A stretch of 64,000 nucleotides of DNA from Bacillota bacterium (GCA_012727955.1 JAAYGB010000005.1:41800-105799), one strand, 5' to 3'; positions 1 to 64,000 are shown, counted from the stretch's first letter. Notes: generated from the sequence alone by a model not told the origin. Program-made: numbers and translations.

Positions 1-43
1 GCACTTACAGTCCACCAGTGTGTGAAAGGGATGAGGTGAGGCT

Positions 44-1552
44 ATGGCTATCAGGCCAGAAGAGATCAGCTCTATTCTGAAAAAACAGCTGCAGGAATTC
101 CAGATGGAAGTTGAAGTCAGCAGCGTTGGTTCTGTACTTAGTGTTGGAGACGGAATTGCCAGAGTCTGGGGTTTGCAGGATGCCATGTCCAATGAGCTCC
201 TGGAGTTTCCCAATGGACTCTATGGAATCGCACTAAACCTCGAAGAAGAGAATATCGGTTGTGTTCTCCTTGGGCCCTACGATCAAGTTAAGGAAGGGGA
301 TCCCGTCAAGCGCACCGGTCGGATTGTCGAGGTGCCTGTGGGCGAAGCGCTGATTGGCAGGGTAGTCAATCCCTTGGGTCAGCCCTTGGATGGTAGGGGC
401 GAGATTAATGCCACCAAGTTTAGACCCATTGAATCTGAGGCACCGGGAATCGTTGATCGTCGTGGTGTACATGAGCCTCTACAGACGGGACTCAAGGCCA
501 TTGACTCCTTGGTTCCCATCGGTCGAGGTCAGCGTGAACTGATTATCGGTGACCGGCAAACGGGGAAAACCAGCTTAGCGGTAGATACGATCATCAACCA
601 AAGGGGCGAAGATGTGATCTGTATCTATGTGGCTATCGGCCAAAAGGCCTCCACCGTCGCCGGTGTAGTTAATGTTCTAAAGGAATACGGCGCGATGGAT
701 TACACCATCGTAGTGGCAGCCACGGCTTCAGAGCCTGCGCCGTTGTTGTATATTGCGCCCTATGCCGGTTGTGCTATGGGTGAAGAGTTTATGTATCAGG
801 GTAAACACGTCCTGATTGTCTACGACGATCTGACCAAACACGCTGCCGCCTACCGTGAGTTGTCTCTCTTGTTGCGGCGTCCGCCGGGTCGTGAAGCCTT
901 TCCAGGCGACGTCTTCTATCTCCACTCCCGTCTCTTGGAGCGGTCCGCTAAGTTAAGCGATGAACTGGGAGGGGGATCCTTGACGGCTCTACCTATCGTT
1001 GAGACCCAGGCCGGGGATATTTCCGCCTACATTCCAACTAACGTTATTTCAATTACCGACGGACAAATCTTCTTGGAGTCCGACCTGTTCTACTCTGGTA
1101 TTCGTCCAGCCATCAGCGTCGGTCGTTCTGTGTCCCGGGTCGGTGGTTCTGCCCAGATTCCAGCGATGAAGCAAGTGGCTGGACCACTGCGCTTAGACCT
1201 ATCGCAATATCGGGAGTTAGCTGCCTTTGCCCAATTCGGTTCCGATTTGGATCGGGCTACCAGAGCGCGCCTCACCCGTGGTGAGCGGGTCACGGAAATC
1301 CTCAAGCAGGGTGAGCATGTGCCGATGCCCATTGAGGAGCAGGTAGTGTCCATCTTTGCCGCGACCAACGGCTACTTGGATGATATCGCAACGGAGAATG
1401 TCGGTAAGTTCGAACAGGGCTTGCTCAACTATATGCGCAATCAGAAGGCTGATCTGTTGTCGGCGATTAAGAACGAAGGCAAGATGAGCGGCGAGCGATT
1501 GGCAGAGCTCAGGCAGGCCGTGGAGGAGTTTAAGGAGCTCTTTACCGACTAA
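44..1552 (+). CDS. atpA: F0F1 ATP synthase subunit alpha
   Basis: 502-aa ORF; Walker A 'GDRQTGKT', typical alpha-subunit motifs; followed by gamma, beta, epsilon in canonical order. Confidence 0.97.
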
Positions 1553-1565
1553 GGGGGGGGCGACC

Positions 1566-2462
1566 ATGGCAGGACAATCGATGCGGCATATCAAGCGCCG
1601 GATAAACAGTATTAATAGCATTCAACAGATTACTCGAGCGATGGAGATGGTCGCTGCGTCAAAGTTGCGACGAGCCCAACAACGGGTTAATTCTTCCCGA
1701 CCCTTCACCCAAGGGTTGAGTCAGGTGTTGGCGCAGCTGGTGGCCAGCGAAGCCTCGAGCTATGGACAAAGGGCTCTCGGCGACCTGCATCCTTTGTTGG
1801 CCTTGAGGGAAGGCGATAAGGTATGTTACCTTGTTGTCACCTCAGATCAAGGGCTGGCAGGGGGGTTCAATACAAATATCACCCGGTATGTGGAACGCAA
1901 GTTGGCAGAGAATCCCAGTTCTAGTCTCGCAATAGTGGGACGTGTCGGTCGGGATTATTTTGCCCACCGGGGAGTGGAAAGGGTCGGAGAGTGGGTGCAG
2001 CTGGGAGATGAACCCTCGACCACGGTGGCCCGGGTGATTAGTGACCGATTGGTCAGCGGGTATCTGGCTGAAGAATTCGATGAGATTCGCCTCGTGTACA
2101 CCGTGGCCAAGTCAGCGATTAGTCAGGAGTTGGTGGATGAACAACTCCTACCCATCGACGTTGAGAAGGTCACGGCATCGCAGCCAGAAGCGGACTGGCG
2201 AAAGGAATACATCTATGAGCCTTCTACCCGGGAGATATTTTACCACATTTTCCCCAGATATGTGGAGAATGTCATTTATAGAGCACTGGTGGAATCGAAG
2301 GCCAGTGAATTGGCAGCTCGGAGAACGGCGATGCGTAACGCCAGCGATAACGCTCAGGAAATGATCGATGAGCTGACCATATCCTTCAACCGGGCGCGTC
2401 AAGCCGGTATTACTACCGAGATTTCCGAAATTGTCGGTGGCGCCGAGGCACTGAAGGGGTAA
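1566..2462 (+). CDS. atpG: F0F1 ATP synthase subunit gamma
   Basis: 298 aa; N-term 'IKRRINSINSIQQITRAMEMVAASKLRRAQ' and C-term 'MIDELTISFNRARQAGIT' are gamma-subunit hallmarks; operon position. Confidence 0.95.
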   Translation: MAGQSMRHIKRRINSINSIQQITRAMEMVAASKLRRAQQRVNSSRPFTQGLSQVLAQLVASEASSYGQRALGDLHPLLALREGDKVCYLVVTSDQGLAGGFNTNITRYVERKLAENPSSSLAIVGRVGRDYFAHRGVERVGEWVQLGDEPSTTVARVISDRLVSGYLAEEFDEIRLVYTVAKSAISQELVDEQLLPIDVEKVTASQPEADWRKEYIYEPSTREIFYHIFPRYVENVIYRALVESKASELAARRTAMRNASDNAQEMIDELTISFNRARQAGITTEISEIVGGAEALKG

Positions 2463-2505
2463 CAGGATTTTAAGGAACAGTTGCAAGACTAGTCACTTTC
2501 GATGA

Positions 2506-3945
<1,440 letters not shown>

Positions 3946-3947
3946 TA

Positions 3948-4364
3948 ATGATCGCCGAAGGGCCAATTCGGTTGCAGATTCTCACCCCCCAACGATTGTT
4001 AATCGAGACGCAAGTGGAATGCATCTTGGCGCCCAGCATTGACGGAGCCTTGATGGTACTGAAGGACCACGCACCGATGGTAGCAGCCTTAGATGTTGGT
4101 GTTTTTGAGTTTGGGACTCGGGAGGACCGACGAATAGCTGCTGTCAGCGGGGGAGTTATGCTGGTCCAAGACAACGAGGTCGTGGTTCATGCCGATAGTG
4201 CGGAATTGGCTGCAGACATCGATGTTGCCAGAGCCCGGAGGGATCTTGAAAAAGCCAGAGAAAGTCTGCGAACCCGTACCTCGGAGCGAGAGGCCAGAAT
4301 GGCTGAATTAGAGCTGCGAAAGGCAGTCAATCGCTTGAAAGTGGCCGGAGAGCCCATTCCATAA
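3948..4364 (+). CDS. atpC: F0F1 ATP synthase subunit epsilon
   Basis: 138 aa; beta-sandwich N-term plus helical C-term; immediately after atpD; followed by terminator. Confidence 0.93.
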   Translation: MIAEGPIRLQILTPQRLLIETQVECILAPSIDGALMVLKDHAPMVAALDVGVFEFGTREDRRIAAVSGGVMLVQDNEVVVHADSAELAADIDVARARRDLEKARESLRTRTSEREARMAELELRKAVNRLKVAGEPIP

Positions 4365-4384
4365 AGAAAATGCTTGTTGATGTA

Positions 4385-4415
4385 CAGGCTGCGCTTAGTG
4401 CGCAGCCTTTTTTTG
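4385..4415 (+). terminator. rho-independent terminator after atp operon
   Basis: stem aggctgcgc/gcgcagcct (4386-4394/4400-4408), loop ttagt, then T7 run. Confidence 0.8.
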
Positions 4416-4481
4416 TATAACGGGCCCTTGCCTGGCAATAATGGGGATGGAAGCGAAATTTTGCCAGAAGGGGGTAGGCCC

Positions 4482-5426
4482 ATGTGGTGGCAAAGGCAGC
4501 GATTCAGGGAGGATCAGCCAGACTACCCGCAGTGGGAGCTCATCGAGGAAGACTCTCTGGGGTTGGGGCGCCAGAGGCTGACGGTAGAATGGCAGCACTG
4601 GCGCAGCCGAGGGTACAGGCTTCTTGCTGGGTATTGTCGACGATTGCTTCTGGTCTGGATGTTCCTCTTCTTGCTTACCTACCAATTCTCTGTAGTTGAT
4701 GCCGGTTTGCTGGAGTACAATCCCATTGCTGTGGCTTTGGATGCCGCCAAGGTGCAGTCCGATGCCTACCAGCTGACCGTTTGGAGTACTCGCCATCTAC
4801 CGGGTCAGCAGCCTGACCGGGAATTGTTGAGCCAAGGTGCAATGCTGTTGGTCGAAAAGGCCAATTTCACTGCGGTCGGTGAGTCGAGATGCTATCCCGT
4901 GGAAGGAGCTTGGGTCTGCGAAGTTGGTGCAAAGAAAAAGCACCAGGAACTCACGGTAATTAGCCGTTGGGAACCGGCCACCGGTAAGGAACACAAAAAC
5001 CACCTGACGGTCCTTCAGGTTCGAGGTCTATCCAGGGAGGAGATGCAGGAAAACTCCCGCCGCTATACCCATCTGGTCTCGGCGCTAACGGGATCTTCCG
5101 CCCAATGTGCCGTGACAGCTGCCGGGATTGTCCCAGAGAGAGTTCTTTCGGAATTGATCGGGGAAATGCAAAGGACCTTGACCCGGCATCGTTTTTGGCC
5201 GGTGGAGCTCAGCGTGCCCACGGCCAATGTCTCGCCGGCCAAGGATGGTGTTTGTCTGTTGGTAGGAAGGGCTCGGGTGCCCAAAAACCGGGTGCTGACC
5301 TTTGAGATTGGTCGGGCAGGAACCGGCAGCCCTCCTCGGATTTGGGCCTCCGTCTATCCGGCAACAAAAATGCCGGAAAAAGTGGAGTCCCTTACATATG
5401 TGACCAGTAAGTGGACAGAATACTAG
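4482..5426 (+). CDS. hypothetical membrane-anchored protein in the position of Bacillus ywmB
   Basis: ORF 4374..5426 trimmed to the internal ATG at 4482 (GGGGG RBS upstream) because the 5' part overlaps the atp terminator; one hydrophobic segment (LLLVWMFLFLL); no recognisable catalytic motif; function unknown. Confidence 0.35.
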   Translation: MWWQRQRFREDQPDYPQWELIEEDSLGLGRQRLTVEWQHWRSRGYRLLAGYCRRLLLVWMFLFLLTYQFSVVDAGLLEYNPIAVALDAAKVQSDAYQLTVWSTRHLPGQQPDRELLSQGAMLLVEKANFTAVGESRCYPVEGAWVCEVGAKKKHQELTVISRWEPATGKEHKNHLTVLQVRGLSREEMQENSRRYTHLVSALTGSSAQCAVTAAGIVPERVLSELIGEMQRTLTRHRFWPVELSVPTANVSPAKDGVCLLVGRARVPKNRVLTFEIGRAGTGSPPRIWASVYPATKMPEKVESLTYVTSKWTEY

Positions 5427-5430
5427 GGAG

Positions 5431-6300
5431 GTGGTGAAAATGAATCAAAGGGATCAGGAAGAGAAGAAACTGCGACAGGAGCAAAAGCAAGGGGAAAAGC
5501 GGCAAGAAGTAGAGCAAACCAGCTGGCTAAATTCTATCATGAAGTCTGCCGCTGTTACCCTGGAAAGAGTGCAGAGAAGGACCAGGGCCTTTTTCTCTCA
5601 AGGGGCACGGAAGCGGCAGGTGGTTCAGTTCTTTGCCGTGGTGGCGGTGGCAATTCTAACGGGAGCCGCGCTTTGGCTGAACTCAACTAGGGTGCTGGAG
5701 CACTACAGCCAAGAGATGACCGCCAGCTTGGATGGGGGACAAGCATCGGTTACCTTTGAATCGGAAGACGGCTTCTCCACCGGTGGAGTGACCTTGGGCC
5801 TGAGTCCAGAAGAATTGGCTGCAGCGATACCTTCAGAGGCCTCTCCGCAGGTGGAGCCGGCGCTAGCCAGCCCTCCAGAAAGGATGTCCCCGGAAGCACT
5901 GGCGGCAATGAATCTGTCTAAACTGCAGTGGCCAGTGCAGGGGGAGGTCGTCACCGAATACGGCTGGTGGCGTCATCCGATGTACCATGATTGGCGGATG
6001 CATCCAGGGATCGCCATCGCTACTCCCGTTAACAACCCGGTGAAGGCCGCACTTCCAGGACGGGTTGAAGAAATCTATCATGACAATTATCTTGGAACCG
6101 TTGTGGTAATTGAACACGGTGGCAGTGTGCGGACAGTCTACGGCAATGTCCAAGACGTGCCTTCTCTTGGCAGTCCCGTTGCCCAGGGGCAGGTGATCGG
6201 AAAAACAGCCTCCAGGAGGGGTGATGGGCAGAGGGGGCAGCTGTATTTTGAGGTTCGACATAATGGCGATGCCCTAGACCCTCTGGCCTATTTACGGTAA
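5431..6300 (+). CDS. LytM/M23-domain protein with degenerate active-site motifs, SpoIIQ-like by position
   Basis: 289 aa; charged N-term then TM helix. C-terminal M23 fold ('HPGIAIATPVNNPVKAALPGRV...GTVVVIEHGGSVRTVYGNV...GQLYFEVRHNGDALDP'): the HxxxD Asp is replaced by Ala, and HxH is replaced by Q-L-Y. Lies directly upstream of spoIIID-mbl, as spoIIQ does in Clostridia. Confidence 0.6.
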   Translation: MVKMNQRDQEEKKLRQEQKQGEKRQEVEQTSWLNSIMKSAAVTLERVQRRTRAFFSQGARKRQVVQFFAVVAVAILTGAALWLNSTRVLEHYSQEMTASLDGGQASVTFESEDGFSTGGVTLGLSPEELAAAIPSEASPQVEPALASPPERMSPEALAAMNLSKLQWPVQGEVVTEYGWWRHPMYHDWRMHPGIAIATPVNNPVKAALPGRVEEIYHDNYLGTVVVIEHGGSVRTVYGNVQDVPSLGSPVAQGQVIGKTASRRGDGQRGQLYFEVRHNGDALDPLAYLR

Positions 6301-6338
6301 TTGCCCACAACTTATCTGAGAAAGGATATTGATTTGGT

Positions 6339-6370
6339 GGCAGTCTGCAGCTTTGGACTGCCCTTTTTTG
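6339..6370 (+). terminator. rho-independent terminator
   Basis: stem ggcagtc/gactgcc followed by cttttttg. Confidence 0.65.
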
Positions 6371-6472
6371 TGTTTAAAGCTTAATACATCACCGGTTTGC
6401 ACCGGTACGCCCCTGACATACTCTGCCCAAACCCGCATATATATGTCAATAAAAGTGCGAGGGGGTCAGGGG

Positions 6473-6751
6473 ATGAGGGACTACATCCGCAAACGGGTAC
6501 TGGACGTGAGCCAGTTTATTATAGATACCGATTCCACTATTCGCCACGCGGCCAAGGTGTTTGGTGTAAGCAAGAGTACTGTGCATAAGGATGTAACGGA
6601 GAGGTTGCCCAAGATTGATGAGGAGCTGGCAAAGCTGGTGAAGAAGGTGTTGGAGAAAAACAAGGCTGAACGCCATCTCCGGGGAGGGGAAGCCACTAAG
6701 CGAAAATACCGCAGCCAAAGGCGAAAGGCCTCACCGGCAGAACCGATATAA
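6473..6751 (+). CDS. spoIIID: stage III sporulation protein D (SpoIIID transcription regulator)
   Basis: ORF 6329..6751 trimmed to ATG 6473 (RBS gagggggtcagggg). 92 aa 'MRDYIRKRVLDV...AKVFGVSKSTVHKDVTERLPKIDEELAKLVKKVLEKNKAERHLRGGEATKRKY' aligns along its whole length with the B. subtilis SpoIIID HTH protein. Confidence 0.9.
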   Translation: MRDYIRKRVLDVSQFIIDTDSTIRHAAKVFGVSKSTVHKDVTERLPKIDEELAKLVKKVLEKNKAERHLRGGEATKRKYRSQRRKASPAEPI

Positions 6752-6874
6752 ATCACATTATGAGTGTCTTATTCCCATTCTGATGCAGGATCTCGGGGCA
6801 CCAACTGCGAACACTTGCTAGTACGCCAATAGTTACCAGAGGATGGCTATTTCAGAGGGGAGTAACGATACATC

Positions 6875-7885
6875 ATGCCAGATATTGGAATCGATCTTGG
6901 GACAGCGAATGTCTTAGTCTATGCACGGGGGAAAGGGATTGTCATTCAGGAACCTTCTGTGGTGGCCATGGACAGGGATAGCAATAAGATTCTGGCGGTG
7001 GGTGAAGAGGCCCGTCAGATGTTGGGGCGCACCCCGGGAAACATCCTTGTGATTCGTCCCGTAAAGAGCGGAGTTATCGCCAAATACGACGTAACAGAAA
7101 CCACATTGAAATATTTTATCCATAAGGTCTGTGGTAAACGACCACTGTTTCGCCCTCGGGTTGTAGTGTGCGTACCTTCCGGGATCACCACGGTAGAACA
7201 GCGGGCTGTTGTCGATGCCTGTACCCGGGCCGGGGCGAAAAAGGTTTTTCTCATTTCAGAGCCGATGGCAGCGGCCATCGGAGCTGGCCTACCCATCGAA
7301 ACGGCCAGTGGGAATATGGTCGTAGATATCGGTGGGGGAACCACCGACGTAGCAGTCATTTCCCTGGGTGGAATCGTAGTCAGTGAATCCCTACGCATCG
7401 GGGGCGATGATTTCGACGATGCTATCATTCGTTATGTTAAACGGGTGCACAACCTCGCAATCGGCCTGAGGACCGCGGAGTCAATCAAAATCGATTTGGC
7501 TCGGGCCCTGTCGGATTGGGAGCCGGCGACCATGTCTATTCGCGGCCGCGACTTGGTGTCGGGTTTGCCCAAGACCATCGACCTGTCCTCCGCAGAAGTG
7601 TATACTGCGATCAAAGAACATGTGATGGCAATAGCCTCGGTAATCAAGACGGTTCTAGAGACCACCCCACCGGAGTTGTCCGCGGATATTATCGAACAGG
7701 GAATTACCTTGACCGGTGGCGGAGCTTTGCTGCGGGGGATGGATCAACTGATTACCGCTGAGACAGGGATTAGGACCTTTGTAGCTGAGGATCCAACCAC
7801 CTGTGTCGGTATGGGAACGGGAATCGTCCTGGAATCCCTGGACAAGTGGGCACGCTCTCCCGTTCTCAGTTCCTACTCGGCGTGA
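6875..7885 (+). CDS. mreB: rod-shape-determining actin homologue MreB/Mbl
   Basis: 336 aa; 'IGIDLGTANVLVY', 'VVDIGGGTTDVAVIS' actin-fold phosphate motifs; sits after spoIIID, as Bacillus mbl does. Confidence 0.93.
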   Translation: MPDIGIDLGTANVLVYARGKGIVIQEPSVVAMDRDSNKILAVGEEARQMLGRTPGNILVIRPVKSGVIAKYDVTETTLKYFIHKVCGKRPLFRPRVVVCVPSGITTVEQRAVVDACTRAGAKKVFLISEPMAAAIGAGLPIETASGNMVVDIGGGTTDVAVISLGGIVVSESLRIGGDDFDDAIIRYVKRVHNLAIGLRTAESIKIDLARALSDWEPATMSIRGRDLVSGLPKTIDLSSAEVYTAIKEHVMAIASVIKTVLETTPPELSADIIEQGITLTGGGALLRGMDQLITAETGIRTFVAEDPTTCVGMGTGIVLESLDKWARSPVLSSYSA

Positions 7886-7910
7886 TTTTTTCCCGACAAG
7901 TGATGGACAA

Positions 7911-7955
7911 GCCTCTACTTAGACTAAATTGGTCTTAAGTAGAGGCCTTTTCTTG
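7911..7955 (+). terminator. rho-independent terminator after mreB/mbl
   Basis: 14-bp stem (7911-7924/7932-7946, one bulge) followed by cttttcttg. Confidence 0.7.
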
Positions 7956-8015
7956 CCGATATAAACTATGAGGTACTATCTTTAGAAACCACCCTTTTGG
8001 AGAAGGGAGGGACAG

Positions 8016-8789
8016 GTGTTGCTCCGAGGGATATATACTGCGGCTTCCGCGATGCTAGTGGACCAGGCGAGAATGGACGTGACCAGCAATAATCTCGCCA
8101 ATGTTAACACTGCCGGCTTCAAGCAGGATCAGGTTGTGGTGGAGTCCTTTCGGCAAATGTGGCTCCATGCCCTCGAAGGCGATGGTACTCCCGTTCAACG
8201 GCAGACCCATCGTCCCGTAGGTGCCCTGGGAACCGGGGCTGAGGTGGTTCGCAGCTACACTAGGTTCACACCGGGGGCGCTACAGCATACCGGTAATTCC
8301 CTGGATGTAGCCATCGTCGGCGATGGTTTTTTCACCGTTGACACTCCCCAGGGGGTGCGATACACCAGGAATGGCAGGTTCACCGCGAATGAAGAGGGCC
8401 TTTTGGTGACTTCGTCGGGGGATCCTGTACTGGGAGTAAACGGGCCCATCACCATAGCCGGTAACACCGTGGATATCGATAGTGATGGGCAGGTGTTCGT
8501 TAACAACCAGTTGGTGGACAGGCTTCGAATTGTCACCTTTGCCAACAACGCCGGGCTGATCAAACATGCCGGGCAGTACTTTGAAGCCCTAGAGGCTGCT
8601 GGCCTAGCCCAAGAGGCGACGGGGGTGACCGTTAGCCAAGGCGATTGGGAGCAATCCAATGTCAACGTCATCAGTGAGATGGTGAACATGATTAATGCCA
8701 CTCGCAGCTATGAAGCGAGTCAAAGGGCGATTCAGGCCCAGGATGAAGCTTTGGGTAAAGTGGTCAACGAAGTGGGAAGGTTAGCATAA
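8016..8789 (+). CDS. flgF: flagellar basal-body rod protein, FlgF/FlgG family (FlhO-like)
   Basis: 257 aa; N-term '[32 protein letters not shown]' and C-term 'NVNVISEMVNMINATRSYEASQRAIQAQDEALGKVVNEV' rod-protein signatures. Confidence 0.8.
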   Translation: MLLRGIYTAASAMLVDQARMDVTSNNLANVNTAGFKQDQVVVESFRQMWLHALEGDGTPVQRQTHRPVGALGTGAEVVRSYTRFTPGALQHTGNSLDVAIVGDGFFTVDTPQGVRYTRNGRFTANEEGLLVTSSGDPVLGVNGPITIAGNTVDIDSDGQVFVNNQLVDRLRIVTFANNAGLIKHAGQYFEALEAAGLAQEATGVTVSQGDWEQSNVNVISEMVNMINATRSYEASQRAIQAQDEALGKVVNEVGRLA

Positions 8790-8876
8790 TCATCTTGACA
8801 TCGGGCTGGACTGCCGACTAGCAGGGGCCCGAGGCGGCTGACCGATTGAGGCCGCCGGATTCGGGAGGAATATGAA

Positions 8877-9668
8877 ATGATGCGTTCGTTGTGGACTGCC
8901 GCATCGGGCATGATGGGGCAGCAGTTGAGTATCGATACCATGGCTAACAACCTCGCCAACGTCAATACCACCGGCTACAAAAAAAGCAGAGTGGATTTTC
9001 AGGATCTGTTGTATCAATCGTCCCGGTATGCCGGTACTCCGGTGGCTGCCGGTGCGCAGATTCCGACGGGAATTCAAACCGGTCACGGCGTCAGGCCAGT
9101 GGCGACCCAGAAGATTTTTACTCAAGGCACCTTTAAGCAGACGGACAACCCCTTAGATCTGGTGATTGAGGGAGAGGGCTTTTTCCAGGTGCTGCGTCCC
9201 GATGGCACCATTGCCTATACCCGAGATGGAGCCTTCAAGAAGGATGGCGAAGGCCGGATCGTTACCTCCGACGGCTTCCCCCTCTGGCCGGAAATTATTA
9301 TTCCCGATGATGCTGTGAGCGTGAATGTCGGAACCGATGGCACCGTGTCGGTACAGCGTGCAGGAATTGATGACGTTCCCCAGCGTGCGGGCCAAATCGA
9401 ACTGGTGAGATTTGTCAATCCCGCGGGATTGCGCAACTTGGGAAGAAACCTCTTGGCAGCCAGTGTTGCCTCCGGTCAACCCATCGTCGGCTATCCTGAC
9501 TTAGACGGTTTTGGAGCTATTGCCAACGGATATCTAGAAATGTCCAACGTGCAGGTAGTAGAAGAAATGGTGAATATGATCGTTGCTCAAAGGGCCTACG
9601 AGACCAACTCCAAGGCGATCCAGGCCTCTGACGACATGCTTCAAACCGCTAATAACCTGCGGAGGTAG
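8877..9668 (+). CDS. flgG: flagellar basal-body distal rod protein FlgG (FlhP-like)
   Basis: 263 aa; '[36 protein letters not shown]' ... '[39 protein letters not shown]'. Confidence 0.9.
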
Positions 9669-9675
9669 AGGGTAA

Positions 9676-10533
9676 TTGGTTGGTGTCAGAACCAAGGGGC
9701 AGCGGCGTAACCTCTCCGCGATGGGCTGGTGGTTAGCCTGTGTCATCGGATTCATCGTGCTTGGTGGGGTCTTCTCCCAACTAGCCAGTGCTAACTCGGT
9801 GGTAACCATCGTCATGCAGGATGGTGCCGTAGTCCATGACGATGACATCCTTTTAGGGGAAATTGCGGTCTTTGAAGGGGCTAATCCCTCCTTAGCCGAG
9901 GAATTGGCTGGCGTGGTGGTGGGCAGGGCTCCGATGCCGGGTTTGACCCGCCATCTCAGTCCCGGTCATGTTGAAGTGAGACTGCGGCGGGCTGGTTTTT
10001 CCCTGCAGGGCTTGAAAATAACCACTAATACCGAGCAGGAACGGATTGTCGTGTATCGCAGCGATCCGCCCGTGGCCCCGGAGACGGAAGAGTTGGCTCC
10101 AGGGCCAGAACAGCCCTTGGCCGATGTCCCCAAGCCTGAGGAGCTAGTTGAGGTTTGGGTGTTAGTGGAGGATGTTGGTAGAGGGGCACCGCTAAGGACC
10201 GACCTGTTGGCTCCAGCAACGGTATCTCCCCGCCGCTTTGTCGGAAGGGCAGTAACCGATCCCCAGACGGTGGAGGGAATGCGGGCCACCCGGTTTCTCC
10301 GCAGCGGGAAAGTGCTCACCGAGGGTGATCTTGAGCCCATCCCTCCAATAGTTGAGGGACAAAGGGTGACCATTGTCGCCTCCGGGGATGGGATTAGGAT
10401 TACTGCCGTTGGTCTTGCCCTGGAGGACGGCGATTGGGGCGAAGTGATACCTGTACGCAATGTGCAAAGCGACAGGGTTATCTTTGCCACGGTAACGGGA
10501 TTAGGTGTCGTCAGTGTTAGACTGTTTCCTTGA
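9676..10533 (+). CDS. flgA: flagellar P-ring assembly chaperone FlgA
   Basis: 285 aa; signal-peptide-like N-term (alternative start M at 9721 'MGWWLACVIGF'); SAF-like N-domain and FlgA C-terminal block 'GEVIPVRNVQSDRVIFATVTGLGVVSV'; sits upstream of flgH/flgI. Confidence 0.72.
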   Translation: MVGVRTKGQRRNLSAMGWWLACVIGFIVLGGVFSQLASANSVVTIVMQDGAVVHDDDILLGEIAVFEGANPSLAEELAGVVVGRAPMPGLTRHLSPGHVEVRLRRAGFSLQGLKITTNTEQERIVVYRSDPPVAPETEELAPGPEQPLADVPKPEELVEVWVLVEDVGRGAPLRTDLLAPATVSPRRFVGRAVTDPQTVEGMRATRFLRSGKVLTEGDLEPIPPIVEGQRVTIVASGDGIRITAVGLALEDGDWGEVIPVRNVQSDRVIFATVTGLGVVSVRLFP

Positions 10534-11168
10534 GGGGCGAGCTAATCTTTGAACTGAAGGTGGATTCAGTGATGGGAAAACCAAGATCACGGGTCTTTGG
10601 TGTGTTGTGCTTGATGGTACTGTTGTCCCTGCCGGCTGTCTGTGAGGTTCAGGCCCAGTCCCTGTGGAATACTCAAACTTCGGGCTCGTTGTTTAGCGAT
10701 CACAAGGCTTTGCAGGTAGGAGACTTGGTCACCATTATCATTGTTGAGCGGACGGAAGCCCGGTCCACAGCCCAGACCACTACCGGGCAATCGGCAGGAG
10801 TGGGGATTGGCCCCGGCGGAGGCCTTCTAGACTTCATCCCCTTGATTTCCGTTGACGGTAGCGAAGATTTCGAAGCTGGAGGCAGTACCACCCGGGGAGG
10901 AACCCTGTCCGCCAAATTGACCGCCATGGTCAAGGCCATCGAACCCAATGGTAACCTGCAAATCGAAGGCAAGCAAAGGATAATTGTCAACGGAGAAGAG
11001 CAGCAAATTACCGTATCAGGGACAATTCGGCCTCAGGATGTAGCTCGGGACAATAGTGTCTTGTCGACCTATGTGGCCAATGCTACCATTTCATACAGTG
11101 GTGAGGGTGCGTTGGGCTCCAAACAGGAGCCGGGAATACTTAGCCGGCTGCTCAATTGGTTGTTCTAA
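10530..11168 (+). CDS. flgH: flagellar L-ring protein FlgH
   Basis: 212 aa (probable true start M at 10572 'MGKPRSRVFGVLCLMVLL'); mature N-term 'SLWNTQTSGSLFSDHKALQVGDLVTIIIVERTEA' is the classical FlgH signature. Confidence 0.85.
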   Translation: MRGELIFELKVDSVMGKPRSRVFGVLCLMVLLSLPAVCEVQAQSLWNTQTSGSLFSDHKALQVGDLVTIIIVERTEARSTAQTTTGQSAGVGIGPGGGLLDFIPLISVDGSEDFEAGGSTTRGGTLSAKLTAMVKAIEPNGNLQIEGKQRIIVNGEEQQITVSGTIRPQDVARDNSVLSTYVANATISYSGEGALGSKQEPGILSRLLNWLF

Positions 11169-11202
11169 TTTCGGTTTTGTCAGTCGAGGGGGTAGTAATC
11201 CG

Positions 11203-12438
11203 TTGCTCATACAAAGTTGCCGATGGGTAGTTAGACCCATTTCAGTCGCCGCAATCCTGCTTCTGTGCCTGCTGATGCTTCCCCATCTTGGCTATGCTTC
11301 CGATGATGGATTACCGCAGGTATATGTTTTCCCGGTCCAAAGGGAGGAAAGTCCGCCGGCGCCGATGACTCCCCCTTCCCAAAAAATATCCTCCGATCTT
11401 GGCCAGCCCCAGATGCGAGTCAAGGATATCGCTCGGGTTGATGGGGTCAGGAGCAACCAATTAGTGGGGTTGGGATTGGTGGTGGGCTTGGCGGGAACGG
11501 GAGATAGCAGCGGGGCTAGTTTGCAGATGGTGGCCAATATGTTGGAGCGTTTTGGTCTGACCATTGCGGAAAGTGAGTTGCGGTCTCGCAATGCCGCGGC
11601 GGTGACCGTGACAGCGGAGTTGCCACCCTTTGCCAGGCCTGGTGATACCATTGATGTCACCGTTTCGTCCCTGGGGAGTGCCAGGAGTTTGGCCGGTGGC
11701 TTCTTGCTCCAGACACCTTTGCAGGCCGGAGATGGGCAGGTGTATGCCGTGGCCCAGGGTGCCGTGTCCATCGGGGGTTTTGAAGCTTCCGCCGGTGGCA
11801 GCAGCGCCGCGAGAAATCATGCAACCGTAGGCCGTATTCCCTCCGGTGCCATCGTCGAGGGTCGAGTGATCAGCGAAATAGGTGCCGATGGGAGGATCAC
11901 CTGGCTGTTGCATCAGCCGGATTTTACCACCGCCAGTCGTGTCGCGACAGCCATCAACGCAGAATTGGGAGATAATTTGGCTCAGGCCATCGATGGCAGT
12001 GCGGTGGAAGTAGTGATCCCCAGTCGGTATCAGGAGAGTTTGGTTGATTTCATCACGTTAATGGAAGAATTGCCGGTGGCTACGGACTCTATGGCTAGAG
12101 TGGTAATCAACGAACGAACGGGGACGGTAGTGATCGGACATCGGGTTCGTCTCGCCACGGTAGCGGTGTCCCATGGGGGCCTGACGGTAAGAGTGGGGAC
12201 CGAGGATGTGGTTTCCCAACCGCCTCCCTTCAGTGATGGTGAAACGGTGGTTACCCGTCAGACTCGTCTGCAGGTTGAGGAAGAGCCCGGTCAGCTGGCA
12301 GTCTTGCCGACGGGAGCCAGTGTAGAGGATCTGGTCAATGCGCTTAATGCCGTTGGTGCTTCGCCTCGGGATGTGATCGCCATTTTACAGGCTATCAAAG
12401 AGGCGGGGGCCCTATACGGGGAACTGGAGACAATATAG
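11203..12438 (+). CDS. flgI: flagellar P-ring protein FlgI
   Basis: ORF 11056..12438 overlaps flgH by >100 nt; a TTG near 11203, just after a GAGGGGG RBS, gives the signal peptide 'LIQSCRWVVRPISVAAILLLCLLMLPHLGYA'. Mature part 'MRVKDIARVDGVRSNQLVGLGLVVGLAGTGD' is the FlgI hallmark. Confidence 0.85.
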   Translation: MLIQSCRWVVRPISVAAILLLCLLMLPHLGYASDDGLPQVYVFPVQREESPPAPMTPPSQKISSDLGQPQMRVKDIARVDGVRSNQLVGLGLVVGLAGTGDSSGASLQMVANMLERFGLTIAESELRSRNAAAVTVTAELPPFARPGDTIDVTVSSLGSARSLAGGFLLQTPLQAGDGQVYAVAQGAVSIGGFEASAGGSSAARNHATVGRIPSGAIVEGRVISEIGADGRITWLLHQPDFTTASRVATAINAELGDNLAQAIDGSAVEVVIPSRYQESLVDFITLMEELPVATDSMARVVINERTGTVVIGHRVRLATVAVSHGGLTVRVGTEDVVSQPPPFSDGETVVTRQTRLQVEEEPGQLAVLPTGASVEDLVNALNAVGASPRDVIAILQAIKEAGALYGELETI

Positions 12439-12453
12439 TCTGGGGGATCGGGT

Positions 12454-12867
12454 ATGTCAGGTACGATGAAAATCGGAACTCACACCGCCTATAAATACGG
12501 AACTGATACTCGCCGCAATCTGGAGAGGGGCAGCGCCGAGGGTAGTCAATTCTCTGAAGTCCTGCAGTCTACCATGAAGCAGGACGAGTCCCAGCAGCCG
12601 CGGCAGAACAAGGCGGCGCTGATGGAGGCGGCCCGGGAACTGGAGGCCCTCTTTGCCCACCAATTGGTCAAGGCCATGCGACAGACGGTACCGGAATCTC
12701 AAGGAATGTTTGCCCGCAGTAACGCGGAAAAGGTCTGGCAGGACATGCTCGATGAAGAGCTGGCTGGGACCCTAGCTGAGACTAAGTCCCTGGGGCTGGC
12801 GGAGATGATCTACCAACAACTGGCTGGGCATGTTGCCGACGACCAAGATCCGGAGTCGAGAAAATAA
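12454..12867 (+). CDS. flgJ: FlgJ-like rod-binding protein (N-terminal Rod_binding domain only, no glucosaminidase)
   Basis: 137 aa; 'LEALFAHQLVKAMRQTVPESQGMFARSNAEKVWQDMLDEELAGTLAETKSLGLAEMIYQQL' matches the flagellar rod-assembly/FlgJ N-domain; sits after flgI. Confidence 0.7.
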   Translation: MSGTMKIGTHTAYKYGTDTRRNLERGSAEGSQFSEVLQSTMKQDESQQPRQNKAALMEAARELEALFAHQLVKAMRQTVPESQGMFARSNAEKVWQDMLDEELAGTLAETKSLGLAEMIYQQLAGHVADDQDPESRK

Positions 12868-12877
12868 CAGGAGCTTA

Positions 12878-12905
12878 ACACCCGGTTGATCATCGGGTGT
12901 TTTTG
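12878..12905 (+). terminator. rho-independent terminator after flagellar block
   Basis: stem acacccg/cgggtgt, loop 9 nt, then ttttg. Confidence 0.7.
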
Positions 12906-12948
12906 TATACTGGCATGTCTGAACTGCAGACGGACTGAGGGGGATAGG

Positions 12949-13311
12949 ATGCTGGACCTGAAAATATCTGAGATGATCGCAATGCAAAGGGACCTGCAGG
13001 AAAAGAATCAGGGGAAGTGGGCACCCCTTTCACCCAAGGAGGGGCGCAGCTACCTGTTGTGGATGCTGGAGGAGATGGGGGAGGCCATAGCCATTATCAA
13101 GAAACGGGGCGAGGGGGCCATTATGGATGAGCCCGGCGTGCGCGAAGCCTTCGTTGAGGAGCTTGTCGATGTGATGATGTACTACATCGATCTGTTGGCC
13201 TGTTTTGAGATTGATGCCCATGAGTTTTCCCAAGCTTTCATGAAAAAGTACTCCAAGAACATGGCCCGGGACTATGCGTCTGAGTACAAGGAGTACTTGC
13301 AGAGTAAATAG
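12949..13311 (+). CDS. MazG-like / dimeric-dUTPase-like nucleotide pyrophosphohydrolase
   Basis: ORF trimmed to ATG 12949 (upstream part overlaps terminator); 120 aa all-alpha protein with 'LWMLEEMGEAIAIIKKRG...EELVDVMMYYIDLLACFEIDAHEFSQAFMKKYSKNMAR', typical of the MazG/dUTPase_2 superfamily. Confidence 0.5.
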   Translation: MLDLKISEMIAMQRDLQEKNQGKWAPLSPKEGRSYLLWMLEEMGEAIAIIKKRGEGAIMDEPGVREAFVEELVDVMMYYIDLLACFEIDAHEFSQAFMKKYSKNMARDYASEYKEYLQSK

Positions 13312-13456
13312 AACCGGAGATGTTAGTACCTGCTACCTAATTTCCCGATAACTACCCCCTGCTCCTATGAAGGCTCTCCCCTTTATGCATAGACTGAAAG
13401 CGTATTCGGCTTTGTTGGTAAGACCGAGTCTTAGCATTCTAGAAGGGGGATACAGC

Positions 13457-13696
13457 ATGGCAGGTAGACCAAGGGTACCGGATGAATACGATGAGTATTA
13501 CTGGGGCATGGACCCGTGGGACAGAGGGTATGACCGTCGCAGACCCCCCGGTCGTGACGATCGGGTACTGGATGCCGTCAACCAAAATACCCGCTTGTTA
13601 CGGGAAATTCAGCGAACCACCAACACCACTTTACGCCTTACCAGAGATATCCACCGTTGGGTAGAGGAGATGTGGGAAGGCGACAGAAGGCGATAG
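13457..13696 (+). CDS. small Arg/Asp/Trp-rich hypothetical protein
   Basis: 79 aa from ATG 13457; no recognisable domain; followed by terminator. Confidence 0.3.
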   Translation: MAGRPRVPDEYDEYYWGMDPWDRGYDRRRPPGRDDRVLDAVNQNTRLLREIQRTTNTTLRLTRDIHRWVEEMWEGDRRR

Positions 13697-13705
13697 CTTA
13701 GCTTT

Positions 13706-13740
13706 CGGGGTAGGTCTTACACCTGCCCCGGATTTTTTTG
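13706..13740 (+). terminator. rho-independent terminator
   Basis: stem cggggtagg/cctgccccg, loop tcttaca, then gatttttttg. Confidence 0.8.
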
Positions 13741-13830
13741 GCAAGGGTAAGTCAAATATTACCTGGACCTTGGGACGGCAGGATTACCCAGGGAAAACAA
13801 GAAATAAACAGCCAGACGGGAGTGTGGTGT

Positions 13831-15300
13831 ATGGGTAAATTTGGCGACAGATTTTTCCAGACCAGGGGAATACTATTTCTCTTATTGATCTACATAAGTA
13901 TAGGTGCAGTGGTGACTCTTGGTGTATGGGACCAGGTGGCGGCCAAGGAACCAGCCGCGGGTAACAAGGGAGCCCACTTGCAGTCGGTCAGCGTTGACAG
14001 TGACACTGATGGACTTGTGGTGCAGCTAGGTCTTGAAGGACCTCTGTCCTATCGGGTGTGGAGCACCCCTTCCCCGAGCAAGGTGATTATCGATCTCCAT
14101 AATACCGTGGTAGGAACTGGGGTACAGGGTTTTGCCCTTGACGATGTCTTGGCAAAAAGGGTGCGGATCACTCAATACCCCAACTACTCTCGGGTAGTAG
14201 TTGATCTTGCTCATTCCGTCCCCACACCGATCCATGAAGTTCAGGGCAATACGTTAATGGTATATATCAACAGAAACTACCGTCAGGGATATGAGACGTT
14301 AGTTGCTCCCGGGGTGCGATACGGGCAGTTCCGGCAGGGTGGTGAGGCTGGCCAGGTGCTTGTCAACTACTTGCGGGTCTCTCCCCGCTCTCGGGCTTCG
14401 ATTCGTCCGGTATTGGCTAAGGGGGGAGCCGGCGGCTTGGAGACGGTAGACTCCATGGCCAAGGCCCACGATGCCATTGCGGCAGTCAACGGGAATTTCT
14501 TTGCCGGCAATGGAAAACCCCTGGGATTCTTGATGATCGATGGTGAGATTGCCGGTTATCCGATATATAATCGCAGTGCCTTTGGCATCACGGCAACGGG
14601 ACAAGTGCTGATTGATCAAGTGGACGCCGTCGGCTATTTTCAATGGGCCGATAGGGAGCCGATCACCATTTCCGGCGTCAACCGGGTCCGGCGGACCGAT
14701 GATCTCATCCTTTATACTCCCGAGTATGGCAAAACCACAGGAACCAACCACTTTGGACTGGAAGTAGTGGTAGAGCAGGGTGTGGTCATTGCTTGTTCCG
14801 AGGAGGGAAATTCCCTGATTCCTCCCCAGGGGTTTGTACTTTCTGCCCATGGAAATAGCCGGGAGCTCCTCTCTGATATAGCAGTCGGTGATCCCGTTAC
14901 CGCCCATTGGGAACTGCGGCCCGATTGGATTGAGATGGGAGTAGTGCACGCCGTCGGTGCCGGCCCGAGGTTGGTGAAGGATGGGAAAATCGCGATCAAT
15001 GGAGTGGAAGAGCGGTTTCAGTCCGATGTGCTTTATGGTCGGGCACCGAGAACCGGTTTCGGAGTAACTGAGACCGGGGAGATAGTACTCGTGACGGTTA
15101 ATGGCCGCAGAGGTGCCGTTAGCGTTGGCATGACGTTGCGGGAACTGGCGGAGTTGATGATTACCCTGGGAGCAGTGGATGCCATCAACCTCGATGGTGG
15201 AGGTAGTGCTACGTTAGTTGTCAGAGATAGGGTTCTCAACCTTCCTTCCGATGGACGGGAACGGCCGGTAGGGAGTGCTATCTTGGTATTGGCGGACTAA
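13831..15300 (+). CDS. AMIN-domain protein fused to a phosphodiester glycosidase (NAGPA-like) domain
   Basis: ORF trimmed to ATG 13831 (TM/signal 'ILFLLLIYISIGAVVTLGVW'). N-terminal AMIN-like beta domain ('VSVDSDTDGLVVQLGLEGPLSYRVWSTPSPSKVIIDLHNTVV...RVVVDL'). C-terminal 'AVNGNFF', 'GAGPRLVKDGK', 'GVTETGEIVLVTVNGRR...AINLDGGGSATLVV' is typical of the phosphodiester glycosidase (DUF2233) family. Confidence 0.65.
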   Translation: MGKFGDRFFQTRGILFLLLIYISIGAVVTLGVWDQVAAKEPAAGNKGAHLQSVSVDSDTDGLVVQLGLEGPLSYRVWSTPSPSKVIIDLHNTVVGTGVQGFALDDVLAKRVRITQYPNYSRVVVDLAHSVPTPIHEVQGNTLMVYINRNYRQGYETLVAPGVRYGQFRQGGEAGQVLVNYLRVSPRSRASIRPVLAKGGAGGLETVDSMAKAHDAIAAVNGNFFAGNGKPLGFLMIDGEIAGYPIYNRSAFGITATGQVLIDQVDAVGYFQWADREPITISGVNRVRRTDDLILYTPEYGKTTGTNHFGLEVVVEQGVVIACSEEGNSLIPPQGFVLSAHGNSRELLSDIAVGDPVTAHWELRPDWIEMGVVHAVGAGPRLVKDGKIAINGVEERFQSDVLYGRAPRTGFGVTETGEIVLVTVNGRRGAVSVGMTLRELAELMITLGAVDAINLDGGGSATLVVRDRVLNLPSDGRERPVGSAILVLAD

Positions 15301-15313
15301 GGGAGGTTACGGA

Positions 15314-17326
15314 TTGGAGAGGGCACGGGACTTTAGTCGACATAGGGTTTTTGTTTTCTCATTGATGCTCTGGCTCGGATTGATGGGAGCTGTGCTTTGG
15401 CAGTGGCCCGTGGCGGCAGCCGCCGTCGAAACCCAGAGTAGTGATGCCCGGTTCATGTCTGTTGGGCAACTAAGGGAAGGAATGAAGGGGGTTGCCAAGA
15501 CCGTTTTCCACGGAACCACCATTGAAGAATTTGATGTTGAGATCTTAAGCGTTCTTCCCGATGCGGGGGCTGGTGGCGACCTGATCCTCGGGAAGGTCAG
15601 CGATGAAGTAATTGAGCGAGCCGGTGGGGTTGTGCAGGGAATGAGCGGCAGTCCCGTATATGTTGATGGCAAACTGATTGGTGCCATCAGCGGTGCCTAC
15701 CGCAATAACCCCGATGGTTTGGCAGCCATTACCCCCATTGAAGATATGCTGCAGGTGCTGGACAGAGTCCAAGGCACGGAACCAATAGCGCTCAATCCCA
15801 GTACCATGGTAGCAGCGAAGACACCGCTGATGGCTTCGGGACTAAGTTCTCGGGCCCTCAATGTATTGGCGGAACAGACGGGTTCCTGGGGGATGTATCC
15901 CGTTGAAGGCGGGCAGATGGGTTCCGGCAAGGCAATTAATACCGAGGATGTGGAAATCGAGCCTGGAGCAGCCCTGGGATTACAGTGGGTTCGGGGTGAC
16001 GTCAATCTCACCTCCATTGGAACGGTGACCTATGTGGACGGCGATAATTTTGTCGCCTTTGGTCACACCGCGGGTAACTGGGGCAAGATCAATGCCTTCG
16101 CTTCCACTGCCTATGTCAATGCCATTGTCCGCAGTCGGGATATCGGATTTAAGCTGGCCTCTCCTATTGAGACGGTGGGCACCGTCTCCGAAGATCGGTG
16201 GGCAGGAATTGCCGGTACCATCGGGCAACTGCCTCCTGTAGTCCACTATGATGTTCGGGTGCGGGATAAAGACAGCGGCACTGAGTCCAACTATCAGTTT
16301 GATGTGGTTCGCAGTGAGCAGTTTACCAGCCAGTTCAGTTCCTCGGCCTTGCTGGGAGTCCTTGACCGGGGAATCGACCGCTTGGGTCCCGGCACCTCAA
16401 GGGTAGTGTATCGAGTCTATACCGATGATCTCGAGCCCATCATCCGTGATAATGTTTATTACAGCACCATTGATATTTCTGCAGTCTCTTTGAGTGAGCT
16501 GCTGGAAGTAACGCAGTTGCTACTGCGCAATGAGTTTAAGGCCGTCGATATCGAAAGGGTGGAACTGGAGGTGGACATTGACTCCAGTCGCCAGACGGCC
16601 ACGATTGAAAAGGCAAGGCCCGCTAGAACCACCGTGGCTCCCGGAGAGTCTGTCAACGTTGAAGTGGTGATTCGGCCCTACCGAGGAGAGCGGGAAACTA
16701 AGATCATCCGTTTAGATATTCCCGAGAATGCTCAACCCAGCTCTGTGCATGTTTCCGTTCGAGGCGGTGGCTACGGATACTTGTTTACCGATTACAGCCC
16801 CTATCACGATGGGGCTGATGCAGGGGGAGAGAATAAGTCTGAGGATCCGTCGCCCCCCAGCAATGCCGAGAGCCTCGATAAGTTGATCAAGGAAGTATCC
16901 CAACGGCCTCGCCATCAGGATCTGGTCGTTGAGTTTGTTCCCTATGTGAACTCCAAGCATGGGACAGAAGACGACGAGGCGGTTCCCGTTTTTGGTGAGC
17001 CGGAGATCCAGTTTGAGGATTTTGAGGATCCATCCGGTGCAAGTGGTCCCTTTGGCACCAGGGGTCTGGTACCGGTTACTGAAGGACGGGAGTTTGGTGA
17101 GAAGACAGCAGAGGATTCGTCACCTGCCTCCCCTTGGAATGGTCAATATGCTGAGCCTGTGAGAAGCACCCTAGCTACTCAATACTACCTGGAGGGTGAG
17201 ACTGGATTTGAATTGACCATCGTGGCTCCCCCTCAGCCCAGGGACCAAGAAGGTGCTGTCAAGTCCGATGCTCCACTGGAGACCGTCGAGGCTGAACCAA
17301 TAGAAGTAGAAGTAGAGGCTGAGTAA
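15314..17326 (+). CDS. SpoIVB-like S55 serine peptidase with apparently circularly permuted catalytic domain plus large C-terminal extension and acidic tail
   Basis: TTG 15314 after an AAGGGAGG RBS and a signal peptide. Residues ~60-150 ('[14 protein letters not shown]...[32 protein letters not shown]...IEDML') match the C-terminal Ser-box lobe of B. subtilis SpoIVB. Residues ~240-320 ('[20 protein letters not shown]...[17 protein letters not shown]') match the N-terminal His-box lobe. ~350 further aa of unknown fold end in a D/E-rich tail. Confidence 0.7.
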   Translation: [670 protein letters not shown]

Positions 17327-17375
17327 CCCATTAGCTGGTTGCTCCGGAGCCTATTAAGATATTTCATCGACTGAG

Positions 17376-17412
17376 CCCCGTTGGGAGTATCACTACTCCA
17401 GCGGGGTTTTGC
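17376..17412 (+). terminator. rho-independent terminator
   Basis: imperfect stem ccccgttgggagt/actccagcgggg then ttttgcttt. Confidence 0.6.
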
Positions 17413-17502
17413 TTTGTGGGTTGGATGATATCACCAAAGGTGACCTATTCACCGGTAGCCAACTATACAATATTGCGGGCAATGCAAAGGGGGTGACCTC
17501 AG

Positions 17503-20500
17503 ATGAGACAGCAACTGGCGCCCCACCGGCTGTTGACCATCGTGGCAGCACTGGTGGTTCTCTACGGATTGGCCTTGATTAGCTTTCCTTACCTAGTGAC
17601 TCAGTTGCCGGTACAGAGTTGGATTCGGGACCGAGTCCTAGCGCGGTGGGAAGAAAGACTGGGTATTACTATGGACTTTGCCGAGATGAGACCGGCGGGA
17701 CTTGGCCAGCTGGAAATTACCGATGTAACTTTGACGGCCGATGGCGCAGCTTTGGCCCAAGTAGAGAAGATTGTGATCAAGGCAGACCTGGCCGGTCTGC
17801 TGTTGGCTTTGTGGCAACCCACGGAGGTAATTAGTTGGGTCAAGCTGATCTCACCAGAAGTGACGGTGGATCGAGCCGACTTGAGTGCCTGGCAGGTGAT
17901 GATGAATGAGTTTGTCTCCTCTGAGGCTCAGACGATGTTGACGGGAAACTTACCCTTTGCAGTGACCGTCAGTCACGGCACCTTGGTGATCAAGCAGGGA
18001 CAAGGGATCGAGGCTAGGCTCCATGGGATTAATGGTCGGGCTCACCGCCGCATAGTAATCTACGATGGAGCATTGGCGGTAGCGGCCTTGCCCGAGGAGA
18101 TCACCGGATTGGCCGGGACCGTGGCTTGGGGCCCAGGGGGTATTTCCGCTAATTTGCAGGCCAAGTTCCTGGGGGACTCCATCACCGTTGTGGGAAGGAC
18201 CAGGGGTATGAAGGGGCCCCGCCTGGAAGTTGATACCTTAACCGTTACCGGTCTGGGAGGGAAAGTCCAGGGAGTGGGACATGTTCAGTTACCGAGCCTA
18301 AGGACCAAGGGACCCCAATCCCTTGACTATCACTTCGCCCTGGTTTTCGATAATTTGCAGTTAAGTCCTTGGCTGGGGAAGCTGGTTACTGCATCAATCA
18401 CAGAAGCCCCCCCGATCCCCCTACCGACCTTTGAGGCCCTTTCCGGCACCCTGCTCATTGGCGGGGGTGGCGGTGCTCCGGAATTCATCGGAGATCTGGC
18501 TGTTACAGATCTTGCCTGGCAGGAGGGGAAGTTTGAGCACCTTCGAACGGGAATGGTCCTGACCTCTCAAGGCCTGCACATCGATTATTTCAGTTTGCAG
18601 GGTCCCAGCGGCAGCGTTGATCTCCAGGGCCGGATAGGATTGGATAGGGAACTGGATTTCATCGTCACCGTTGATGGGCTCGAAGTTGGAGATCTGCAGC
18701 TGGTTCCAGAGCTAGCGGGAGAGGTGGCTGCCGAAGCTCGGTTATCGGGGCAGTATCCGCTAGTAGAAGTGGAAGGGGTGGTCGTTGGTGATGGAATCTC
18801 CTATCGAGACCACCACCTGGGTGGGGTGGAAACGGGCTTTCGCTGGCGCGACGGGAACTTGGTGCTCAGCGATGGCAAGCTCCGCCTGGCTCAGGAACAA
18901 CTGGACTTTTCTGGACAGGTTACCCTGGCAGATCAAGGGGCCTTGGATCTTCGGATTACCGCCGACCAACTGGACCTCGGAGAGCTCGCCACCCTTGTCG
19001 GTCAAGGGATACCCGTCACCGGGCAACTGGCAGGGGGCCTTGAGATAAAGGGATGGATAGACAACTTGAGGGGAGAGGGCACCCTAACGGTTACTGGCCT
19101 TGGGGCCTATGGGGTGACCGCGGATCAGGTGACCACCGAGTTTCATTGGCAGGACCAGACGATGGTTCTGGATAGTTTGGTGGCTCAGGTGGGTGGAGGT
19201 AGGGTATCGGCCGATGGAGTCATCGACCAGACCCAGGGATGGAACCTGTTGGTTCAGGCCCAGGGCGTTGACCTGGAGTCCCTCAACCTAACTTTACGGC
19301 AGAGGCAAGGGCTCCAGGGACTCCTGCAGGGGCAGGGGAAAGTGACCGGCGACTGGACTCAGCCGCGGATTAAAGCAGAGGTCACCGTCATTGACGGGGC
19401 TGTCGGTGGATATCGCCTGGATGAGCTCAATGGGCAGGTGGCCTTCGCCCAGGGAATCATCCACCTCCCCTCCGTCAGTTTGCGGCTGGGAGCCGATGTG
19501 TACCGGCTATCGGGGGAAGTAGATTTGAGCCAGAATCCAAGGGATCCCGCCCTTGACTTGCAGTTGGATCTAGCCCAGGCTTCCCTGGAGGGTTTGACCT
19601 TGCTGTTTCCAGAGGCTAAAGAGCTGGCTGTGGCAGGACCCGTTGCTGGTTATGCCCAGGTGTGGGGGAGAATTTCCGATCCTAGCGGCGAGGCCCAGGT
19701 GATGGTGCGCGATGGCAGGATGCTGGATCAGCCCCTTGCCGCCACCGTTGATCTGGCGCTGCAGGATGGCATTCTTACCCTCAAGGAATCCCAGGTTCAC
19801 TGGGGCGAGGCGACCCTAACGGGACAGGGACAGATCGCGAATTGGCAAGAGCTGGCACTGAAGTTTCAGGCTCGGCGGATCCCTTTGGAGCAATTGCCTG
19901 GGAGTCTGTCGGTACCCGCTCATCTGTCCGGGCAAATCGATGGGGACTTGATGATAACGGGAACTCGAACTAGACCGAAGGTTAGGGGGACTATCTCCTT
20001 GGCCGAGGCACAGTACCAGGGGCATCGGTTTACCCAAGGCTTCGGTGAGTTCTTCCTCGATGGGGCTCGGATGCATTTAGACAGGCTCACCCTGCAGTCG
20101 GCCCACCATACCTTGACCGCTAGGGGACAGGTGGATCTGGCCTTACCGATCTTAACCAGCCTTGGTATCGCCGAGGTCCAACCCCGTTCTCGGGCCCATG
20201 TTGATCTGAGGTTGACCGTTGCGCCGAATCAGCAGTCGCCGAAATCCGTCAATGTCATGGGTGCAGTTTTCCAGCAGCCTCGCCTAATGAGTGATGTGGT
20301 GGTTCAGGGGACATGGCAGGATCCGAAACTCGAGGGACAGGTGGAGTTTTTCAGCGCTGAAGTAGTCCATGGGAGTTTGCCGGAGCCAGCTAGGGGTGTC
20401 AAGCTGACAGTTGAACTGGCTGGGCACGAGGTTATCCTTCGCCGACTGGACTCTCAGATGGGTCGAGGCAAAGTCTTTGGATCCGGTGTTGTCTTCCTCG

Positions 20501-21429
20501 ATGGCCTTGTACCTGGGAAGTATGACCTAACCTTCCAGGTGGACGGAGTCAGCTTGGCCGGTGATTTTGGCTCTGGTCGATTCTTTGGCGAGTTAGGATT
20601 GGCGGGAACCTCCGCTGTTCCCGTGGTTCGGGGCAGCCTGCGGGTTGACGATGGCAGGGTAAACTTGAAACTTCCCCAGTCCCAAGGGGGATTGCCCAGG
20701 AACGTACACCTGGACATTCACCTGAGGGCAAAGGAGGATGTATTGGTCCAAGGCTTTGGGCTGGACATGGCGGTGCACGGAGATACCCGTCTCCAGGGAA
20801 CTTTGCAGGAGCCACAGCTGGATGGTACGGTAAAGCTAAGTCGAGGCAGCTTCAACTATCTTGGTACCCGATTCCAGCTCACCTCCGGTAGTTTGGTCTT
20901 TGCTCCCATCAATGGCTACATCCCTTGGGTAGATTTGCGGGCGGAGACCAATCTCACTGCCGGAGAAGTAATTCTCACCATGAGGGGCAGGGCTGATCAA
21001 CTGGACATCACCCTCCGATCGGATCAGGATCTATCCCAACAGGAGTTGATGGCCCAACTAGGGTGGCCTGAGAAAATGGGACAGGCCTTTGATGGTAGGC
21101 TGTGGGCCAATCTCGATTCCGAGGTGATGAGGCTGGTGGAGGGTGAATTTGTCAATCAGTTCCTGGGGGATTTGACCCGTTCCTTCAGGACCGCCCTGAG
21201 TCTGGACAAACTGGAGATTGAGCCGAGCTTCATCGATAAGAATCTTCGCTTTGAGGTGGGCAAGTATGTGGACGATCGGGTGTTTGTCACCTACTCCCGA
21301 AAGGTCTCTGATTCCTCGGAGCAGGAGATTGGAGTGGAGTACCGTCTTAACCCCAATGTGGTTTTCGCCACCACTTTGGACGGTAACGGTGAGAAGTGGT
21401 TTGGATTTCGGGGCCAGTTCCGCTTCTAA
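17503..21429 (+). CDS. tamB: translocation and assembly module protein TamB (AsmA-like, DUF490 C-terminus)
   Basis: 1308 aa; N-terminal membrane anchor; long repetitive beta-rich 'GxV/GxL' body; C-terminal 'FEVGKYVDDRVFVTYSRKV...GVEYRLNPNVVFATT' DUF490-type domain; directly upstream of bamA, as in diderm Firmicute OM clusters. Confidence 0.8.
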   Translation: MRQQLAPHRLLTIVAALVVLYGLALISFPYLVTQLPVQSWIRDRVLARWEERLGITMDFAEMRPAGLGQLEITDVTLTADGAALAQVEKIVIKADLAGLLLALWQPTEVISWVKLISPEVTVDRADLSAWQVMMNEFVSSEAQTMLTGNLPFAVTVSHGTLVIKQGQGIEARLHGINGRAHRRIVIYDGALAVAALPEEITGLAGTVAWGPGGISANLQAKFLGDSITVVGRTRGMKGPRLEVDTLTVTGLGGKVQGVGHVQLPSLRTKGPQSLDYHFALVFDNLQLSPWLGKLVTASITEAPPIPLPTFEALSGTLLIGGGGGAPEFIGDLAVTDLAWQEGKFEHLRTGMVLTSQGLHIDYFSLQGPSGSVDLQGRIGLDRELDFIVTVDGLEVGDLQLVPELAGEVAAEARLSGQYPLVEVEGVVVGDGISYRDHHLGGVETGFRWRDGNLVLSDGKLRLAQEQLDFSGQVTLADQGALDLRITADQLDLGELATLVGQGIPVTGQLAGGLEIKGWIDNLRGEGTLTVTGLGAYGVTADQVTTEFHWQDQTMVLDSLVAQVGGGRVSADGVIDQTQGWNLLVQAQGVDLESLNLTLRQRQGLQGLLQGQGKVTGDWTQPRIKAEVTVIDGAVGGYRLDELNGQVAFAQGIIHLPSVSLRLGADVYRLSGEVDLSQNPRDPALDLQLDLAQASLEGLTLLFPEAKELAVAGPVAGYAQVWGRISDPSGEAQVMVRDGRMLDQPLAATVDLALQDGILTLKESQVHWGEATLTGQGQIANWQELALKFQARRIPLEQLPGSLSVPAHLSGQIDGDLMITGTRTRPKVRGTISLAEAQYQGHRFTQGFGEFFLDGARMHLDRLTLQSAHHTLTARGQVDLALPILTSLGIAEVQPRSRAHVDLRLTVAPNQQSPKSVNVMGAVFQQPRLMSDVVVQGTWQDPKLEGQVEFFSAEVVHGSLPEPARGVKLTVELAGHEVILRRLDSQMGRGKVFGSGVVFLDGLVPGKYDLTFQVDGVSLAGDFGSGRFFGELGLAGTSAVPVVRGSLRVDDGRVNLKLPQSQGGLPRNVHLDIHLRAKEDVLVQGFGLDMAVHGDTRLQGTLQEPQLDGTVKLSRGSFNYLGTRFQLTSGSLVFAPINGYIPWVDLRAETNLTAGEVILTMRGRADQLDITLRSDQDLSQQELMAQLGWPEKMGQAFDGRLWANLDSEVMRLVEGEFVNQFLGDLTRSFRTALSLDKLEIEPSFIDKNLRFEVGKYVDDRVFVTYSRKVSDSSEQEIGVEYRLNPNVVFATTLDGNGEKWFGFRGQFRF

Positions 21430-21586
21430 TTTTCAGTGGAGATCTCTGCCAGTACTGTCAAGATGTATGGTTATTTACACCAACTACATGACAACAGACA
21501 GCAGGGAAGTGCCTCTAGGAGATCGAATTGAGTCTTAAGGAAGCTGAGCTTGGACAACTTTGCTAACGGGGAAGCAGGGAGGTTTT

Positions 21587-23269
21587 ATGGTGACGATTAC
21601 AGTACGACCGGCGTTGCTTGTCGGAACTTTGCTCTCATTATTACTTGTTTTTTCTCTTACCTTATCTGGTACTGTGTATGCTGCGGAACCCATCGTCAAG
21701 GCCATTGTCTTTCAAGGCAACCAGCAGCTGGATGATGTCGAGTTGATGCAGTATATTACCGCAACGAAGCTGGGCGAACCCCTGGATGAAGAGGCGGTGG
21801 AAGCCGACCGCAAGGCGTTGTTTGACTCCGGGTATTTTTGGAGTGTGCAGCCCGCGGAGGTCAGCTTTGTTCCCGGCGGTGTGCACTTGATTTTCAAAGT
21901 GGTGGAAAACCCCGTGGTGGAACGGGTAACCATCGAGACCACTGCTTTGCCGGTGGAAGAATTCCTTGGTGCCCTGTACACTCAGCCCGGTAAAGTTCTC
22001 AACGTCAATGGCCTGCGGGATGACCTGAATCAAGTGATTCCTGAGAAGGCGATGACCGATTATGGCATTCCCGTTCGAGTGAGTGATGCCAGTGTCTCCC
22101 CGGAGACGGGAGAGGTAAATATCGTTCTCGAAGCCCAGATTGTGTCGGAAATCAAGATCTCTGGTAACGAGAAGACCAATGACCATGTCATTACCAGGGA
22201 ATTGGGGATTAAGCCCGGCGATGTTCTCAATCTCAACACCATCAACCAGGGTCTGCATCGGGTTCTGATGCTAGGATACTTTGATGAAATCAGTCGAGAG
22301 ATCTTGCCCGGTGAAAAGGACGATGAGGTGATTCTGCATATTCGAGTGGCGGAACGCAAGACCGCGGTGTTCACCGGTGGTGTGGGCTACAGCTCCCATG
22401 AAGGGCTGATCGGATATGTAGATGTTGCCGATGAAAACTTCCGAGGAAATGGCCAACGGGTCAACTTCCGCTGGGAGTTCGGGAAGAATCGCACTTCCTA
22501 CGATATTGGTTTCTATGAGCCCTACCTGGGCGAAGATGGGAGAAACTCCATCGGTGCCAATATCTATCGAACCACACGAGAGTACAAGCACCAAAATCCA
22601 GAGATAGGAATCTATGAAGCCAAGTCTACCGGGGCCAGTGTCACCTTGGGCCGTCGGTTGACGCCAAACACTCGGGGATACTTGGTGCCCAAGATGGAGA
22701 AAGTATCGGACTGGGAGGGCGAATACACCACTAGGAGTTTGCGTCTGACCACGGTAACCGATACCTCGAACCACCCCTTCTTCCCGACTACCGGTAACAA
22801 GCTGCGCTTGTCCGCAGAATTTGCCGGTGGCCTATTGGGAGGAGACAGTCAGTTTAGTGACTACCAGGCGGATTACAGCAAGTACTTCCCTCTGGGACGG
22901 CGAAACCAGACCCTGGCCTTCCGGCTCTCCGGTGGTGTCTTGACTGGTGACAATATTCCAGACCCAGAACGTTACCGTGTGGGTGGGTCTGAGTCCCTGC
23001 GAGGATACAAATATGGGGAGTTTGAGGGAGACCGGAAGCTGGTGCTGAACAGTGAGTACCGGTTCCAGATTAAGGACGCCTTCCATGGTGTACTCTTTGC
23101 CGACATCGGTAATGCTTGGGATTCAGGAGAATCCATCAGTATGAAGGATCTGAACGTAGGATATGGTGCCGGATTGCGCATTGACACCCCCTTAGGGGTA
23201 CTGCGATTTGACTATGGTTTTGGCGATGACGGCGGCAACTTCTACTTCAGCATCGGTCAAATGTTCTAG
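21587..23269 (+). CDS. bamA: outer membrane protein assembly factor BamA (Omp85)
   Basis: ATG 21587 after a GGGAGG RBS; signal peptide; POTRA-like repeats; C-terminal 16-strand-barrel signatures ('RGYKYGEFEGDRK', 'DIGNAWD') ending in ...GQMF. Confidence 0.88.
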   Translation: MVTITVRPALLVGTLLSLLLVFSLTLSGTVYAAEPIVKAIVFQGNQQLDDVELMQYITATKLGEPLDEEAVEADRKALFDSGYFWSVQPAEVSFVPGGVHLIFKVVENPVVERVTIETTALPVEEFLGALYTQPGKVLNVNGLRDDLNQVIPEKAMTDYGIPVRVSDASVSPETGEVNIVLEAQIVSEIKISGNEKTNDHVITRELGIKPGDVLNLNTINQGLHRVLMLGYFDEISREILPGEKDDEVILHIRVAERKTAVFTGGVGYSSHEGLIGYVDVADENFRGNGQRVNFRWEFGKNRTSYDIGFYEPYLGEDGRNSIGANIYRTTREYKHQNPEIGIYEAKSTGASVTLGRRLTPNTRGYLVPKMEKVSDWEGEYTTRSLRLTTVTDTSNHPFFPTTGNKLRLSAEFAGGLLGGDSQFSDYQADYSKYFPLGRRNQTLAFRLSGGVLTGDNIPDPERYRVGGSESLRGYKYGEFEGDRKLVLNSEYRFQIKDAFHGVLFADIGNAWDSGESISMKDLNVGYGAGLRIDTPLGVLRFDYGFGDDGGNFYFSIGQMF

Positions 23270-23287
23270 AATGTAAATGTAAGCATT

Positions 23288-23327
23288 GGGCTGTTCTTTC
23301 CTTTCCTGGGAGGAACAGCCCTTTTTC
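23288..23327 (+). terminator. rho-independent terminator after bamA
   Basis: stem gggctgttc/gaacagccc then ttttt. Confidence 0.75.
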
Positions 23328-23445
23328 TGCCTTTCGAGCCGAAAAGTGCTTCAGGTGGTAGGTTCCTGTCATTGTCCCAGGGTAGCCTCCGTTGGTATAA
23401 TTGTGCATGCTAATTTGAGAAGATAACCCACCTAAGGAGGGATAA

Positions 23446-23895
23446 GTGATGCAGCGTACCTGGTTGTACGGGGTGGCACTGGTGGTAGCAGCTCTGGGAC
23501 TGCTCGCGGCGATCACGATGCTGTCCGGTGATGTGGTTGGGGTGGTAGATTCCCAACGGATAATGGAGGAATTTGTCGTTGCCAGGGTACAGAAATCCTT
23601 GGAGGAGGAAGCCGAGAGGCTGCAGTCGGAACTGGATCAAGCCATTGCCGAGACCGCCGAGCTACCCGTGGAGGAGCGAGTCCCTAAGGTGGATGAACTA
23701 AAGGAAGAGTATCAACGGCGCCTGGACGAGTACAAGACCCAGTTGGTGGAACCAAAGATTCAGCAGGTTAAGACTGTCATTAAAGAGGTGGCAAGCGCTC
23801 GCCGGGTGGATATGGTCATCGACAATGCCAGTCAGTTGGTTTTGTACGGCGGAGTTGATCTGACCGATGAGGTACTGGAAGAGCTTGGTAAGTGA
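23446..23895 (+). CDS. skp: OmpH/Skp-like periplasmic chaperone
   Basis: 149 aa; signal/TM then coiled coil; C-term 'ARRVDMVIDNASQLVLYGGVDLTDEVLEEL' is the typical Skp/OmpH ending; follows bamA. Confidence 0.75.
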   Translation: MMQRTWLYGVALVVAALGLLAAITMLSGDVVGVVDSQRIMEEFVVARVQKSLEEEAERLQSELDQAIAETAELPVEERVPKVDELKEEYQRRLDEYKTQLVEPKIQQVKTVIKEVASARRVDMVIDNASQLVLYGGVDLTDEVLEELGK

Positions 23896-23929
23896 AGTGC
23901 CAGGGCCGGATAGGGGGGGAGTGAGGAAG

Positions 23930-25045
23930 ATGCCAAGAACTTATCGGAGCTTTGCCGTGATTTCATTCCTGATTTTGGGCGCTGCCCTCACAGTCGCAGC
24001 AGTGATCTGTATCGAACTCGGGATCGGGGCAGCTGCTTCCCTGGGATATGTGGATATGGAGCGGGCGATGACGCAACACCCCCTCTATTCAGAGCTGGTG
24101 GAGCTGCAGAAGCAGATCCAAGAGGAAGAACAGCGTTGGGATCGCTATGTCGGGCAGGTTCTGGCGACCTCAGACCCCCAGGCCTATCAGGAGTGGGTGG
24201 CGACCCTGTATGGCTCTGGAGTATCGACCCTGCAGGAGGAGAATCATCGGCAGATTGCCCAGCGCCAAGAGAAGATTGAAGCCCAGTTGGCGCAAGAGCT
24301 AGAGAGGCTGCAGCAAGAGGCGCTAACCAGCTGGGAGCAGACCCAGGAGAATCATCGGCAGCTCTTTGCCCAGAAGCAAGAGGAGTTAGCCACTGCCATC
24401 GAAGCAGAGCTTAACGCTGAGGCAGAGCTGGTCCGGAAGTCTTACCAGCGGGAGATCCTCAACCTCCAGGTGGAACTGCTGCTGCAAAACAGCCTAACCT
24501 CCCAGGAGCGATTGGAAAAGACAGCGCAGCTGGAAGAACTTCAGGATGAGATGCAGGATAGACTCCAGGAATTGAGCGGGGCCTACACCGCTCTGTTGGA
24601 GGATAGGATCGCGGAGCTGGCCCAGCAGATGGAAAGGGATCTCAAGTCCCTGGAAGACGAGGCCAACAACAGGCTAGAGGCACAGATTAAAGAGGCTGAA
24701 GCTCTGGCGCAACAGGAGCTAGATCGCTACCTGCGTGCTAAGGAGGAAAGCATGGTCGCTGCATTGACCACCCGCGAGGAAACTTTGGCGCGGATGCAAG
24801 GCCCCTTACTGGACACCCTGATCCAGCAGGGCCTGGTGTCGGAGCAGAGTCGGCAGATGCAAAGCTTCATCGAAGGGGAATTGCAGACCAAGGCCCAGCG
24901 TTTGTTAGAGACAATCCACGGAGACATTCAGGCCGCTGCAACCCAAGTTGCCCAGAGGCAAAGGCTGCAGGTGGTTTTGACCGACAGTGAGTTTTCCGAG
25001 GACCTGATTGACGTAACTGACAGTGTGATTGATGCAATGCGATAA
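23930..25045 (+). CDS. extended OmpH/Skp-like coiled-coil protein
   Basis: 371 aa from ATG 23930; N-terminal TM; ~300 aa Q/E/L-rich coiled coil; OmpH-like C-terminus 'LQVVLTDSEFSEDLIDVTDSVIDAM'. Confidence 0.55.
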   Translation: MPRTYRSFAVISFLILGAALTVAAVICIELGIGAAASLGYVDMERAMTQHPLYSELVELQKQIQEEEQRWDRYVGQVLATSDPQAYQEWVATLYGSGVSTLQEENHRQIAQRQEKIEAQLAQELERLQQEALTSWEQTQENHRQLFAQKQEELATAIEAELNAEAELVRKSYQREILNLQVELLLQNSLTSQERLEKTAQLEELQDEMQDRLQELSGAYTALLEDRIAELAQQMERDLKSLEDEANNRLEAQIKEAEALAQQELDRYLRAKEESMVAALTTREETLARMQGPLLDTLIQQGLVSEQSRQMQSFIEGELQTKAQRLLETIHGDIQAAATQVAQRQRLQVVLTDSEFSEDLIDVTDSVIDAMR

Positions 25046-25060
25046 AGCTCTTGTTTACGT

Positions 25061-25120
25061 CCTGAAGTTCCCTGCTGGCGAGAGGATTCTATGTCCAGCA
25101 GCGGAACTTCAGGTGGTTTT
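25061..25120. terminator. bidirectional terminator hairpin between convergent genes
   Basis: ~18-bp stem cctgaagttccctgctgg / ccagcagcggaacttcagg; T-run on the + strand side; minus-strand gene 25120..25749 ends immediately adjacent. Confidence 0.7.
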
Positions 25121-25749
25121 TAGCCCATCAAAAGGCGAGGAATTGGTCCAAGGGTACAGAGATTCATGTCGAGATCTTCATAGGGGATGGGGAACTCCAG
25201 GATACCTGCTGAATAGGGAGCAATCTCATAGAGTTGGAAATAAATCACCAAGTCCCTTGGGGTCAAATAGAAATCCTGGTCTGGAGAGATTTGCTCAAAG
25301 GGCTTCAAGAGTGGAATATCTCGGGCTTCAATTTCCGCTGCGATAATGGCCGACAACTCCGCTACATAGTCGAATCCCGGTCGGAAAAGATCCGCCAGCT
25401 CATACTTATATCCAGTGATTGTTTCGAAGGTGAGGGAGCGTTGAAAGGTCATCGGATGGGCTGCCTGAGGCGGAAATCCAAAATTGGTAAAGACGATGCT
25501 TAACAGGCCTTGCTGATTGAGTTCGACGGTGTAGTCTCCGGTGATCTTAGGAACTACTCCGGGAGCCCAAGCCGCCCTTTGTTCCTTGATCATCTTATAA
25601 ACCAAGCGTTGTATGGATCGGTTCATCCTCTGTTGAGCCAGACTGTTGGTACCACCAACTACTTCCGGGTAGAGGATATCCACCATCGGTTCCAGGATTC
25701 TTGCCTGTCGTAGCCTCACGGACCGCCGTTGTTCATGCTCCATACACAC
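25120..25749 (-). CDS. DUF4163/DUF3298-like (RsiV C-terminal-domain-like) protein
   Basis: 209 aa; pattern 'ILYPEVVGGTNSLAQQRMNRSIQRLV...YTVELNQQGLLSIVF' and 'DLVIYFQLYEIAPYSAGILEFPIPY' resembles the DUF4163+DUF3298 pair; function unknown. Confidence 0.45.
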   Translation of the reverse strand: MCMEHEQRRSVRLRQARILEPMVDILYPEVVGGTNSLAQQRMNRSIQRLVYKMIKEQRAAWAPGVVPKITGDYTVELNQQGLLSIVFTNFGFPPQAAHPMTFQRSLTFETITGYKYELADLFRPGFDYVAELSAIIAAEIEARDIPLLKPFEQISPDQDFYLTPRDLVIYFQLYEIAPYSAGILEFPIPYEDLDMNLCTLGPIPRLLMG

Positions 25750-25922
25750 TCCTCCTTCCTGATGGGTTCCTGTCAGTGTATGTTTTGAGGGAGGAAAAGG
25801 TGCTCTGGCCAGCTTGCCTCAAGATGCGGTGAGAAAGTTGTCCGCGAACCCCCGAGGGCAAGGGGAAAGGCAAAGGGACAGAGAATCTGTTATATATCTC
25901 ACTAATTGTTGGGAGGATTAGC

Positions 25923-27218
25923 ATGCCTAAAATCACCTTCTTGGGGGCCGGTAGCACAGTTTTTGCCAAGAGCGTCTTGGGGGACTGTATGCTGACCCCA
26001 GCACTACGGGACTCTCACATCGCTCTGTATGATATCGATTTGCAGCGGCTGAAGGATTCCGAAAGAATGCTGCAAAACATCAATGCCAACAATGGTAATC
26101 ATGCGACCATCGTGGCCTATACCGATCGGAAAAAGGCCTTAGAGGGAGCAGATTATGTAGTTAACGCCGTTCAAATCGGAGGATATGAACCCTGTACCGT
26201 TATTGACTTTGAGGTTCCCAAAAAGTATGGACTGCGGCAGACCATTGGTGACACCTTGGGGATCGGTGGGATCTTCCGGGCATTGAGGACAATTCCAGTG
26301 ATGCTGGATTTTGCCCGGGACATGGAAGAAGTCTGCCCCGACTCGTGGTTCTTGAATTACACTAATCCCATGGCTATCCTTACCGGCGCTATGCTCCGAG
26401 CGACGGATATTAAGACGGTAGGTTTGTGCCACAGCGTTCAGGTCTGTGCCACCCACCTGCTAGAGGGACTGGGGATGGAGACCGACAATATCCAATGGAA
26501 AATTGCCGGAATCAACCATATGGCCTGGTTGTTAGAGATTACCCGGGATGGGGTAGACTTGTATCCGGAGATTAAGCGTCGGGCCCTAGAGCGGGAGACT
26601 CCCCATAATGACATGGTCCGCTATGAAATCATGAAGCGCTTTGGTTACTATGTCACCGAATCCAGTGAGCACAATGCTGAGTACATGCCCTACTTCATCA
26701 AGAGCCAGTACCCGGAGTTAATCGAGCAGTTTAACATTCCCCTCGATGAGTATCCTCGACGGTGCGTGGCGCAGATTGCCGGCTGGGAGAAAATGAGAGA
26801 GCAGCTGGTGGAGAACAAAGACATCGAGCATCGGCGGTCCCATGAGTATGCCTCCTATATCATGGAAGCGATGGAAACCGACAAGCCTTACAAGATCGGC
26901 GGCAACGTGATGAACACCGGCTTGATCACCAATCTGCCCGAGGAGGCCTGTGTAGAAGTGCCCTGTCTGGTGGACGCCAGTGGCGTCACTCCCTGTTACG
27001 TAGGGGCGCTGCCACCCCAGTTAGCGGCTTTGAATATGACCAACATCAATGTTCAGTTGTTGACCATTGAGGCGGCCTTGACTGGGAAGAAGGAATACAT
27101 CTACCATGCGGCAATGCTCGATCCCCACACTTCCTCGGAGCTGACCATTGACCAGATCTACAACCTCGTTGATGACCTCATCGAGGCCCACGGTGACTGG
27201 CTGCCGAAGTACAAGTAA
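25923..27218 (+). CDS. glycoside hydrolase family 4 (NAD/Mn-dependent alpha-glucosidase/alpha-galactosidase/6-phospho-glycosidase)
   Basis: 431 aa; N-terminal Rossmann 'KITFLGAGSTVFAKSVLGD'; 'NYTNPMAILTGAM' and 'GLCHSVQ' GH4 motifs. Confidence 0.88.
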   Translation: MPKITFLGAGSTVFAKSVLGDCMLTPALRDSHIALYDIDLQRLKDSERMLQNINANNGNHATIVAYTDRKKALEGADYVVNAVQIGGYEPCTVIDFEVPKKYGLRQTIGDTLGIGGIFRALRTIPVMLDFARDMEEVCPDSWFLNYTNPMAILTGAMLRATDIKTVGLCHSVQVCATHLLEGLGMETDNIQWKIAGINHMAWLLEITRDGVDLYPEIKRRALERETPHNDMVRYEIMKRFGYYVTESSEHNAEYMPYFIKSQYPELIEQFNIPLDEYPRRCVAQIAGWEKMREQLVENKDIEHRRSHEYASYIMEAMETDKPYKIGGNVMNTGLITNLPEEACVEVPCLVDASGVTPCYVGALPPQLAALNMTNINVQLLTIEAALTGKKEYIYHAAMLDPHTSSELTIDQIYNLVDDLIEAHGDWLPKYK

Positions 27219-27304
27219 ACCTGCTTTAGGCTTGAGTTGGCCCCATAGTTAGCAACAAGTGGCATTTGGTTCGATGTAAATAATCAGGGAAAATTTGGTT
27301 AGAC

Positions 27305-27338
27305 TAAGGGTGAGGCGTAGGCTTCACCCTTGGTTTTT
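27305..27338 (+). terminator. rho-independent terminator after GH4 gene
   Basis: stem aagggtgagg/cttcaccctt then tggttttt. Confidence 0.7.
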
Positions 27339-27373
27339 ATCACTTAGTGTAGCTACTTGTTGGGAGGGAAACT

Positions 27374-27808
27374 ATGGTGCAGTCAAAGGCTTGGTTACGT
27401 TGGGGGTTACTAATCATCGCAGCAGTCGCTTTGCTGATTATCGGTGGCTGCAGGGCTGGCAATACCACTGCTGACGTCGGTGTGATTGACATCTCCAAGA
27501 TAGTGGCCAAGAGCTCGAAGGCTCAAGCCTATCAGCAGCAGTTGGTGGATAAGCTTGAGGAGCTCGAGACCCGTCTCGAGGAGGAAACGGCGGATCTTGA
27601 TGAGGAGGAAGCCCAACAAAAACAGAAGGAAATCTACAGCGAGTACCTAACCTTGAAGCAGGAATTGGAAGGAAAACTAGAGAACGAAATCAACGAAGCT
27701 CTGAAAAAAGTAGTCGATAAGCGAAACCTAGATCTGGTACTGTATCGAGAAAGTGTCCGGTACGGAGGGGTAGATATCACGGATTCTATTATCGAAGAGT
27801 TGGACTAG
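27374..27808 (+). CDS. skp: OmpH/Skp-like periplasmic chaperone (third copy)
   Basis: 144 aa; signal peptide, coiled coil; C-term 'VDKRNLDLVLYRESVRYGGVDITDSIIEELD' typical OmpH ending; immediately upstream of lpxD. Confidence 0.75.
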   Translation: MVQSKAWLRWGLLIIAAVALLIIGGCRAGNTTADVGVIDISKIVAKSSKAQAYQQQLVDKLEELETRLEEETADLDEEEAQQKQKEIYSEYLTLKQELEGKLENEINEALKKVVDKRNLDLVLYRESVRYGGVDITDSIIEELD

Positions 27809-27817
27809 ATTAGTTAG

Positions 27818-27848
27818 GGAACCGGAGCTGTTCCGGTTCTTTTTTTTG
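27818..27848 (+). terminator. rho-independent terminator/attenuator between skp and lpxD
   Basis: stem gaaccggag/ttccggttc followed by T8. Confidence 0.7.
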
Positions 27849-27866
27849 AAGGAAAGGGTGAAGGAC

Positions 27867-28910
27867 ATGTATACGCTTGCAGAACTGGCGGAGTTGGTGG
27901 GCGGAGAAGTTCACGGTCCGGGAGATTTGCCGATTCAAGGGATAGCTTCCCTGGAGGATGCCACCCTCAATGATATCAGTTTTGTCGATTCAACCAAGCA
28001 CCTACCTCAGGCGCTGGATAGTGCAGCCAAGGCCTTGATCGTGGGTCAAGATATTGCCCTTGAGGAGTTAGACAAGCCGGTGATTCGCACGGAAAACCCC
28101 CGGTTAGCCTTTGCGACCCTCTTGGAGCATTTTGCCCCGGTGTTGTCTGTGGAACTGGGGGTTCATCCCAGTGCCGTTATCGGTGAGGGAGTCCAGCTCG
28201 GTGAGGGTTGTTCCATCGGAGCCCATGTGGTCATTGAAGCCGATGCCACCATTGGTGACAATGTGATTGTTTACCCCGGCACCTATATTGGACAAGGGTC
28301 AGTCATCGGTGACAATACAATTATCTATCCCAACGTAGTGATCCGGGAGTATGTAGAAATCGGTGCCAACGTGATCATTCAACCCGGGGCGGTTTTAGGG
28401 GGCGACGGCTTTGGCTTTGTCACCGTCAAAGGCAAGCATCACAAGGTACCTCATATTGGCAAGGTGATTATTGAAGACGATGTGGAAATTGGAGCCAATG
28501 TTACCATTGACCGAGCCACCTGTGGTCGAACCGTCGTTGGTCGGGGAACAAAGATCGATAATCTGGTGCAGCTGGGTCACAACGTAGTTGTGGGAGAGGA
28601 CTGTCTCATCGTGGCCATGGTTGGAATCGCAGGCAGCGCGCCCATCGGCAACCGTGTCACCGTGGCGGGGCAAGCGGGAATTGCCGGGCACTTGCAGGTT
28701 GGCGACGATACTGTAGTTGCCGCTCGGTCTTTGGTTATTGGTAGTGTGCCGCCTCGTCAATTCGTTTCCGGCTCGCCGGCCCGTGACCATGGCGAATCGA
28801 TGCGGGCCATCGCTGCCCAGCGGCGAGTTCCCGATTTAATCAAACGGGTTAGAGCGCTAGAGAAGGAGTTAGAAGCCCTCAAGACGCAGCTGGCTGGCCA
28901 ATGGGACTAG
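27867..28910 (+). CDS. lpxD: UDP-3-O-(3-hydroxyacyl)glucosamine N-acyltransferase LpxD
   Basis: ATG 27867 (RBS gaaggaaagggtgaagg); N-term 'MYTLAELAELVGGEVHGPGDLPIQGIASLEDAT' LpxD N-domain; long left-handed beta-helix hexapeptide repeats; C-terminal helix. Confidence 0.9.
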   Translation: MYTLAELAELVGGEVHGPGDLPIQGIASLEDATLNDISFVDSTKHLPQALDSAAKALIVGQDIALEELDKPVIRTENPRLAFATLLEHFAPVLSVELGVHPSAVIGEGVQLGEGCSIGAHVVIEADATIGDNVIVYPGTYIGQGSVIGDNTIIYPNVVIREYVEIGANVIIQPGAVLGGDGFGFVTVKGKHHKVPHIGKVIIEDDVEIGANVTIDRATCGRTVVGRGTKIDNLVQLGHNVVVGEDCLIVAMVGIAGSAPIGNRVTVAGQAGIAGHLQVGDDTVVAARSLVIGSVPPRQFVSGSPARDHGESMRAIAAQRRVPDLIKRVRALEKELEALKTQLAGQWD

Positions 28911-29071
28911 GACCAAAGTCGAATTGGATACAACTGCCAGTTTAGGCAACAGGAAAAGACAAGCCAAACGCAGAACTCATGAAAAGCTCCTGCCCCTCGC
29001 CAATTCCTGTATAGCTTAACGATCTTTTCGTAGGCAAAATCCTGAACTCAACGAGTATAGGGAGGAAAATC

Positions 29072-29719
29072 ATGAAGGGTAAATACTTAATTGTGACTGC
29101 ATTATTGGTGGCCACCGTCTGGTTTGGCCTTGTCGGCCTGGGCTCGGCGGCAACGACCACGTGGGGACCAACGGGGTTAATTAATGTCCCCACCGCGGAT
29201 GTCAACGTTCCCGGTCGCTTAGATTTGGCGATGCATCATTTGAAGAGTCGAACATCCTTAGTCGCCAGCTACGGCGTCTTGGACACCTTGGAGGCCGGCA
29301 TCGGAGTGCACAACCTAGGCGGCGACAGTGAGTTGTCCATTAACGTCAAGGGTGTTCTGATCGAAGAGACTGCGGACCTACCGGCCCTGGCCCTGGGTCT
29401 CAGCGGCGTTGAGGATACCACCTATTACATGGTGGCCAGCAAGAGTTTGCCGGGCTTGGGCATTCGGGGACACCTGGGTATCGGTAGCGGAAGGGTCGAC
29501 GGCCTGTTCATCGGGGCTGAGAAGGTACTCAATCCCGTGACGGTTACCACTTCCGGACAGGGAATGAGAATCCCGGTAACGACTTTGATGGCCGAGTGGG
29601 ATGGTTCCGACCTCAATATCGGTGCCGACTTCGCCTTCAGCTATGGCCTGAAGGTCAGGGTCATGATCAATGACATGGATTCCCTGGGTGTCGGTTTGCA
29701 GCTCAGTGCTCAACTCTAG
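29072..29719 (+). CDS. putative small outer-membrane beta-barrel protein
   Basis: 215 aa; signal peptide 'MKGKYLIVTALLVATVWFGLVGLGSA'; mature N-term 'TWGPTGLINVPTADV' (an OMP plug/N-term-like motif); alternating amphipathic beta-strand pattern, Gly-rich; inside the LPS/OM cluster. Confidence 0.4.
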   Translation: MKGKYLIVTALLVATVWFGLVGLGSAATTTWGPTGLINVPTADVNVPGRLDLAMHHLKSRTSLVASYGVLDTLEAGIGVHNLGGDSELSINVKGVLIEETADLPALALGLSGVEDTTYYMVASKSLPGLGIRGHLGIGSGRVDGLFIGAEKVLNPVTVTTSGQGMRIPVTTLMAEWDGSDLNIGADFAFSYGLKVRVMINDMDSLGVGLQLSAQL

Positions 29720-29794
29720 AGGTAACTTCTGCTAACTCCAGCGTGCCCTTCGGGAGTTGTCCGTTAGGGGGCGAGAAGACTGAGTTGGAGCCGG

Positions 29795-30613
29795 TTGCGG
29801 TTGTGGTGCCGGTCCCTGGTGATGGTGCCCTTGCTTCTAGCATGGTGGCAAGGGGCCCATCCAGCGGTAGCTGCCGGCATGATATCCGCTCGGGTGGCTG
29901 GCATGGCAGATGCGGCAGTGGCCTTGCCTGGGATTGAGGCGCTGTGGAGTAACCCCGCCGGAATGATTGCCCATCCCCAATTAAGTGTGGGCTTATCGGC
30001 TATGGTGGCCGACGGAGGGGTCAGGAGACGGTCGGGGCTGTATTTTCAGCCAGACAACGGCCTAGGAGCCGGAGCCTTAGGTTGGCGCCGCAGTCGCTGG
30101 AACCCTGGGGAGGGCATAGATCAGATTCAGTATACCTTGGCGATTTCCCATCACGTCTGGTCCTTCGGCGGTACCATCGGTTGGGTCGATTACAAAACAG
30201 CTGACGGTACCGGTGACGCTGGAGCGGTTGTGGATTTCGGTGTTCAATTCGCTCCTGGTGCAGAGGTGGTGGTGGGGGCAGCGATTAACCGAGTCTATTC
30301 TACATTGTCCGATGGGTTGGCTATTGCCAGACCCCAGGCCAGCCTCGGTGTTAGCACCACTGCTGTCCCAGACTTAACACTGGCCCTGGAGCTAGCGGAT
30401 TTAACGGGACCGGAAGTGGGGCTCAAGGTTGGAGTAGAGTATCGCTTGACTGAGGCGATGGCAACTCGATTGGGTACCTATCGAGGCCTTAGCCGGGGCT
30501 GGGAAAGCTGGACAGCGGGATTGGGCTGGCATCAGGACAATTGGTTAGTCGATTGGGCCCTTGTCCTTGATGCTGGAATCACCCATTGGATTGGCATAGG
30601 ATGGAATCTATAG
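29795..30613 (+). CDS. putative outer-membrane beta-barrel protein (FadL/PorV-like N-terminal motif)
   Basis: 272 aa; signal-like N-term; 'ISARVAGMADAAVALPGIEALWSNPAGM' resembles the FadL/OmpP1-family N-terminal motif; beta-rich; ends in an aromatic-rich ...HWIGIGWNL. Confidence 0.4.
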   Translation: MRLWCRSLVMVPLLLAWWQGAHPAVAAGMISARVAGMADAAVALPGIEALWSNPAGMIAHPQLSVGLSAMVADGGVRRRSGLYFQPDNGLGAGALGWRRSRWNPGEGIDQIQYTLAISHHVWSFGGTIGWVDYKTADGTGDAGAVVDFGVQFAPGAEVVVGAAINRVYSTLSDGLAIARPQASLGVSTTAVPDLTLALELADLTGPEVGLKVGVEYRLTEAMATRLGTYRGLSRGWESWTAGLGWHQDNWLVDWALVLDAGITHWIGIGWNL

Positions 30614-30635
30614 CCAAGGTAGATCAGGGGATAGG

Positions 30636-30670
30636 TTGGCAACTGTAGGCGGTCTGCAGTTGCCTTTCTC
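30636..30670 (+). terminator. probable terminator hairpin
   Basis: stem ggcaactg/cagttgcc with weak T tract (cctttctcatt). Confidence 0.45.
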
Positions 30671-30709
30671 ATTGGTGGTAGAAGCATCAGCCGCTACGGG
30701 GGAGGAGTT

Positions 30710-31795
30710 ATGGGGATAAAGCTGCTGGACAAATACGCCGTCAAGGAGTTTTTGGGTCCCTTTGTTGCCTGTGTGGGCGGCATTACCATTTTACTCATCA
30801 GTGGATATTTGTTTGAGCTGTCAGATTTGGTGTTTGTCAAGCGGGTGCCCTTTGCTGTTGTGTTACAGTTGTTGGGATACCGCATCCCTGCGGTCCTGAC
30901 ATTAACCCTACCCATTGGTGTACTCTTTGCTACCTTTCTCAGTCTGGGTCGATTTGTTAAGGATAATGAGCTGACGGTGATGCTCTGTGCCGGCCATCGG
31001 TTGGCTCGCTTTGCCCTTCCCTACCTGGTGATTGGCTTGGCGGTTAGTGGGATCACCCTGGCGGCCAACGAGCATCTGGTACCCTATACCAATCATCGGG
31101 AGGCCAATATCCTTCGCCGGTTGGTCTTGCAGGATGGGCTGCCGGTGATTGAGGAAAAGGTGTTCTTTAAGGATCCTGATAATCGCTTTTTCTATATCAA
31201 TCGCGTTGATCGCGACCGCAACCTGCTGTCAGAGGTGATGATCTACGTTCCCAATCCCGAGTCGGATTTTCCCACTTTAATCACCGCCAGGACCGGAGAG
31301 TTTCGCGACAACCTTTGGCACCTGCAAAATGGCATTCAGCGGGAATTTGACTCCCAGGGATATTTGCGACGGGAAGTGGTTTTTGCCACCTTGGATATTG
31401 TCACCGAAGAACCCGCCGAAGCCTACCTTGGCAAACAAAAAACCACTGAAGAAATGAATCGTAGGGAATTGCGGGAACACATCGCCGTCTTCGAAGCCAG
31501 TGGAATCAAAGTGGACTCCTTTGTCGTTGATTATCATCTTAAGTTGGCGCTGCCCGGGGCCAGCTTGATATTTGTCCTATTGGCGGTGCCCTTTGGCTTT
31601 CACAGTGGTCGGGGCGGTCGGTTCTTTGCGGTCTTGGTGGGGTTGGGAATCGTATTTCTGTATTACGCTGCCACTTCTATTTTTCGATCCATGGGAGCCA
31701 ATGGGATCCTTGCCACTGGCCCGGCGGCGTGGCTGAGCAATATTCTCTTTGGAGGCGTCGGGGCAGCAGCCATCCTTTGGCTGGAAAGGCGATAG
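30710..31795 (+). CDS. lptF: LPS export ABC permease LptF/LptG family (YjgP/YjgQ)
   Basis: 361 aa; 3 N-terminal TM, periplasmic beta-jellyroll region, 3 C-terminal TM; 'LDKYAVKEFLGPF' is a typical LptF/G start. Assignment F vs G is arbitrary. Confidence 0.8.
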   Translation: MGIKLLDKYAVKEFLGPFVACVGGITILLISGYLFELSDLVFVKRVPFAVVLQLLGYRIPAVLTLTLPIGVLFATFLSLGRFVKDNELTVMLCAGHRLARFALPYLVIGLAVSGITLAANEHLVPYTNHREANILRRLVLQDGLPVIEEKVFFKDPDNRFFYINRVDRDRNLLSEVMIYVPNPESDFPTLITARTGEFRDNLWHLQNGIQREFDSQGYLRREVVFATLDIVTEEPAEAYLGKQKTTEEMNRRELREHIAVFEASGIKVDSFVVDYHLKLALPGASLIFVLLAVPFGFHSGRGGRFFAVLVGLGIVFLYYAATSIFRSMGANGILATGPAAWLSNILFGGVGAAAILWLERR

Positions 31796-31938
31796 CCACC
31801 AAGGGGAGCAAAATTGCCCAAGAGGAACTGACTGGGGCTGCATGGAAGTTGATGTAATGCAAGTGGAAATACAATCGGTGGAGGGAAAGGCGGTCCCCCA
31901 TGCAGCAGGATAGATTCCAGAGAAACCTTGAAAAATCT

Positions 31939-34179
31939 ATGATCACGATTGTTATCCTTTTCTTAGCGGTAACCATCTTGACGGCTGTCAGCTTTGCCCA
32001 GGAGAAGATCTCTTTGCAGGCGGAAGGGCAGCTGGTTTTCGATATTACAACGGGAAACGTATACGCCGAAGAGGGTGTAGAGCTAGAGTATCAAGACCTA
32101 GTGTTACTGGCTGACAGTGCTCGCTACGACAGTGAGAACAGGATGGCTTATCTGGTGGGCAATGTTGAGCTTATTGAACCGGATCGGGTGGTCAGGGGAC
32201 AGGCCTTGACCTATGACTTTACTTCACAGGTCAGCTATATGGACGATGTGAGAACGGAAGTCACCGGCACAGGAATGCAGGGTCTAGCCTATCTGACGGG
32301 GCAAAGGGTGACCAACACCTCACAGGTGATGCATATCGATAACGGTACCATCACTACCTGTGATCTCGAGGATCCCCATTATCATTTGGCCAGCAAGTCC
32401 ATCGATATTTATCCCGGGGATCGCATCGTAGTTCGCCATGTGGTCTACTATGAGGGCAAGATTCCTTTGTTTTATTGGCCTTATTTGGTGATCCCAATCA
32501 GAAAGACCGCCGCAGGTACCAGTGTATTCGAGTTTCCCCGGGTAGGGCGGAATGAGTCCGATGGCTGGTATGTCAAGACGGCCTATAACTACTACCGCGG
32601 TCCCGAAGCCTATGGTAAGGTGCATCTGGATTGGTTTCAGAAAAAGGGGATTGGAAAAGGAGTGGATCACACCTACCAAGACGATGAGCAGGGGTACGGT
32701 GAAATTTCTTTGTATCATCTAGGAGGTAGTGATTGGGGTCAGTCCATCACCGCGGGTTGGACTCAGCAACTGCAACTGGGTCAAGCCTGGGAGTTTGCCA
32801 GCGATGTGGAGTATGTCACCCGGAACTTGACTGCAGGAGACTCCTCGGATTTTCTTGCCAATCTCGCTCTGTCTCGGCAGGCAGCGGACTCCCGGTTGAG
32901 TGCCACCTTAGATTATGAAGGGAATGCCTTTGCCGATGACACGGGAGAGTCGGACCTGTTGGGGCGGGTCAGTTATTCTCGTTCCTTCGGTCAGGGGTTA
33001 GGGGTTCGCCTGGGGGCGGACCTGCGTCGACTGGGGGAATACACCGATGGGGCCAGTGAAATAGAGCAATATGAAGGCTACTTGGGTGAAATCACCTTGA
33101 CCCAACCCCGGTACCAAGTGGGTGTTGCCCTGGAGCAGAAACTTAATCCAGAATTTCTGCGTTCGGAGATCGGCAGTGTCAAATGGGTCACCGCCAAGGA
33201 TGCTCCCCGCCTATTCTGGAGAAGCCGCAATTGGCGCTGGTTTAACGGTTACCTGCCAATGCTCTTTACCGGATCCTATAGCCGCTACTCTGAAGTGTAT
33301 CCCAACGGGTCGACCCAGGCCGGGCAGGTGGCAACGGTTACCGGGGGAATCAACAACAAGGTGTGGAATCTCAACCCGCAAACCCGGGTCACCTTAAGCA
33401 GCACTTTGCAGCAGGATTGGTACAGGGATCTCAGCAAGGAAAGCCCGGTTGGAGGGATACCGGCGGTAGAGACCCAAGGGGACCTGTCCCGCCTAAGCCT
33501 CCGATCCCGAAGTTCCCTGCGGTACAAGCCCTCCGAGCCCTGGACCCTGACCTTAGGTTATACCGATGATTGGGTGATCGCGGGGGAGACTCCCTTTGTG
33601 CGGGATCAGATCGACAACAAGGAGCTGCTTACCGGCAGAGTCCAATACCAGCAAAAGGCCGTTGCCGCTTCCCTGTCTACGGGATATGATTTTTATGCTG
33701 GGAAATATGAAGATGTCGTTGGTCAACTGGGGTATCGGCCCAGTGACAAGCTCCAGTTGGATCTGCAGGCCAATTACGATGTGCAATTGGGGGAAGTTAC
33801 CAATCTCTACACTTTAGCCAAGGCAGCCCCCTTGACGGGGTGGCAGGTGCAGTTTGGATCTGGCTACGATCTGCTAGAGGAGCGGTGGGAACGTCTGGAT
33901 GCTGCCACTACCGCCCAGCTGCCCTGGGGTTTGACCCTGCAGCACTTGATTAGCTACGATGGGGCCACGGATTCCTTAACCTACAACGACATTGCCTTGA
34001 CCAAGGATCTGCATTGTCGGGAACTGACCCTGCGGTACAGCGCGGTTCGGGAGGAGATTTGGCTGGAGTTTAGCCTTAATGCCTTCCCACGGACCAAGCT
34101 GTTGGCCGGGACCGCAGAGGACAAATTACTCTTCGATGCCCAGGGCATCGAAGAATTGGTGGATGTCATCACTGATTAG
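31939..34179 (+). CDS. lptD: LPS assembly outer-membrane protein LptD (OstA)
   Basis: ATG 31939; signal peptide; N-terminal OstA-like domain ('VYAEEGVELEYQDLVLLADSARYD...AYLVGNVEL'); 'TTCDLEDPHYHLASKSIDIYPGDRIVVRHVVYYEGKIPLFYWPYLVIPI' is a conserved LptD block; large C-terminal beta-barrel. Confidence 0.85.
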   Translation: MITIVILFLAVTILTAVSFAQEKISLQAEGQLVFDITTGNVYAEEGVELEYQDLVLLADSARYDSENRMAYLVGNVELIEPDRVVRGQALTYDFTSQVSYMDDVRTEVTGTGMQGLAYLTGQRVTNTSQVMHIDNGTITTCDLEDPHYHLASKSIDIYPGDRIVVRHVVYYEGKIPLFYWPYLVIPIRKTAAGTSVFEFPRVGRNESDGWYVKTAYNYYRGPEAYGKVHLDWFQKKGIGKGVDHTYQDDEQGYGEISLYHLGGSDWGQSITAGWTQQLQLGQAWEFASDVEYVTRNLTAGDSSDFLANLALSRQAADSRLSATLDYEGNAFADDTGESDLLGRVSYSRSFGQGLGVRLGADLRRLGEYTDGASEIEQYEGYLGEITLTQPRYQVGVALEQKLNPEFLRSEIGSVKWVTAKDAPRLFWRSRNWRWFNGYLPMLFTGSYSRYSEVYPNGSTQAGQVATVTGGINNKVWNLNPQTRVTLSSTLQQDWYRDLSKESPVGGIPAVETQGDLSRLSLRSRSSLRYKPSEPWTLTLGYTDDWVIAGETPFVRDQIDNKELLTGRVQYQQKAVAASLSTGYDFYAGKYEDVVGQLGYRPSDKLQLDLQANYDVQLGEVTNLYTLAKAAPLTGWQVQFGSGYDLLEERWERLDAATTAQLPWGLTLQHLISYDGATDSLTYNDIALTKDLHCRELTLRYSAVREEIWLEFSLNAFPRTKLLAGTAEDKLLFDAQGIEELVDVITD

Positions 34180-34210
34180 CTTGAAACTAGTCTGAAGGGA
34201 GGATTGGGCA

Positions 34211-34912
34211 GTGAAGAGATTGCGTCGGCACCCCTGGTGGGGGGTGGCTTTGATTGTCTTGGTTATCCTGGGTTTGGGATGGTATCGGCAGGTCAGGCAG
34301 GACGATACCCCGGCCATGGAGAAGCCTCAGATTATCGATGACAGTGACCTGGCTGCCCAGTTCTCCACAGTCCATCTTGTGGGCCATCGGTTAGGGGTAA
34401 AGGAGTATGATTTCCGCTTTGATCTGGTGGAACAGATCGGGGGAGAAACTCCCCATATTGTGTTCTCTAATCTGGTGGACGGCAAACTCTATGGACAGGA
34501 CGGAAAGCTGCAGTATCGGATCGATGCCGGCTGGGGTAAGTGGTATGAGAAGACCGAGGAGCTGGAGCTGGAACAGGGTGTGACGCTGTTGACGGCCAAG
34601 GATGAGGTAGTGGTTGGTCCCGGATTTCTGTGGCGATCCAGCCCCAATACCCTTGAGTCTCGGGGCCGGGTGACCATTGAGACCCCATCGGTAGCCATTG
34701 CTGCCGACCATTTGTGGGCAGAGCTAGGCAGCGATGAGTCGGTGTTAACGGATAATGTCGTAATTTCCGATCACCGTGGTTCTACCCTGATTGGTGACAA
34801 GGCGGTGTATCGGGGGCAAGAGGAAATCATTGAAGTGGTGGGACCAGCTGAGATCGTAGTGCTGATAGGCGGTGGAGAACATGATCAGAAGGAAAGGAAA
34901 TCCCAGGGTTAA
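34211..34912 (+). CDS. lptC: LptC-like membrane-anchored periplasmic LPS transport protein
   Basis: 233 aa; single N-terminal TM; beta-rich OstA-like periplasmic domain; lies between lptD and lptA. Confidence 0.55.
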   Translation: MKRLRRHPWWGVALIVLVILGLGWYRQVRQDDTPAMEKPQIIDDSDLAAQFSTVHLVGHRLGVKEYDFRFDLVEQIGGETPHIVFSNLVDGKLYGQDGKLQYRIDAGWGKWYEKTEELELEQGVTLLTAKDEVVVGPGFLWRSSPNTLESRGRVTIETPSVAIAADHLWAELGSDESVLTDNVVISDHRGSTLIGDKAVYRGQEEIIEVVGPAEIVVLIGGGEHDQKERKSQG

Positions 34913-35615
34913 AAGGGTTTTAGGGTTGTGGCTGTTATGCTTGTGTGTGGCGGGTTCCGGGCTGGGCTTGGCCCAGGAATCTCGGGATAGAGTATTGATT
35001 AAGATCTTTGAATCCGATCCCGAGGCGAAGACTACTTCCTATAGTTTGGCTACCAATGAGCTGCATATTGAGCCTCCCTCTGGCTACGTCGAATTGATTC
35101 GGGACAACACTACCTTGGAGGCTAAGCAGGTAGACTATGCCCAGGAGAGTCAGGTCGCGGTGCTGCAGCGGGACGTAAAGGTCACGGACCCGGAAATTGA
35201 TCTGTGGACCGACAAGTTGACGGTGCAGTTTAACGACGATCTGTACATCGCCGAGGGAAAGGTGCGCCTGATGCAGTGGGAAGTTGATGCCCAGGGTGAG
35301 CGAGGGGCGCAAGAGCTCTACCTTACCGCGGACAAGGTAACTATTAACGATGCAGCGAAGACGGTACAGGCTCAAGGTAGGGTTTACGTGGAAGAGGCGG
35401 ATCGACGGGTCTGGTCGGAAACCATGGATTATGATCAGCAGCGGGAGATCATGGTCTTTACCGGCGATGTGCGAATGGAGACGGAGTCGGGAAACCGCCT
35501 GCAGGGGAATCGAGTTGTGGTGGATTTGGCCACCGATGAGGTCACGGTTTTTGGTCCCGTAACGGGCGAGTTTATCCTTGAAACTGAAGAAGAGGCCGAG
35601 CCGGTAGGAGATTAA
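34872..35615 (+). CDS. lptA: periplasmic LPS transport protein LptA (OstA-like)
   Basis: 247 aa (true start probably ATG 34881 or later); signal peptide 'VLGLWLLCLCVAGSGLGLAQE'; repeated OstA-like beta-jellyroll segments 'VTVFGPVTGEF'. Confidence 0.7.
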   Translation: MENMIRRKGNPRVKRVLGLWLLCLCVAGSGLGLAQESRDRVLIKIFESDPEAKTTSYSLATNELHIEPPSGYVELIRDNTTLEAKQVDYAQESQVAVLQRDVKVTDPEIDLWTDKLTVQFNDDLYIAEGKVRLMQWEVDAQGERGAQELYLTADKVTINDAAKTVQAQGRVYVEEADRRVWSETMDYDQQREIMVFTGDVRMETESGNRLQGNRVVVDLATDEVTVFGPVTGEFILETEEEAEPVGD

Positions 35616-35815
35616 AGCTCGGTGCTTTTCGATGAAGCATAAATAGAGCATACATAGGAAGGGACGTGTTCCAGTCATCGGTGTTCCGGTGGCTAGGGTG
35701 CGTCCCTTCCCTGGTCTTGGGAGGATGTAAACTCTGCCAGGGCCACCAAAGGGAACAACTCGGGCCATAACCTAACAATTGATGCAAGAATTATCTGTAT
35801 ATTTACCGAGAGTGT

Positions 35816-35826
35816 CATGTTATAAT
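35816..35826 (+). promoter_or_regulatory. putative extended -10 promoter (TGtTATAAT) upstream of ftsX-like gene
   Basis: 'catgttataat' at 35816-35826, ~27 nt upstream of the ATG at 35853; no good -35. Confidence 0.3.
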
Positions 35827-35852
35827 TGCCATGCTGGGAGGTGAAGTAGGCA

Positions 35853-37979
35853 ATGATGACACTGTTTCGTGACGGTTTTGGCCGAGATCTGGTGGTCTTA
35901 ATGATCGTTAGTATCGTGGCGGGAACAATTCTGTCTACCGGAATTGCTAAGGCCGTTGATGCCTATTTTGGCGATACCATCAATGGTTTGATCGGTGATT
36001 TCGGTGAATATGATCTTATTCTACACATTAGAGAAGATGCCAAGGAAGCGGCGATGACAGAGCTGAAGGCCTTGGCAGAGAATCGACTACCGGGAATGAA
36101 GATGAGTGACGGAGTGACTATTGCGGGTAAGGTCAATGTCTTTATCGCTATCCCGGAGGAAGAGAAAACGAAAGAGACCTTAGAGAACCTGGACAATATT
36201 TTCGGAGACATCCCAGGTCAGTCAGGGTTTACCCTGATGATAGAGCCAACGGTCGTCGTGCAAGGCACCCACTCCGCGGTCAGGGGAAGATTGATTGAGG
36301 AGATCGAGGCGGTACCGGGAGTGAGCTTTGTCTTTCGGGATGGAGGCAGTTTGTATGCTGTTCTAGAGTCTGTGGACAAGTCTACTGAAGTAAATGAAGC
36401 GGTCAAGAACATCTTGCAGCAGTATCAACTACTAGAGATTAGTTTTCCCATGGGACAGGAGACAGAGGATGTGGCTTCCACCGGTGCGGTGGTAATTGCG
36501 GAGCTGGAGAATAGGTATGCTCCCAGTCTAATCGAAAACATCACCCTGTCGCAGGATACCGAGAACTATCAAGCCTTTGTGAAGACCTTGGCAGAGATGA
36601 AGCTGTTTCTGGAAAACTACGCGACTAAGGTGACCATCCCCATCGAGGGTCTGGAGCCGCTGAATGTCGGCAATCGGGTAGTGGTCCTCACCGCCGAGGA
36701 TAATCTGGCGGAGGGAGAACCCGTTGGGGAAGAACAGCTGGTGATCGAGGTTACCTCTATTACCGGTAGCGAGGCCAAGGGCTTGATTATCCAGGGTGAT
36801 ATCAGTGACGTTGAGGGCCAAGGGGAGCTAAATGGTTACCGGGTGCGAGCCGGTAAGGTAGGTTCCCGGGTCGGGTCTGTGATCTTGGAGAATGATCGCT
36901 ATCGACTAATTCGAGCCATTGACGAAAGTATCGCCCTGTTGACCCAGCTGGACAGTCTGTCCGGTACGGCCGATGAGGCGGTGGAGAACGCGCAGGAGAC
37001 CCTGGAGCTCTTCCAGGAATCGCTGGTGAAGCTGGAAGAATTGCAGACCCAGATTGAGGAGTTGAATCGAAGCCTCAATGGTGGTCCCGATGCCGGCGCG
37101 GGTAATGTGGTTCTGTCGATGCTGATCAGCCAGGTGATGCGGGGCCTAGTGGGAGATAAGTCCGAGGAAAGTGCCGGTAATCTCCAGGATCTCGATATTG
37201 CAGCGATGCAGGAGACTTTGGCTGCTCTAGCGGGACAATTGAAAAACGTTGAAACCGTGGATGTGCAGCTGATTATTGATCAGATTCAACAGGTCAAGGA
37301 GTCCTTGCCTCAGCTGCGGGACGAAGAGATTGGCCAGTCGATTCAGCTGATCAACAGCTATATCCAGGGACAAGTGATTCCCGGAGAAAAGATTCAGCTG
37401 TTGCTGGATGGCGACTCGGTATCGGCCGAGGAGGCTCAAGGGGTGATTCGGGAGGTTCTGGACAACCAGTACCTGTCGGTATACTCCTCGCCGGTGGGGA
37501 TTGTTAACCCCAACGCAAGAGCTGAGCTATTTCGAGTGTTGAGCGAAGTGAGGGCAACTATCGCCGGGATGTTGGCGATATTCTTTACCCTTCTCTTCTT
37601 GATTTTGGACTACTCGACGGTGATGAGTGTGATGAAGCAGCTAGAGTCGAGAATCACCAGTCGGTCACTGTGGAAGCGAGTATTTAGTCCCGTTAAATTC
37701 ATCGGAGTTGCCCTGGGGGCAATCCTGTTATTTACCATTTATCTGGCCAGCCGAGCGCAGATTCCCTATGTAGCTCCTTGGCATATGCTGATCCTCGGTG
37801 GTATCTTGGGGGGCTTGGCTGCTATTTTGTGCGACCGATTCAGCCCCGTCAATGAGGATGAAATGATGGCCGGTGAGGCCCTGGGATTGACCTACGTTCA
37901 GATCATGCGTAATATCGTTATTCCAGAGAGTCGTCCCGGTTTGCTCAATCTGCTAAATGGCTGGAAGAAGACCTTCTAA
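35853..37979 (+). CDS. FtsX/MacB-type (type VII) ABC permease with very large (~530 aa) periplasmic coiled-coil domain
   Basis: 708 aa. Topology is TM1 (res 13-33), a huge extracytoplasmic alpha/beta + coiled-coil region, then 3 TM at the C-terminus (FtsX-like 1+3 arrangement). Immediately followed by an FtsE-type ATPase. Confidence 0.6.
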   Translation: MMTLFRDGFGRDLVVLMIVSIVAGTILSTGIAKAVDAYFGDTINGLIGDFGEYDLILHIREDAKEAAMTELKALAENRLPGMKMSDGVTIAGKVNVFIAIPEEEKTKETLENLDNIFGDIPGQSGFTLMIEPTVVVQGTHSAVRGRLIEEIEAVPGVSFVFRDGGSLYAVLESVDKSTEVNEAVKNILQQYQLLEISFPMGQETEDVASTGAVVIAELENRYAPSLIENITLSQDTENYQAFVKTLAEMKLFLENYATKVTIPIEGLEPLNVGNRVVVLTAEDNLAEGEPVGEEQLVIEVTSITGSEAKGLIIQGDISDVEGQGELNGYRVRAGKVGSRVGSVILENDRYRLIRAIDESIALLTQLDSLSGTADEAVENAQETLELFQESLVKLEELQTQIEELNRSLNGGPDAGAGNVVLSMLISQVMRGLVGDKSEESAGNLQDLDIAAMQETLAALAGQLKNVETVDVQLIIDQIQQVKESLPQLRDEEIGQSIQLINSYIQGQVIPGEKIQLLLDGDSVSAEEAQGVIREVLDNQYLSVYSSPVGIVNPNARAELFRVLSEVRATIAGMLAIFFTLLFLILDYSTVMSVMKQLESRITSRSLWKRVFSPVKFIGVALGAILLFTIYLASRAQIPYVAPWHMLILGGILGGLAAILCDRFSPVNEDEMMAGEALGLTYVQIMRNIVIPESRPGLLNLLNGWKKTF

Positions 37980-38016
37980 GGGAGCTTATGCGGGATTTTG
38001 GGATGGAGGTGAAGCA

Positions 38017-38745
38017 GTGATCGAAATCTATGATCTGAAGAAAACCTACGGCAAGACAGTAGCCCTTGATGGGATGAGTCTCAAAGTTCGCAAGGGCGAA
38101 ACAGTGGTGATTATGGGTCCCAGCGGGTGCGGAAAGTCCACGTCTATCCGTTGTATCAATCGGTTGACGGAGCCTGATTCCGGGAAAATCCTTTTCAACG
38201 GCCAGTCGATTTTGGATATGAGCCACAGAGAGCTCTTGGCCTATCGCCAACAGGTGGGCTTTGTGTTTCAGAAGTTCAACCTGATCAATCGGATGACGGT
38301 GAAGGAGAATGTGATGTTGGCACCGGTACTAAATGGACTCAACCGCAGTGAGGCTGAGTCCTTGGCAGAGCGGGCCTTGGCCAGAGTAGGGCTGAGTTCC
38401 GCTGCCCATAAGCGTCCCCATGAGATGTCCGGTGGAGAGCAACAACGGGTTGGAATTGCCAGAGCCTTGGTTAACAACCCCCAGCTGGTTCTCTGGGATG
38501 AGCCCACTGCTTCATTGGATCCGATTTTGGTGCGAGAAGTTCTAGAAGTGATGGAGGACTTGGTGAACACCACTCAAACTACGTCAATCATCGTGACCCA
38601 CGAAGTGGACTTTGCTTTGCGGGTGGCAGACCGGATTGTACTCATGGATGGCGGCCGGGTAGTTGAGGAGGGTTCACCGGAAACGATATTCGTGGATCCG
38701 AAGTCGGAGATTGGAGATAAATACAAGAAACTGATTGCAGCTTAG
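38017..38745 (+). CDS. FtsE/LolD/MacB-type ABC transporter ATP-binding protein
   Basis: GTG 38017 after a GGAGGTGAAG RBS; Walker A 'GPSGCGKST'; signature 'MSGGEQQRVGIARALVNNPQLVLWDEPTASLDP' (the SGGEQQRV + NNP form typical of the FtsE/LolD family); 242 aa without C-terminal regulatory domain. Confidence 0.85.
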   Translation: MIEIYDLKKTYGKTVALDGMSLKVRKGETVVIMGPSGCGKSTSIRCINRLTEPDSGKILFNGQSILDMSHRELLAYRQQVGFVFQKFNLINRMTVKENVMLAPVLNGLNRSEAESLAERALARVGLSSAAHKRPHEMSGGEQQRVGIARALVNNPQLVLWDEPTASLDPILVREVLEVMEDLVNTTQTTSIIVTHEVDFALRVADRIVLMDGGRVVEEGSPETIFVDPKSEIGDKYKKLIAA

Positions 38746-38749
38746 TCGC

Positions 38750-38776
38750 GGCCAGGGAGTGATCCCTGGCTTTTTT
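38750..38776 (+). terminator. rho-independent terminator
   Basis: stem gccaggga/tccctggc, loop gtga, T6. Confidence 0.85.
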
Positions 38777-38896
38777 GTTAGAGAGAGTGGTATGATAAGA
38801 TTTTAGATAAGGTACTTTTGTCTCGATTTGGGCAGGAATGATGAGACAAAACAAGAAAAAGTGATTCTAATGGATAGGAGCGGGAGGGAGTAGCAT

Positions 38897-39730
38897 TTGC
38901 AGTCACAACGGACGCTGGCGAAATCCATCAGTTATGAAGGCCTTGGGCTTCATACTGGACGAACTATTCGGATGTCAATTCACCCGGCATCTCCCGACTC
39001 TGGCGTGGTGTTTCGGCGGGTAGATTTGCCCGAGAGGCTCGAAATTCCGGCTAGGCTGGAGAACGTAGTTGATACCAGGTTGAACACTACTTTGGGTATT
39101 GGTACCGTCAAGGTTATGACGGTGGAACATCTTCTGGCTAGTCTGTCAGGGATGGGCGTCGACAACGCTATTGTCGAGTTAGATGGCGGTGAAGTTCCCG
39201 TCGGGGATGGCAGCGCCGAGTTGTTTTGTCGCTTGATCCAAGAGGCGGGAGTCGTCGATCAGCCACAGGCTCGAGTCTATCGGGGTTTATCATCGCCGGT
39301 CAGTGTCTCCGACAAGGGCCGGTATATGGTTGCCTTACCTGCCGATGAGTTCAGGATATCCTTTACCTTTGTTACCGATCATCCCGTAATCGGTACCCAG
39401 TACGCCGATTATGCAATTACCGAGGAGGTATTTCGGGAGCAGCTGGCTGCGGCCCGAACCTTTGCCTTTGCTCATCAAGTCGAAGAGATGCGGCGACAGG
39501 GAAGGGCTCTGGGGGGAAGTTTGGATCTGGCTGTGGTGGTGGGGGACGAAGGATACGTGAACGAACTGAGATTCCCCGACGAGATTGTCCGGCATAAGAT
39601 TCTGGATATTGTGGGTGACCTGGCTTTGCTGGGGCCGATGAAGATGCATATCATTGCCATCAAGTCCGGTCATCAGCTGGATGCCTGGTTGGCACAGCGA
39701 ATTTCCGAAGTAGCAGTTGGATGGAATTGA
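38897..39730 (+). CDS. lpxC: UDP-3-O-acyl-N-acetylglucosamine deacetylase LpxC
   Basis: 277 aa; 'QRTLAKSISYEGLGLHTGRTIRMSIHPASPDSGVVFRRVDL' and 'TVEHLLASLSGMGVDNAIVELDGGEVPVGDGSA' are canonical LpxC blocks; HKxLD-like 'VRHKILDIVGDL'. Confidence 0.92.
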   Translation: MQSQRTLAKSISYEGLGLHTGRTIRMSIHPASPDSGVVFRRVDLPERLEIPARLENVVDTRLNTTLGIGTVKVMTVEHLLASLSGMGVDNAIVELDGGEVPVGDGSAELFCRLIQEAGVVDQPQARVYRGLSSPVSVSDKGRYMVALPADEFRISFTFVTDHPVIGTQYADYAITEEVFREQLAAARTFAFAHQVEEMRRQGRALGGSLDLAVVVGDEGYVNELRFPDEIVRHKILDIVGDLALLGPMKMHIIAIKSGHQLDAWLAQRISEVAVGWN

Positions 39731-39819
39731 CAGGAATAGAGGAGGCGACCTTGTCTCAATAATGTATGTGAGGGATGTTTTTCCTCAGAGTACAAATATT
39801 TACTAAGGAGGTCAACTCT

Positions 39820-40803
39820 TTGCGCGCAATTCTGCCTTTAGCCGGGATCGGTAGCCGATTGCGACCTCATACCCACACCCTACCTAAATCCTTGGTACCG
39901 GTAGCGGGCAAACCTATCTTGGGACATATTCTCGACCGGTTGATTCCCGTTGGAGTAAGTGAAGTGGTCTTGATCGTCGGTCAGATGGGTGACATGATCG
40001 TAGACTACGTCAGTGAGAACTATAATTTTGTCGTCCGCGTGGTCAATCAGGAGGAGAGACGGGGTCTTGGTCATGCCGTCTACCTATCTCGAGAACATGT
40101 CGACCCGGCGGAGCCGGTGCTGATTGTTTTGGGCGACACCATCGTCGAAGCTGATTTGGCAGCGGTGGTCAGAAGTCCCCACAGCGTCTTGGGGGTACGG
40201 GAGGTGGACAATCCCCAAAGTTTCGGCGTTGTCTCTTTGGAAGGAGATCGTATCGCTGACCTGGTGGAGAAGCCAGCCAACCCGCCGTCGAACCTAGCAG
40301 TGGTGGGGGTCTATTACATCAAGAACACTGCTCTGTTGCTTAATTGTCTGGAATACATAATCGATCAGGGAATTACCTTGAAGGGCGAATTTCAGCTCAC
40401 CGATGCCCTGCGCCGGATGATTAAACTGGGCGAACCCATGGGTGTTTTCCCAGTGGAAAGCTGGTTTGACTGTGGTAATCCCGAGAGCCTGTTGGCCACC
40501 AATCGATATCTCTTGGACCGGGATGGAGCCGTTAGTGCTCCCCTGCAAAATACGGTGGTAATTCCCCCAGTACATATTGCCAGAACTGCTAGGGTAGCCA
40601 ACAGTGTCGTCGGCCCCTATGTGTCGGTAGCTGATCATGCCGTGGTGGAGAACTGCCTGATCAGGGACAGCATCCTCAACGAAGGCGCAGTTGTGCGGGA
40701 CATTACCTTAGATGGGTCTTTAATCGGACATAACGCTGTCGTCACTGGTCGGTACACTAAGCTGAATATCGGGGACTCTTCGGAGATCATTTCCGGTTCC
40801 TAG
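39820..40803 (+). CDS. sugar-1-phosphate nucleotidyltransferase with C-terminal hexapeptide (LbH) domain
   Basis: TTG 39820 after an AAGGAGGT RBS; 'AILPLAGIGSRLRPHTHTLPKSLVPVAGKPIL' is the NTP_transferase G-rich loop; 'LVEKP' motif; C-terminal hexapeptide repeats. Confidence 0.75.
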   Translation: MRAILPLAGIGSRLRPHTHTLPKSLVPVAGKPILGHILDRLIPVGVSEVVLIVGQMGDMIVDYVSENYNFVVRVVNQEERRGLGHAVYLSREHVDPAEPVLIVLGDTIVEADLAAVVRSPHSVLGVREVDNPQSFGVVSLEGDRIADLVEKPANPPSNLAVVGVYYIKNTALLLNCLEYIIDQGITLKGEFQLTDALRRMIKLGEPMGVFPVESWFDCGNPESLLATNRYLLDRDGAVSAPLQNTVVIPPVHIARTARVANSVVGPYVSVADHAVVENCLIRDSILNEGAVVRDITLDGSLIGHNAVVTGRYTKLNIGDSSEIISGS

Positions 40804-40872
40804 GGGGCAGAGTCCGGGAAACCGACGAGAAAAAACAGGATGGGATGGCAGTTGTTATTCCCATCCATTAGC

Positions 40873-40901
40873 TTGACACGTCTACGGGCGCAGGGTACAA
40901 T
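40873..40901 (+). promoter_or_regulatory. consensus sigma-70/sigma-A promoter (TTGACA-17-TACAAT) upstream of fabZ-lpxA
   Basis: ttgaca 40873-40878, 17-nt spacer, tacaat 40896-40901; fabZ ATG at 40966. Confidence 0.6.
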
Positions 40902-40965
40902 GGTAGCAGCCTTGCTTCCAGGTACTAATTTGTGCCCGAACAAATTGGTAAAGGAAGATTTTCAT

Positions 40966-41409
40966 ATGTTAGATATTCTTGAAATCCAAAACAGAATTCC
41001 CCATCGCTTTCCCTTTTTGATGGTGGATCGAGTCCTGGAGTTGGAGCCAGGTATTCGGGCAGTTGGATTGAAGAACTTGACCATCAACGAGCAATTCTTC
41101 TCTGGTCATTATCCCCAGCGCCCTATTATGCCAGGGGTTCTGATGCTTGAGGCTATGGCTCAAGTCGGGGGATTGGCGGTGATCAAGGATGGAGTGGCCA
41201 GCGGTCAGGTTCCTTTGTTAACCGGGATCGACAAAGCTCGCTTTCGGCGAGTCGTGGTTCCCGGCGACCAACTTCGCATTGAAGTTGAAGTCACTCAGTT
41301 GCGCAGGTCCTTGGCCAAGTGCAAGGGCTATTGTTATGTAGAAGATGAGCTGGCTGCCGAAGCGGATTTGATGTTTGTGGTGGCCCCTGCCGACAAGGTC
41401 GGACAGTAA
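40966..41409 (+). CDS. fabZ: 3-hydroxyacyl-ACP dehydratase FabZ
   Basis: ATG 40966 (RBS aaaggaag); 'MLDILEIQNRIPHRFPFLMVDRVLELEPG...FFSGHYPQRPIMPGVLMLEAMAQVGG' is the hot-dog FabZ signature. Confidence 0.92.
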   Translation: MLDILEIQNRIPHRFPFLMVDRVLELEPGIRAVGLKNLTINEQFFSGHYPQRPIMPGVLMLEAMAQVGGLAVIKDGVASGQVPLLTGIDKARFRRVVVPGDQLRIEVEVTQLRRSLAKCKGYCYVEDELAAEADLMFVVAPADKVGQ

Positions 41410-41476
41410 CGGTCACCTGTACAAACTTAAGCTGACTTTGGGGATTGTGCCATGGGCAGCCGGAAGGGGAACAGGA

Positions 41477-42295
41477 ATGAGCACAAAGGAAAAGCCGGGA
41501 AATAATGTCATCCCTTTGCGTCAGAAGATACACGAGACTGCGATTGTTCATCCCAATGCAGTGATTGGTTCCGGCGTTACTATCGGTCCCTATTCGATTA
41601 TTGGTGAAAATGTAGAGATCGGTGACGGGACAGAGATCGGAGCCCACGTGGTTATAGAGGGATGGACGACGATTGGTAAGAATAATAAAATTTATACCGG
41701 TGCAATTATAGGAAATGAGCCCCAGGATCTGAAGTTCAAAGGGGAAAAAAGCTATCTCTTCATTGGAGATAACAACATCATTCGGGAGTATGCTACCATC
41801 AGCCGAGGTACCGAAGGTGGTGGAGGCGAAACTCGAATTGGCAACAGTTGCTTGATCATGTCTTACGTTCACGTGGCCCATGATTGTCAGATCGGGAATA
41901 ATGTCATCATTGCTCATGGCACTGGAATAGCCGGCCACGTTACCGTTGAGGACAGTGCTGTTTTTGGTGGGTTAGTTGGAGTCCATCAGTTCACCAAAGT
42001 CGGGCGGATGGCGATGATCGGCGCCCATACCATGGTAACCAAAGATGTGCCTCCATACCTTCTCGTCGATGGAAATCCCGCTAAAGCCTACGGTATCAAT
42101 ATAGTTGGCTTGAGACGCAATGGATTAAGTCCCGAGGTTAGAGCCGAAATTAAGCGCGCCTATAAGATTTTGTACCGTTCTAATTTGACTATATCCGAGG
42201 CCATCGAACAAATGGAGCAGGAGTTGGCCGGTTCTCCAGAAATCGATCATTTCCTCCGCTTCTTGAGATCCGTGGATCGTGGTATTTGTCGTTAG
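41477..42295 (+). CDS. lpxA: acyl-ACP--UDP-N-acetylglucosamine O-acyltransferase LpxA
   Basis: ATG 41477 (RBS ggaagggga); 'IHETAIVHPNAVIGSGVTIGPYSIIGENVEIGDGTEIGAHVVI' hexapeptide repeats with LpxA-type C-terminal helical domain 'GLRRNGLSPEVRAEIKRAYKILYRS'. Confidence 0.9.
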   Translation: MSTKEKPGNNVIPLRQKIHETAIVHPNAVIGSGVTIGPYSIIGENVEIGDGTEIGAHVVIEGWTTIGKNNKIYTGAIIGNEPQDLKFKGEKSYLFIGDNNIIREYATISRGTEGGGGETRIGNSCLIMSYVHVAHDCQIGNNVIIAHGTGIAGHVTVEDSAVFGGLVGVHQFTKVGRMAMIGAHTMVTKDVPPYLLVDGNPAKAYGINIVGLRRNGLSPEVRAEIKRAYKILYRSNLTISEAIEQMEQELAGSPEIDHFLRFLRSVDRGICR

Positions 42296-42313
42296 GATAA
42301 GGTAGGAGATCTT

Positions 42314-42928
42314 ATGACCCAGTCAAAAAGCGTGTTCCTAAGGGCAAAGGAGTGCGCCTCCCTGTCGTTGCCTGAAACGCTGTACAAGATCCGGGGGATC
42401 CTGCCTTTGCCTCTACTGTTACTCAGCATCCTGTGGTCTCGTCCGAATCCCCAGTCCTTGACCTGGGGTTTGGTCCTGGTTGCAGGGGGAGAACTAGTTC
42501 GCCTCTGGGTAGCGGGGTTTCTCGGTGGACAGCCAATAGAGCAACGGGACGGGTTGCCCTTAGTGGAGCATGGTCCCTATAGTTTGATGCGGCATCCCCG
42601 CCAGATTGGGAATTTCCTCATTGGGATGGGATTAAGTGTCGCTGCAAACTGGTGGATCGGATACCTGCTCTATTTCGGCTATTGCCTCCTTGTGATTCGG
42701 GTATTGATTCCCGTGGAAGAGGATGTCTTGGTGGCCAGCTATGGTGATGAGTATCGCCAATATTGTGCTAGGGTACATCGCTTTCGTCCGAAGGTTAGCA
42801 AGGCCATCCTTAGCCGAGAGGGTTTTGCCGGGAAAGATGCCTTTGCCAGCGAGCGGTCGATGCTGTTCTTCATCGCTGCTATTGGGGCATGTTTTGCTGC
42901 AAAATGTTTGTTTCTGGTAACGGGATAG
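42314..42928 (+). CDS. integral-membrane SAM-dependent methyltransferase of the ICMT/PEMT family
   Basis: 204 aa; 4-5 TM; 'GPYSLMRHPRQIGNF' (G-x-Y-xxx-RHP-x-Y-x-G-like) and the C-terminal 'EEDVLVASYGDEYRQYCARVHRFRP' (EE..L...FG.EY..Y...V.R) motifs; nested between lpxA and lpxI. Confidence 0.6.
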   Translation: MTQSKSVFLRAKECASLSLPETLYKIRGILPLPLLLLSILWSRPNPQSLTWGLVLVAGGELVRLWVAGFLGGQPIEQRDGLPLVEHGPYSLMRHPRQIGNFLIGMGLSVAANWWIGYLLYFGYCLLVIRVLIPVEEDVLVASYGDEYRQYCARVHRFRPKVSKAILSREGFAGKDAFASERSMLFFIAAIGACFAAKCLFLVTG

Positions 42929-42948
42929 GTTGTCCTTTGCCGGTATGG

Positions 42949-42975
42949 GCCACTGGTTTCCAGTGGCTTTTTCTT
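42949..42975 (+). terminator. rho-independent terminator
   Basis: stem gccactgg/ccagtggc then ttttt. Confidence 0.7.
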
Positions 42976-43012
42976 TACCAATCTTCGCTTAGGTGGGACA
43001 GGGGGAAGTGAA

Positions 43013-43840
43013 ATGAAAATAGGTTTGCTGGCCGGTGAAGGGTTACTACCCTTTGCCTTTGCCGAGAATGCGAAAGCTATGGGGCACAGTGTGGTGGCGA
43101 TTCAGATCTTTGCTGCCAGGCCGGAACTTGCCTCCCACGTGGACAAGTTGCTGCAGATCCCGGTGGGGCAGTGGGGAAAGATTCTCAGTACCCTGCAGCA
43201 AGAGGCTGTTGATCGGGTGTATATGGTAGGGAAGGTTCCCAAGGGTCTGATGTACACCTCCATGGAATTTGATGCTCGTTTTCGGCAAATCATGGGGTCC
43301 CTGGCAGCCCGCAACGACGACGCTGTGGTGTTGGCCTTTATCGCGGACTTGGCTGCCCATGGACTTGAGGTTGGCTCCCAACTGGATATTCTGGAACCCT
43401 TGTTGGTTCGTCCTGGCGTCTTAACCGACCAGGCCCCTACTCCAGAGCAGTGGCAGGACATTGGATTTGGTTTTCCCATGGCTAAGGGCATCGGGCGCCT
43501 GGACATTGGACAGACGGTGGTGGTCAAGCATGCCGCGGTGGTGGCCGCTGAAGCCGTGGAGGGAACCGATGAGGCCATCCTGCGGGGAGGAGCTCTGGCC
43601 GGCCCCGGTACAGTAGTGGTGAAAGTGGCCAAACCCCATCAGGATCTTCGCTTTGATATCCCTACGGTGGGGGAGAGAACCCTGCAGTATATGGTTCGGG
43701 CCCAAGCCTCGGTACTGGCGGTGGAGGCCGGTGCCGTATTGATTGTTGAGGAGCCGCAGTTTGTTCGCCAGGCCAACGAACTAGGTATCGCCATCGTAGG
43801 CGTTTCCGATCAGGATGGGCAGGCAGGTGCTGACCAATGA
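43013..43840 (+). CDS. lpxI: UDP-2,3-diacylglucosamine hydrolase LpxI (DUF1009)
   Basis: 275 aa; N-term 'MKIGLLAGEGLLPFAFAENAKAMGHSVVAIQIF' and C-term 'DIGQTVVVKHAAVVAAEAVEGTDEAILRG...VVVKVAKPHQDLRFDIPTVGERT' match the LpxI family; overlaps lpxB start by 4 nt. Confidence 0.82.
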   Translation: MKIGLLAGEGLLPFAFAENAKAMGHSVVAIQIFAARPELASHVDKLLQIPVGQWGKILSTLQQEAVDRVYMVGKVPKGLMYTSMEFDARFRQIMGSLAARNDDAVVLAFIADLAAHGLEVGSQLDILEPLLVRPGVLTDQAPTPEQWQDIGFGFPMAKGIGRLDIGQTVVVKHAAVVAAEAVEGTDEAILRGGALAGPGTVVVKVAKPHQDLRFDIPTVGERTLQYMVRAQASVLAVEAGAVLIVEEPQFVRQANELGIAIVGVSDQDGQAGADQ

Positions 43841-44991
43841 AGGGCTACAAGGTGATGATCGTTGCGGGAGAAGCCTCGGGAGATCTCCACGGTTCCTACT
43901 TGGTCCAGAGCCTGAGGCGGCAAAATCCCGATATCCAGTTCTTCGGGATGGGTGGTCGCTTGATGCAAGAGGCCGGCGTTGAGCTGCTCTTTGATCCCAC
44001 CCAAATGTCCACCATTGGATTTGTGGAGGCGCTGAAAAGTTATCGGGTGCTAAAACGGGTTTTGTCCCGGCTGCGGGATGCCTTAGTGGAACGACGGCCC
44101 GATGTCCTAGTACTCATCGATTTTGGCGGCTTCAACATGCGCCTGGGTCCCATGGCCAAGGCAGCTAACATTCCTGTGGTCTACTACATTAGCCCAGCGG
44201 CATGGGCCTATGCCGAAGGCCGGGCCAAGAAGGTAGCCGCCTTTGCCGACAAAGTGGTGTCCATCTTTCCCTTTGAGTACGATGTATACAAGAAGGCTGG
44301 GGCCAACGTGGAGTTCGTCGGCCATCCCCTGTTGGATATCGTGCAGGTGGATGGCAGTAAAGCTGAGCTTTGCTCCCGACTGGACCTAGATCCGGAAAAT
44401 CCCATTATTGGACTTTTGCCGGGAAGCAGAGAGCAGGAGCTAAAGTCACTGTTTCCCAAGATGCTGGCTGCTGCCAGACTCATTGCCCAGGAGATTGCCG
44501 ATGTCCAATTCGTGGTTCCCCTGGCGTCCACGGTGTCTGACGTGGCGGCAGCCATCCTCGATGACTTGGATGCAAGGGATCTGAACCTAAGGATAGTGAC
44601 CGGTGAGGCCTATAGTGTGATGGCAGTCAGCGACTTGGCGGTGATCGCCTGCGGAACGGCTACCTTGGAGGCCGCGATCCTCGACACTCCCCAAGTGGCG
44701 ATTTACCAGGTGGCGCCGGTGACGGCCTTTATTGTACGGCGGGTGGTGCGCATCTCCCACTTTGCTCTGCCGAATATCATCATGGAGAAAGAGATTATTC
44801 CTGAGTTGATTCAGGAAGAGGTAACTACTGACAACATCGCTGGGACGGTACTGGAGCTGTGGAATCAGCCCGACCAAATAGCACAGATCCGTCGGGATTA
44901 TCAGGCGATGCGGACCAGACTGGGCAGTTCCGGAGCGGTGGACAGAGCTGCCGCTGCGGTACTACAGGCAGCCCGGCAAAGCTCACGGTAA
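43837..44991 (+). CDS. lpxB: lipid-A-disaccharide synthase LpxB
   Basis: 384 aa; 'KVMIVAGEASGDLHGSYLVQSL...IQFFGMGGRLMQEAGVELLFD' is the classical LpxB N-terminus; GT-B fold length. Confidence 0.92.
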   Translation: MKGYKVMIVAGEASGDLHGSYLVQSLRRQNPDIQFFGMGGRLMQEAGVELLFDPTQMSTIGFVEALKSYRVLKRVLSRLRDALVERRPDVLVLIDFGGFNMRLGPMAKAANIPVVYYISPAAWAYAEGRAKKVAAFADKVVSIFPFEYDVYKKAGANVEFVGHPLLDIVQVDGSKAELCSRLDLDPENPIIGLLPGSREQELKSLFPKMLAAARLIAQEIADVQFVVPLASTVSDVAAAILDDLDARDLNLRIVTGEAYSVMAVSDLAVIACGTATLEAAILDTPQVAIYQVAPVTAFIVRRVVRISHFALPNIIMEKEIIPELIQEEVTTDNIAGTVLELWNQPDQIAQIRRDYQAMRTRLGSSGAVDRAAAAVLQAARQSSR

Positions 44992-45117
44992 CTTGCTGCG
45001 AAGGACTGGTATGCCGGGATCTGGCTCTAGTGGTAGGGTTTGCGTAGAGGTATCCATGGGAAAATAGCGAATTTTGTTGTAGGGACAGGTATTCAGTTTG
45101 ATGAGGGAGAGTTTGTT

Positions 45118-45837
45118 TTGACCATCGTAGCCCAGGATCTGGTGAAGTCCTATCGCGGTCGAAGAGTTGTAGATCGAGTCTGTCTCGAGGTAGCTCGAGG
45201 TGAAGTAGTAGGCTTACTGGGGCCAAACGGGGCAGGGAAGACTACTACTTTTTACATGATCGTGGGATTAGAAAGGCCGGACTCTGGGAGCGTCCAGATC
45301 GACGGACAGGAGATTACCCCCTTACCGATGTATCGGCGCGCCCGGTTGGGAATTGGTTATCTGCCCCAGGAAGCATCGATTTTTCGCAAGTTGACGGTGA
45401 CGGAGAATATCTTAGCGATTTTAGAAGTTATGGGGTTGGATAAAAGACAACGACAGCAGCGCCTGGAGGAGCTGTTGGAGGAATTTGACCTGGGGCATGT
45501 CAGGAATCAGCAGGGCGTGATGTTGTCCGGGGGAGAGCGGCGTCGAGTGGAAATCGCTCGGGCTCTGGCAACAAACCCGGCTTTCATCCTGTTGGATGAA
45601 CCCTTCGCCGGGGTCGACCCCATCGCGGTGGCCGATATCCAGACGATAGTGGCTTACCTGAAGAAGCGGGGTTTGGGGGTATTGATCACCGATCATAACG
45701 TGAGAGAGACCCTGGCCATCACCGATCGAGCCTATATTATGCATCAGGGCAAGATCCTAGTTTCTGGCTCCGCCGAGGAAATCGCCACCAACGAGACTGC
45801 CCGCAAGTTTTACCTGGGAGAGCGGTTTAGCCTATGA
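45118..45837 (+). CDS. lptB: LPS export ABC transporter ATP-binding protein LptB
   Basis: TTG 45118 after a GGAG RBS (the longer ORF from 45040 is unlikely); Walker A 'GPNGAGKTT', '[15 protein letters not shown]', LptB-type C-terminal '[33 protein letters not shown]'. Confidence 0.85.
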
Positions 45838-46919
45838 GAATTCTAGATAAATATATAGCCAAGGAGACCATTTTGCCCGTCTTGTTTGGGATTGCCGCCT
45901 TCACCAGTATCTTCGTTGGCACCGAATTGATCGATATGGCTAAGTTGGTGGTCCGATATGGGGCACCGCTGAGTAAGGCGGTTTTGGTTTTCCTGTATAA
46001 TCTGCCGCAGATCTTTACCTACACCTTTCCGATGTCGGTACTTCTGGCAACGCTGTTGTCGATGAGTCGGCTGTCTTCTACCAGTGAGATTGTGGCAATG
46101 CAGGCCGGTGGCGTCAGCTTTCGGCGGATTATTGCACCGGTGTTGGTGGTGGCAGTAATCGTCACGGGAATGAGTTTTTTTATTAGTGAGAAGGTGGCCC
46201 CTAGGGCCAATGAACGCAGCGCCCTGTTGATGCTGGAGATTCGGGGTGGAAGTATCCCCACGGTGACCAGAAACGTTATTCTGCAGACGCACGAGCGGGG
46301 AATAATGAATTGGTTCCTGTATGCCGCCCGCTTTGACGCTAAGACTCAAATCATGCATGATGTGACGATTGTATCCCTAGACAACGGCAAGCCCGTTGAG
46401 AACACCTATGCGGAGCAGATTGTGTGGGATGAGACAGGATGGTATATGGAGAATGGAGTGACCAATCGCTTCAATGCCGATGGCCAGGTGGTGACGGTGA
46501 ACTTCGCTGGAGCCCGCCAGCCCGTGGATATCGGTCAGAAGCCGCAGGACATCGTTCGGGCCCAAAAGGACCCCGAAGAGATGAATATTCGGGAATTGTC
46601 GCAGCATATCAATATCCTAGCCAGTCAAGGCCGCAATGTCCGCGAGTTGCAGGTGAAGTGGCACTCGAAGTTAGCCATGCCCTTTGCTAGCCTGATCTTT
46701 GCTTTGGTGGGAGCTCCTTTGGGAATTCAGCCCCATAGATCGGCGACCTCCATTGGATTTGGGCTGTCAATTGTAGTTATTTTTATCTATTACGTGATTA
46801 TGACGGCGGGAGAGGCTCTAGCCCAAGGGGGATATCTGCCCCCGGTTGTCGGTGGTTGGATCGCCAATATTTTCTTTGTTGTTCTGGGATTGGGGTTGTT
46901 GTTTCGTTCTTCTCGGTGA
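45834..46919 (+). CDS. lptG: LPS export ABC permease LptF/LptG family (YjgP/YjgQ)
   Basis: 361 aa; '[27 protein letters not shown]' is a typical LptF/G start; 3+3 TM with a periplasmic domain; translationally coupled to lptB. Confidence 0.82.
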
Positions 46920-46948
46920 GGATCAAGGCGCTAAATTAAGCAGGAAGG

Positions 46949-48442
46949 GTGGTGACCGCGGTGTATGGACTTGGGTTAATTCTCACACTGGTGTTGTCCG
47001 GTGGAGTGATTGCCTATATCGGTGACAAGATTGGAATGAAGATCGGTCGCAAGCGGCTTAGCCTCTTTGGCCTTCGCCCCAAGTATACATCCATCGTGAT
47101 TACCATTGTCACCGGGATCCTGATTGCCGCGGCGTCCCTGGCAGTGCTGACCATTGCTTCTGCCGATGTGCGAACCGCCCTATTTCACATGAAGGAGATT
47201 CAAACGGCCCTAGCAACCAGTGAAGTCCGCTTTAATGCCAGCCAACAACGGCTCTTTGAAGTGGAACAGGAGCTAGCTGCCCAGGAAGCCCAAGTGCAGT
47301 CCTTGGCTGAGGAGATTCAACGGAAAACCCTCGAGTATGAGGAGCTAAGCCACCAGCTGCTAGAGGTGGTTGAGCAGAGAGATGCCGCCAAGGTGGAACT
47401 GGAGTCCGCACAGGCGGAAGCTGCGGAAATGGAACGGCAGTTTGCCGACTTACAAGCGGACTATGAGAATATGATGACAAACTTTGAATTGATCAAAACG
47501 GAGTATCAAGAGATGAATGCCGCCTACACCGCCATCGCACAGCAATACGAAACTGCCTTGGCCCAGTACAATCAAGCCCGGTCGGATTTGGCTGCCACAG
47601 AAGAGGAGCTAGAGGAGACCCGCAGGTCCTTGGCACTGGAGAAACAGCGGCTAGAGGATATGAAGGAGATCAATCAGCTGTTCCAAGCCAAGATCGACGA
47701 ACTGAGACAGACTGAAGAGGAAATGAAGACCCATATGCAGGCCCTGACCCAGGAGTACAATCTGATGGTCAGCCTGCAGAACGAGCTGATTCAAGAAAAA
47801 CAGACTGAGCTGGAACTGATTAAATCCAGTAATTTTGTCTTTCAGGCCAATGAGATTATTCTGGCCACGGTGATGGAAGGAAGCCGAGATATAGAGGATA
47901 TGCGGCAGGAGATTATTACCTTCCTAAACCAGGCTAATCAGATTGCCCTAAGGCGTGGGGTGATGGATAAGGCTACCTCGAGGGCTGCCCTTGTGATTGA
48001 AAATGAGCATCTCCAGGAAGTATTGCATTATCTGGAACGGGCTGAGGGCAAACACGTGATTCGCGCCCTGGCTGCCAGCAACACGCTACCCGGTGAGCCC
48101 GTGGAGGTTCGGCTGGTCTATCTGCCTAATACTCTGATCTATAAGAAGGGCGAGATTATTCTCAGTCGTGAGATCGACTTGTCGGCACCGGGAGTGAATG
48201 TGGAAGATGAAATCGCGGCAATGCTCAGCCGGATCAACGATATTGGGATTTCCCGGGGAATGATCACCTATGCCGATGGTACCCTGGGTACCGCCCTTAC
48301 CGGCGATGAGTTCATGGCTACACTCCGGCAGATGCGCCAGCACGATAGTATGATTGAGGTGCAGGCAGTAGCCCGCCATGATATTTGGAATGCCGTAGGT
48401 CCCCTCAGCATCGATTTGAAGGTGGTGCCCTTAGACTCATAG
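46949..48442 (+). CDS. DUF3084-like membrane-anchored long coiled-coil protein
   Basis: 497 aa; N-term 'GDKIGMKIGRKRLSLFGLRPKYTSIVITIVTGILIAAASLAVL' resembles the DUF3084 N-terminal block; ~250 aa of Q/E-rich coiled coil; C-terminal alpha/beta domain. Confidence 0.45.
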   Translation: MVTAVYGLGLILTLVLSGGVIAYIGDKIGMKIGRKRLSLFGLRPKYTSIVITIVTGILIAAASLAVLTIASADVRTALFHMKEIQTALATSEVRFNASQQRLFEVEQELAAQEAQVQSLAEEIQRKTLEYEELSHQLLEVVEQRDAAKVELESAQAEAAEMERQFADLQADYENMMTNFELIKTEYQEMNAAYTAIAQQYETALAQYNQARSDLAATEEELEETRRSLALEKQRLEDMKEINQLFQAKIDELRQTEEEMKTHMQALTQEYNLMVSLQNELIQEKQTELELIKSSNFVFQANEIILATVMEGSRDIEDMRQEIITFLNQANQIALRRGVMDKATSRAALVIENEHLQEVLHYLERAEGKHVIRALAASNTLPGEPVEVRLVYLPNTLIYKKGEIILSREIDLSAPGVNVEDEIAAMLSRINDIGISRGMITYADGTLGTALTGDEFMATLRQMRQHDSMIEVQAVARHDIWNAVGPLSIDLKVVPLDS

Positions 48443-48476
48443 CCGTCAGGCTAGCTCCCAAAAGGAGGAAGGGGCA

Positions 48477-49289
48477 GTGGGACATCCTTGGCTAGTTGTT
48501 ATCCTTGTCGCCGTGGTGATGTGTAGTTCCTGGGCAATAGTGGGTGAAGCCCAGACCTTTTCAGATTTGCCGCCAAACCATTGGGGTTACGAGGGGCTGC
48601 GGGACTTAGTCAGAGCAGGTCTAGTAGAGGAATATCAACAGGGGCAGGCCTTGCTTGGCCCCGTGAGTCTATCCCGCTATGAGGTAGCCCTTCTGGTGGG
48701 TAAAGTTCACCAGAGATTGGACCACTATCAACGGAAATTAGTAGAAAAACAACTGATGCTAGGTACAAGTATGAGTGATGCCAATGTTGCCCAAGCACTT
48801 GCTGCCCTGGATTACACCCTATGGGAGCAAGTGTTTAATTTTACCTTGGAGCACCCTCCCGGCGATTTGACGGGGGGAAGAAGCCGGCAAGAGGTGGCGG
48901 AACTCAGGAGACTGACGGCAAGAGCCGCTCAGTCCCTGGAAAATCTAACCCGGGAGTTTGCCGAGGAGATGGAACTGATGGGGTTGTACTCTCGTCCCCG
49001 GGACACTGAATCTCGACGCCTGGCAATTCCGAAGCTGACCAGGGAGTTGAGTCCCACGCCAGAACCCTCGGCCAAGGAGCAGTCCCCGGTTGTGGGACAG
49101 TTGGGCCTAAGCCGGATCGGAGGACACTCCAAGGAGTGGAAAGCCGAGGCGTTGTGGCTGTGGCCGGGGCTGGAAGTTTGGGTTACAAGGCCCTTTTCGG
49201 AGACCGAAAAAATACCCATCAGCCTTCCTGCAAGGGGAGGATCCGGGAAAGGGTTTGACCCTACCAATGGCGAAGAATATCTTGAATAA
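48477..49289 (+). CDS. SLH-domain protein (no beta-barrel)
   Basis: 270 aa; signal peptide; one S-layer-homology motif 'FSDLPPNHWGYEGLRDLVRAGLVEEY...LSRYEVALLVGKV'; helical remainder. Confidence 0.6.
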   Translation: MGHPWLVVILVAVVMCSSWAIVGEAQTFSDLPPNHWGYEGLRDLVRAGLVEEYQQGQALLGPVSLSRYEVALLVGKVHQRLDHYQRKLVEKQLMLGTSMSDANVAQALAALDYTLWEQVFNFTLEHPPGDLTGGRSRQEVAELRRLTARAAQSLENLTREFAEEMELMGLYSRPRDTESRRLAIPKLTRELSPTPEPSAKEQSPVVGQLGLSRIGGHSKEWKAEALWLWPGLEVWVTRPFSETEKIPISLPARGGSGKGFDPTNGEEYLE

Positions 49290-49335
49290 CTTTGAATTGG
49301 TACATAACCTTCGGTACCCATAGGAAATTCCCATG

Positions 49336-49366
49336 AAATCTTCCTTTGAATCGGGAAGGATTTTTC
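49336..49366 (+). terminator. probable rho-independent terminator
   Basis: stem atcttcc/ggaaggat (one bulge) then tttttc. Confidence 0.5.
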
Positions 49367-49579
49367 AGCTTGTGCCAGAAAGTTCTTCCTCAACAGTGTC
49401 TTTCTATCTATTCACGGTGCAGGTGGTGGGAAAGGAGGTGCCAGACCCAGGTTGACCACGACTGCGCTGGGAAAGGCGTTTCGCTCGAAGGAATGCTGTC
49501 CGGTGCTGAACTGTTTTTTCGGCGGGCGAGTATTACCTTCGAGATCAAATAAAGAGAAACCAACCAGGGGGGAAATGGA

Positions 49580-51340
49580 ATGAAACAGAAAATAACGGCC
49601 CTTTTAGTTCTTGCGATGATCTGGGCGATGGCAGTCCCGGCCATTGCTGCTAGTCCCTTTGGCGATGTCGATCCTGATCACTGGGCATATGACTCCGTGA
49701 CCAGATTGGCCGCTGCTGGGCTGATTATCGGGTATCCCGATGGGACCTTCGGTGGACAACGTAGCTTTACCCGCTATGAAATGGCAATGGTTTTTGCTCG
49801 GGTCTTGGATCGTTTAGAGATCTGGATTGACGATCAATTTGCCGGTGCCAGTGACCAGCTGAAGGCAGACATCTATGACGAGATCCTCGCTGTGATGGAC
49901 AGCCGTCTCGCTGAGGTAAGAGCTGAGATTCCTGAGGTTGTTGAGCAACCGGTTCGTCAGGTAATCGAGACCACCGTCGTAGAGAAGCCCTTTGAGTTGA
50001 CCGATGAGGCTAAGGCTGTATTGGCTCAGTTCGTAGCCGAGCGGGTGACTGAAGAAGCCGCCGCCATTGCTGAGGCTGCTGGCAAGAAGGCTGACGCTGC
50101 CTTTAGGCTGGCTACGCAGAATACCAGCAACCTGACTCAGACCCAGGCTGCGATTGCTGCCTTGCAGGGCGATATGGATTACGTAAAGTCCTATATCGAG
50201 ACTGAAGTGGCTACCATCAGCGCTGATGTGGCTGCTTTGACCGATGAGTTTGGCGGTGAACTTGAGGTTCTCGGATTTAGACTGGACAACCTCGAGTCTG
50301 TATTCTTCAAGGTCTATGACAGAGTTGCCACTCTGCAGCGGGATGTTGCTGATCATGCTGCCAGAATCGAAGCCCTAGAGGCTCAGGGCGAAGACATTGA
50401 CGCTCTTAAGACTCAGGTAGCTGCCCTTGAGGCCGATGCCGAAGAGCTTTGGGCTGCAGACGCTGACCGCAATGCTCGGTTGGCAGAGCTTGAGGTGCAA
50501 AGCACCATCAACGAGATCCAGCTGTATCAGCTGAAGAACGAGAACACCTCCCAGGACGAGAGGATCGAGAGATTGACAGCTCGGGTTGAGGAGCTGGAGA
50601 ACGCTCGTCTCGAGGACCTGAACAAACAGCTGAAGGCTGTTCGCTTTGGTGGGTACTTAGACAATAAGTACACTGTTACTGAGGAAGCAGCCGGTAACAA
50701 CGAATTTGTGCAAGAGGCTAAGCTGGAGATGACGGTACCCACCGATCTGGCTACCTTGAAGACCAGCGTTACCGTGTCTGGAAGCTTGGTCGAAGATGCT
50801 CATGACGACACCAAGGTTGGCTTGGCAGTTCGGGCCCAGGACATCGATTTCCTGTCGCTGGATTGGTACGGTGAGCTCGCTCACTCCACCAATGTCTCCG
50901 ACGCTACAAATGTCGACTCCATTAACTTCAAGCTGGGCGTAGGCAAGGACTTCGAGTTTGCAGGGGCACCCCTCAGATTCGATGCCGCGAAGACCTTCAA
51001 CTTGAAGAAGAATGAAACAGATGATAACGACTTCACCCTGACCTTCAAGAAGTTCTTCGTCGACAATCTCAGTGCCAAGGCGAACTATGGCTTCAAGAAC
51101 AACTCCGACGCCTATGACTGGGGTACTGGGTTTACTCTGGCCTTGGATCCCGCGACCTTGAAGTTGGACTTCACCAATGCTGAGAATGACGAGGGCGTTG
51201 TAACCAAGACCACTGAGCTTGGTGTTACCGTCCCGGTACTCAACGATGCCGTTGACCTCAGCCTGAAGGCTGCTCAGGTGGATAAGGAAACTGAGGATAC
51301 CTACATGAAGTACACCGGTGGTATCAAGGTGAAGTTCTAG
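49580..51340 (+). CDS. OmpM-like outer-membrane protein (SLH domain + coiled coil + C-terminal porin-like beta-barrel)
   Basis: 586 aa; signal peptide 'MKQKITALLVLAMIWAMAVPAIA'; SLH motif 'FGDVDPDHWAYDSVTRLAAAGLIIGYPDGTF...FTRYEMAMVFARVL'; ~300 aa heptad coiled coil; C-terminal ~230 aa alternating beta-strands ending ...GGIKVKF (aromatic C-terminus of OMPs). Confidence 0.8.
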   Translation: MKQKITALLVLAMIWAMAVPAIAASPFGDVDPDHWAYDSVTRLAAAGLIIGYPDGTFGGQRSFTRYEMAMVFARVLDRLEIWIDDQFAGASDQLKADIYDEILAVMDSRLAEVRAEIPEVVEQPVRQVIETTVVEKPFELTDEAKAVLAQFVAERVTEEAAAIAEAAGKKADAAFRLATQNTSNLTQTQAAIAALQGDMDYVKSYIETEVATISADVAALTDEFGGELEVLGFRLDNLESVFFKVYDRVATLQRDVADHAARIEALEAQGEDIDALKTQVAALEADAEELWAADADRNARLAELEVQSTINEIQLYQLKNENTSQDERIERLTARVEELENARLEDLNKQLKAVRFGGYLDNKYTVTEEAAGNNEFVQEAKLEMTVPTDLATLKTSVTVSGSLVEDAHDDTKVGLAVRAQDIDFLSLDWYGELAHSTNVSDATNVDSINFKLGVGKDFEFAGAPLRFDAAKTFNLKKNETDDNDFTLTFKKFFVDNLSAKANYGFKNNSDAYDWGTGFTLALDPATLKLDFTNAENDEGVVTKTTELGVTVPVLNDAVDLSLKAAQVDKETEDTYMKYTGGIKVKF

Positions 51341-51366
51341 TAGGACTTCTATAGACAGGAAAAAAA

Positions 51367-51400
51367 CCTCTGGGTGGTTAATCCACTCAGGGGTTTTTCT
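51367..51400 (+). terminator. rho-independent terminator after OmpM-like gene
   Basis: stem cctctgggtgg/ccactcagggg (2 G-U), loop ttaat, then tttttct. Confidence 0.75.
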
Positions 51401-51447
51401 CATTGCTGGGGAACTTATAGGAATAGTGGTTGCTGCAGCAAAGGAGG

Positions 51448-51861
51448 ATGCACGTGCTGGTGTTAGCGGTAGATCCAGGAAGGGCTAAATGCGGCTTGGT
51501 GGTGATGGCTAGCTCAGGGGAAGTCTTGGTGCAGGAAGTGGTTCCTGCCGAGGAGTTGTTGGACCGGATTCGCCTGGAGGTGGAGTCTCGACCCATTGAC
51601 GTGGTCCTGCTGGGGGATGGTACGGGAGCCAAGGTTTTCCGGGAAAGGTTAGCCCAAGCGGGGATTGATAGGTTAGTGGATAGGGTTGAGCTGGTCGATG
51701 AACATCGTACCAGCGAACTGGCCCGCCGCAAGTACCTAGAGGAAAATCGCCGGGGATGGCGGAGGTTCTGGCCCCTTTCCCTGCAGTATCCCTCGGAACC
51801 CTATGATGACTACGTGGCCTTGATCTTGGCCCAGCGGTATCTGAGAAGTCAGGAAAGATAA
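51448..51861 (+). CDS. RuvX/YqgF-like RNase H-fold nuclease (putative Holliday-junction resolvase / pre-16S rRNA nuclease-like)
   Basis: ATG 51448 after an AAGGAGG RBS; 'VLAVDPGRAKCGLVVM', 'DVVLLGDGTGAK', 'VELVDEHRTSELARRKYLE' resemble the YqgF/RuvC-like resolvase motifs. Confidence 0.5.
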   Translation: MHVLVLAVDPGRAKCGLVVMASSGEVLVQEVVPAEELLDRIRLEVESRPIDVVLLGDGTGAKVFRERLAQAGIDRLVDRVELVDEHRTSELARRKYLEENRRGWRRFWPLSLQYPSEPYDDYVALILAQRYLRSQER

Positions 51862-51964
51862 AAGGTGTTACCTCCCCCTTGCTGAAAACTTAACTTGATA
51901 TTTCGATAATTTCGACGAAGGGGGGAGATAGACGGTCCCGTGATGCTGGATCGTCTGACACATT

Positions 51965-52885
51965 ATGGCCTATGATGTACTGGGGTTAGGTTTGTGTACC
52001 CACGATTACTTAGCCGTGGTTTCCCATATTCCGGAGTTCGAAAGTTCGGTGCATATGAGCGCTTCCAGTCAACAGGGCGGCGGTCCCGCCGCCACAGCGA
52101 TGGTGGCAGTGAGCCGCTTGGGAGCTAAAGCCGGGTTTATCGGTGTGGTGGGGGATGATGCCTCCGGGGAATTTATCCGGAAGGACTTTGCCCGCTATGG
52201 TGTCGATACCCAGCACCTGGTGGTGAGACCGAAGGCCACCTCGTGCTTTGTCGTGTGCCTAGTTGAGGAAGGCAGCGGAGACCGGGCCTTCATTCTCAGT
52301 AACAAGACGGCGACGCCCCTTCGACCTGAAGAGCTGGATGAGGAAGTGATTAACAGTGCCAAGTACCTCCATGTCGACGGGAATGAAATGGCGGCTTCCA
52401 TCGCTGCAGCCAAGATCGCCCGTCGGGCTGGGATTCCGGTGGTGATGGATGCCACTAATGCTCGGGGTATGGAGAACCTCTTGCCCCTAGTGGACATCCT
52501 CATCGCGTCGCGATTCTTCTATGAGGATATTGCCGATGGGCGAACTCCGATGCAGGTGGCCAAGGACCTGGTGGCGGAGGGCCAACATCAGGAGGTAATC
52601 ATCACCTTGGCCGAGCAAGGCTGTGTCTGCGCCAGTGGGGATGTCGCCGAAGCTGTCCCCGCCTTTGCCATCAGTCCCGTTGTCGATACCACTGGATGTG
52701 GCGATGTTTTTCACGGCGCCTACATCGTCGGTAAACTAAGGGGAATGGACATGTTAACGGCCGCTGAATTTGCCAGCGCCGCCGCAGGGCTCAAGGTTCG
52801 CAAACTCGGTGGCAGAGCGGGAATCCCCACCTACGATGAAGTGGTGGAATTTCTCCGGGAGCATTCCCCCAACCGGAATTGGTAG
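51965..52885 (+). CDS. PfkB-family sugar/sugar-phosphate kinase
   Basis: 306 aa; N-term 'VLGLGLCTHDYLAVV' and C-term 'DTTGCGDVFHGAYIVG' (PfkB signature 2). Confidence 0.85.
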   Translation: MAYDVLGLGLCTHDYLAVVSHIPEFESSVHMSASSQQGGGPAATAMVAVSRLGAKAGFIGVVGDDASGEFIRKDFARYGVDTQHLVVRPKATSCFVVCLVEEGSGDRAFILSNKTATPLRPEELDEEVINSAKYLHVDGNEMAASIAAAKIARRAGIPVVMDATNARGMENLLPLVDILIASRFFYEDIADGRTPMQVAKDLVAEGQHQEVIITLAEQGCVCASGDVAEAVPAFAISPVVDTTGCGDVFHGAYIVGKLRGMDMLTAAEFASAAAGLKVRKLGGRAGIPTYDEVVEFLREHSPNRNW

Positions 52886-52927
52886 GATTATTAGAACAAA
52901 TTGGCAGTCTGTGAGGAGGAAGAGGAA

Positions 52928-53776
52928 TTGAGTTTAGTCTCCCTGCAAAGCATTCTTACCGCGGCAGACCGGGGCGGATACGCCGTCGGTGCCTTTAATG
53001 CCTTTAATGTTGAGACCACGCAGGCGGTGGTTGCCGCCGCGGAGGCGGAAAAAAGCCCTGTCATTCTGTTGGTCTATGATGGGCACCAACGTCATTTTGG
53101 TATCGCTGAATCGGCAGCCATCGGCAGAGCCTTAGCCGAGGCCGCGTCAGTACCGGTGGCTTTACACCTGGATCATGGGGCTAGTTTTGAGATGGTCGTC
53201 AAGTGTCTACAGGCAGGGTATACCGGGGTGATGTTCGATGGCTCCCGTCTGCCCTACGAGGACAACGTTGCCATCACCAAAAGGGTGACGGAGGTTGCCC
53301 ACTTGTGTGGAGTCTCCGTGGAGGCAGAGCTGGGACAGGTCGGAGTGGCCGCTCGGGGCGATGGGGCGAAGGCGGATCTGATGACCGCCCCAGACCAGGC
53401 GGCGGACTTCGTGGCTCAGACCCAGGTAGATGCCCTGGCTGTAGCCATTGGCAATGCCCACGGTTTTTACACAGATACACCCAAGTTGGATTTTGAGCGG
53501 CTTGCGGCCATCAATGAGGCGGTATCGGTTCCCCTGGTGCTCCACGGTGGTACCGGGATTCCCGATGATGACCTTCGGCGAGCTATCGAATTGGGTATCC
53601 GCAAAGTGAACATTGGCACTGAGGTGATGACCGCCTTTGGCACCACCCTGCGAGAGGCTCTGAAAAACACTGAAGGCCCGATAGTGGGATTGGCAGAGCT
53701 GGCACAAGCCAAGAGAGCAATGCAAGAGAAAATTCAGGCGCGGATGCGGGTATTGGGCTCATCGGGTAAGGCCTAG
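52928..53776 (+). CDS. class II fructose/tagatose-bisphosphate aldolase family protein
   Basis: TTG 52928 after a GAGGAGGA RBS (ORF from 52901); 'GYAVGAFNAFNVETTQAVVAAAEAEKSPVILLV', 'LHLDHGASFEMVVKCLQAGYTGVMFDGS', 'HLCGVSVEAELGQVG' class II aldolase blocks. Confidence 0.85.
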   Translation: MSLVSLQSILTAADRGGYAVGAFNAFNVETTQAVVAAAEAEKSPVILLVYDGHQRHFGIAESAAIGRALAEAASVPVALHLDHGASFEMVVKCLQAGYTGVMFDGSRLPYEDNVAITKRVTEVAHLCGVSVEAELGQVGVAARGDGAKADLMTAPDQAADFVAQTQVDALAVAIGNAHGFYTDTPKLDFERLAAINEAVSVPLVLHGGTGIPDDDLRRAIELGIRKVNIGTEVMTAFGTTLREALKNTEGPIVGLAELAQAKRAMQEKIQARMRVLGSSGKA

Positions 53777-53935
53777 ATTGGATACTTTCACCAGTGAGAA
53801 TCGGGTCCATTCTCCCCTGGACAACGGCGCTACCGGCAGGGAATATGCCATTTTACCCCGAAATTATTAGTTATTAGCTAAGATGGAAATAGGGGCGAAA
53901 GTCATGGTTGATACACCGTTACCGGAGGGAGTGAT

Positions 53936-55432
53936 ATGATCAGGAAACTCAAGGGTTGCTTTATCATAGGCATTTTTCTCGCTCTTACACTGGCAGCATC
54001 AAATTTCCCGCCGGTGGTTGCCAAAGTCCAGGCTCAGGAACTTCCCGTGGAGCACTGGAGCTATTCCGCGGTTAGGTCCTTAGCCGAGACACCTTTGCTG
54101 GAGCCGACGGAGCTCAACTTTACCTACGGAGTGACCACCATTACCCGCTTTGAGATGGCCCTCTTGGTAAGTAAAGTTCTCAATCGGCTGGAGGCAATGG
54201 GTGGAACTGAATCGGTGACGGGGGTGGATCCTGACCTTTGGTTGGAATATGTCTTTGAACGAGCTATGGGAGCGGTGGATTCAAACCAAGAGCTGAACAA
54301 GACCCATCTGGAGTCGATTCGACGTCTAATCCAAGGTTTTGACTCTGAGTTGGAGTCCTTGGGGATTGTGGACCGGTTTCTGCCTTCAAAGGGGGCAACG
54401 GACCTATTCTGGAATCATTTTAGCTTTTCACCCTCGCAACAGTTGCTTCTCAAGAGCGAGCCTGAAAACGGTCTGTTTGCGCTTAAGGACAAGCAACACT
54501 ATCTCATCGGTGACAGCATCGTTCAACTAAACGATCGGGTGCATATCGGGGCTACCGTTGCCACCAGATCCAGAGGGGGCCTGCTCGAAGAGGAAACTAA
54601 GAGCATCGGTTCCATCGGTGGTACAATTCGGGTGGCGCCGGATTTTGTGATTTCTGGTGGATACGCCGGTGGAGCGGGAGAAGATCCATCGGACTCCGAA
54701 CTGAAGAATTTCGGAGCGGTATGGCAGATTGGAGACTTGGAGCTGGGAGCAAAGTATCGATCGGTTAATCCTGGGTCGGAGGCCTTGCTGGGCTTTGATT
54801 TCACCGAACAGATGCGGACCCGAGGTTACGACTTTACCGTTCGGGTTGGTGATATCCTAATTCGAACCTCTAGAGATACCGTGAATGCTTTAAATGATGA
54901 ATCTGCCCAACCCAATACTGTCCACTCCATGGGTGTGAGCTATGATGTTGGTTCCGACACGGTAATTCGAGCGGACTACAGCTTTAGCGATGTCAAAGTT
55001 CCATACTCGCCACCGCCTGCATCCGGTGGTCCTGGCACGGAACCCTCGGATCCCGGTGAAGAACCATCGTTGCCGGAGCCTGTTCCTCCTGAGTTTTCCA
55101 TCCGGCGCAGGGCTGCCATCGGCGTGGGAGTGGATACTCCCACAGGAAGTGTGGAATTTGGATTGAAGTACGAAGGAGACTCACAACTGGGCGGCGCTAA
55201 TCTCGGGAGCAGGGGTGCCAGTGCCGGAGTCAAATATCCCGTTGGCGAAGAGACAGTCATGCAAGCCGGGGTTGAAGTTGAAGAGGGTGCCGGTCAAAGT
55301 TCCAAAAGTCTCAGTCTGGGATTTGTTTTTCAGGCCGATACTTCACTTTTGGTCGGTTACAAAATGATTGACTTTGAGTCCAGCGCGGAGTCAGATAATG
55401 TAGCCACCGCGGAATTCTCCATCAGATTCTAG
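53936..55432 (+). CDS. second OmpM-like SLH-anchored outer-membrane beta-barrel protein
   Basis: 498 aa; signal peptide; SLH motif 'LPVEHWSYSAVRSLAETPLL...ITRFEMALLVSKVLNRLE'; short helical linker; C-terminal beta-barrel-like region ending ...AEFSIRF. Confidence 0.7.
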   Translation: MIRKLKGCFIIGIFLALTLAASNFPPVVAKVQAQELPVEHWSYSAVRSLAETPLLEPTELNFTYGVTTITRFEMALLVSKVLNRLEAMGGTESVTGVDPDLWLEYVFERAMGAVDSNQELNKTHLESIRRLIQGFDSELESLGIVDRFLPSKGATDLFWNHFSFSPSQQLLLKSEPENGLFALKDKQHYLIGDSIVQLNDRVHIGATVATRSRGGLLEEETKSIGSIGGTIRVAPDFVISGGYAGGAGEDPSDSELKNFGAVWQIGDLELGAKYRSVNPGSEALLGFDFTEQMRTRGYDFTVRVGDILIRTSRDTVNALNDESAQPNTVHSMGVSYDVGSDTVIRADYSFSDVKVPYSPPPASGGPGTEPSDPGEEPSLPEPVPPEFSIRRRAAIGVGVDTPTGSVEFGLKYEGDSQLGGANLGSRGASAGVKYPVGEETVMQAGVEVEEGAGQSSKSLSLGFVFQADTSLLVGYKMIDFESSAESDNVATAEFSIRF

Positions 55433-55483
55433 ACAGGAGGGGAAGGGTGCAGGCCTAGGCGATTGGGTAGGCCAGCCGAAACT

Positions 55484-56428
55484 ATGAATATGAAAAGGAT
55501 ACTCAGTCTAGCTTTAACGGCAGTAATGGTGTGGACCTTGGCAGTTCCCGTGGGCGTCAGTGCCCAAGCAAGTCCACTGCAGCAATTGACGGAGCTGGAG
55601 AAGCAGCTCTATGGGCGCCCTGTAGAAGAGGGGTCAATTATTGAACGGTTGGGTCGACTGGAAAACGATTTGTTTGGGCGGACAGAGAGGGGAGCCCTAT
55701 TGGTCCGGCTGGAGCGATTGCGCAGTTACGTCGATGCCACCGGCATCAATGGCAATTCTCTCACCGTTAAGTTGACGGCATTGGAGTGGATGATGTACCA
55801 AAGCGTCAATTCCGATAAGCCCCTTTTCGATCGAATCAAAGAATTAGAACTAGGGATTTTTGGTTCCACCAATACCGGGCCCGTTGAGAATCGGGTCCAG
55901 GAGCTGACCAATATTGTCTGGGGTGGCCGGGACATAGCTACCGCGGTTAGGGAAGTGCCCAGTTCGACGCTGGTGAAGATCCAGTTGTTGGCAGGGGTTT
56001 CTTCAGAGAAAAATAAAGTTAATGATCAGATCCCCTATGAGATTATCGAGGACATTATCGTCGACGGTACCCTGGTGATTCCCGCGGGTACCAAGGGAAC
56101 GGCGACGGTCACCGAAGCCAGAGAGGCCGGTAGATTGGGCCGTGACGGTGTGCTGCGACTGGATTTTGGTCGGGTTACTGCCATCGACGGCAGCAGAATC
56201 CGATTGGTCTTGTCGGAGCGAGCCAGTGAGGAGAACCAATCTCTGTATATGGCGGCAGGGGCCAGTATGCTCGGCGTGGTGCTGTTGGCGGGAAATCCCA
56301 TTGGTTTGGCTGGAGCCCTCTTGGTTAAGGGCAAGGATGTAAGCATCGACAGCAATGTGGAATTCTACGTAGAGGTGGCCACCGAAGCTAAGGTGAACGG
56401 CTTAGTTGTATCCTTGGGACAAAACTAG
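55484..56428 (+). CDS. secreted hypothetical protein with three ~40-aa 'L..LE..L(Y/F)G' repeats
   Basis: signal peptide 'MNMKRILSLALTAVMVWTLAVPVGVSAQA'; repeats 'ELEKQLYGR', 'RLENDLFGR', 'ELELGIFGS'; C-terminal beta-rich domain; no known family recognised. Confidence 0.4.
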   Translation: MNMKRILSLALTAVMVWTLAVPVGVSAQASPLQQLTELEKQLYGRPVEEGSIIERLGRLENDLFGRTERGALLVRLERLRSYVDATGINGNSLTVKLTALEWMMYQSVNSDKPLFDRIKELELGIFGSTNTGPVENRVQELTNIVWGGRDIATAVREVPSSTLVKIQLLAGVSSEKNKVNDQIPYEIIEDIIVDGTLVIPAGTKGTATVTEAREAGRLGRDGVLRLDFGRVTAIDGSRIRLVLSERASEENQSLYMAAGASMLGVVLLAGNPIGLAGALLVKGKDVSIDSNVEFYVEVATEAKVNGLVVSLGQN

Positions 56429-56461
56429 GTTGGGTTTTGTCTAGGGTGAGAAGTTAAACCT

Positions 56462-56488
56462 GGGGAAACCATAGGGTTTCCCCTTCAT
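56462..56488 (+). terminator. possible terminator hairpin
   Basis: stem ggggaaacc/ggtttcccc, weak U tract. Confidence 0.4.
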
Positions 56489-56533
56489 GTAATTGGCGGG
56501 ATAGGGACAGGTTGTACTGCTGCTTGCCCGGAG

Positions 56534-57601
56534 GTGACTGAGGTGGAGCATCAAATTGGTGAGTCAGGATTGGGTCAAGGCCGTGGACCGGATATCTTCG
56601 TCTCCAAGAGTGTGATTGCCCAGTTGCAACAGGTGGATTTGGGCAAGGTCTCTTCTCCTGTAGAGGGTCTTCTCGGGGGCCAGGTGGTCTTTAGTCAATT
56701 CCGACCGGTTTTGCTAATTGAGCATGTTTTCTTCTACCCCTTGGATCAGACTCCCAACCTACTCAGTGTGGATCATTGGCGGCGGGCGCAGGAGATGTTT
56801 GCAGATCAGTATCCCGAGGCCCGCATCCTCGGTTGGTTCGCCCTGAGGTTCCAGGGGCTTGACCTCACCAACGCCGACCGGGCTCGTAGCGCTAAGTTAT
56901 TCGGGGAGCATTGGCAAGTCTGCTGGTTGGTGGATAGTGACCGGAAGAATTGGCGAGTTTGGTCCTGGCAGGAGGGTCAGCTAAGACCTAGCCGGCGAGT
57001 TCGAGCCTTAGAGGCTAAGTCCGGGTTGAAGGCGGTGGAAGTTTCAGCTCAGCAAACCGATGCTTCCAGTTCAGTCCCCAACCCCAAGCTTCCCAGGGAG
57101 GAACTCTTGACGGAATTATTTGGCCAAGCTAATTTGGGGCCATGGTTTGCCGCTGTAGCAGGCATCTTGGTGATACTACTGATTATTTTCGGGGCGAAGG
57201 CCCTTTGGAACCAGAGACAACCGAAGTTTATTGACCTATTGTCCCAGCAACAGGAATCGGTGTCAGTTACCGCTGCCGTACCGGGGCAAGGGCAGGCCTT
57301 CGATGAAACTGTGGAGAGGCCTCCACAGGAGATTCTCGAGGCCGAGCCGCCGATTACCCCGGCACCGGATCCGGGGAATCGGGATGTCCTGTCGCTCCCG
57401 GAATCTGGGACAGAGTATACAGTCTATACCGTGGAACCCGGCGATACCCTGTGGCGGATCAGCGAGAAGCTGTGGGGTGACGGAAGTCGGTATCAAGAGA
57501 TTTGGAAGGCCAATCCCCAGATCAGCGATCCTCGGAAACTACAGACAGGGATGGCCCTTAGGATCCCACAGGGTCCCCAAGGGGAATTGCTCGGCGACTA
57601 G
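56534..57601 (+). CDS. membrane protein with N-terminal cytoplasmic (degenerate MPN/JAB-like) domain, one TM, Pro-rich linker and C-terminal LysM domain
   Basis: 355 aa; TM 'LGPWFAAVAGILVILLIIFGA'; C-terminal LysM 'YTVEPGDTLWRISEKLWGDGSRYQEIWKANPQISDPRKLQTGMALRIP'. Confidence 0.55.
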   Translation: MTEVEHQIGESGLGQGRGPDIFVSKSVIAQLQQVDLGKVSSPVEGLLGGQVVFSQFRPVLLIEHVFFYPLDQTPNLLSVDHWRRAQEMFADQYPEARILGWFALRFQGLDLTNADRARSAKLFGEHWQVCWLVDSDRKNWRVWSWQEGQLRPSRRVRALEAKSGLKAVEVSAQQTDASSSVPNPKLPREELLTELFGQANLGPWFAAVAGILVILLIIFGAKALWNQRQPKFIDLLSQQQESVSVTAAVPGQGQAFDETVERPPQEILEAEPPITPAPDPGNRDVLSLPESGTEYTVYTVEPGDTLWRISEKLWGDGSRYQEIWKANPQISDPRKLQTGMALRIPQGPQGELLGD

Positions 57602-57618
57602 TGTTAGTCGCTTTTTTT
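57594..57618 (+). terminator. rho-independent terminator overlapping stop codon
   Basis: stem gcgacta/tagtcgc, loop gtgt, T7. Confidence 0.75.
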
Positions 57619-57688
57619 GTACCTGTATGGCGGCGGTATTTCCGGGCAGGCTAAACTTAACTATGAGTCAAGGTAAGGGGATGGGATA

Positions 57689-59854
57689 GTGGGACAAGGT
57701 ACCGTTACGACTAATCGTCTGATCCATGAGCAAAGTCCATACCTACTCCAGCATGCCCACAATCCGGTGGATTGGTATCCCTGGGGCTCCGAGGCCTTGT
57801 CCAGGGCGAAGGCCGAGGATCGCCCTATTCTGCTCAGCTCCGGGTACAGTGCCTGCCATTGGTGTCATGTGATGGAGAGGGAATCCTTTACCAACCCAAG
57901 GATTGCCCAGATGATGAATGAGAACTTCGTTTGTATCAAGGTGGACCGGGAGGAACGCCCCGACCTCGATGAGACCTACCAAACCGCTTGTTTGCTCCTG
58001 ACGGGGCACGGTGGGTGGCCCCTAACGGTATTTTTGACCCCCGATCTAAAGCCCTTTTATGCCGGCACGTATTTTCCCCCAGAAGACAAATACGGGCGAC
58101 CGGGTTTTATTAGGATTCTCCAGACGGTAGCTCGGGTCTACAGGACAGAAAGGGAGCGGGTGGAGGCAATTGCCCAGGACATAGTCAAAGGGATGAAGGG
58201 GCAATTGCTGCCGGAAAATACGGAGCCTGGCATTTCCCTGGAGTCCTGGGATTGGACAGATCTGCCCCGGGAGGCGGTGTCTAGACTTAAGTATAGTTAC
58301 GATACCAGACATGGAGGTTTCGGCGATGCTCCCAAGTTCCCCACCACCAATCTGCTGCAGCTTTTTCTCCACGTTGGCTATGAGGCTGACCCCGCCAGCG
58401 TTGATATGGTGGTGGACACCCTGCTCCACATGGCTCGGGGTGGGATCCGGGACCATCTGGGCGGTGGGTTTCATCGCTATTCAACGGATGCCCGGTGGTT
58501 GGTTCCCCACTTTGAAAAAATGCTCTATGACAATGCCCTTCTGGTTCCGCTGTATCTTGCCGGGTACCAGCTGACCGGTGAACCGGAATTTCGCGAGGTC
58601 GTGGAGTCAACCCTTCAGTTTGTGGCCTCGGAAATGACTGCTCCCGGGGGAGGTTTCTATTCCAGCTTCGATGCCGACACCGAGGGAGAAGAAGGTCGGT
58701 ACTATGTGTGGCGTTATCAGGAGGTAATTGACCTTTTGGGAGAGGAGCCGGGCGAGATTCTCTGCGACTATTTCGGTATTTCCCCAGAGGGGAATTTCGC
58801 CAAGGGAACCAGTGTACTCCATCGGTCAACGGGCGAAGAACAGTTGGCTGACAAGTACCGATTAAGTCTCCCAGGGATACAGGACATCCTTGCCCAGGGC
58901 AGGGCGCAGATGCTCGCCCACCGAACTCACCGGGAGAAACCCTTTTGTGACACAAAGATTATTACCGCCTGGAACGGAATGATGATTTCCGCCTTTGCCC
59001 AGGCCGCGAGAATTCTCGATGTGCCAGGGTATGGTAAGCAGGCTGAGGCAGCTGCCCACTTTATCTTGGAGAACCTGATGGATGGTCGAGGCCGCTTGCT
59101 GCGCGCCTTCAAGGACAGACCTTCGCAAATCCCGGGATTTCTCTCAGACTATGGTTGGCTGATCAATGGATTATTGGATCTGCATGCCGCTACCTTTGAC
59201 CACTCCTGGTTGACCCAGGCCCGATCCTTGACGGAAGTGATGGTGGAGAGATTTTGGGATGAAGCCAATGGCGGCTGGTTTGATAGCGATGAGGAACATG
59301 ATTCACCCCTCTTAAGGACCAAGGGGATTACTGATCAGTCCTATCCCTCGGCCGCCAGCCAAGCGGTTTTGGCACTCATTCGGCTCGCGGAAGTAGATCA
59401 TCGGTTTCCTGCTCTCATCGACAGGACCTTCGATGTCTATGCCGATGAGATGGCCCACAACCCCTGGGGGTGTGCCGCGCTGCTGACGGCCTTGCAGTGG
59501 TGGCAGTCTACCAGTACGGAGGTTATGCTTCTTGGTGACAGCCAGCGGTCTGAATGGCAGCAAATGGTTGAATGTCTGAGGGCTCAGTTCATTCCCCGTC
59601 TGGTTCTCTTTGGGCTAACTCCAGGCTGGGAAGAGATTTGGCAGTCGCCACCTCAGGTGTGGGTTAGTCGGCAAGGGGCTCTTTCTTCGGAAGCTCCGGC
59701 GGTGGCCTTTGTTTGCCGAGAGGGCACCTGCAGCCCGCCCCTGACCAGTGCCCAAGATCTTGCCTTTCAGTTGGGGAAGGGATATGAAATCGACTCCCGT
59801 GGAAAGTTAGAAAGGAGATTCGACTTAGGAGCAAGGAGGGAAGTCGATGGCTAA
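57689..59854 (+). CDS. yyaL: YyaL/DUF255 thioredoxin-fold + six-hairpin glycosidase-like domain protein
   Basis: 721 aa; '[59 protein letters not shown]' is the DUF255/thioredoxin-like N-terminal hallmark (CxxC); long alpha/alpha-toroid-like C-terminal part. Confidence 0.85.
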
Positions 59855-60095
59855 CCAGGAGATCATGTGTACTGTGAGCAGCTGTCACTACTGGGCCCAG
59901 GGGAATCGTTGCGATGCTAACCAGATTCTCATCACCTCCAACGAGATGGCGGAATCCCTGGACGACAGTTTTGACGCACCCCAGGCCACCACGGCACAAC
60001 AAACCGAGGTGGCGGTGTGTGTTGATACCTGCTGCAAGACCTTTGTCTATCGGGATGCAGCGGAGATCGAAGATGACGGCGTCTATCGGGTGTAA
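59847..60095 (+). CDS. DUF1540-family small Cys-rich protein
   Basis: 82 aa; two repeats of C-x-V-x2-C-x-Y/H...C-x-A-x2-I ('[22 protein letters not shown]', '[11 protein letters not shown]'). Confidence 0.6.
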
Positions 60096-60120
60096 TTGCG
60101 TTTTCCAAGTAACAGGAAAG

Positions 60121-60156
60121 GCCCGGGTGGAAAAACCACTCCGGGCTTATTTTGTG
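60121..60156. terminator. bidirectional terminator between convergent genes
   Basis: stem gcccgggtgg/ccactccgggc (one bulge), loop aaaaa, then ttattttgtg. Confidence 0.7.
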
Positions 60157-60186
60157 TCGATGGTGTTCCCTGCCACCGGCGTCGGC

Positions 60187-61293
60187 TTAATGAAGGGATA
60201 GTTGGGGCACCGGGGTTTCGGTGACCTGACCGAGATAATCTGCCGTGGGATCCACGGTACAGACTCCACCGGTTTCCAGTGACGACAGGATGGCCAGGAC
60301 GGTAATTACATCACCATACTCCATCTCCGGGGGAACCGCGATGGCTTCTTGGCCCGTTAGGGCGTTATAGAAGTTGACAAACTCGTTGTAATACCCTTGG
60401 TAGGGGGTGTAGTACAATTGCTGTGAGGTGCCGTCAGGGTTAAAGACATTGACCACTCCACAGGCTCGATCCTCTAGGTAGATTACCCCCCTGGTCCCAA
60501 AGATGCGGGTGCCCAGCATCGGTCCTTGGCTGTCTTTACCACTGGGCCAATAGGCAAACTGACCGATGACTCCGCTCTTGAAGCCGATGTTGACGTGATA
60601 GGACAAGTAGGGACTGAAATCCCGTCTTTGGCGCCGCCCTAGGGCGTGAACCCGATCGATGGCACCGAAGATGTGGCGCATCGCGGCAATATCGTGCAGG
60701 GCCGCATCCAGGAAGTCTCCACCGGGATAATCGGGGTGTTGACGCCACTCTGTGGCGGCAAAGGTATCCTGGGTCATTTGACAGGGAAAACAGGAAACGG
60801 AGTTCCAGACAAAATAAACTATGTCGCCAATTCGCCCCTGGCGAACCAAGTCTCTGATCAGGTTGTACTCCTCATCGTAGCGGTAGTTCTCCGCGATGAG
60901 CACCTTGATATTGTACTTCTCCGGGAGGTCTCGGTGCAGTCGTGCTTCCCGCAGATTGGCTCCCATGGGTTTTTCGCAGATCATATCAAAACCGTGTTTG
61001 GCTACGTCCTCCGCGACGGAGTAGTTCTTGGCGATGGGAACCAGAACATCGATGGCATCAATGTCGTCCCGACGCAGCATCTCGCGGTAATCGGTGTAAA
61101 CCCGATCGGCACTAAGGCCAATCCCTTCGGCGGCCCGGTGGGCCCGGCTGGCGTCGATGTCAGCCACGGCCACTACTTCATACCTGTCCTGCAGTCTTTG
61201 TAGGGCCGGCCAATGCAAGCCCTCCCAGGCCAGGCCTGTTCCAATTACTCCAAGTCGAATCCTATGCACAGGCTCACTTCCTTTGCTGAACAT
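60187..61293 (-). CDS. Gfo/Idh/MocA-family NAD(P)-dependent oxidoreductase
   Basis: ORF 60187..61413 trimmed to ATG 61293 (alternative GTG at 61269 giving 'MHRIRLGVIGTG', preceded by aaggaag); Rossmann 'IRLGVIGTGLAWEGLHWPAL...YEVVAVAD'; 'EKPMGANLREA' motif. Confidence 0.85.
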   Translation of the reverse strand: MFSKGSEPVHRIRLGVIGTGLAWEGLHWPALQRLQDRYEVVAVADIDASRAHRAAEGIGLSADRVYTDYREMLRRDDIDAIDVLVPIAKNYSVAEDVAKHGFDMICEKPMGANLREARLHRDLPEKYNIKVLIAENYRYDEEYNLIRDLVRQGRIGDIVYFVWNSVSCFPCQMTQDTFAATEWRQHPDYPGGDFLDAALHDIAAMRHIFGAIDRVHALGRRQRRDFSPYLSYHVNIGFKSGVIGQFAYWPSGKDSQGPMLGTRIFGTRGVIYLEDRACGVVNVFNPDGTSQQLYYTPYQGYYNEFVNFYNALTGQEAIAVPPEMEYGDVITVLAILSSLETGGVCTVDPTADYLGQVTETPVPQLSLH

Positions 61294-61403
61294 GGTATGA
61301 GTTAGTATGGCCTTGTCCCGGGGAAACCTTGTAGCCACCGGAACTGTGTCCCTAGAGGAAAATCGCTCCTCCTGGGGAAACACACAGGGGAGGAGGCGAA
61401 GCA

Positions 61404-62423
61404 ATGAAGGCAAAGGATCTGCCGATTCTGGGAATCTCCATGGGGGATCCCGCGGGAATCGGTCCGGAAGTTGTGGTAAAGGCAGTTTTGGACGACAGGG
61501 TACAAGAGGCCTGTTGTCCCCTGGTGGTAGGTGATGCCCAGTGGCTGGATCGGACCCTCCAGGGGTGTCGATTGCCTGGAGAAGTCCGCGTGGTCGACGG
61601 AGTTGATGCTATCCAGCCTGGCCGGAAGGGGATCTGGGTATTGGACCTTGGTAACGTACCAGAGGGGCTTTCCCTGGGTAAGGTGCAAGGTGCGGCTGGT
61701 CAAGCGGCGCTGGAGTATGTCACCAAGGCCGTGGAGTTGGCCTTGCAGGGCCAAACCGATGGGATAGTTACGGCACCGCTGAATAAGGCTGCAGTCAACG
61801 CCGCCGGTCACCAGGGATTCACCGGCCACACTGAGTACATAGCTCAGTTAACGGGAGCCCCAGAGGTGGCAATGCTTCTAGCTCTGGATTCATTGTATAT
61901 CAGTCATGTCACTACCCATGCGGCACTGCGGGAAGTCCCAGATCTGGTAACTCCCCAGCGTTTGCAGCGAGTGCTGGAGTTAACCGCCGATATGGCTAGA
62001 ACCTTGGGACCAACCCACCATCCCATCGCTGTTGCCGGCCTTAACCCCCACTCCGGGGAAGAGGGCCTTTTCGGCGATGAGGAGGTAAAGGTCATCGTTC
62101 CGGTGATCGAGGCTGCAAGGGAGCGGGGGATGAAGGTTGTGGGGCCTCTTCCTCCCGATACTGTTTTTCTGCGGGCCCATCGCGGTGAGTTTTCCTTTGT
62201 GGTGGCGATGTACCATGATCAAGGCCATATCCCGGCAAAACTCTTGGGCTTTGAAACCGGCGTCAACGTGACCTTAGGTCTCCCGATAGTGCGTACCTCC
62301 GTGGACCATGGTACCGCCTTTGATATTGCCGGAACCGGCGTGGCCGATCCCGCCAGTATGATTGCAGCCATCCTTTTGGGAGCAAGACTAGCGAGGGGTT
62401 TAGATAAAAATGTGGGTATATAG
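61404..62423 (+). CDS. PdxA-family NAD-dependent 4-hydroxythreonine-4-phosphate / hydroxy-acid phosphate dehydrogenase
   Basis: 339 aa; '[20 protein letters not shown]', '[12 protein letters not shown]', '[22 protein letters not shown]' PdxA-family blocks; divergent from the oxidoreductase. Confidence 0.8.
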
Positions 62424-63564
62424 AGCTCTCAACTTTTGGGTGTTTGGTGCCGGTGCAGTGATGAGTCCCTTCCTCAGTGTCTACCTGCGAAATCAAGGCC
62501 TGTCGGGAACGGAGTTGGGGATGATTTGGGCGGTGGGTCCTTTGATCACTGTCCTGACGCAGCCGATCTGGGGTTTGGTAAGTGATGCCAAGGGTCGGAA
62601 GAAGATCCTGGTGTTTGCCCTGGGCATCAGTGTCGGTATGGTGCTTTTGTACCTGCCGGCATCGGTCTTTTGGCACTTTCTGGTGCTGGCGATTTTGATG
62701 GCCTTATTTCGCAGTCCCGTTGTGCCCATTACCGATAGCCTGGTGCTGGAGCAGTTGGAGCTTAGGGACCGGAAGGCTGATTATGGGAAGGTGAGGCTGT
62801 GGGGTGCCTTGGGCTGGTCCAGTCTCTCCTACGTCGGCGGTAGAGCCATTGCTGCCTTTGGACTTCCCATCATGTTTGTGTTGAACTCCTTGGGCAATTT
62901 CTTTACCCTACTTTTGGGTACCAGGGTGGAAGAGGTGAAACAGGAAGGGGCCCAGGAGCGCAGCGTCGATTTTAGTCAGGTGAAGGCCTTGATTGGGGAT
63001 CGCCGGCTGGTGCTATTCTTGCTGTGCATCCTACTGCTCCAATCCGCTTCCAGTCCGGTGTTTTCCTTCCTCTCAATTTACCTGGACAACATCGGCGCCT
63101 CTGCCACCATGATCGGTACGGCAACGCTGCTTGAGGGGTTAAGCGAAATTCCTCTCTTCTTGCTCTCCGGTTGGTTCATTCGCCGCATCGGCGCCAAATG
63201 GGGTGTTGTCATCGGAGCCGCTGCCTACGGTCTGCGCATGCTGGGTTATTCCCTGGTGCGGGTGCCGGAGCTGGCTTTGGCCTTTCAGCTGCTGCACGGG
63301 CTGTCCTTTTCCTTGATGTACGCCTCGGCGGTGAACTACGTTGACAGCCTGTGCCCCACCAATTTGCGCACCACGGGTCAATCGATGTTAGGTGCCGTTT
63401 ACTGGGGTCTAGGTTCGATTATTGGTAACACCGTCGGGGGACGACTGGTGGATCGCATTGGGATTTTTTCTATGTTTCAACTGGGCAGCGGCCTGGCCTT
63501 TATCACCGCGCTGCTGATGATAGTGCTCATCGATGGTAGTCCCGGTAAGACCGAGGCATCGTAG
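62410..63564 (+). CDS. major facilitator superfamily (MFS) transporter
   Basis: 384 aa; 12 predicted TM; '[15 protein letters not shown]' MFS loop 2-3 motif. Confidence 0.8.
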
Positions 63565-63617
63565 GTCTGATCCCTTCAGTTCCGGCATAGGTTTTACCAG
63601 AACTGGAGGGATTTTTC

Positions 63618-64000
63618 ATGGCGAGAACCAGAAGACCGGTGGTAGCCGGGGCCCTGTCACTGATGGCATCGGGATCTGTCTCTCGGGTGATCGGCGCAGT
63701 GTATCGCATTGCCCTCGTCAGAACCGCCGGGGAAGAGGTACTGGGTCTGTTTCAAATGACAATGCCCCTGTATCGATTGCTGATTGATGTGGCCGCCATC
63801 GGTTTTCACGTTGCTCTGGTACAGCTGGTTGCCGACAGTCTGGGTCGCCGGCGAGTCGACGATGCCAAGGGCTACATTCGCTTTGCCTTGGTTACCGTTA
63901 CCGCGCTCAGCTGCCTTCTGGCCACCTTGCTGTGGTTTACTGGTCCGACCCTGGCCCACACCCTTTATGGCGATCCCAGACTGGAAACGCCCCTGCGCTG
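63618..64000 (+). CDS. MOP-superfamily polysaccharide/lipid-II flippase (SpoVB/MurJ/Wzx-like), 5' partial (runs off window)
   Basis: ATG 63618; 'MARTRRPVVAGALSLMASGSVSRVIGAVYRIALVRTAGEEVLGLFQMTMPLY' is a typical SpoVB/polysaccharide-biosynthesis-protein N-terminus; no stop before the window end; not in the supplied ORF track. Confidence 0.6.
   Translation, partial: MARTRRPVVAGALSLMASGSVSRVIGAVYRIALVRTAGEEVLGLFQMTMPLYRLLIDVAAIGFHVALVQLVADSLGRRRVDDAKGYIRFALVTVTALSCLLATLLWFTGPTLAHTLYGDPRLETPLR

Follow-up and report, generated by a model that had tools for sequence, protein, structure and literature searches.

A membrane methyltransferase gene of an LmtA-like subfamily lies within the lipid A gene cluster of a diderm Bacillota bacterium

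The window, a 64,000-nucleotide stretch of DNA from a Bacillota bacterium (GCA_012727955.1 JAAYGB010000005.1:41800-105799), encodes at 42314..42928 (+) an integral-membrane methyltransferase of 204 aa, which belongs to the ICMT/PEMT superfamily and within it to an LmtA-like, lpx-linked subfamily. A functional link of this protein to lipid A synthesis is strongly supported by genomic comparisons. The protein would be a SAM-dependent methyltransferase that modifies a lipid A intermediate within the Raetz pathway, most likely by O-methylation of the 1-phosphate as LmtA does, a reading to which we give about an even chance of being correct.

Results

The methyltransferase gene is located between lpxA and lpxI

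The ORF was found exactly where the earlier note had placed it. Its ATG is preceded at a distance of 5 nt by an AGGAG Shine-Dalgarno sequence (42304..42308, +), and 18 nt separate it from the lpxA stop codon (42293-42295); in relatives lpxA and the methyltransferase gene overlap or are 7 nt apart. It is not a chance ORF, since three orthologs show 59-92% identity to it and two of them, on well-assembled contigs, share its position.

Neighbouring genes, all on the + strand, were assigned with Pfam and NCBIfam. They are lpxC (38897-39730), a gene for a GlmU/RmlA-like sugar-1-phosphate nucleotidyltransferase (39775-40803), fabZ (about 40966-41409), lpxA (UDP-GlcNAc O-acyltransferase, 41477..42295, its start set at Met35 of the listed ORF from 272-aa orthologs), then after the methyltransferase gene lpxI (UDP-2,3-diacylglucosamine hydrolase, 43013..43840), lpxB (lipid A disaccharide synthase, 43837..44991) and, directly after lpxB, lptB and lptF/G (45040..46919). 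The first three genes (38897..41409) share the orientation of the methyltransferase gene and make up the 5' part of its gene string. The placement fabZ-lpxA-[MTase]-lpxI-lpxB, read earlier from the DNA alone, and the longer order from lpxC to lptF/G are thus both borne out.

A terminator-like hairpin (42947..42979, +), with a 10-bp stem containing 6 G-C pairs and followed by TTTCTTT, is located just 3' of the methyltransferase stop codon. It is absent in relatives, where lpxI starts 5-113 nt after the methyltransferase gene (5-6 nt in L001 and L002). A second terminator-like hairpin with a T-tract was observed at 38750-38771, and the two possibly bracket a predicted lpxC-nucleotidyltransferase-fabZ-lpxA-methyltransferase transcription unit. 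A strong promoter-like site (TTGACA, 17-nt spacer, TACAAT) is present at 40873-40901, just before the likely fabZ start. No Rfam RNA family was detected within the window. The nucleotidyltransferase has a left-handed beta-helix tail and resembles GlmU and the long RmlA type while scoring below all equivalog cutoffs. Every relative in the window clade has its gene at this place, between lpxC and fabZ, and the enzyme may supply a UDP-sugar for lipid A.

The host carries an outer-membrane gene cluster typical of diderm Bacillota

The host is a Limnochordia-like, two-membraned (diderm) member of the Bacillota. The closest relatives of the methyltransferase were found on a low-coverage ENA contig (92% identity), in a Limnochordia MAG (62%) and on a Logan contig (59%). 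A profile search of genome contigs with the four-sequence alignment A1, whose patterns were over-specific, returned the known Limnochordia MAG and one Actinomycetota homolog outside the subfamily.

The remainder of the window is an outer-membrane gene cluster typical of diderm Bacillota, which also encodes TamB, BamA, a Skp-like protein, LpxD, LptF/G, LptD-like and LptA-like proteins, an SLH protein and a porin-like protein; a likely LptC gene adjoins the LptA-like gene. The lipid A synthesis and transport set thereby comprises lpxD, lpxC, lpxA, lpxI, lpxB, lptB, two lptF/G genes and the LptA-like and LptD-like genes. The ORFs scanned across the 64 kb included no lpxK, waaA, msbA or kds genes; these may lie in another part of the genome, or else the organism may make an unusual lipid A.

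Several other genes of the window were annotated in passing. The 759-aa protein encoded at 31900-34179 gave only a marginal LptD_N match (20.9 bits) and probably represents a diderm Bacillota LptD that has diverged strongly. A 708-aa protein (35853-37979) gave no Pfam match; a single hydrophobic segment at the N-terminus and a hydrophobic C-terminal region flank a long acidic stretch that is probably a coiled coil. An ABC ATPase gene (37957-38745) begins within the gene for this protein, and the pair, which is kept just upstream of lpxC in L001 (72% identity), L002, L006 and L093, may represent a MacB/FtsX-type transporter of the outer-membrane cluster. A 497-aa DUF3084 protein with a coiled-coil-like region (46949-48442) follows lptF/G in the window as in L001 and L002. 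Finally, the window encodes the flagellar P-ring protein FlgI and a SpoIVB-like S55 peptidase (11056-12438 and 15275-17326), so that a Gram-negative-type flagellar ring is paired with a sporulation-type protease beside outer-membrane genes.

Domain assignment, motifs and predicted structure of the methyltransferase

The earlier note had proposed an HMM assignment to PF04191 or PF04140, and the outcome differs between the two. The protein matched the Pfam PEMT model PF04191 with 36.2 bits (gathering threshold 25, E 8.6e-09), residues 52-145 aligning to profile positions 6-104 of 105, and narrowly missed the ICMT model PF04140 (22.9 bits vs a threshold of 24); a precomputed PF04140 match is carried by the ortholog P0002. 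All three NCBIfam models compared gave scores far under their cutoffs: NF040696 (protein-S-isoprenylcysteine O-methyltransferase) 39.3 bits vs 160, TIGR04571 (LmtA, an exception-type model for Leptospira) 34.8 bits vs 325, and NF045656 (MddA) 20.8 bits vs 270.

The hydropathy profile and the AlphaFold model (pLDDT 87.4, pTM 0.82) agree on five transmembrane helices, the approximate number suggested previously. Helices were modelled at residues 31-41, 46-70, 95-111, 114-143 and 173-203. N-terminal amphipathic helices (7-25), in a segment where basic residues cluster, are followed by TM1-TM2 (31-70), a cytoplasmic loop with GPYSLMRHPRQIGN at residues 87-100, TM3-TM4 (95-143), an EE...YGDEYRQY...VHRFRP block (135-159) and a C-terminal extension that includes an invariant E180 and the fifth helix (173-203). 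According to the positive-inside rule and the order of the helices, the 72-98 loop and the 135-180 block are predicted on the cytoplasmic side.

In a profile comparison with the PDB, residues 75-161 matched the C-terminal half, which binds SAM, of the ICMT structures 4A2N and 5V7P (8.5e-08). The same two entries were the best PDB matches of the AlphaFold model in Foldseek (probability 1.00); their global scores were weak (E about 8e-3, TM 0.37-0.46), as the well-aligned part is limited to about 120-145 residues.

RHPxY ... EE is the tripartite motif of the ICMT/Ste14 superfamily, known from Ste14 mutagenesis. The motifs quoted for this ORF in the earlier note were found in part: E135 and E136 and the V..R..P residues are present, while the FG.EY element reads YGDEY and the RHPxYxG element reads RHPRQIG. 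R93-H94-P95 is thus intact and Gln97 occupies the Tyr position. This Tyr is present in 15/17 unselected subfamily members and in both solved ICMTs; it is also retained in the L001 and L002 orthologs. The motif reads QHPRY in the ortholog P0002 and RHPRY in P0003. The window clade furthermore lacks the subfamily residues R75 and Y128, and P0008 has an RRPDA motif together with E136D. The window copy is on this comparison a divergent subfamily member, and its catalytic competence, with Gln in place of the RHPxY Tyr, is not certain.

The protein belongs to an LmtA-like subfamily

A HMMER profile of four orthologs was compared exhaustively with 1.84 billion representative proteins. It yielded 10,923 matches at E<=1e-3, only 7 of them below 1e-30, and the top matches were ~190-aa proteins covering query positions 20-200, including the C-terminal helix. 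The subfamily was defined by the alignments A2 (17 sequences) and A4 (86 sequences), and its named members come from Calditrichota, KSB1, Vulcanimicrobiota/Eremiobacterota, Poribacteria, Armatimonadota, TA06, Marinimicrobia and Bacillota. Seven columns (R27, G59, R63, G87, P95, E135 and E180) are invariant across the 86 sequences. The window protein carries all seven, a partly circular result as it is itself a row of A2 and A4, and matches 21/28 columns that are >=85% conserved; conserved residues that it retains include R27, R63, G87, P88, R93, P95, G99, N100, E135, E136, Y150 and E180.

At E<=1e-8 the LmtA model was matched by 81/86 members (best 3.4e-25), the ICMT model by 53/86 and the MddA model by 2/86. 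Scanned individually, members scored 35-60 bits against LmtA, compared with a cutoff of 325. The LmtA profile runs through the C-terminal extension (window residues 85-198 to LmtA 90-203), whereas the ICMT profile stops at residue 161. For the window protein alone the ICMT model scored slightly above LmtA (39.3 vs 34.8 bits). On these profile scores LmtA is the closest named family, and the proteins form a separate LmtA-like subfamily and not an LmtA ortholog group. In a rough neighbour-joining tree, built without support values and without a bona fide LmtA sequence, the sequences grouped by genomic context.

The position of the gene is conserved in diderm Bacillota

The order lpxA-methyltransferase-lpxI is kept in L001, L002, L006/L007 (P0008, 35% identity) and L092 (P0004, 39%). 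In L093 (P0011, 33% identity) lpxA also precedes the methyltransferase gene, whose start overlaps the lpxA stop. Among diderm Bacillota the lpxA-methyltransferase pair therefore persists at identities as low as 33%, with lpxI next wherever the contig extends. Between the window and L001, pN was 0.25 for the methyltransferase gene, 0.23 for lpxI and 0.25 for lpxB; dN/dS could not be used as synonymous sites are saturated (pS 0.78), and pN alone was compared with that of neighbouring genes. Since its pN equals that of lpxI and lpxB, the methyltransferase is conserved like the enzymes encoded next to it, a sign of purifying selection. The scrambled C-terminus of P0001, the relative with 92% identity, could be taken for a sign of a pseudogene; this was rejected, as coverage is ~1x and every gene of that contig is fragmented, which points to assembly error.

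Subfamily genes often adjoin, and some are fused to, lipid A genes

Neighbouring genes were classified by BLAST against a labelled reference set at 80 metagenome loci (72 non-redundant). These loci were sampled through the motif RNPLY[LI]GN (alignment A3), which inflates conservation at positions 92-100. In the wider subfamily lpxB is the gene that most often adjoins the methyltransferase gene: it lies immediately downstream in 33/59 loci with enough flank, and a gene for a UDP-GlcNAc-3-dehydrogenase-like protein (gnnA-like) lies immediately upstream in 18/55. An LPS-pathway gene (lpxB, gnnA-like, lptFG, msbA or a UshA-like hydrolase gene) is adjacent in 45/65 loci with at least one side known and in 36/49 with both sides known; these adjacencies are inherited, and the 45 loci do not amount to 45 independent events. 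On a Marinimicrobia contig the order is gnnA-like - methyltransferase - lpxB - DUF374 - lpxK, the DUF374 gene being placed between lpxB and lpxK (L096:6650-7300). Further arrangements are lptFG-methyltransferase, msbA-methyltransferase and a gene for an LpxB paralog (LpxB-like A) followed by the methyltransferase gene and a gene for a UshA-like Metallophos protein. At least five distinct arrangements place the methyltransferase gene beside those of makers or users of lipid X, namely LpxI, UshA-like Metallophos proteins, LpxB and LpxB paralogs.

Fusion to an LpxB paralog was seen in at least three members: P0099 (615 aa), P0134/P0154 (461 and 619 aa) and the L013 ORF. Each fusion protein combines an LpxB-like domain with a complete methyltransferase domain in which the full motif set is retained.

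The subfamily is not exclusively lpx-linked, as two of its clades and the copies P0009 and P0208 have no LPS neighbours. In a Poribacteria MAG (L095:6647-7369) the member is followed by a gene for a soluble class I SAM methyltransferase, with no LPS genes, and this locus does not suit a lipid A link.

Three protein families recur around the subfamily genes. The first, LpxB-like A, comprises proteins of ~411-420 aa with 33-52% identity to one another and about 21-27% to canonical LpxB; they pass no NCBIfam cutoff. Their genes adjoin canonical lpxB and are adjacent to, or fused with, the LmtA-like methyltransferase gene (L005:7001-8848; L013:2716-4593; L006:9817-11079; L008:5665-6912; L009:1847-3082). 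The second, another LpxB paralog, has no Pfam match and scored 339 bits with TIGR03492 'lipid-A-disaccharide synthase-related protein' (L006:12935-14146; L009:4395-5573; L001:10692-11888; L002:11636-12829). The third is the UshA-like Metallophos protein of 245-249 aa, with a UDP-sugar hydrolase-type N-terminal domain, whose gene follows that of the methyltransferase (L009:3656-4405; L005:8848-9585; also L013, L016 and L040). In the clusters that contain it, no lpxI or other recognised gene for a lipid X-forming hydrolase was seen, and the protein may represent a further type of UDP-2,3-diacylglucosamine hydrolase.

In relatives, lpxB and the lptB-lptF/G genes are separated by additional genes. 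Downstream of lpxB, L006 contains genes for paralog A, an MsbA-like ABC transporter, the TIGR03492 paralog and a GT2 protein. L002 has the TIGR03492 gene and what is left of paralog A, joined to one half of an ABC gene (a 298-aa chimera of a paralog-A N-terminus and the ABC half, 10737-11633), and L001 has the TIGR03492 gene only. None of the four genes is present in the cluster of the window, and those of paralog A and TIGR03492 are absent throughout the 64 kb. Read in this order, L006, L002, L001 and the window are a stepwise loss series downstream of lpxB. The methyltransferase gene is kept in all four, which indicates a role independent of those four genes in this cluster. A dependence of the methyltransferase on partner genes was accordingly rejected, the window having neither LpxB paralog A nor TIGR03492 within 64 kb.

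Discussion

Proposed function and its alternatives

The earlier note had suggested that a lipid A or phospholipid head-group methylation step is built into LPS synthesis. The link to lipid A synthesis is strongly supported, on the evidence of the conserved lpxA-methyltransferase(-lpxI) order, of LPS-pathway neighbours at 45/65 loci and of the LpxB-paralog fusions; membership of LmtA proper is not, with 34.8 bits vs 325. Beyond this we infer an active enzyme with lipid A as its acceptor, a phosphate as the methylated group, and which of the intermediates it uses.

As the RHP loop and the EE block would face the cytoplasm, as in ICMT, action before MsbA-type flipping is expected. The SAM-using active site would be located at the cytoplasmic face of the inner membrane. 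Lipid X, the product of LpxI, is the first intermediate of the pathway to have a free 1-phosphate. This phosphate, carried on into the LpxB product, would most likely be the methylation target, and the enzyme could act on lipid X, on the disaccharide-1-phosphate or on a later intermediate of the cytoplasmic face. The recurrent place of the gene beside those of LpxI or the UshA-like hydrolase, and of LpxB, fits a 1-phosphate target. ICMT-superfamily enzymes methylate O, N or S acceptors, and membership therefore does not fix the chemistry; O-methylation of a phosphate, and the choice of that phosphate, are proposed by analogy with LmtA.

An active methyltransferase of LPS biogenesis could also use another acceptor: a carboxylate, such as that of Kdo or of a lipid A uronic acid (ICMT-type activity), the amine of a phosphoethanolamine substituent (PEMT-type activity), or a glycolipid resembling lipid A that the LpxB paralogs would make. 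The breadth of the superfamily, with weak ICMT, LmtA and MddA matches all seen here, agrees with this idea, as does the PEMT assignment in Pfam, and the fusion or adjacency to the uncharacterised LpxB-like paralog A, and often to TIGR03492, is suggestive as well. However, the methyltransferase gene is retained in the window cluster, which lacks paralog A, TIGR03492, the MsbA-like transporter and GT2; the commonest neighbours are canonical lpxB and genes of lipid X-forming hydrolases and not core or Kdo genes; and LmtA is the nearest named family for most members. We consider these other acceptors unlikely, for the carboxylate and the amine as for the glycolipid.

Catalysis may instead have been lost or weakened in the window clade, the protein serving as a membrane anchor or scaffold for peripheral LpxI and LpxB. 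Gln97, the divergent motif of P0008 and the loss of R75 and Y128 in the clade are compatible with such a role, which would also suit the fusion to an LpxB-like glycosyltransferase. It is nevertheless improbable to a marked degree, given that the window protein keeps three quarters of the well-conserved columns, that its L001 and L002 orthologs retain the Tyr, that the fused methyltransferase domains have complete motifs and that divergence is at the level of real pathway enzymes.

A phospholipid N-methyltransferase, or some other housekeeping membrane methyltransferase merely travelling with lpx genes, would account for the Pfam family name and for the members in unrelated neighbourhoods, but it is improbable, as the LPS adjacency in several independent arrangements and the LpxB-paralog fusions go far beyond hitch-hiking. 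The gene has also stayed in place across deep divergence, and in relatives it is translationally coupled to lpxA.

Significance of the lipid A 1-phosphate reading

If methylation of the lipid A 1-phosphate is the function, lipid A would leave the cytoplasmic face with one charge already capped, and in some lineages the methyltransferase responsible would be fused to an LpxB paralog. Lipid A phosphates set outer-membrane charge, divalent cation binding, resistance to cationic peptides and recognition by TLR4/MD-2. Diderm Bacillota and several candidate phyla would then have charge-capping built into core lipid A synthesis, and genome-based predictions of lipid A structure would change. The gene would provide a new marker for the outer-membrane cluster of diderm Firmicutes, and many proteins labelled 'isoprenylcysteine carboxyl methyltransferase family protein' would gain a testable function. 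The linked LpxB paralogs and the UshA-like hydrolase hint at more undescribed variants of the Raetz pathway.

A broader proposal, which we put forward tentatively and hold to be somewhat less probable than its opposite, is that lipid A phosphate methylation is widespread and possibly ancient, hard-wired into the lipid A operons of many mostly uncultured lineages through an LmtA-like family working with LpxB. With the same reserve, these lineages would be the Limnochordia-like diderm Bacillota and Marinimicrobia, whose contexts were seen, and possibly KSB1, Calditrichota, Eremiobacterota/Vulcanimicrobiota, Armatimonadota and TA06.

Comparison with known systems

In the open-access literature we found no description of an ICMT/Ste14-like gene in lpx operons or of LpxB paralogs linked to one, although a prior description is possible, and nothing relevant on lipid A methyl phosphate outside Leptospira. 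Within the literature that could be reached, a methylated lipid A phosphate is described only in Leptospira (PMC10248169). According to Boon Hinckley et al. 2005, as cited in PMC4402001, LmtA of Leptospira interrogans methylates the lipid A 1-phosphate. Leptospira also has two lpxB genes, lpxB1 and lpxB2 (PMC4758666).

Among the families compared, the methanethiol S-methyltransferase MddA belongs to the same superfamily and gave a weak match of 20.8 bits; the window protein is far under the MddA cutoff of 270, and hardly any subfamily member matches that model at E<=1e-8. PEMT (PF04191) is the sole curated model that the window protein passes, but its context gives no sign of phospholipid head-group methylation. 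The PF04191 family is broad, and many of its bacterial members are uncharacterised.

With ICMT/Ste14 (4A2N, 5V7P) the protein has in common the catalytic C-terminal half (G-P-Y..RHP, EE, G.EY..Y). It differs in the number of N-terminal helices and in the extra C-terminal helix with the invariant E180, and it stays under both curated cutoffs (22.9 of 24 and 39.3 of 160). To our knowledge, prenylated-protein substrates are not expected in this bacterium.

The closest comparison is with LmtA, for which TIGR04571 is the model (lipid A Kdo2 1-phosphate O-methyltransferase). The subfamily spans only about positions 53-200 of this 252-position profile and is thus shorter at both ends, and the window protein has Gln for the motif Tyr and is encoded in a core lpx operon. 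Like LmtA, it is an integral-membrane, SAM-type methyltransferase of the Ste14/ICMT fold tied to lipid A, and it is the LmtA profile, not that of ICMT, which covers the C-terminal extension of the subfamily. The lipid A backbone of Leptospira is a diamino-sugar, and the gnnA-like gene that adjoins many subfamily members matches this feature.
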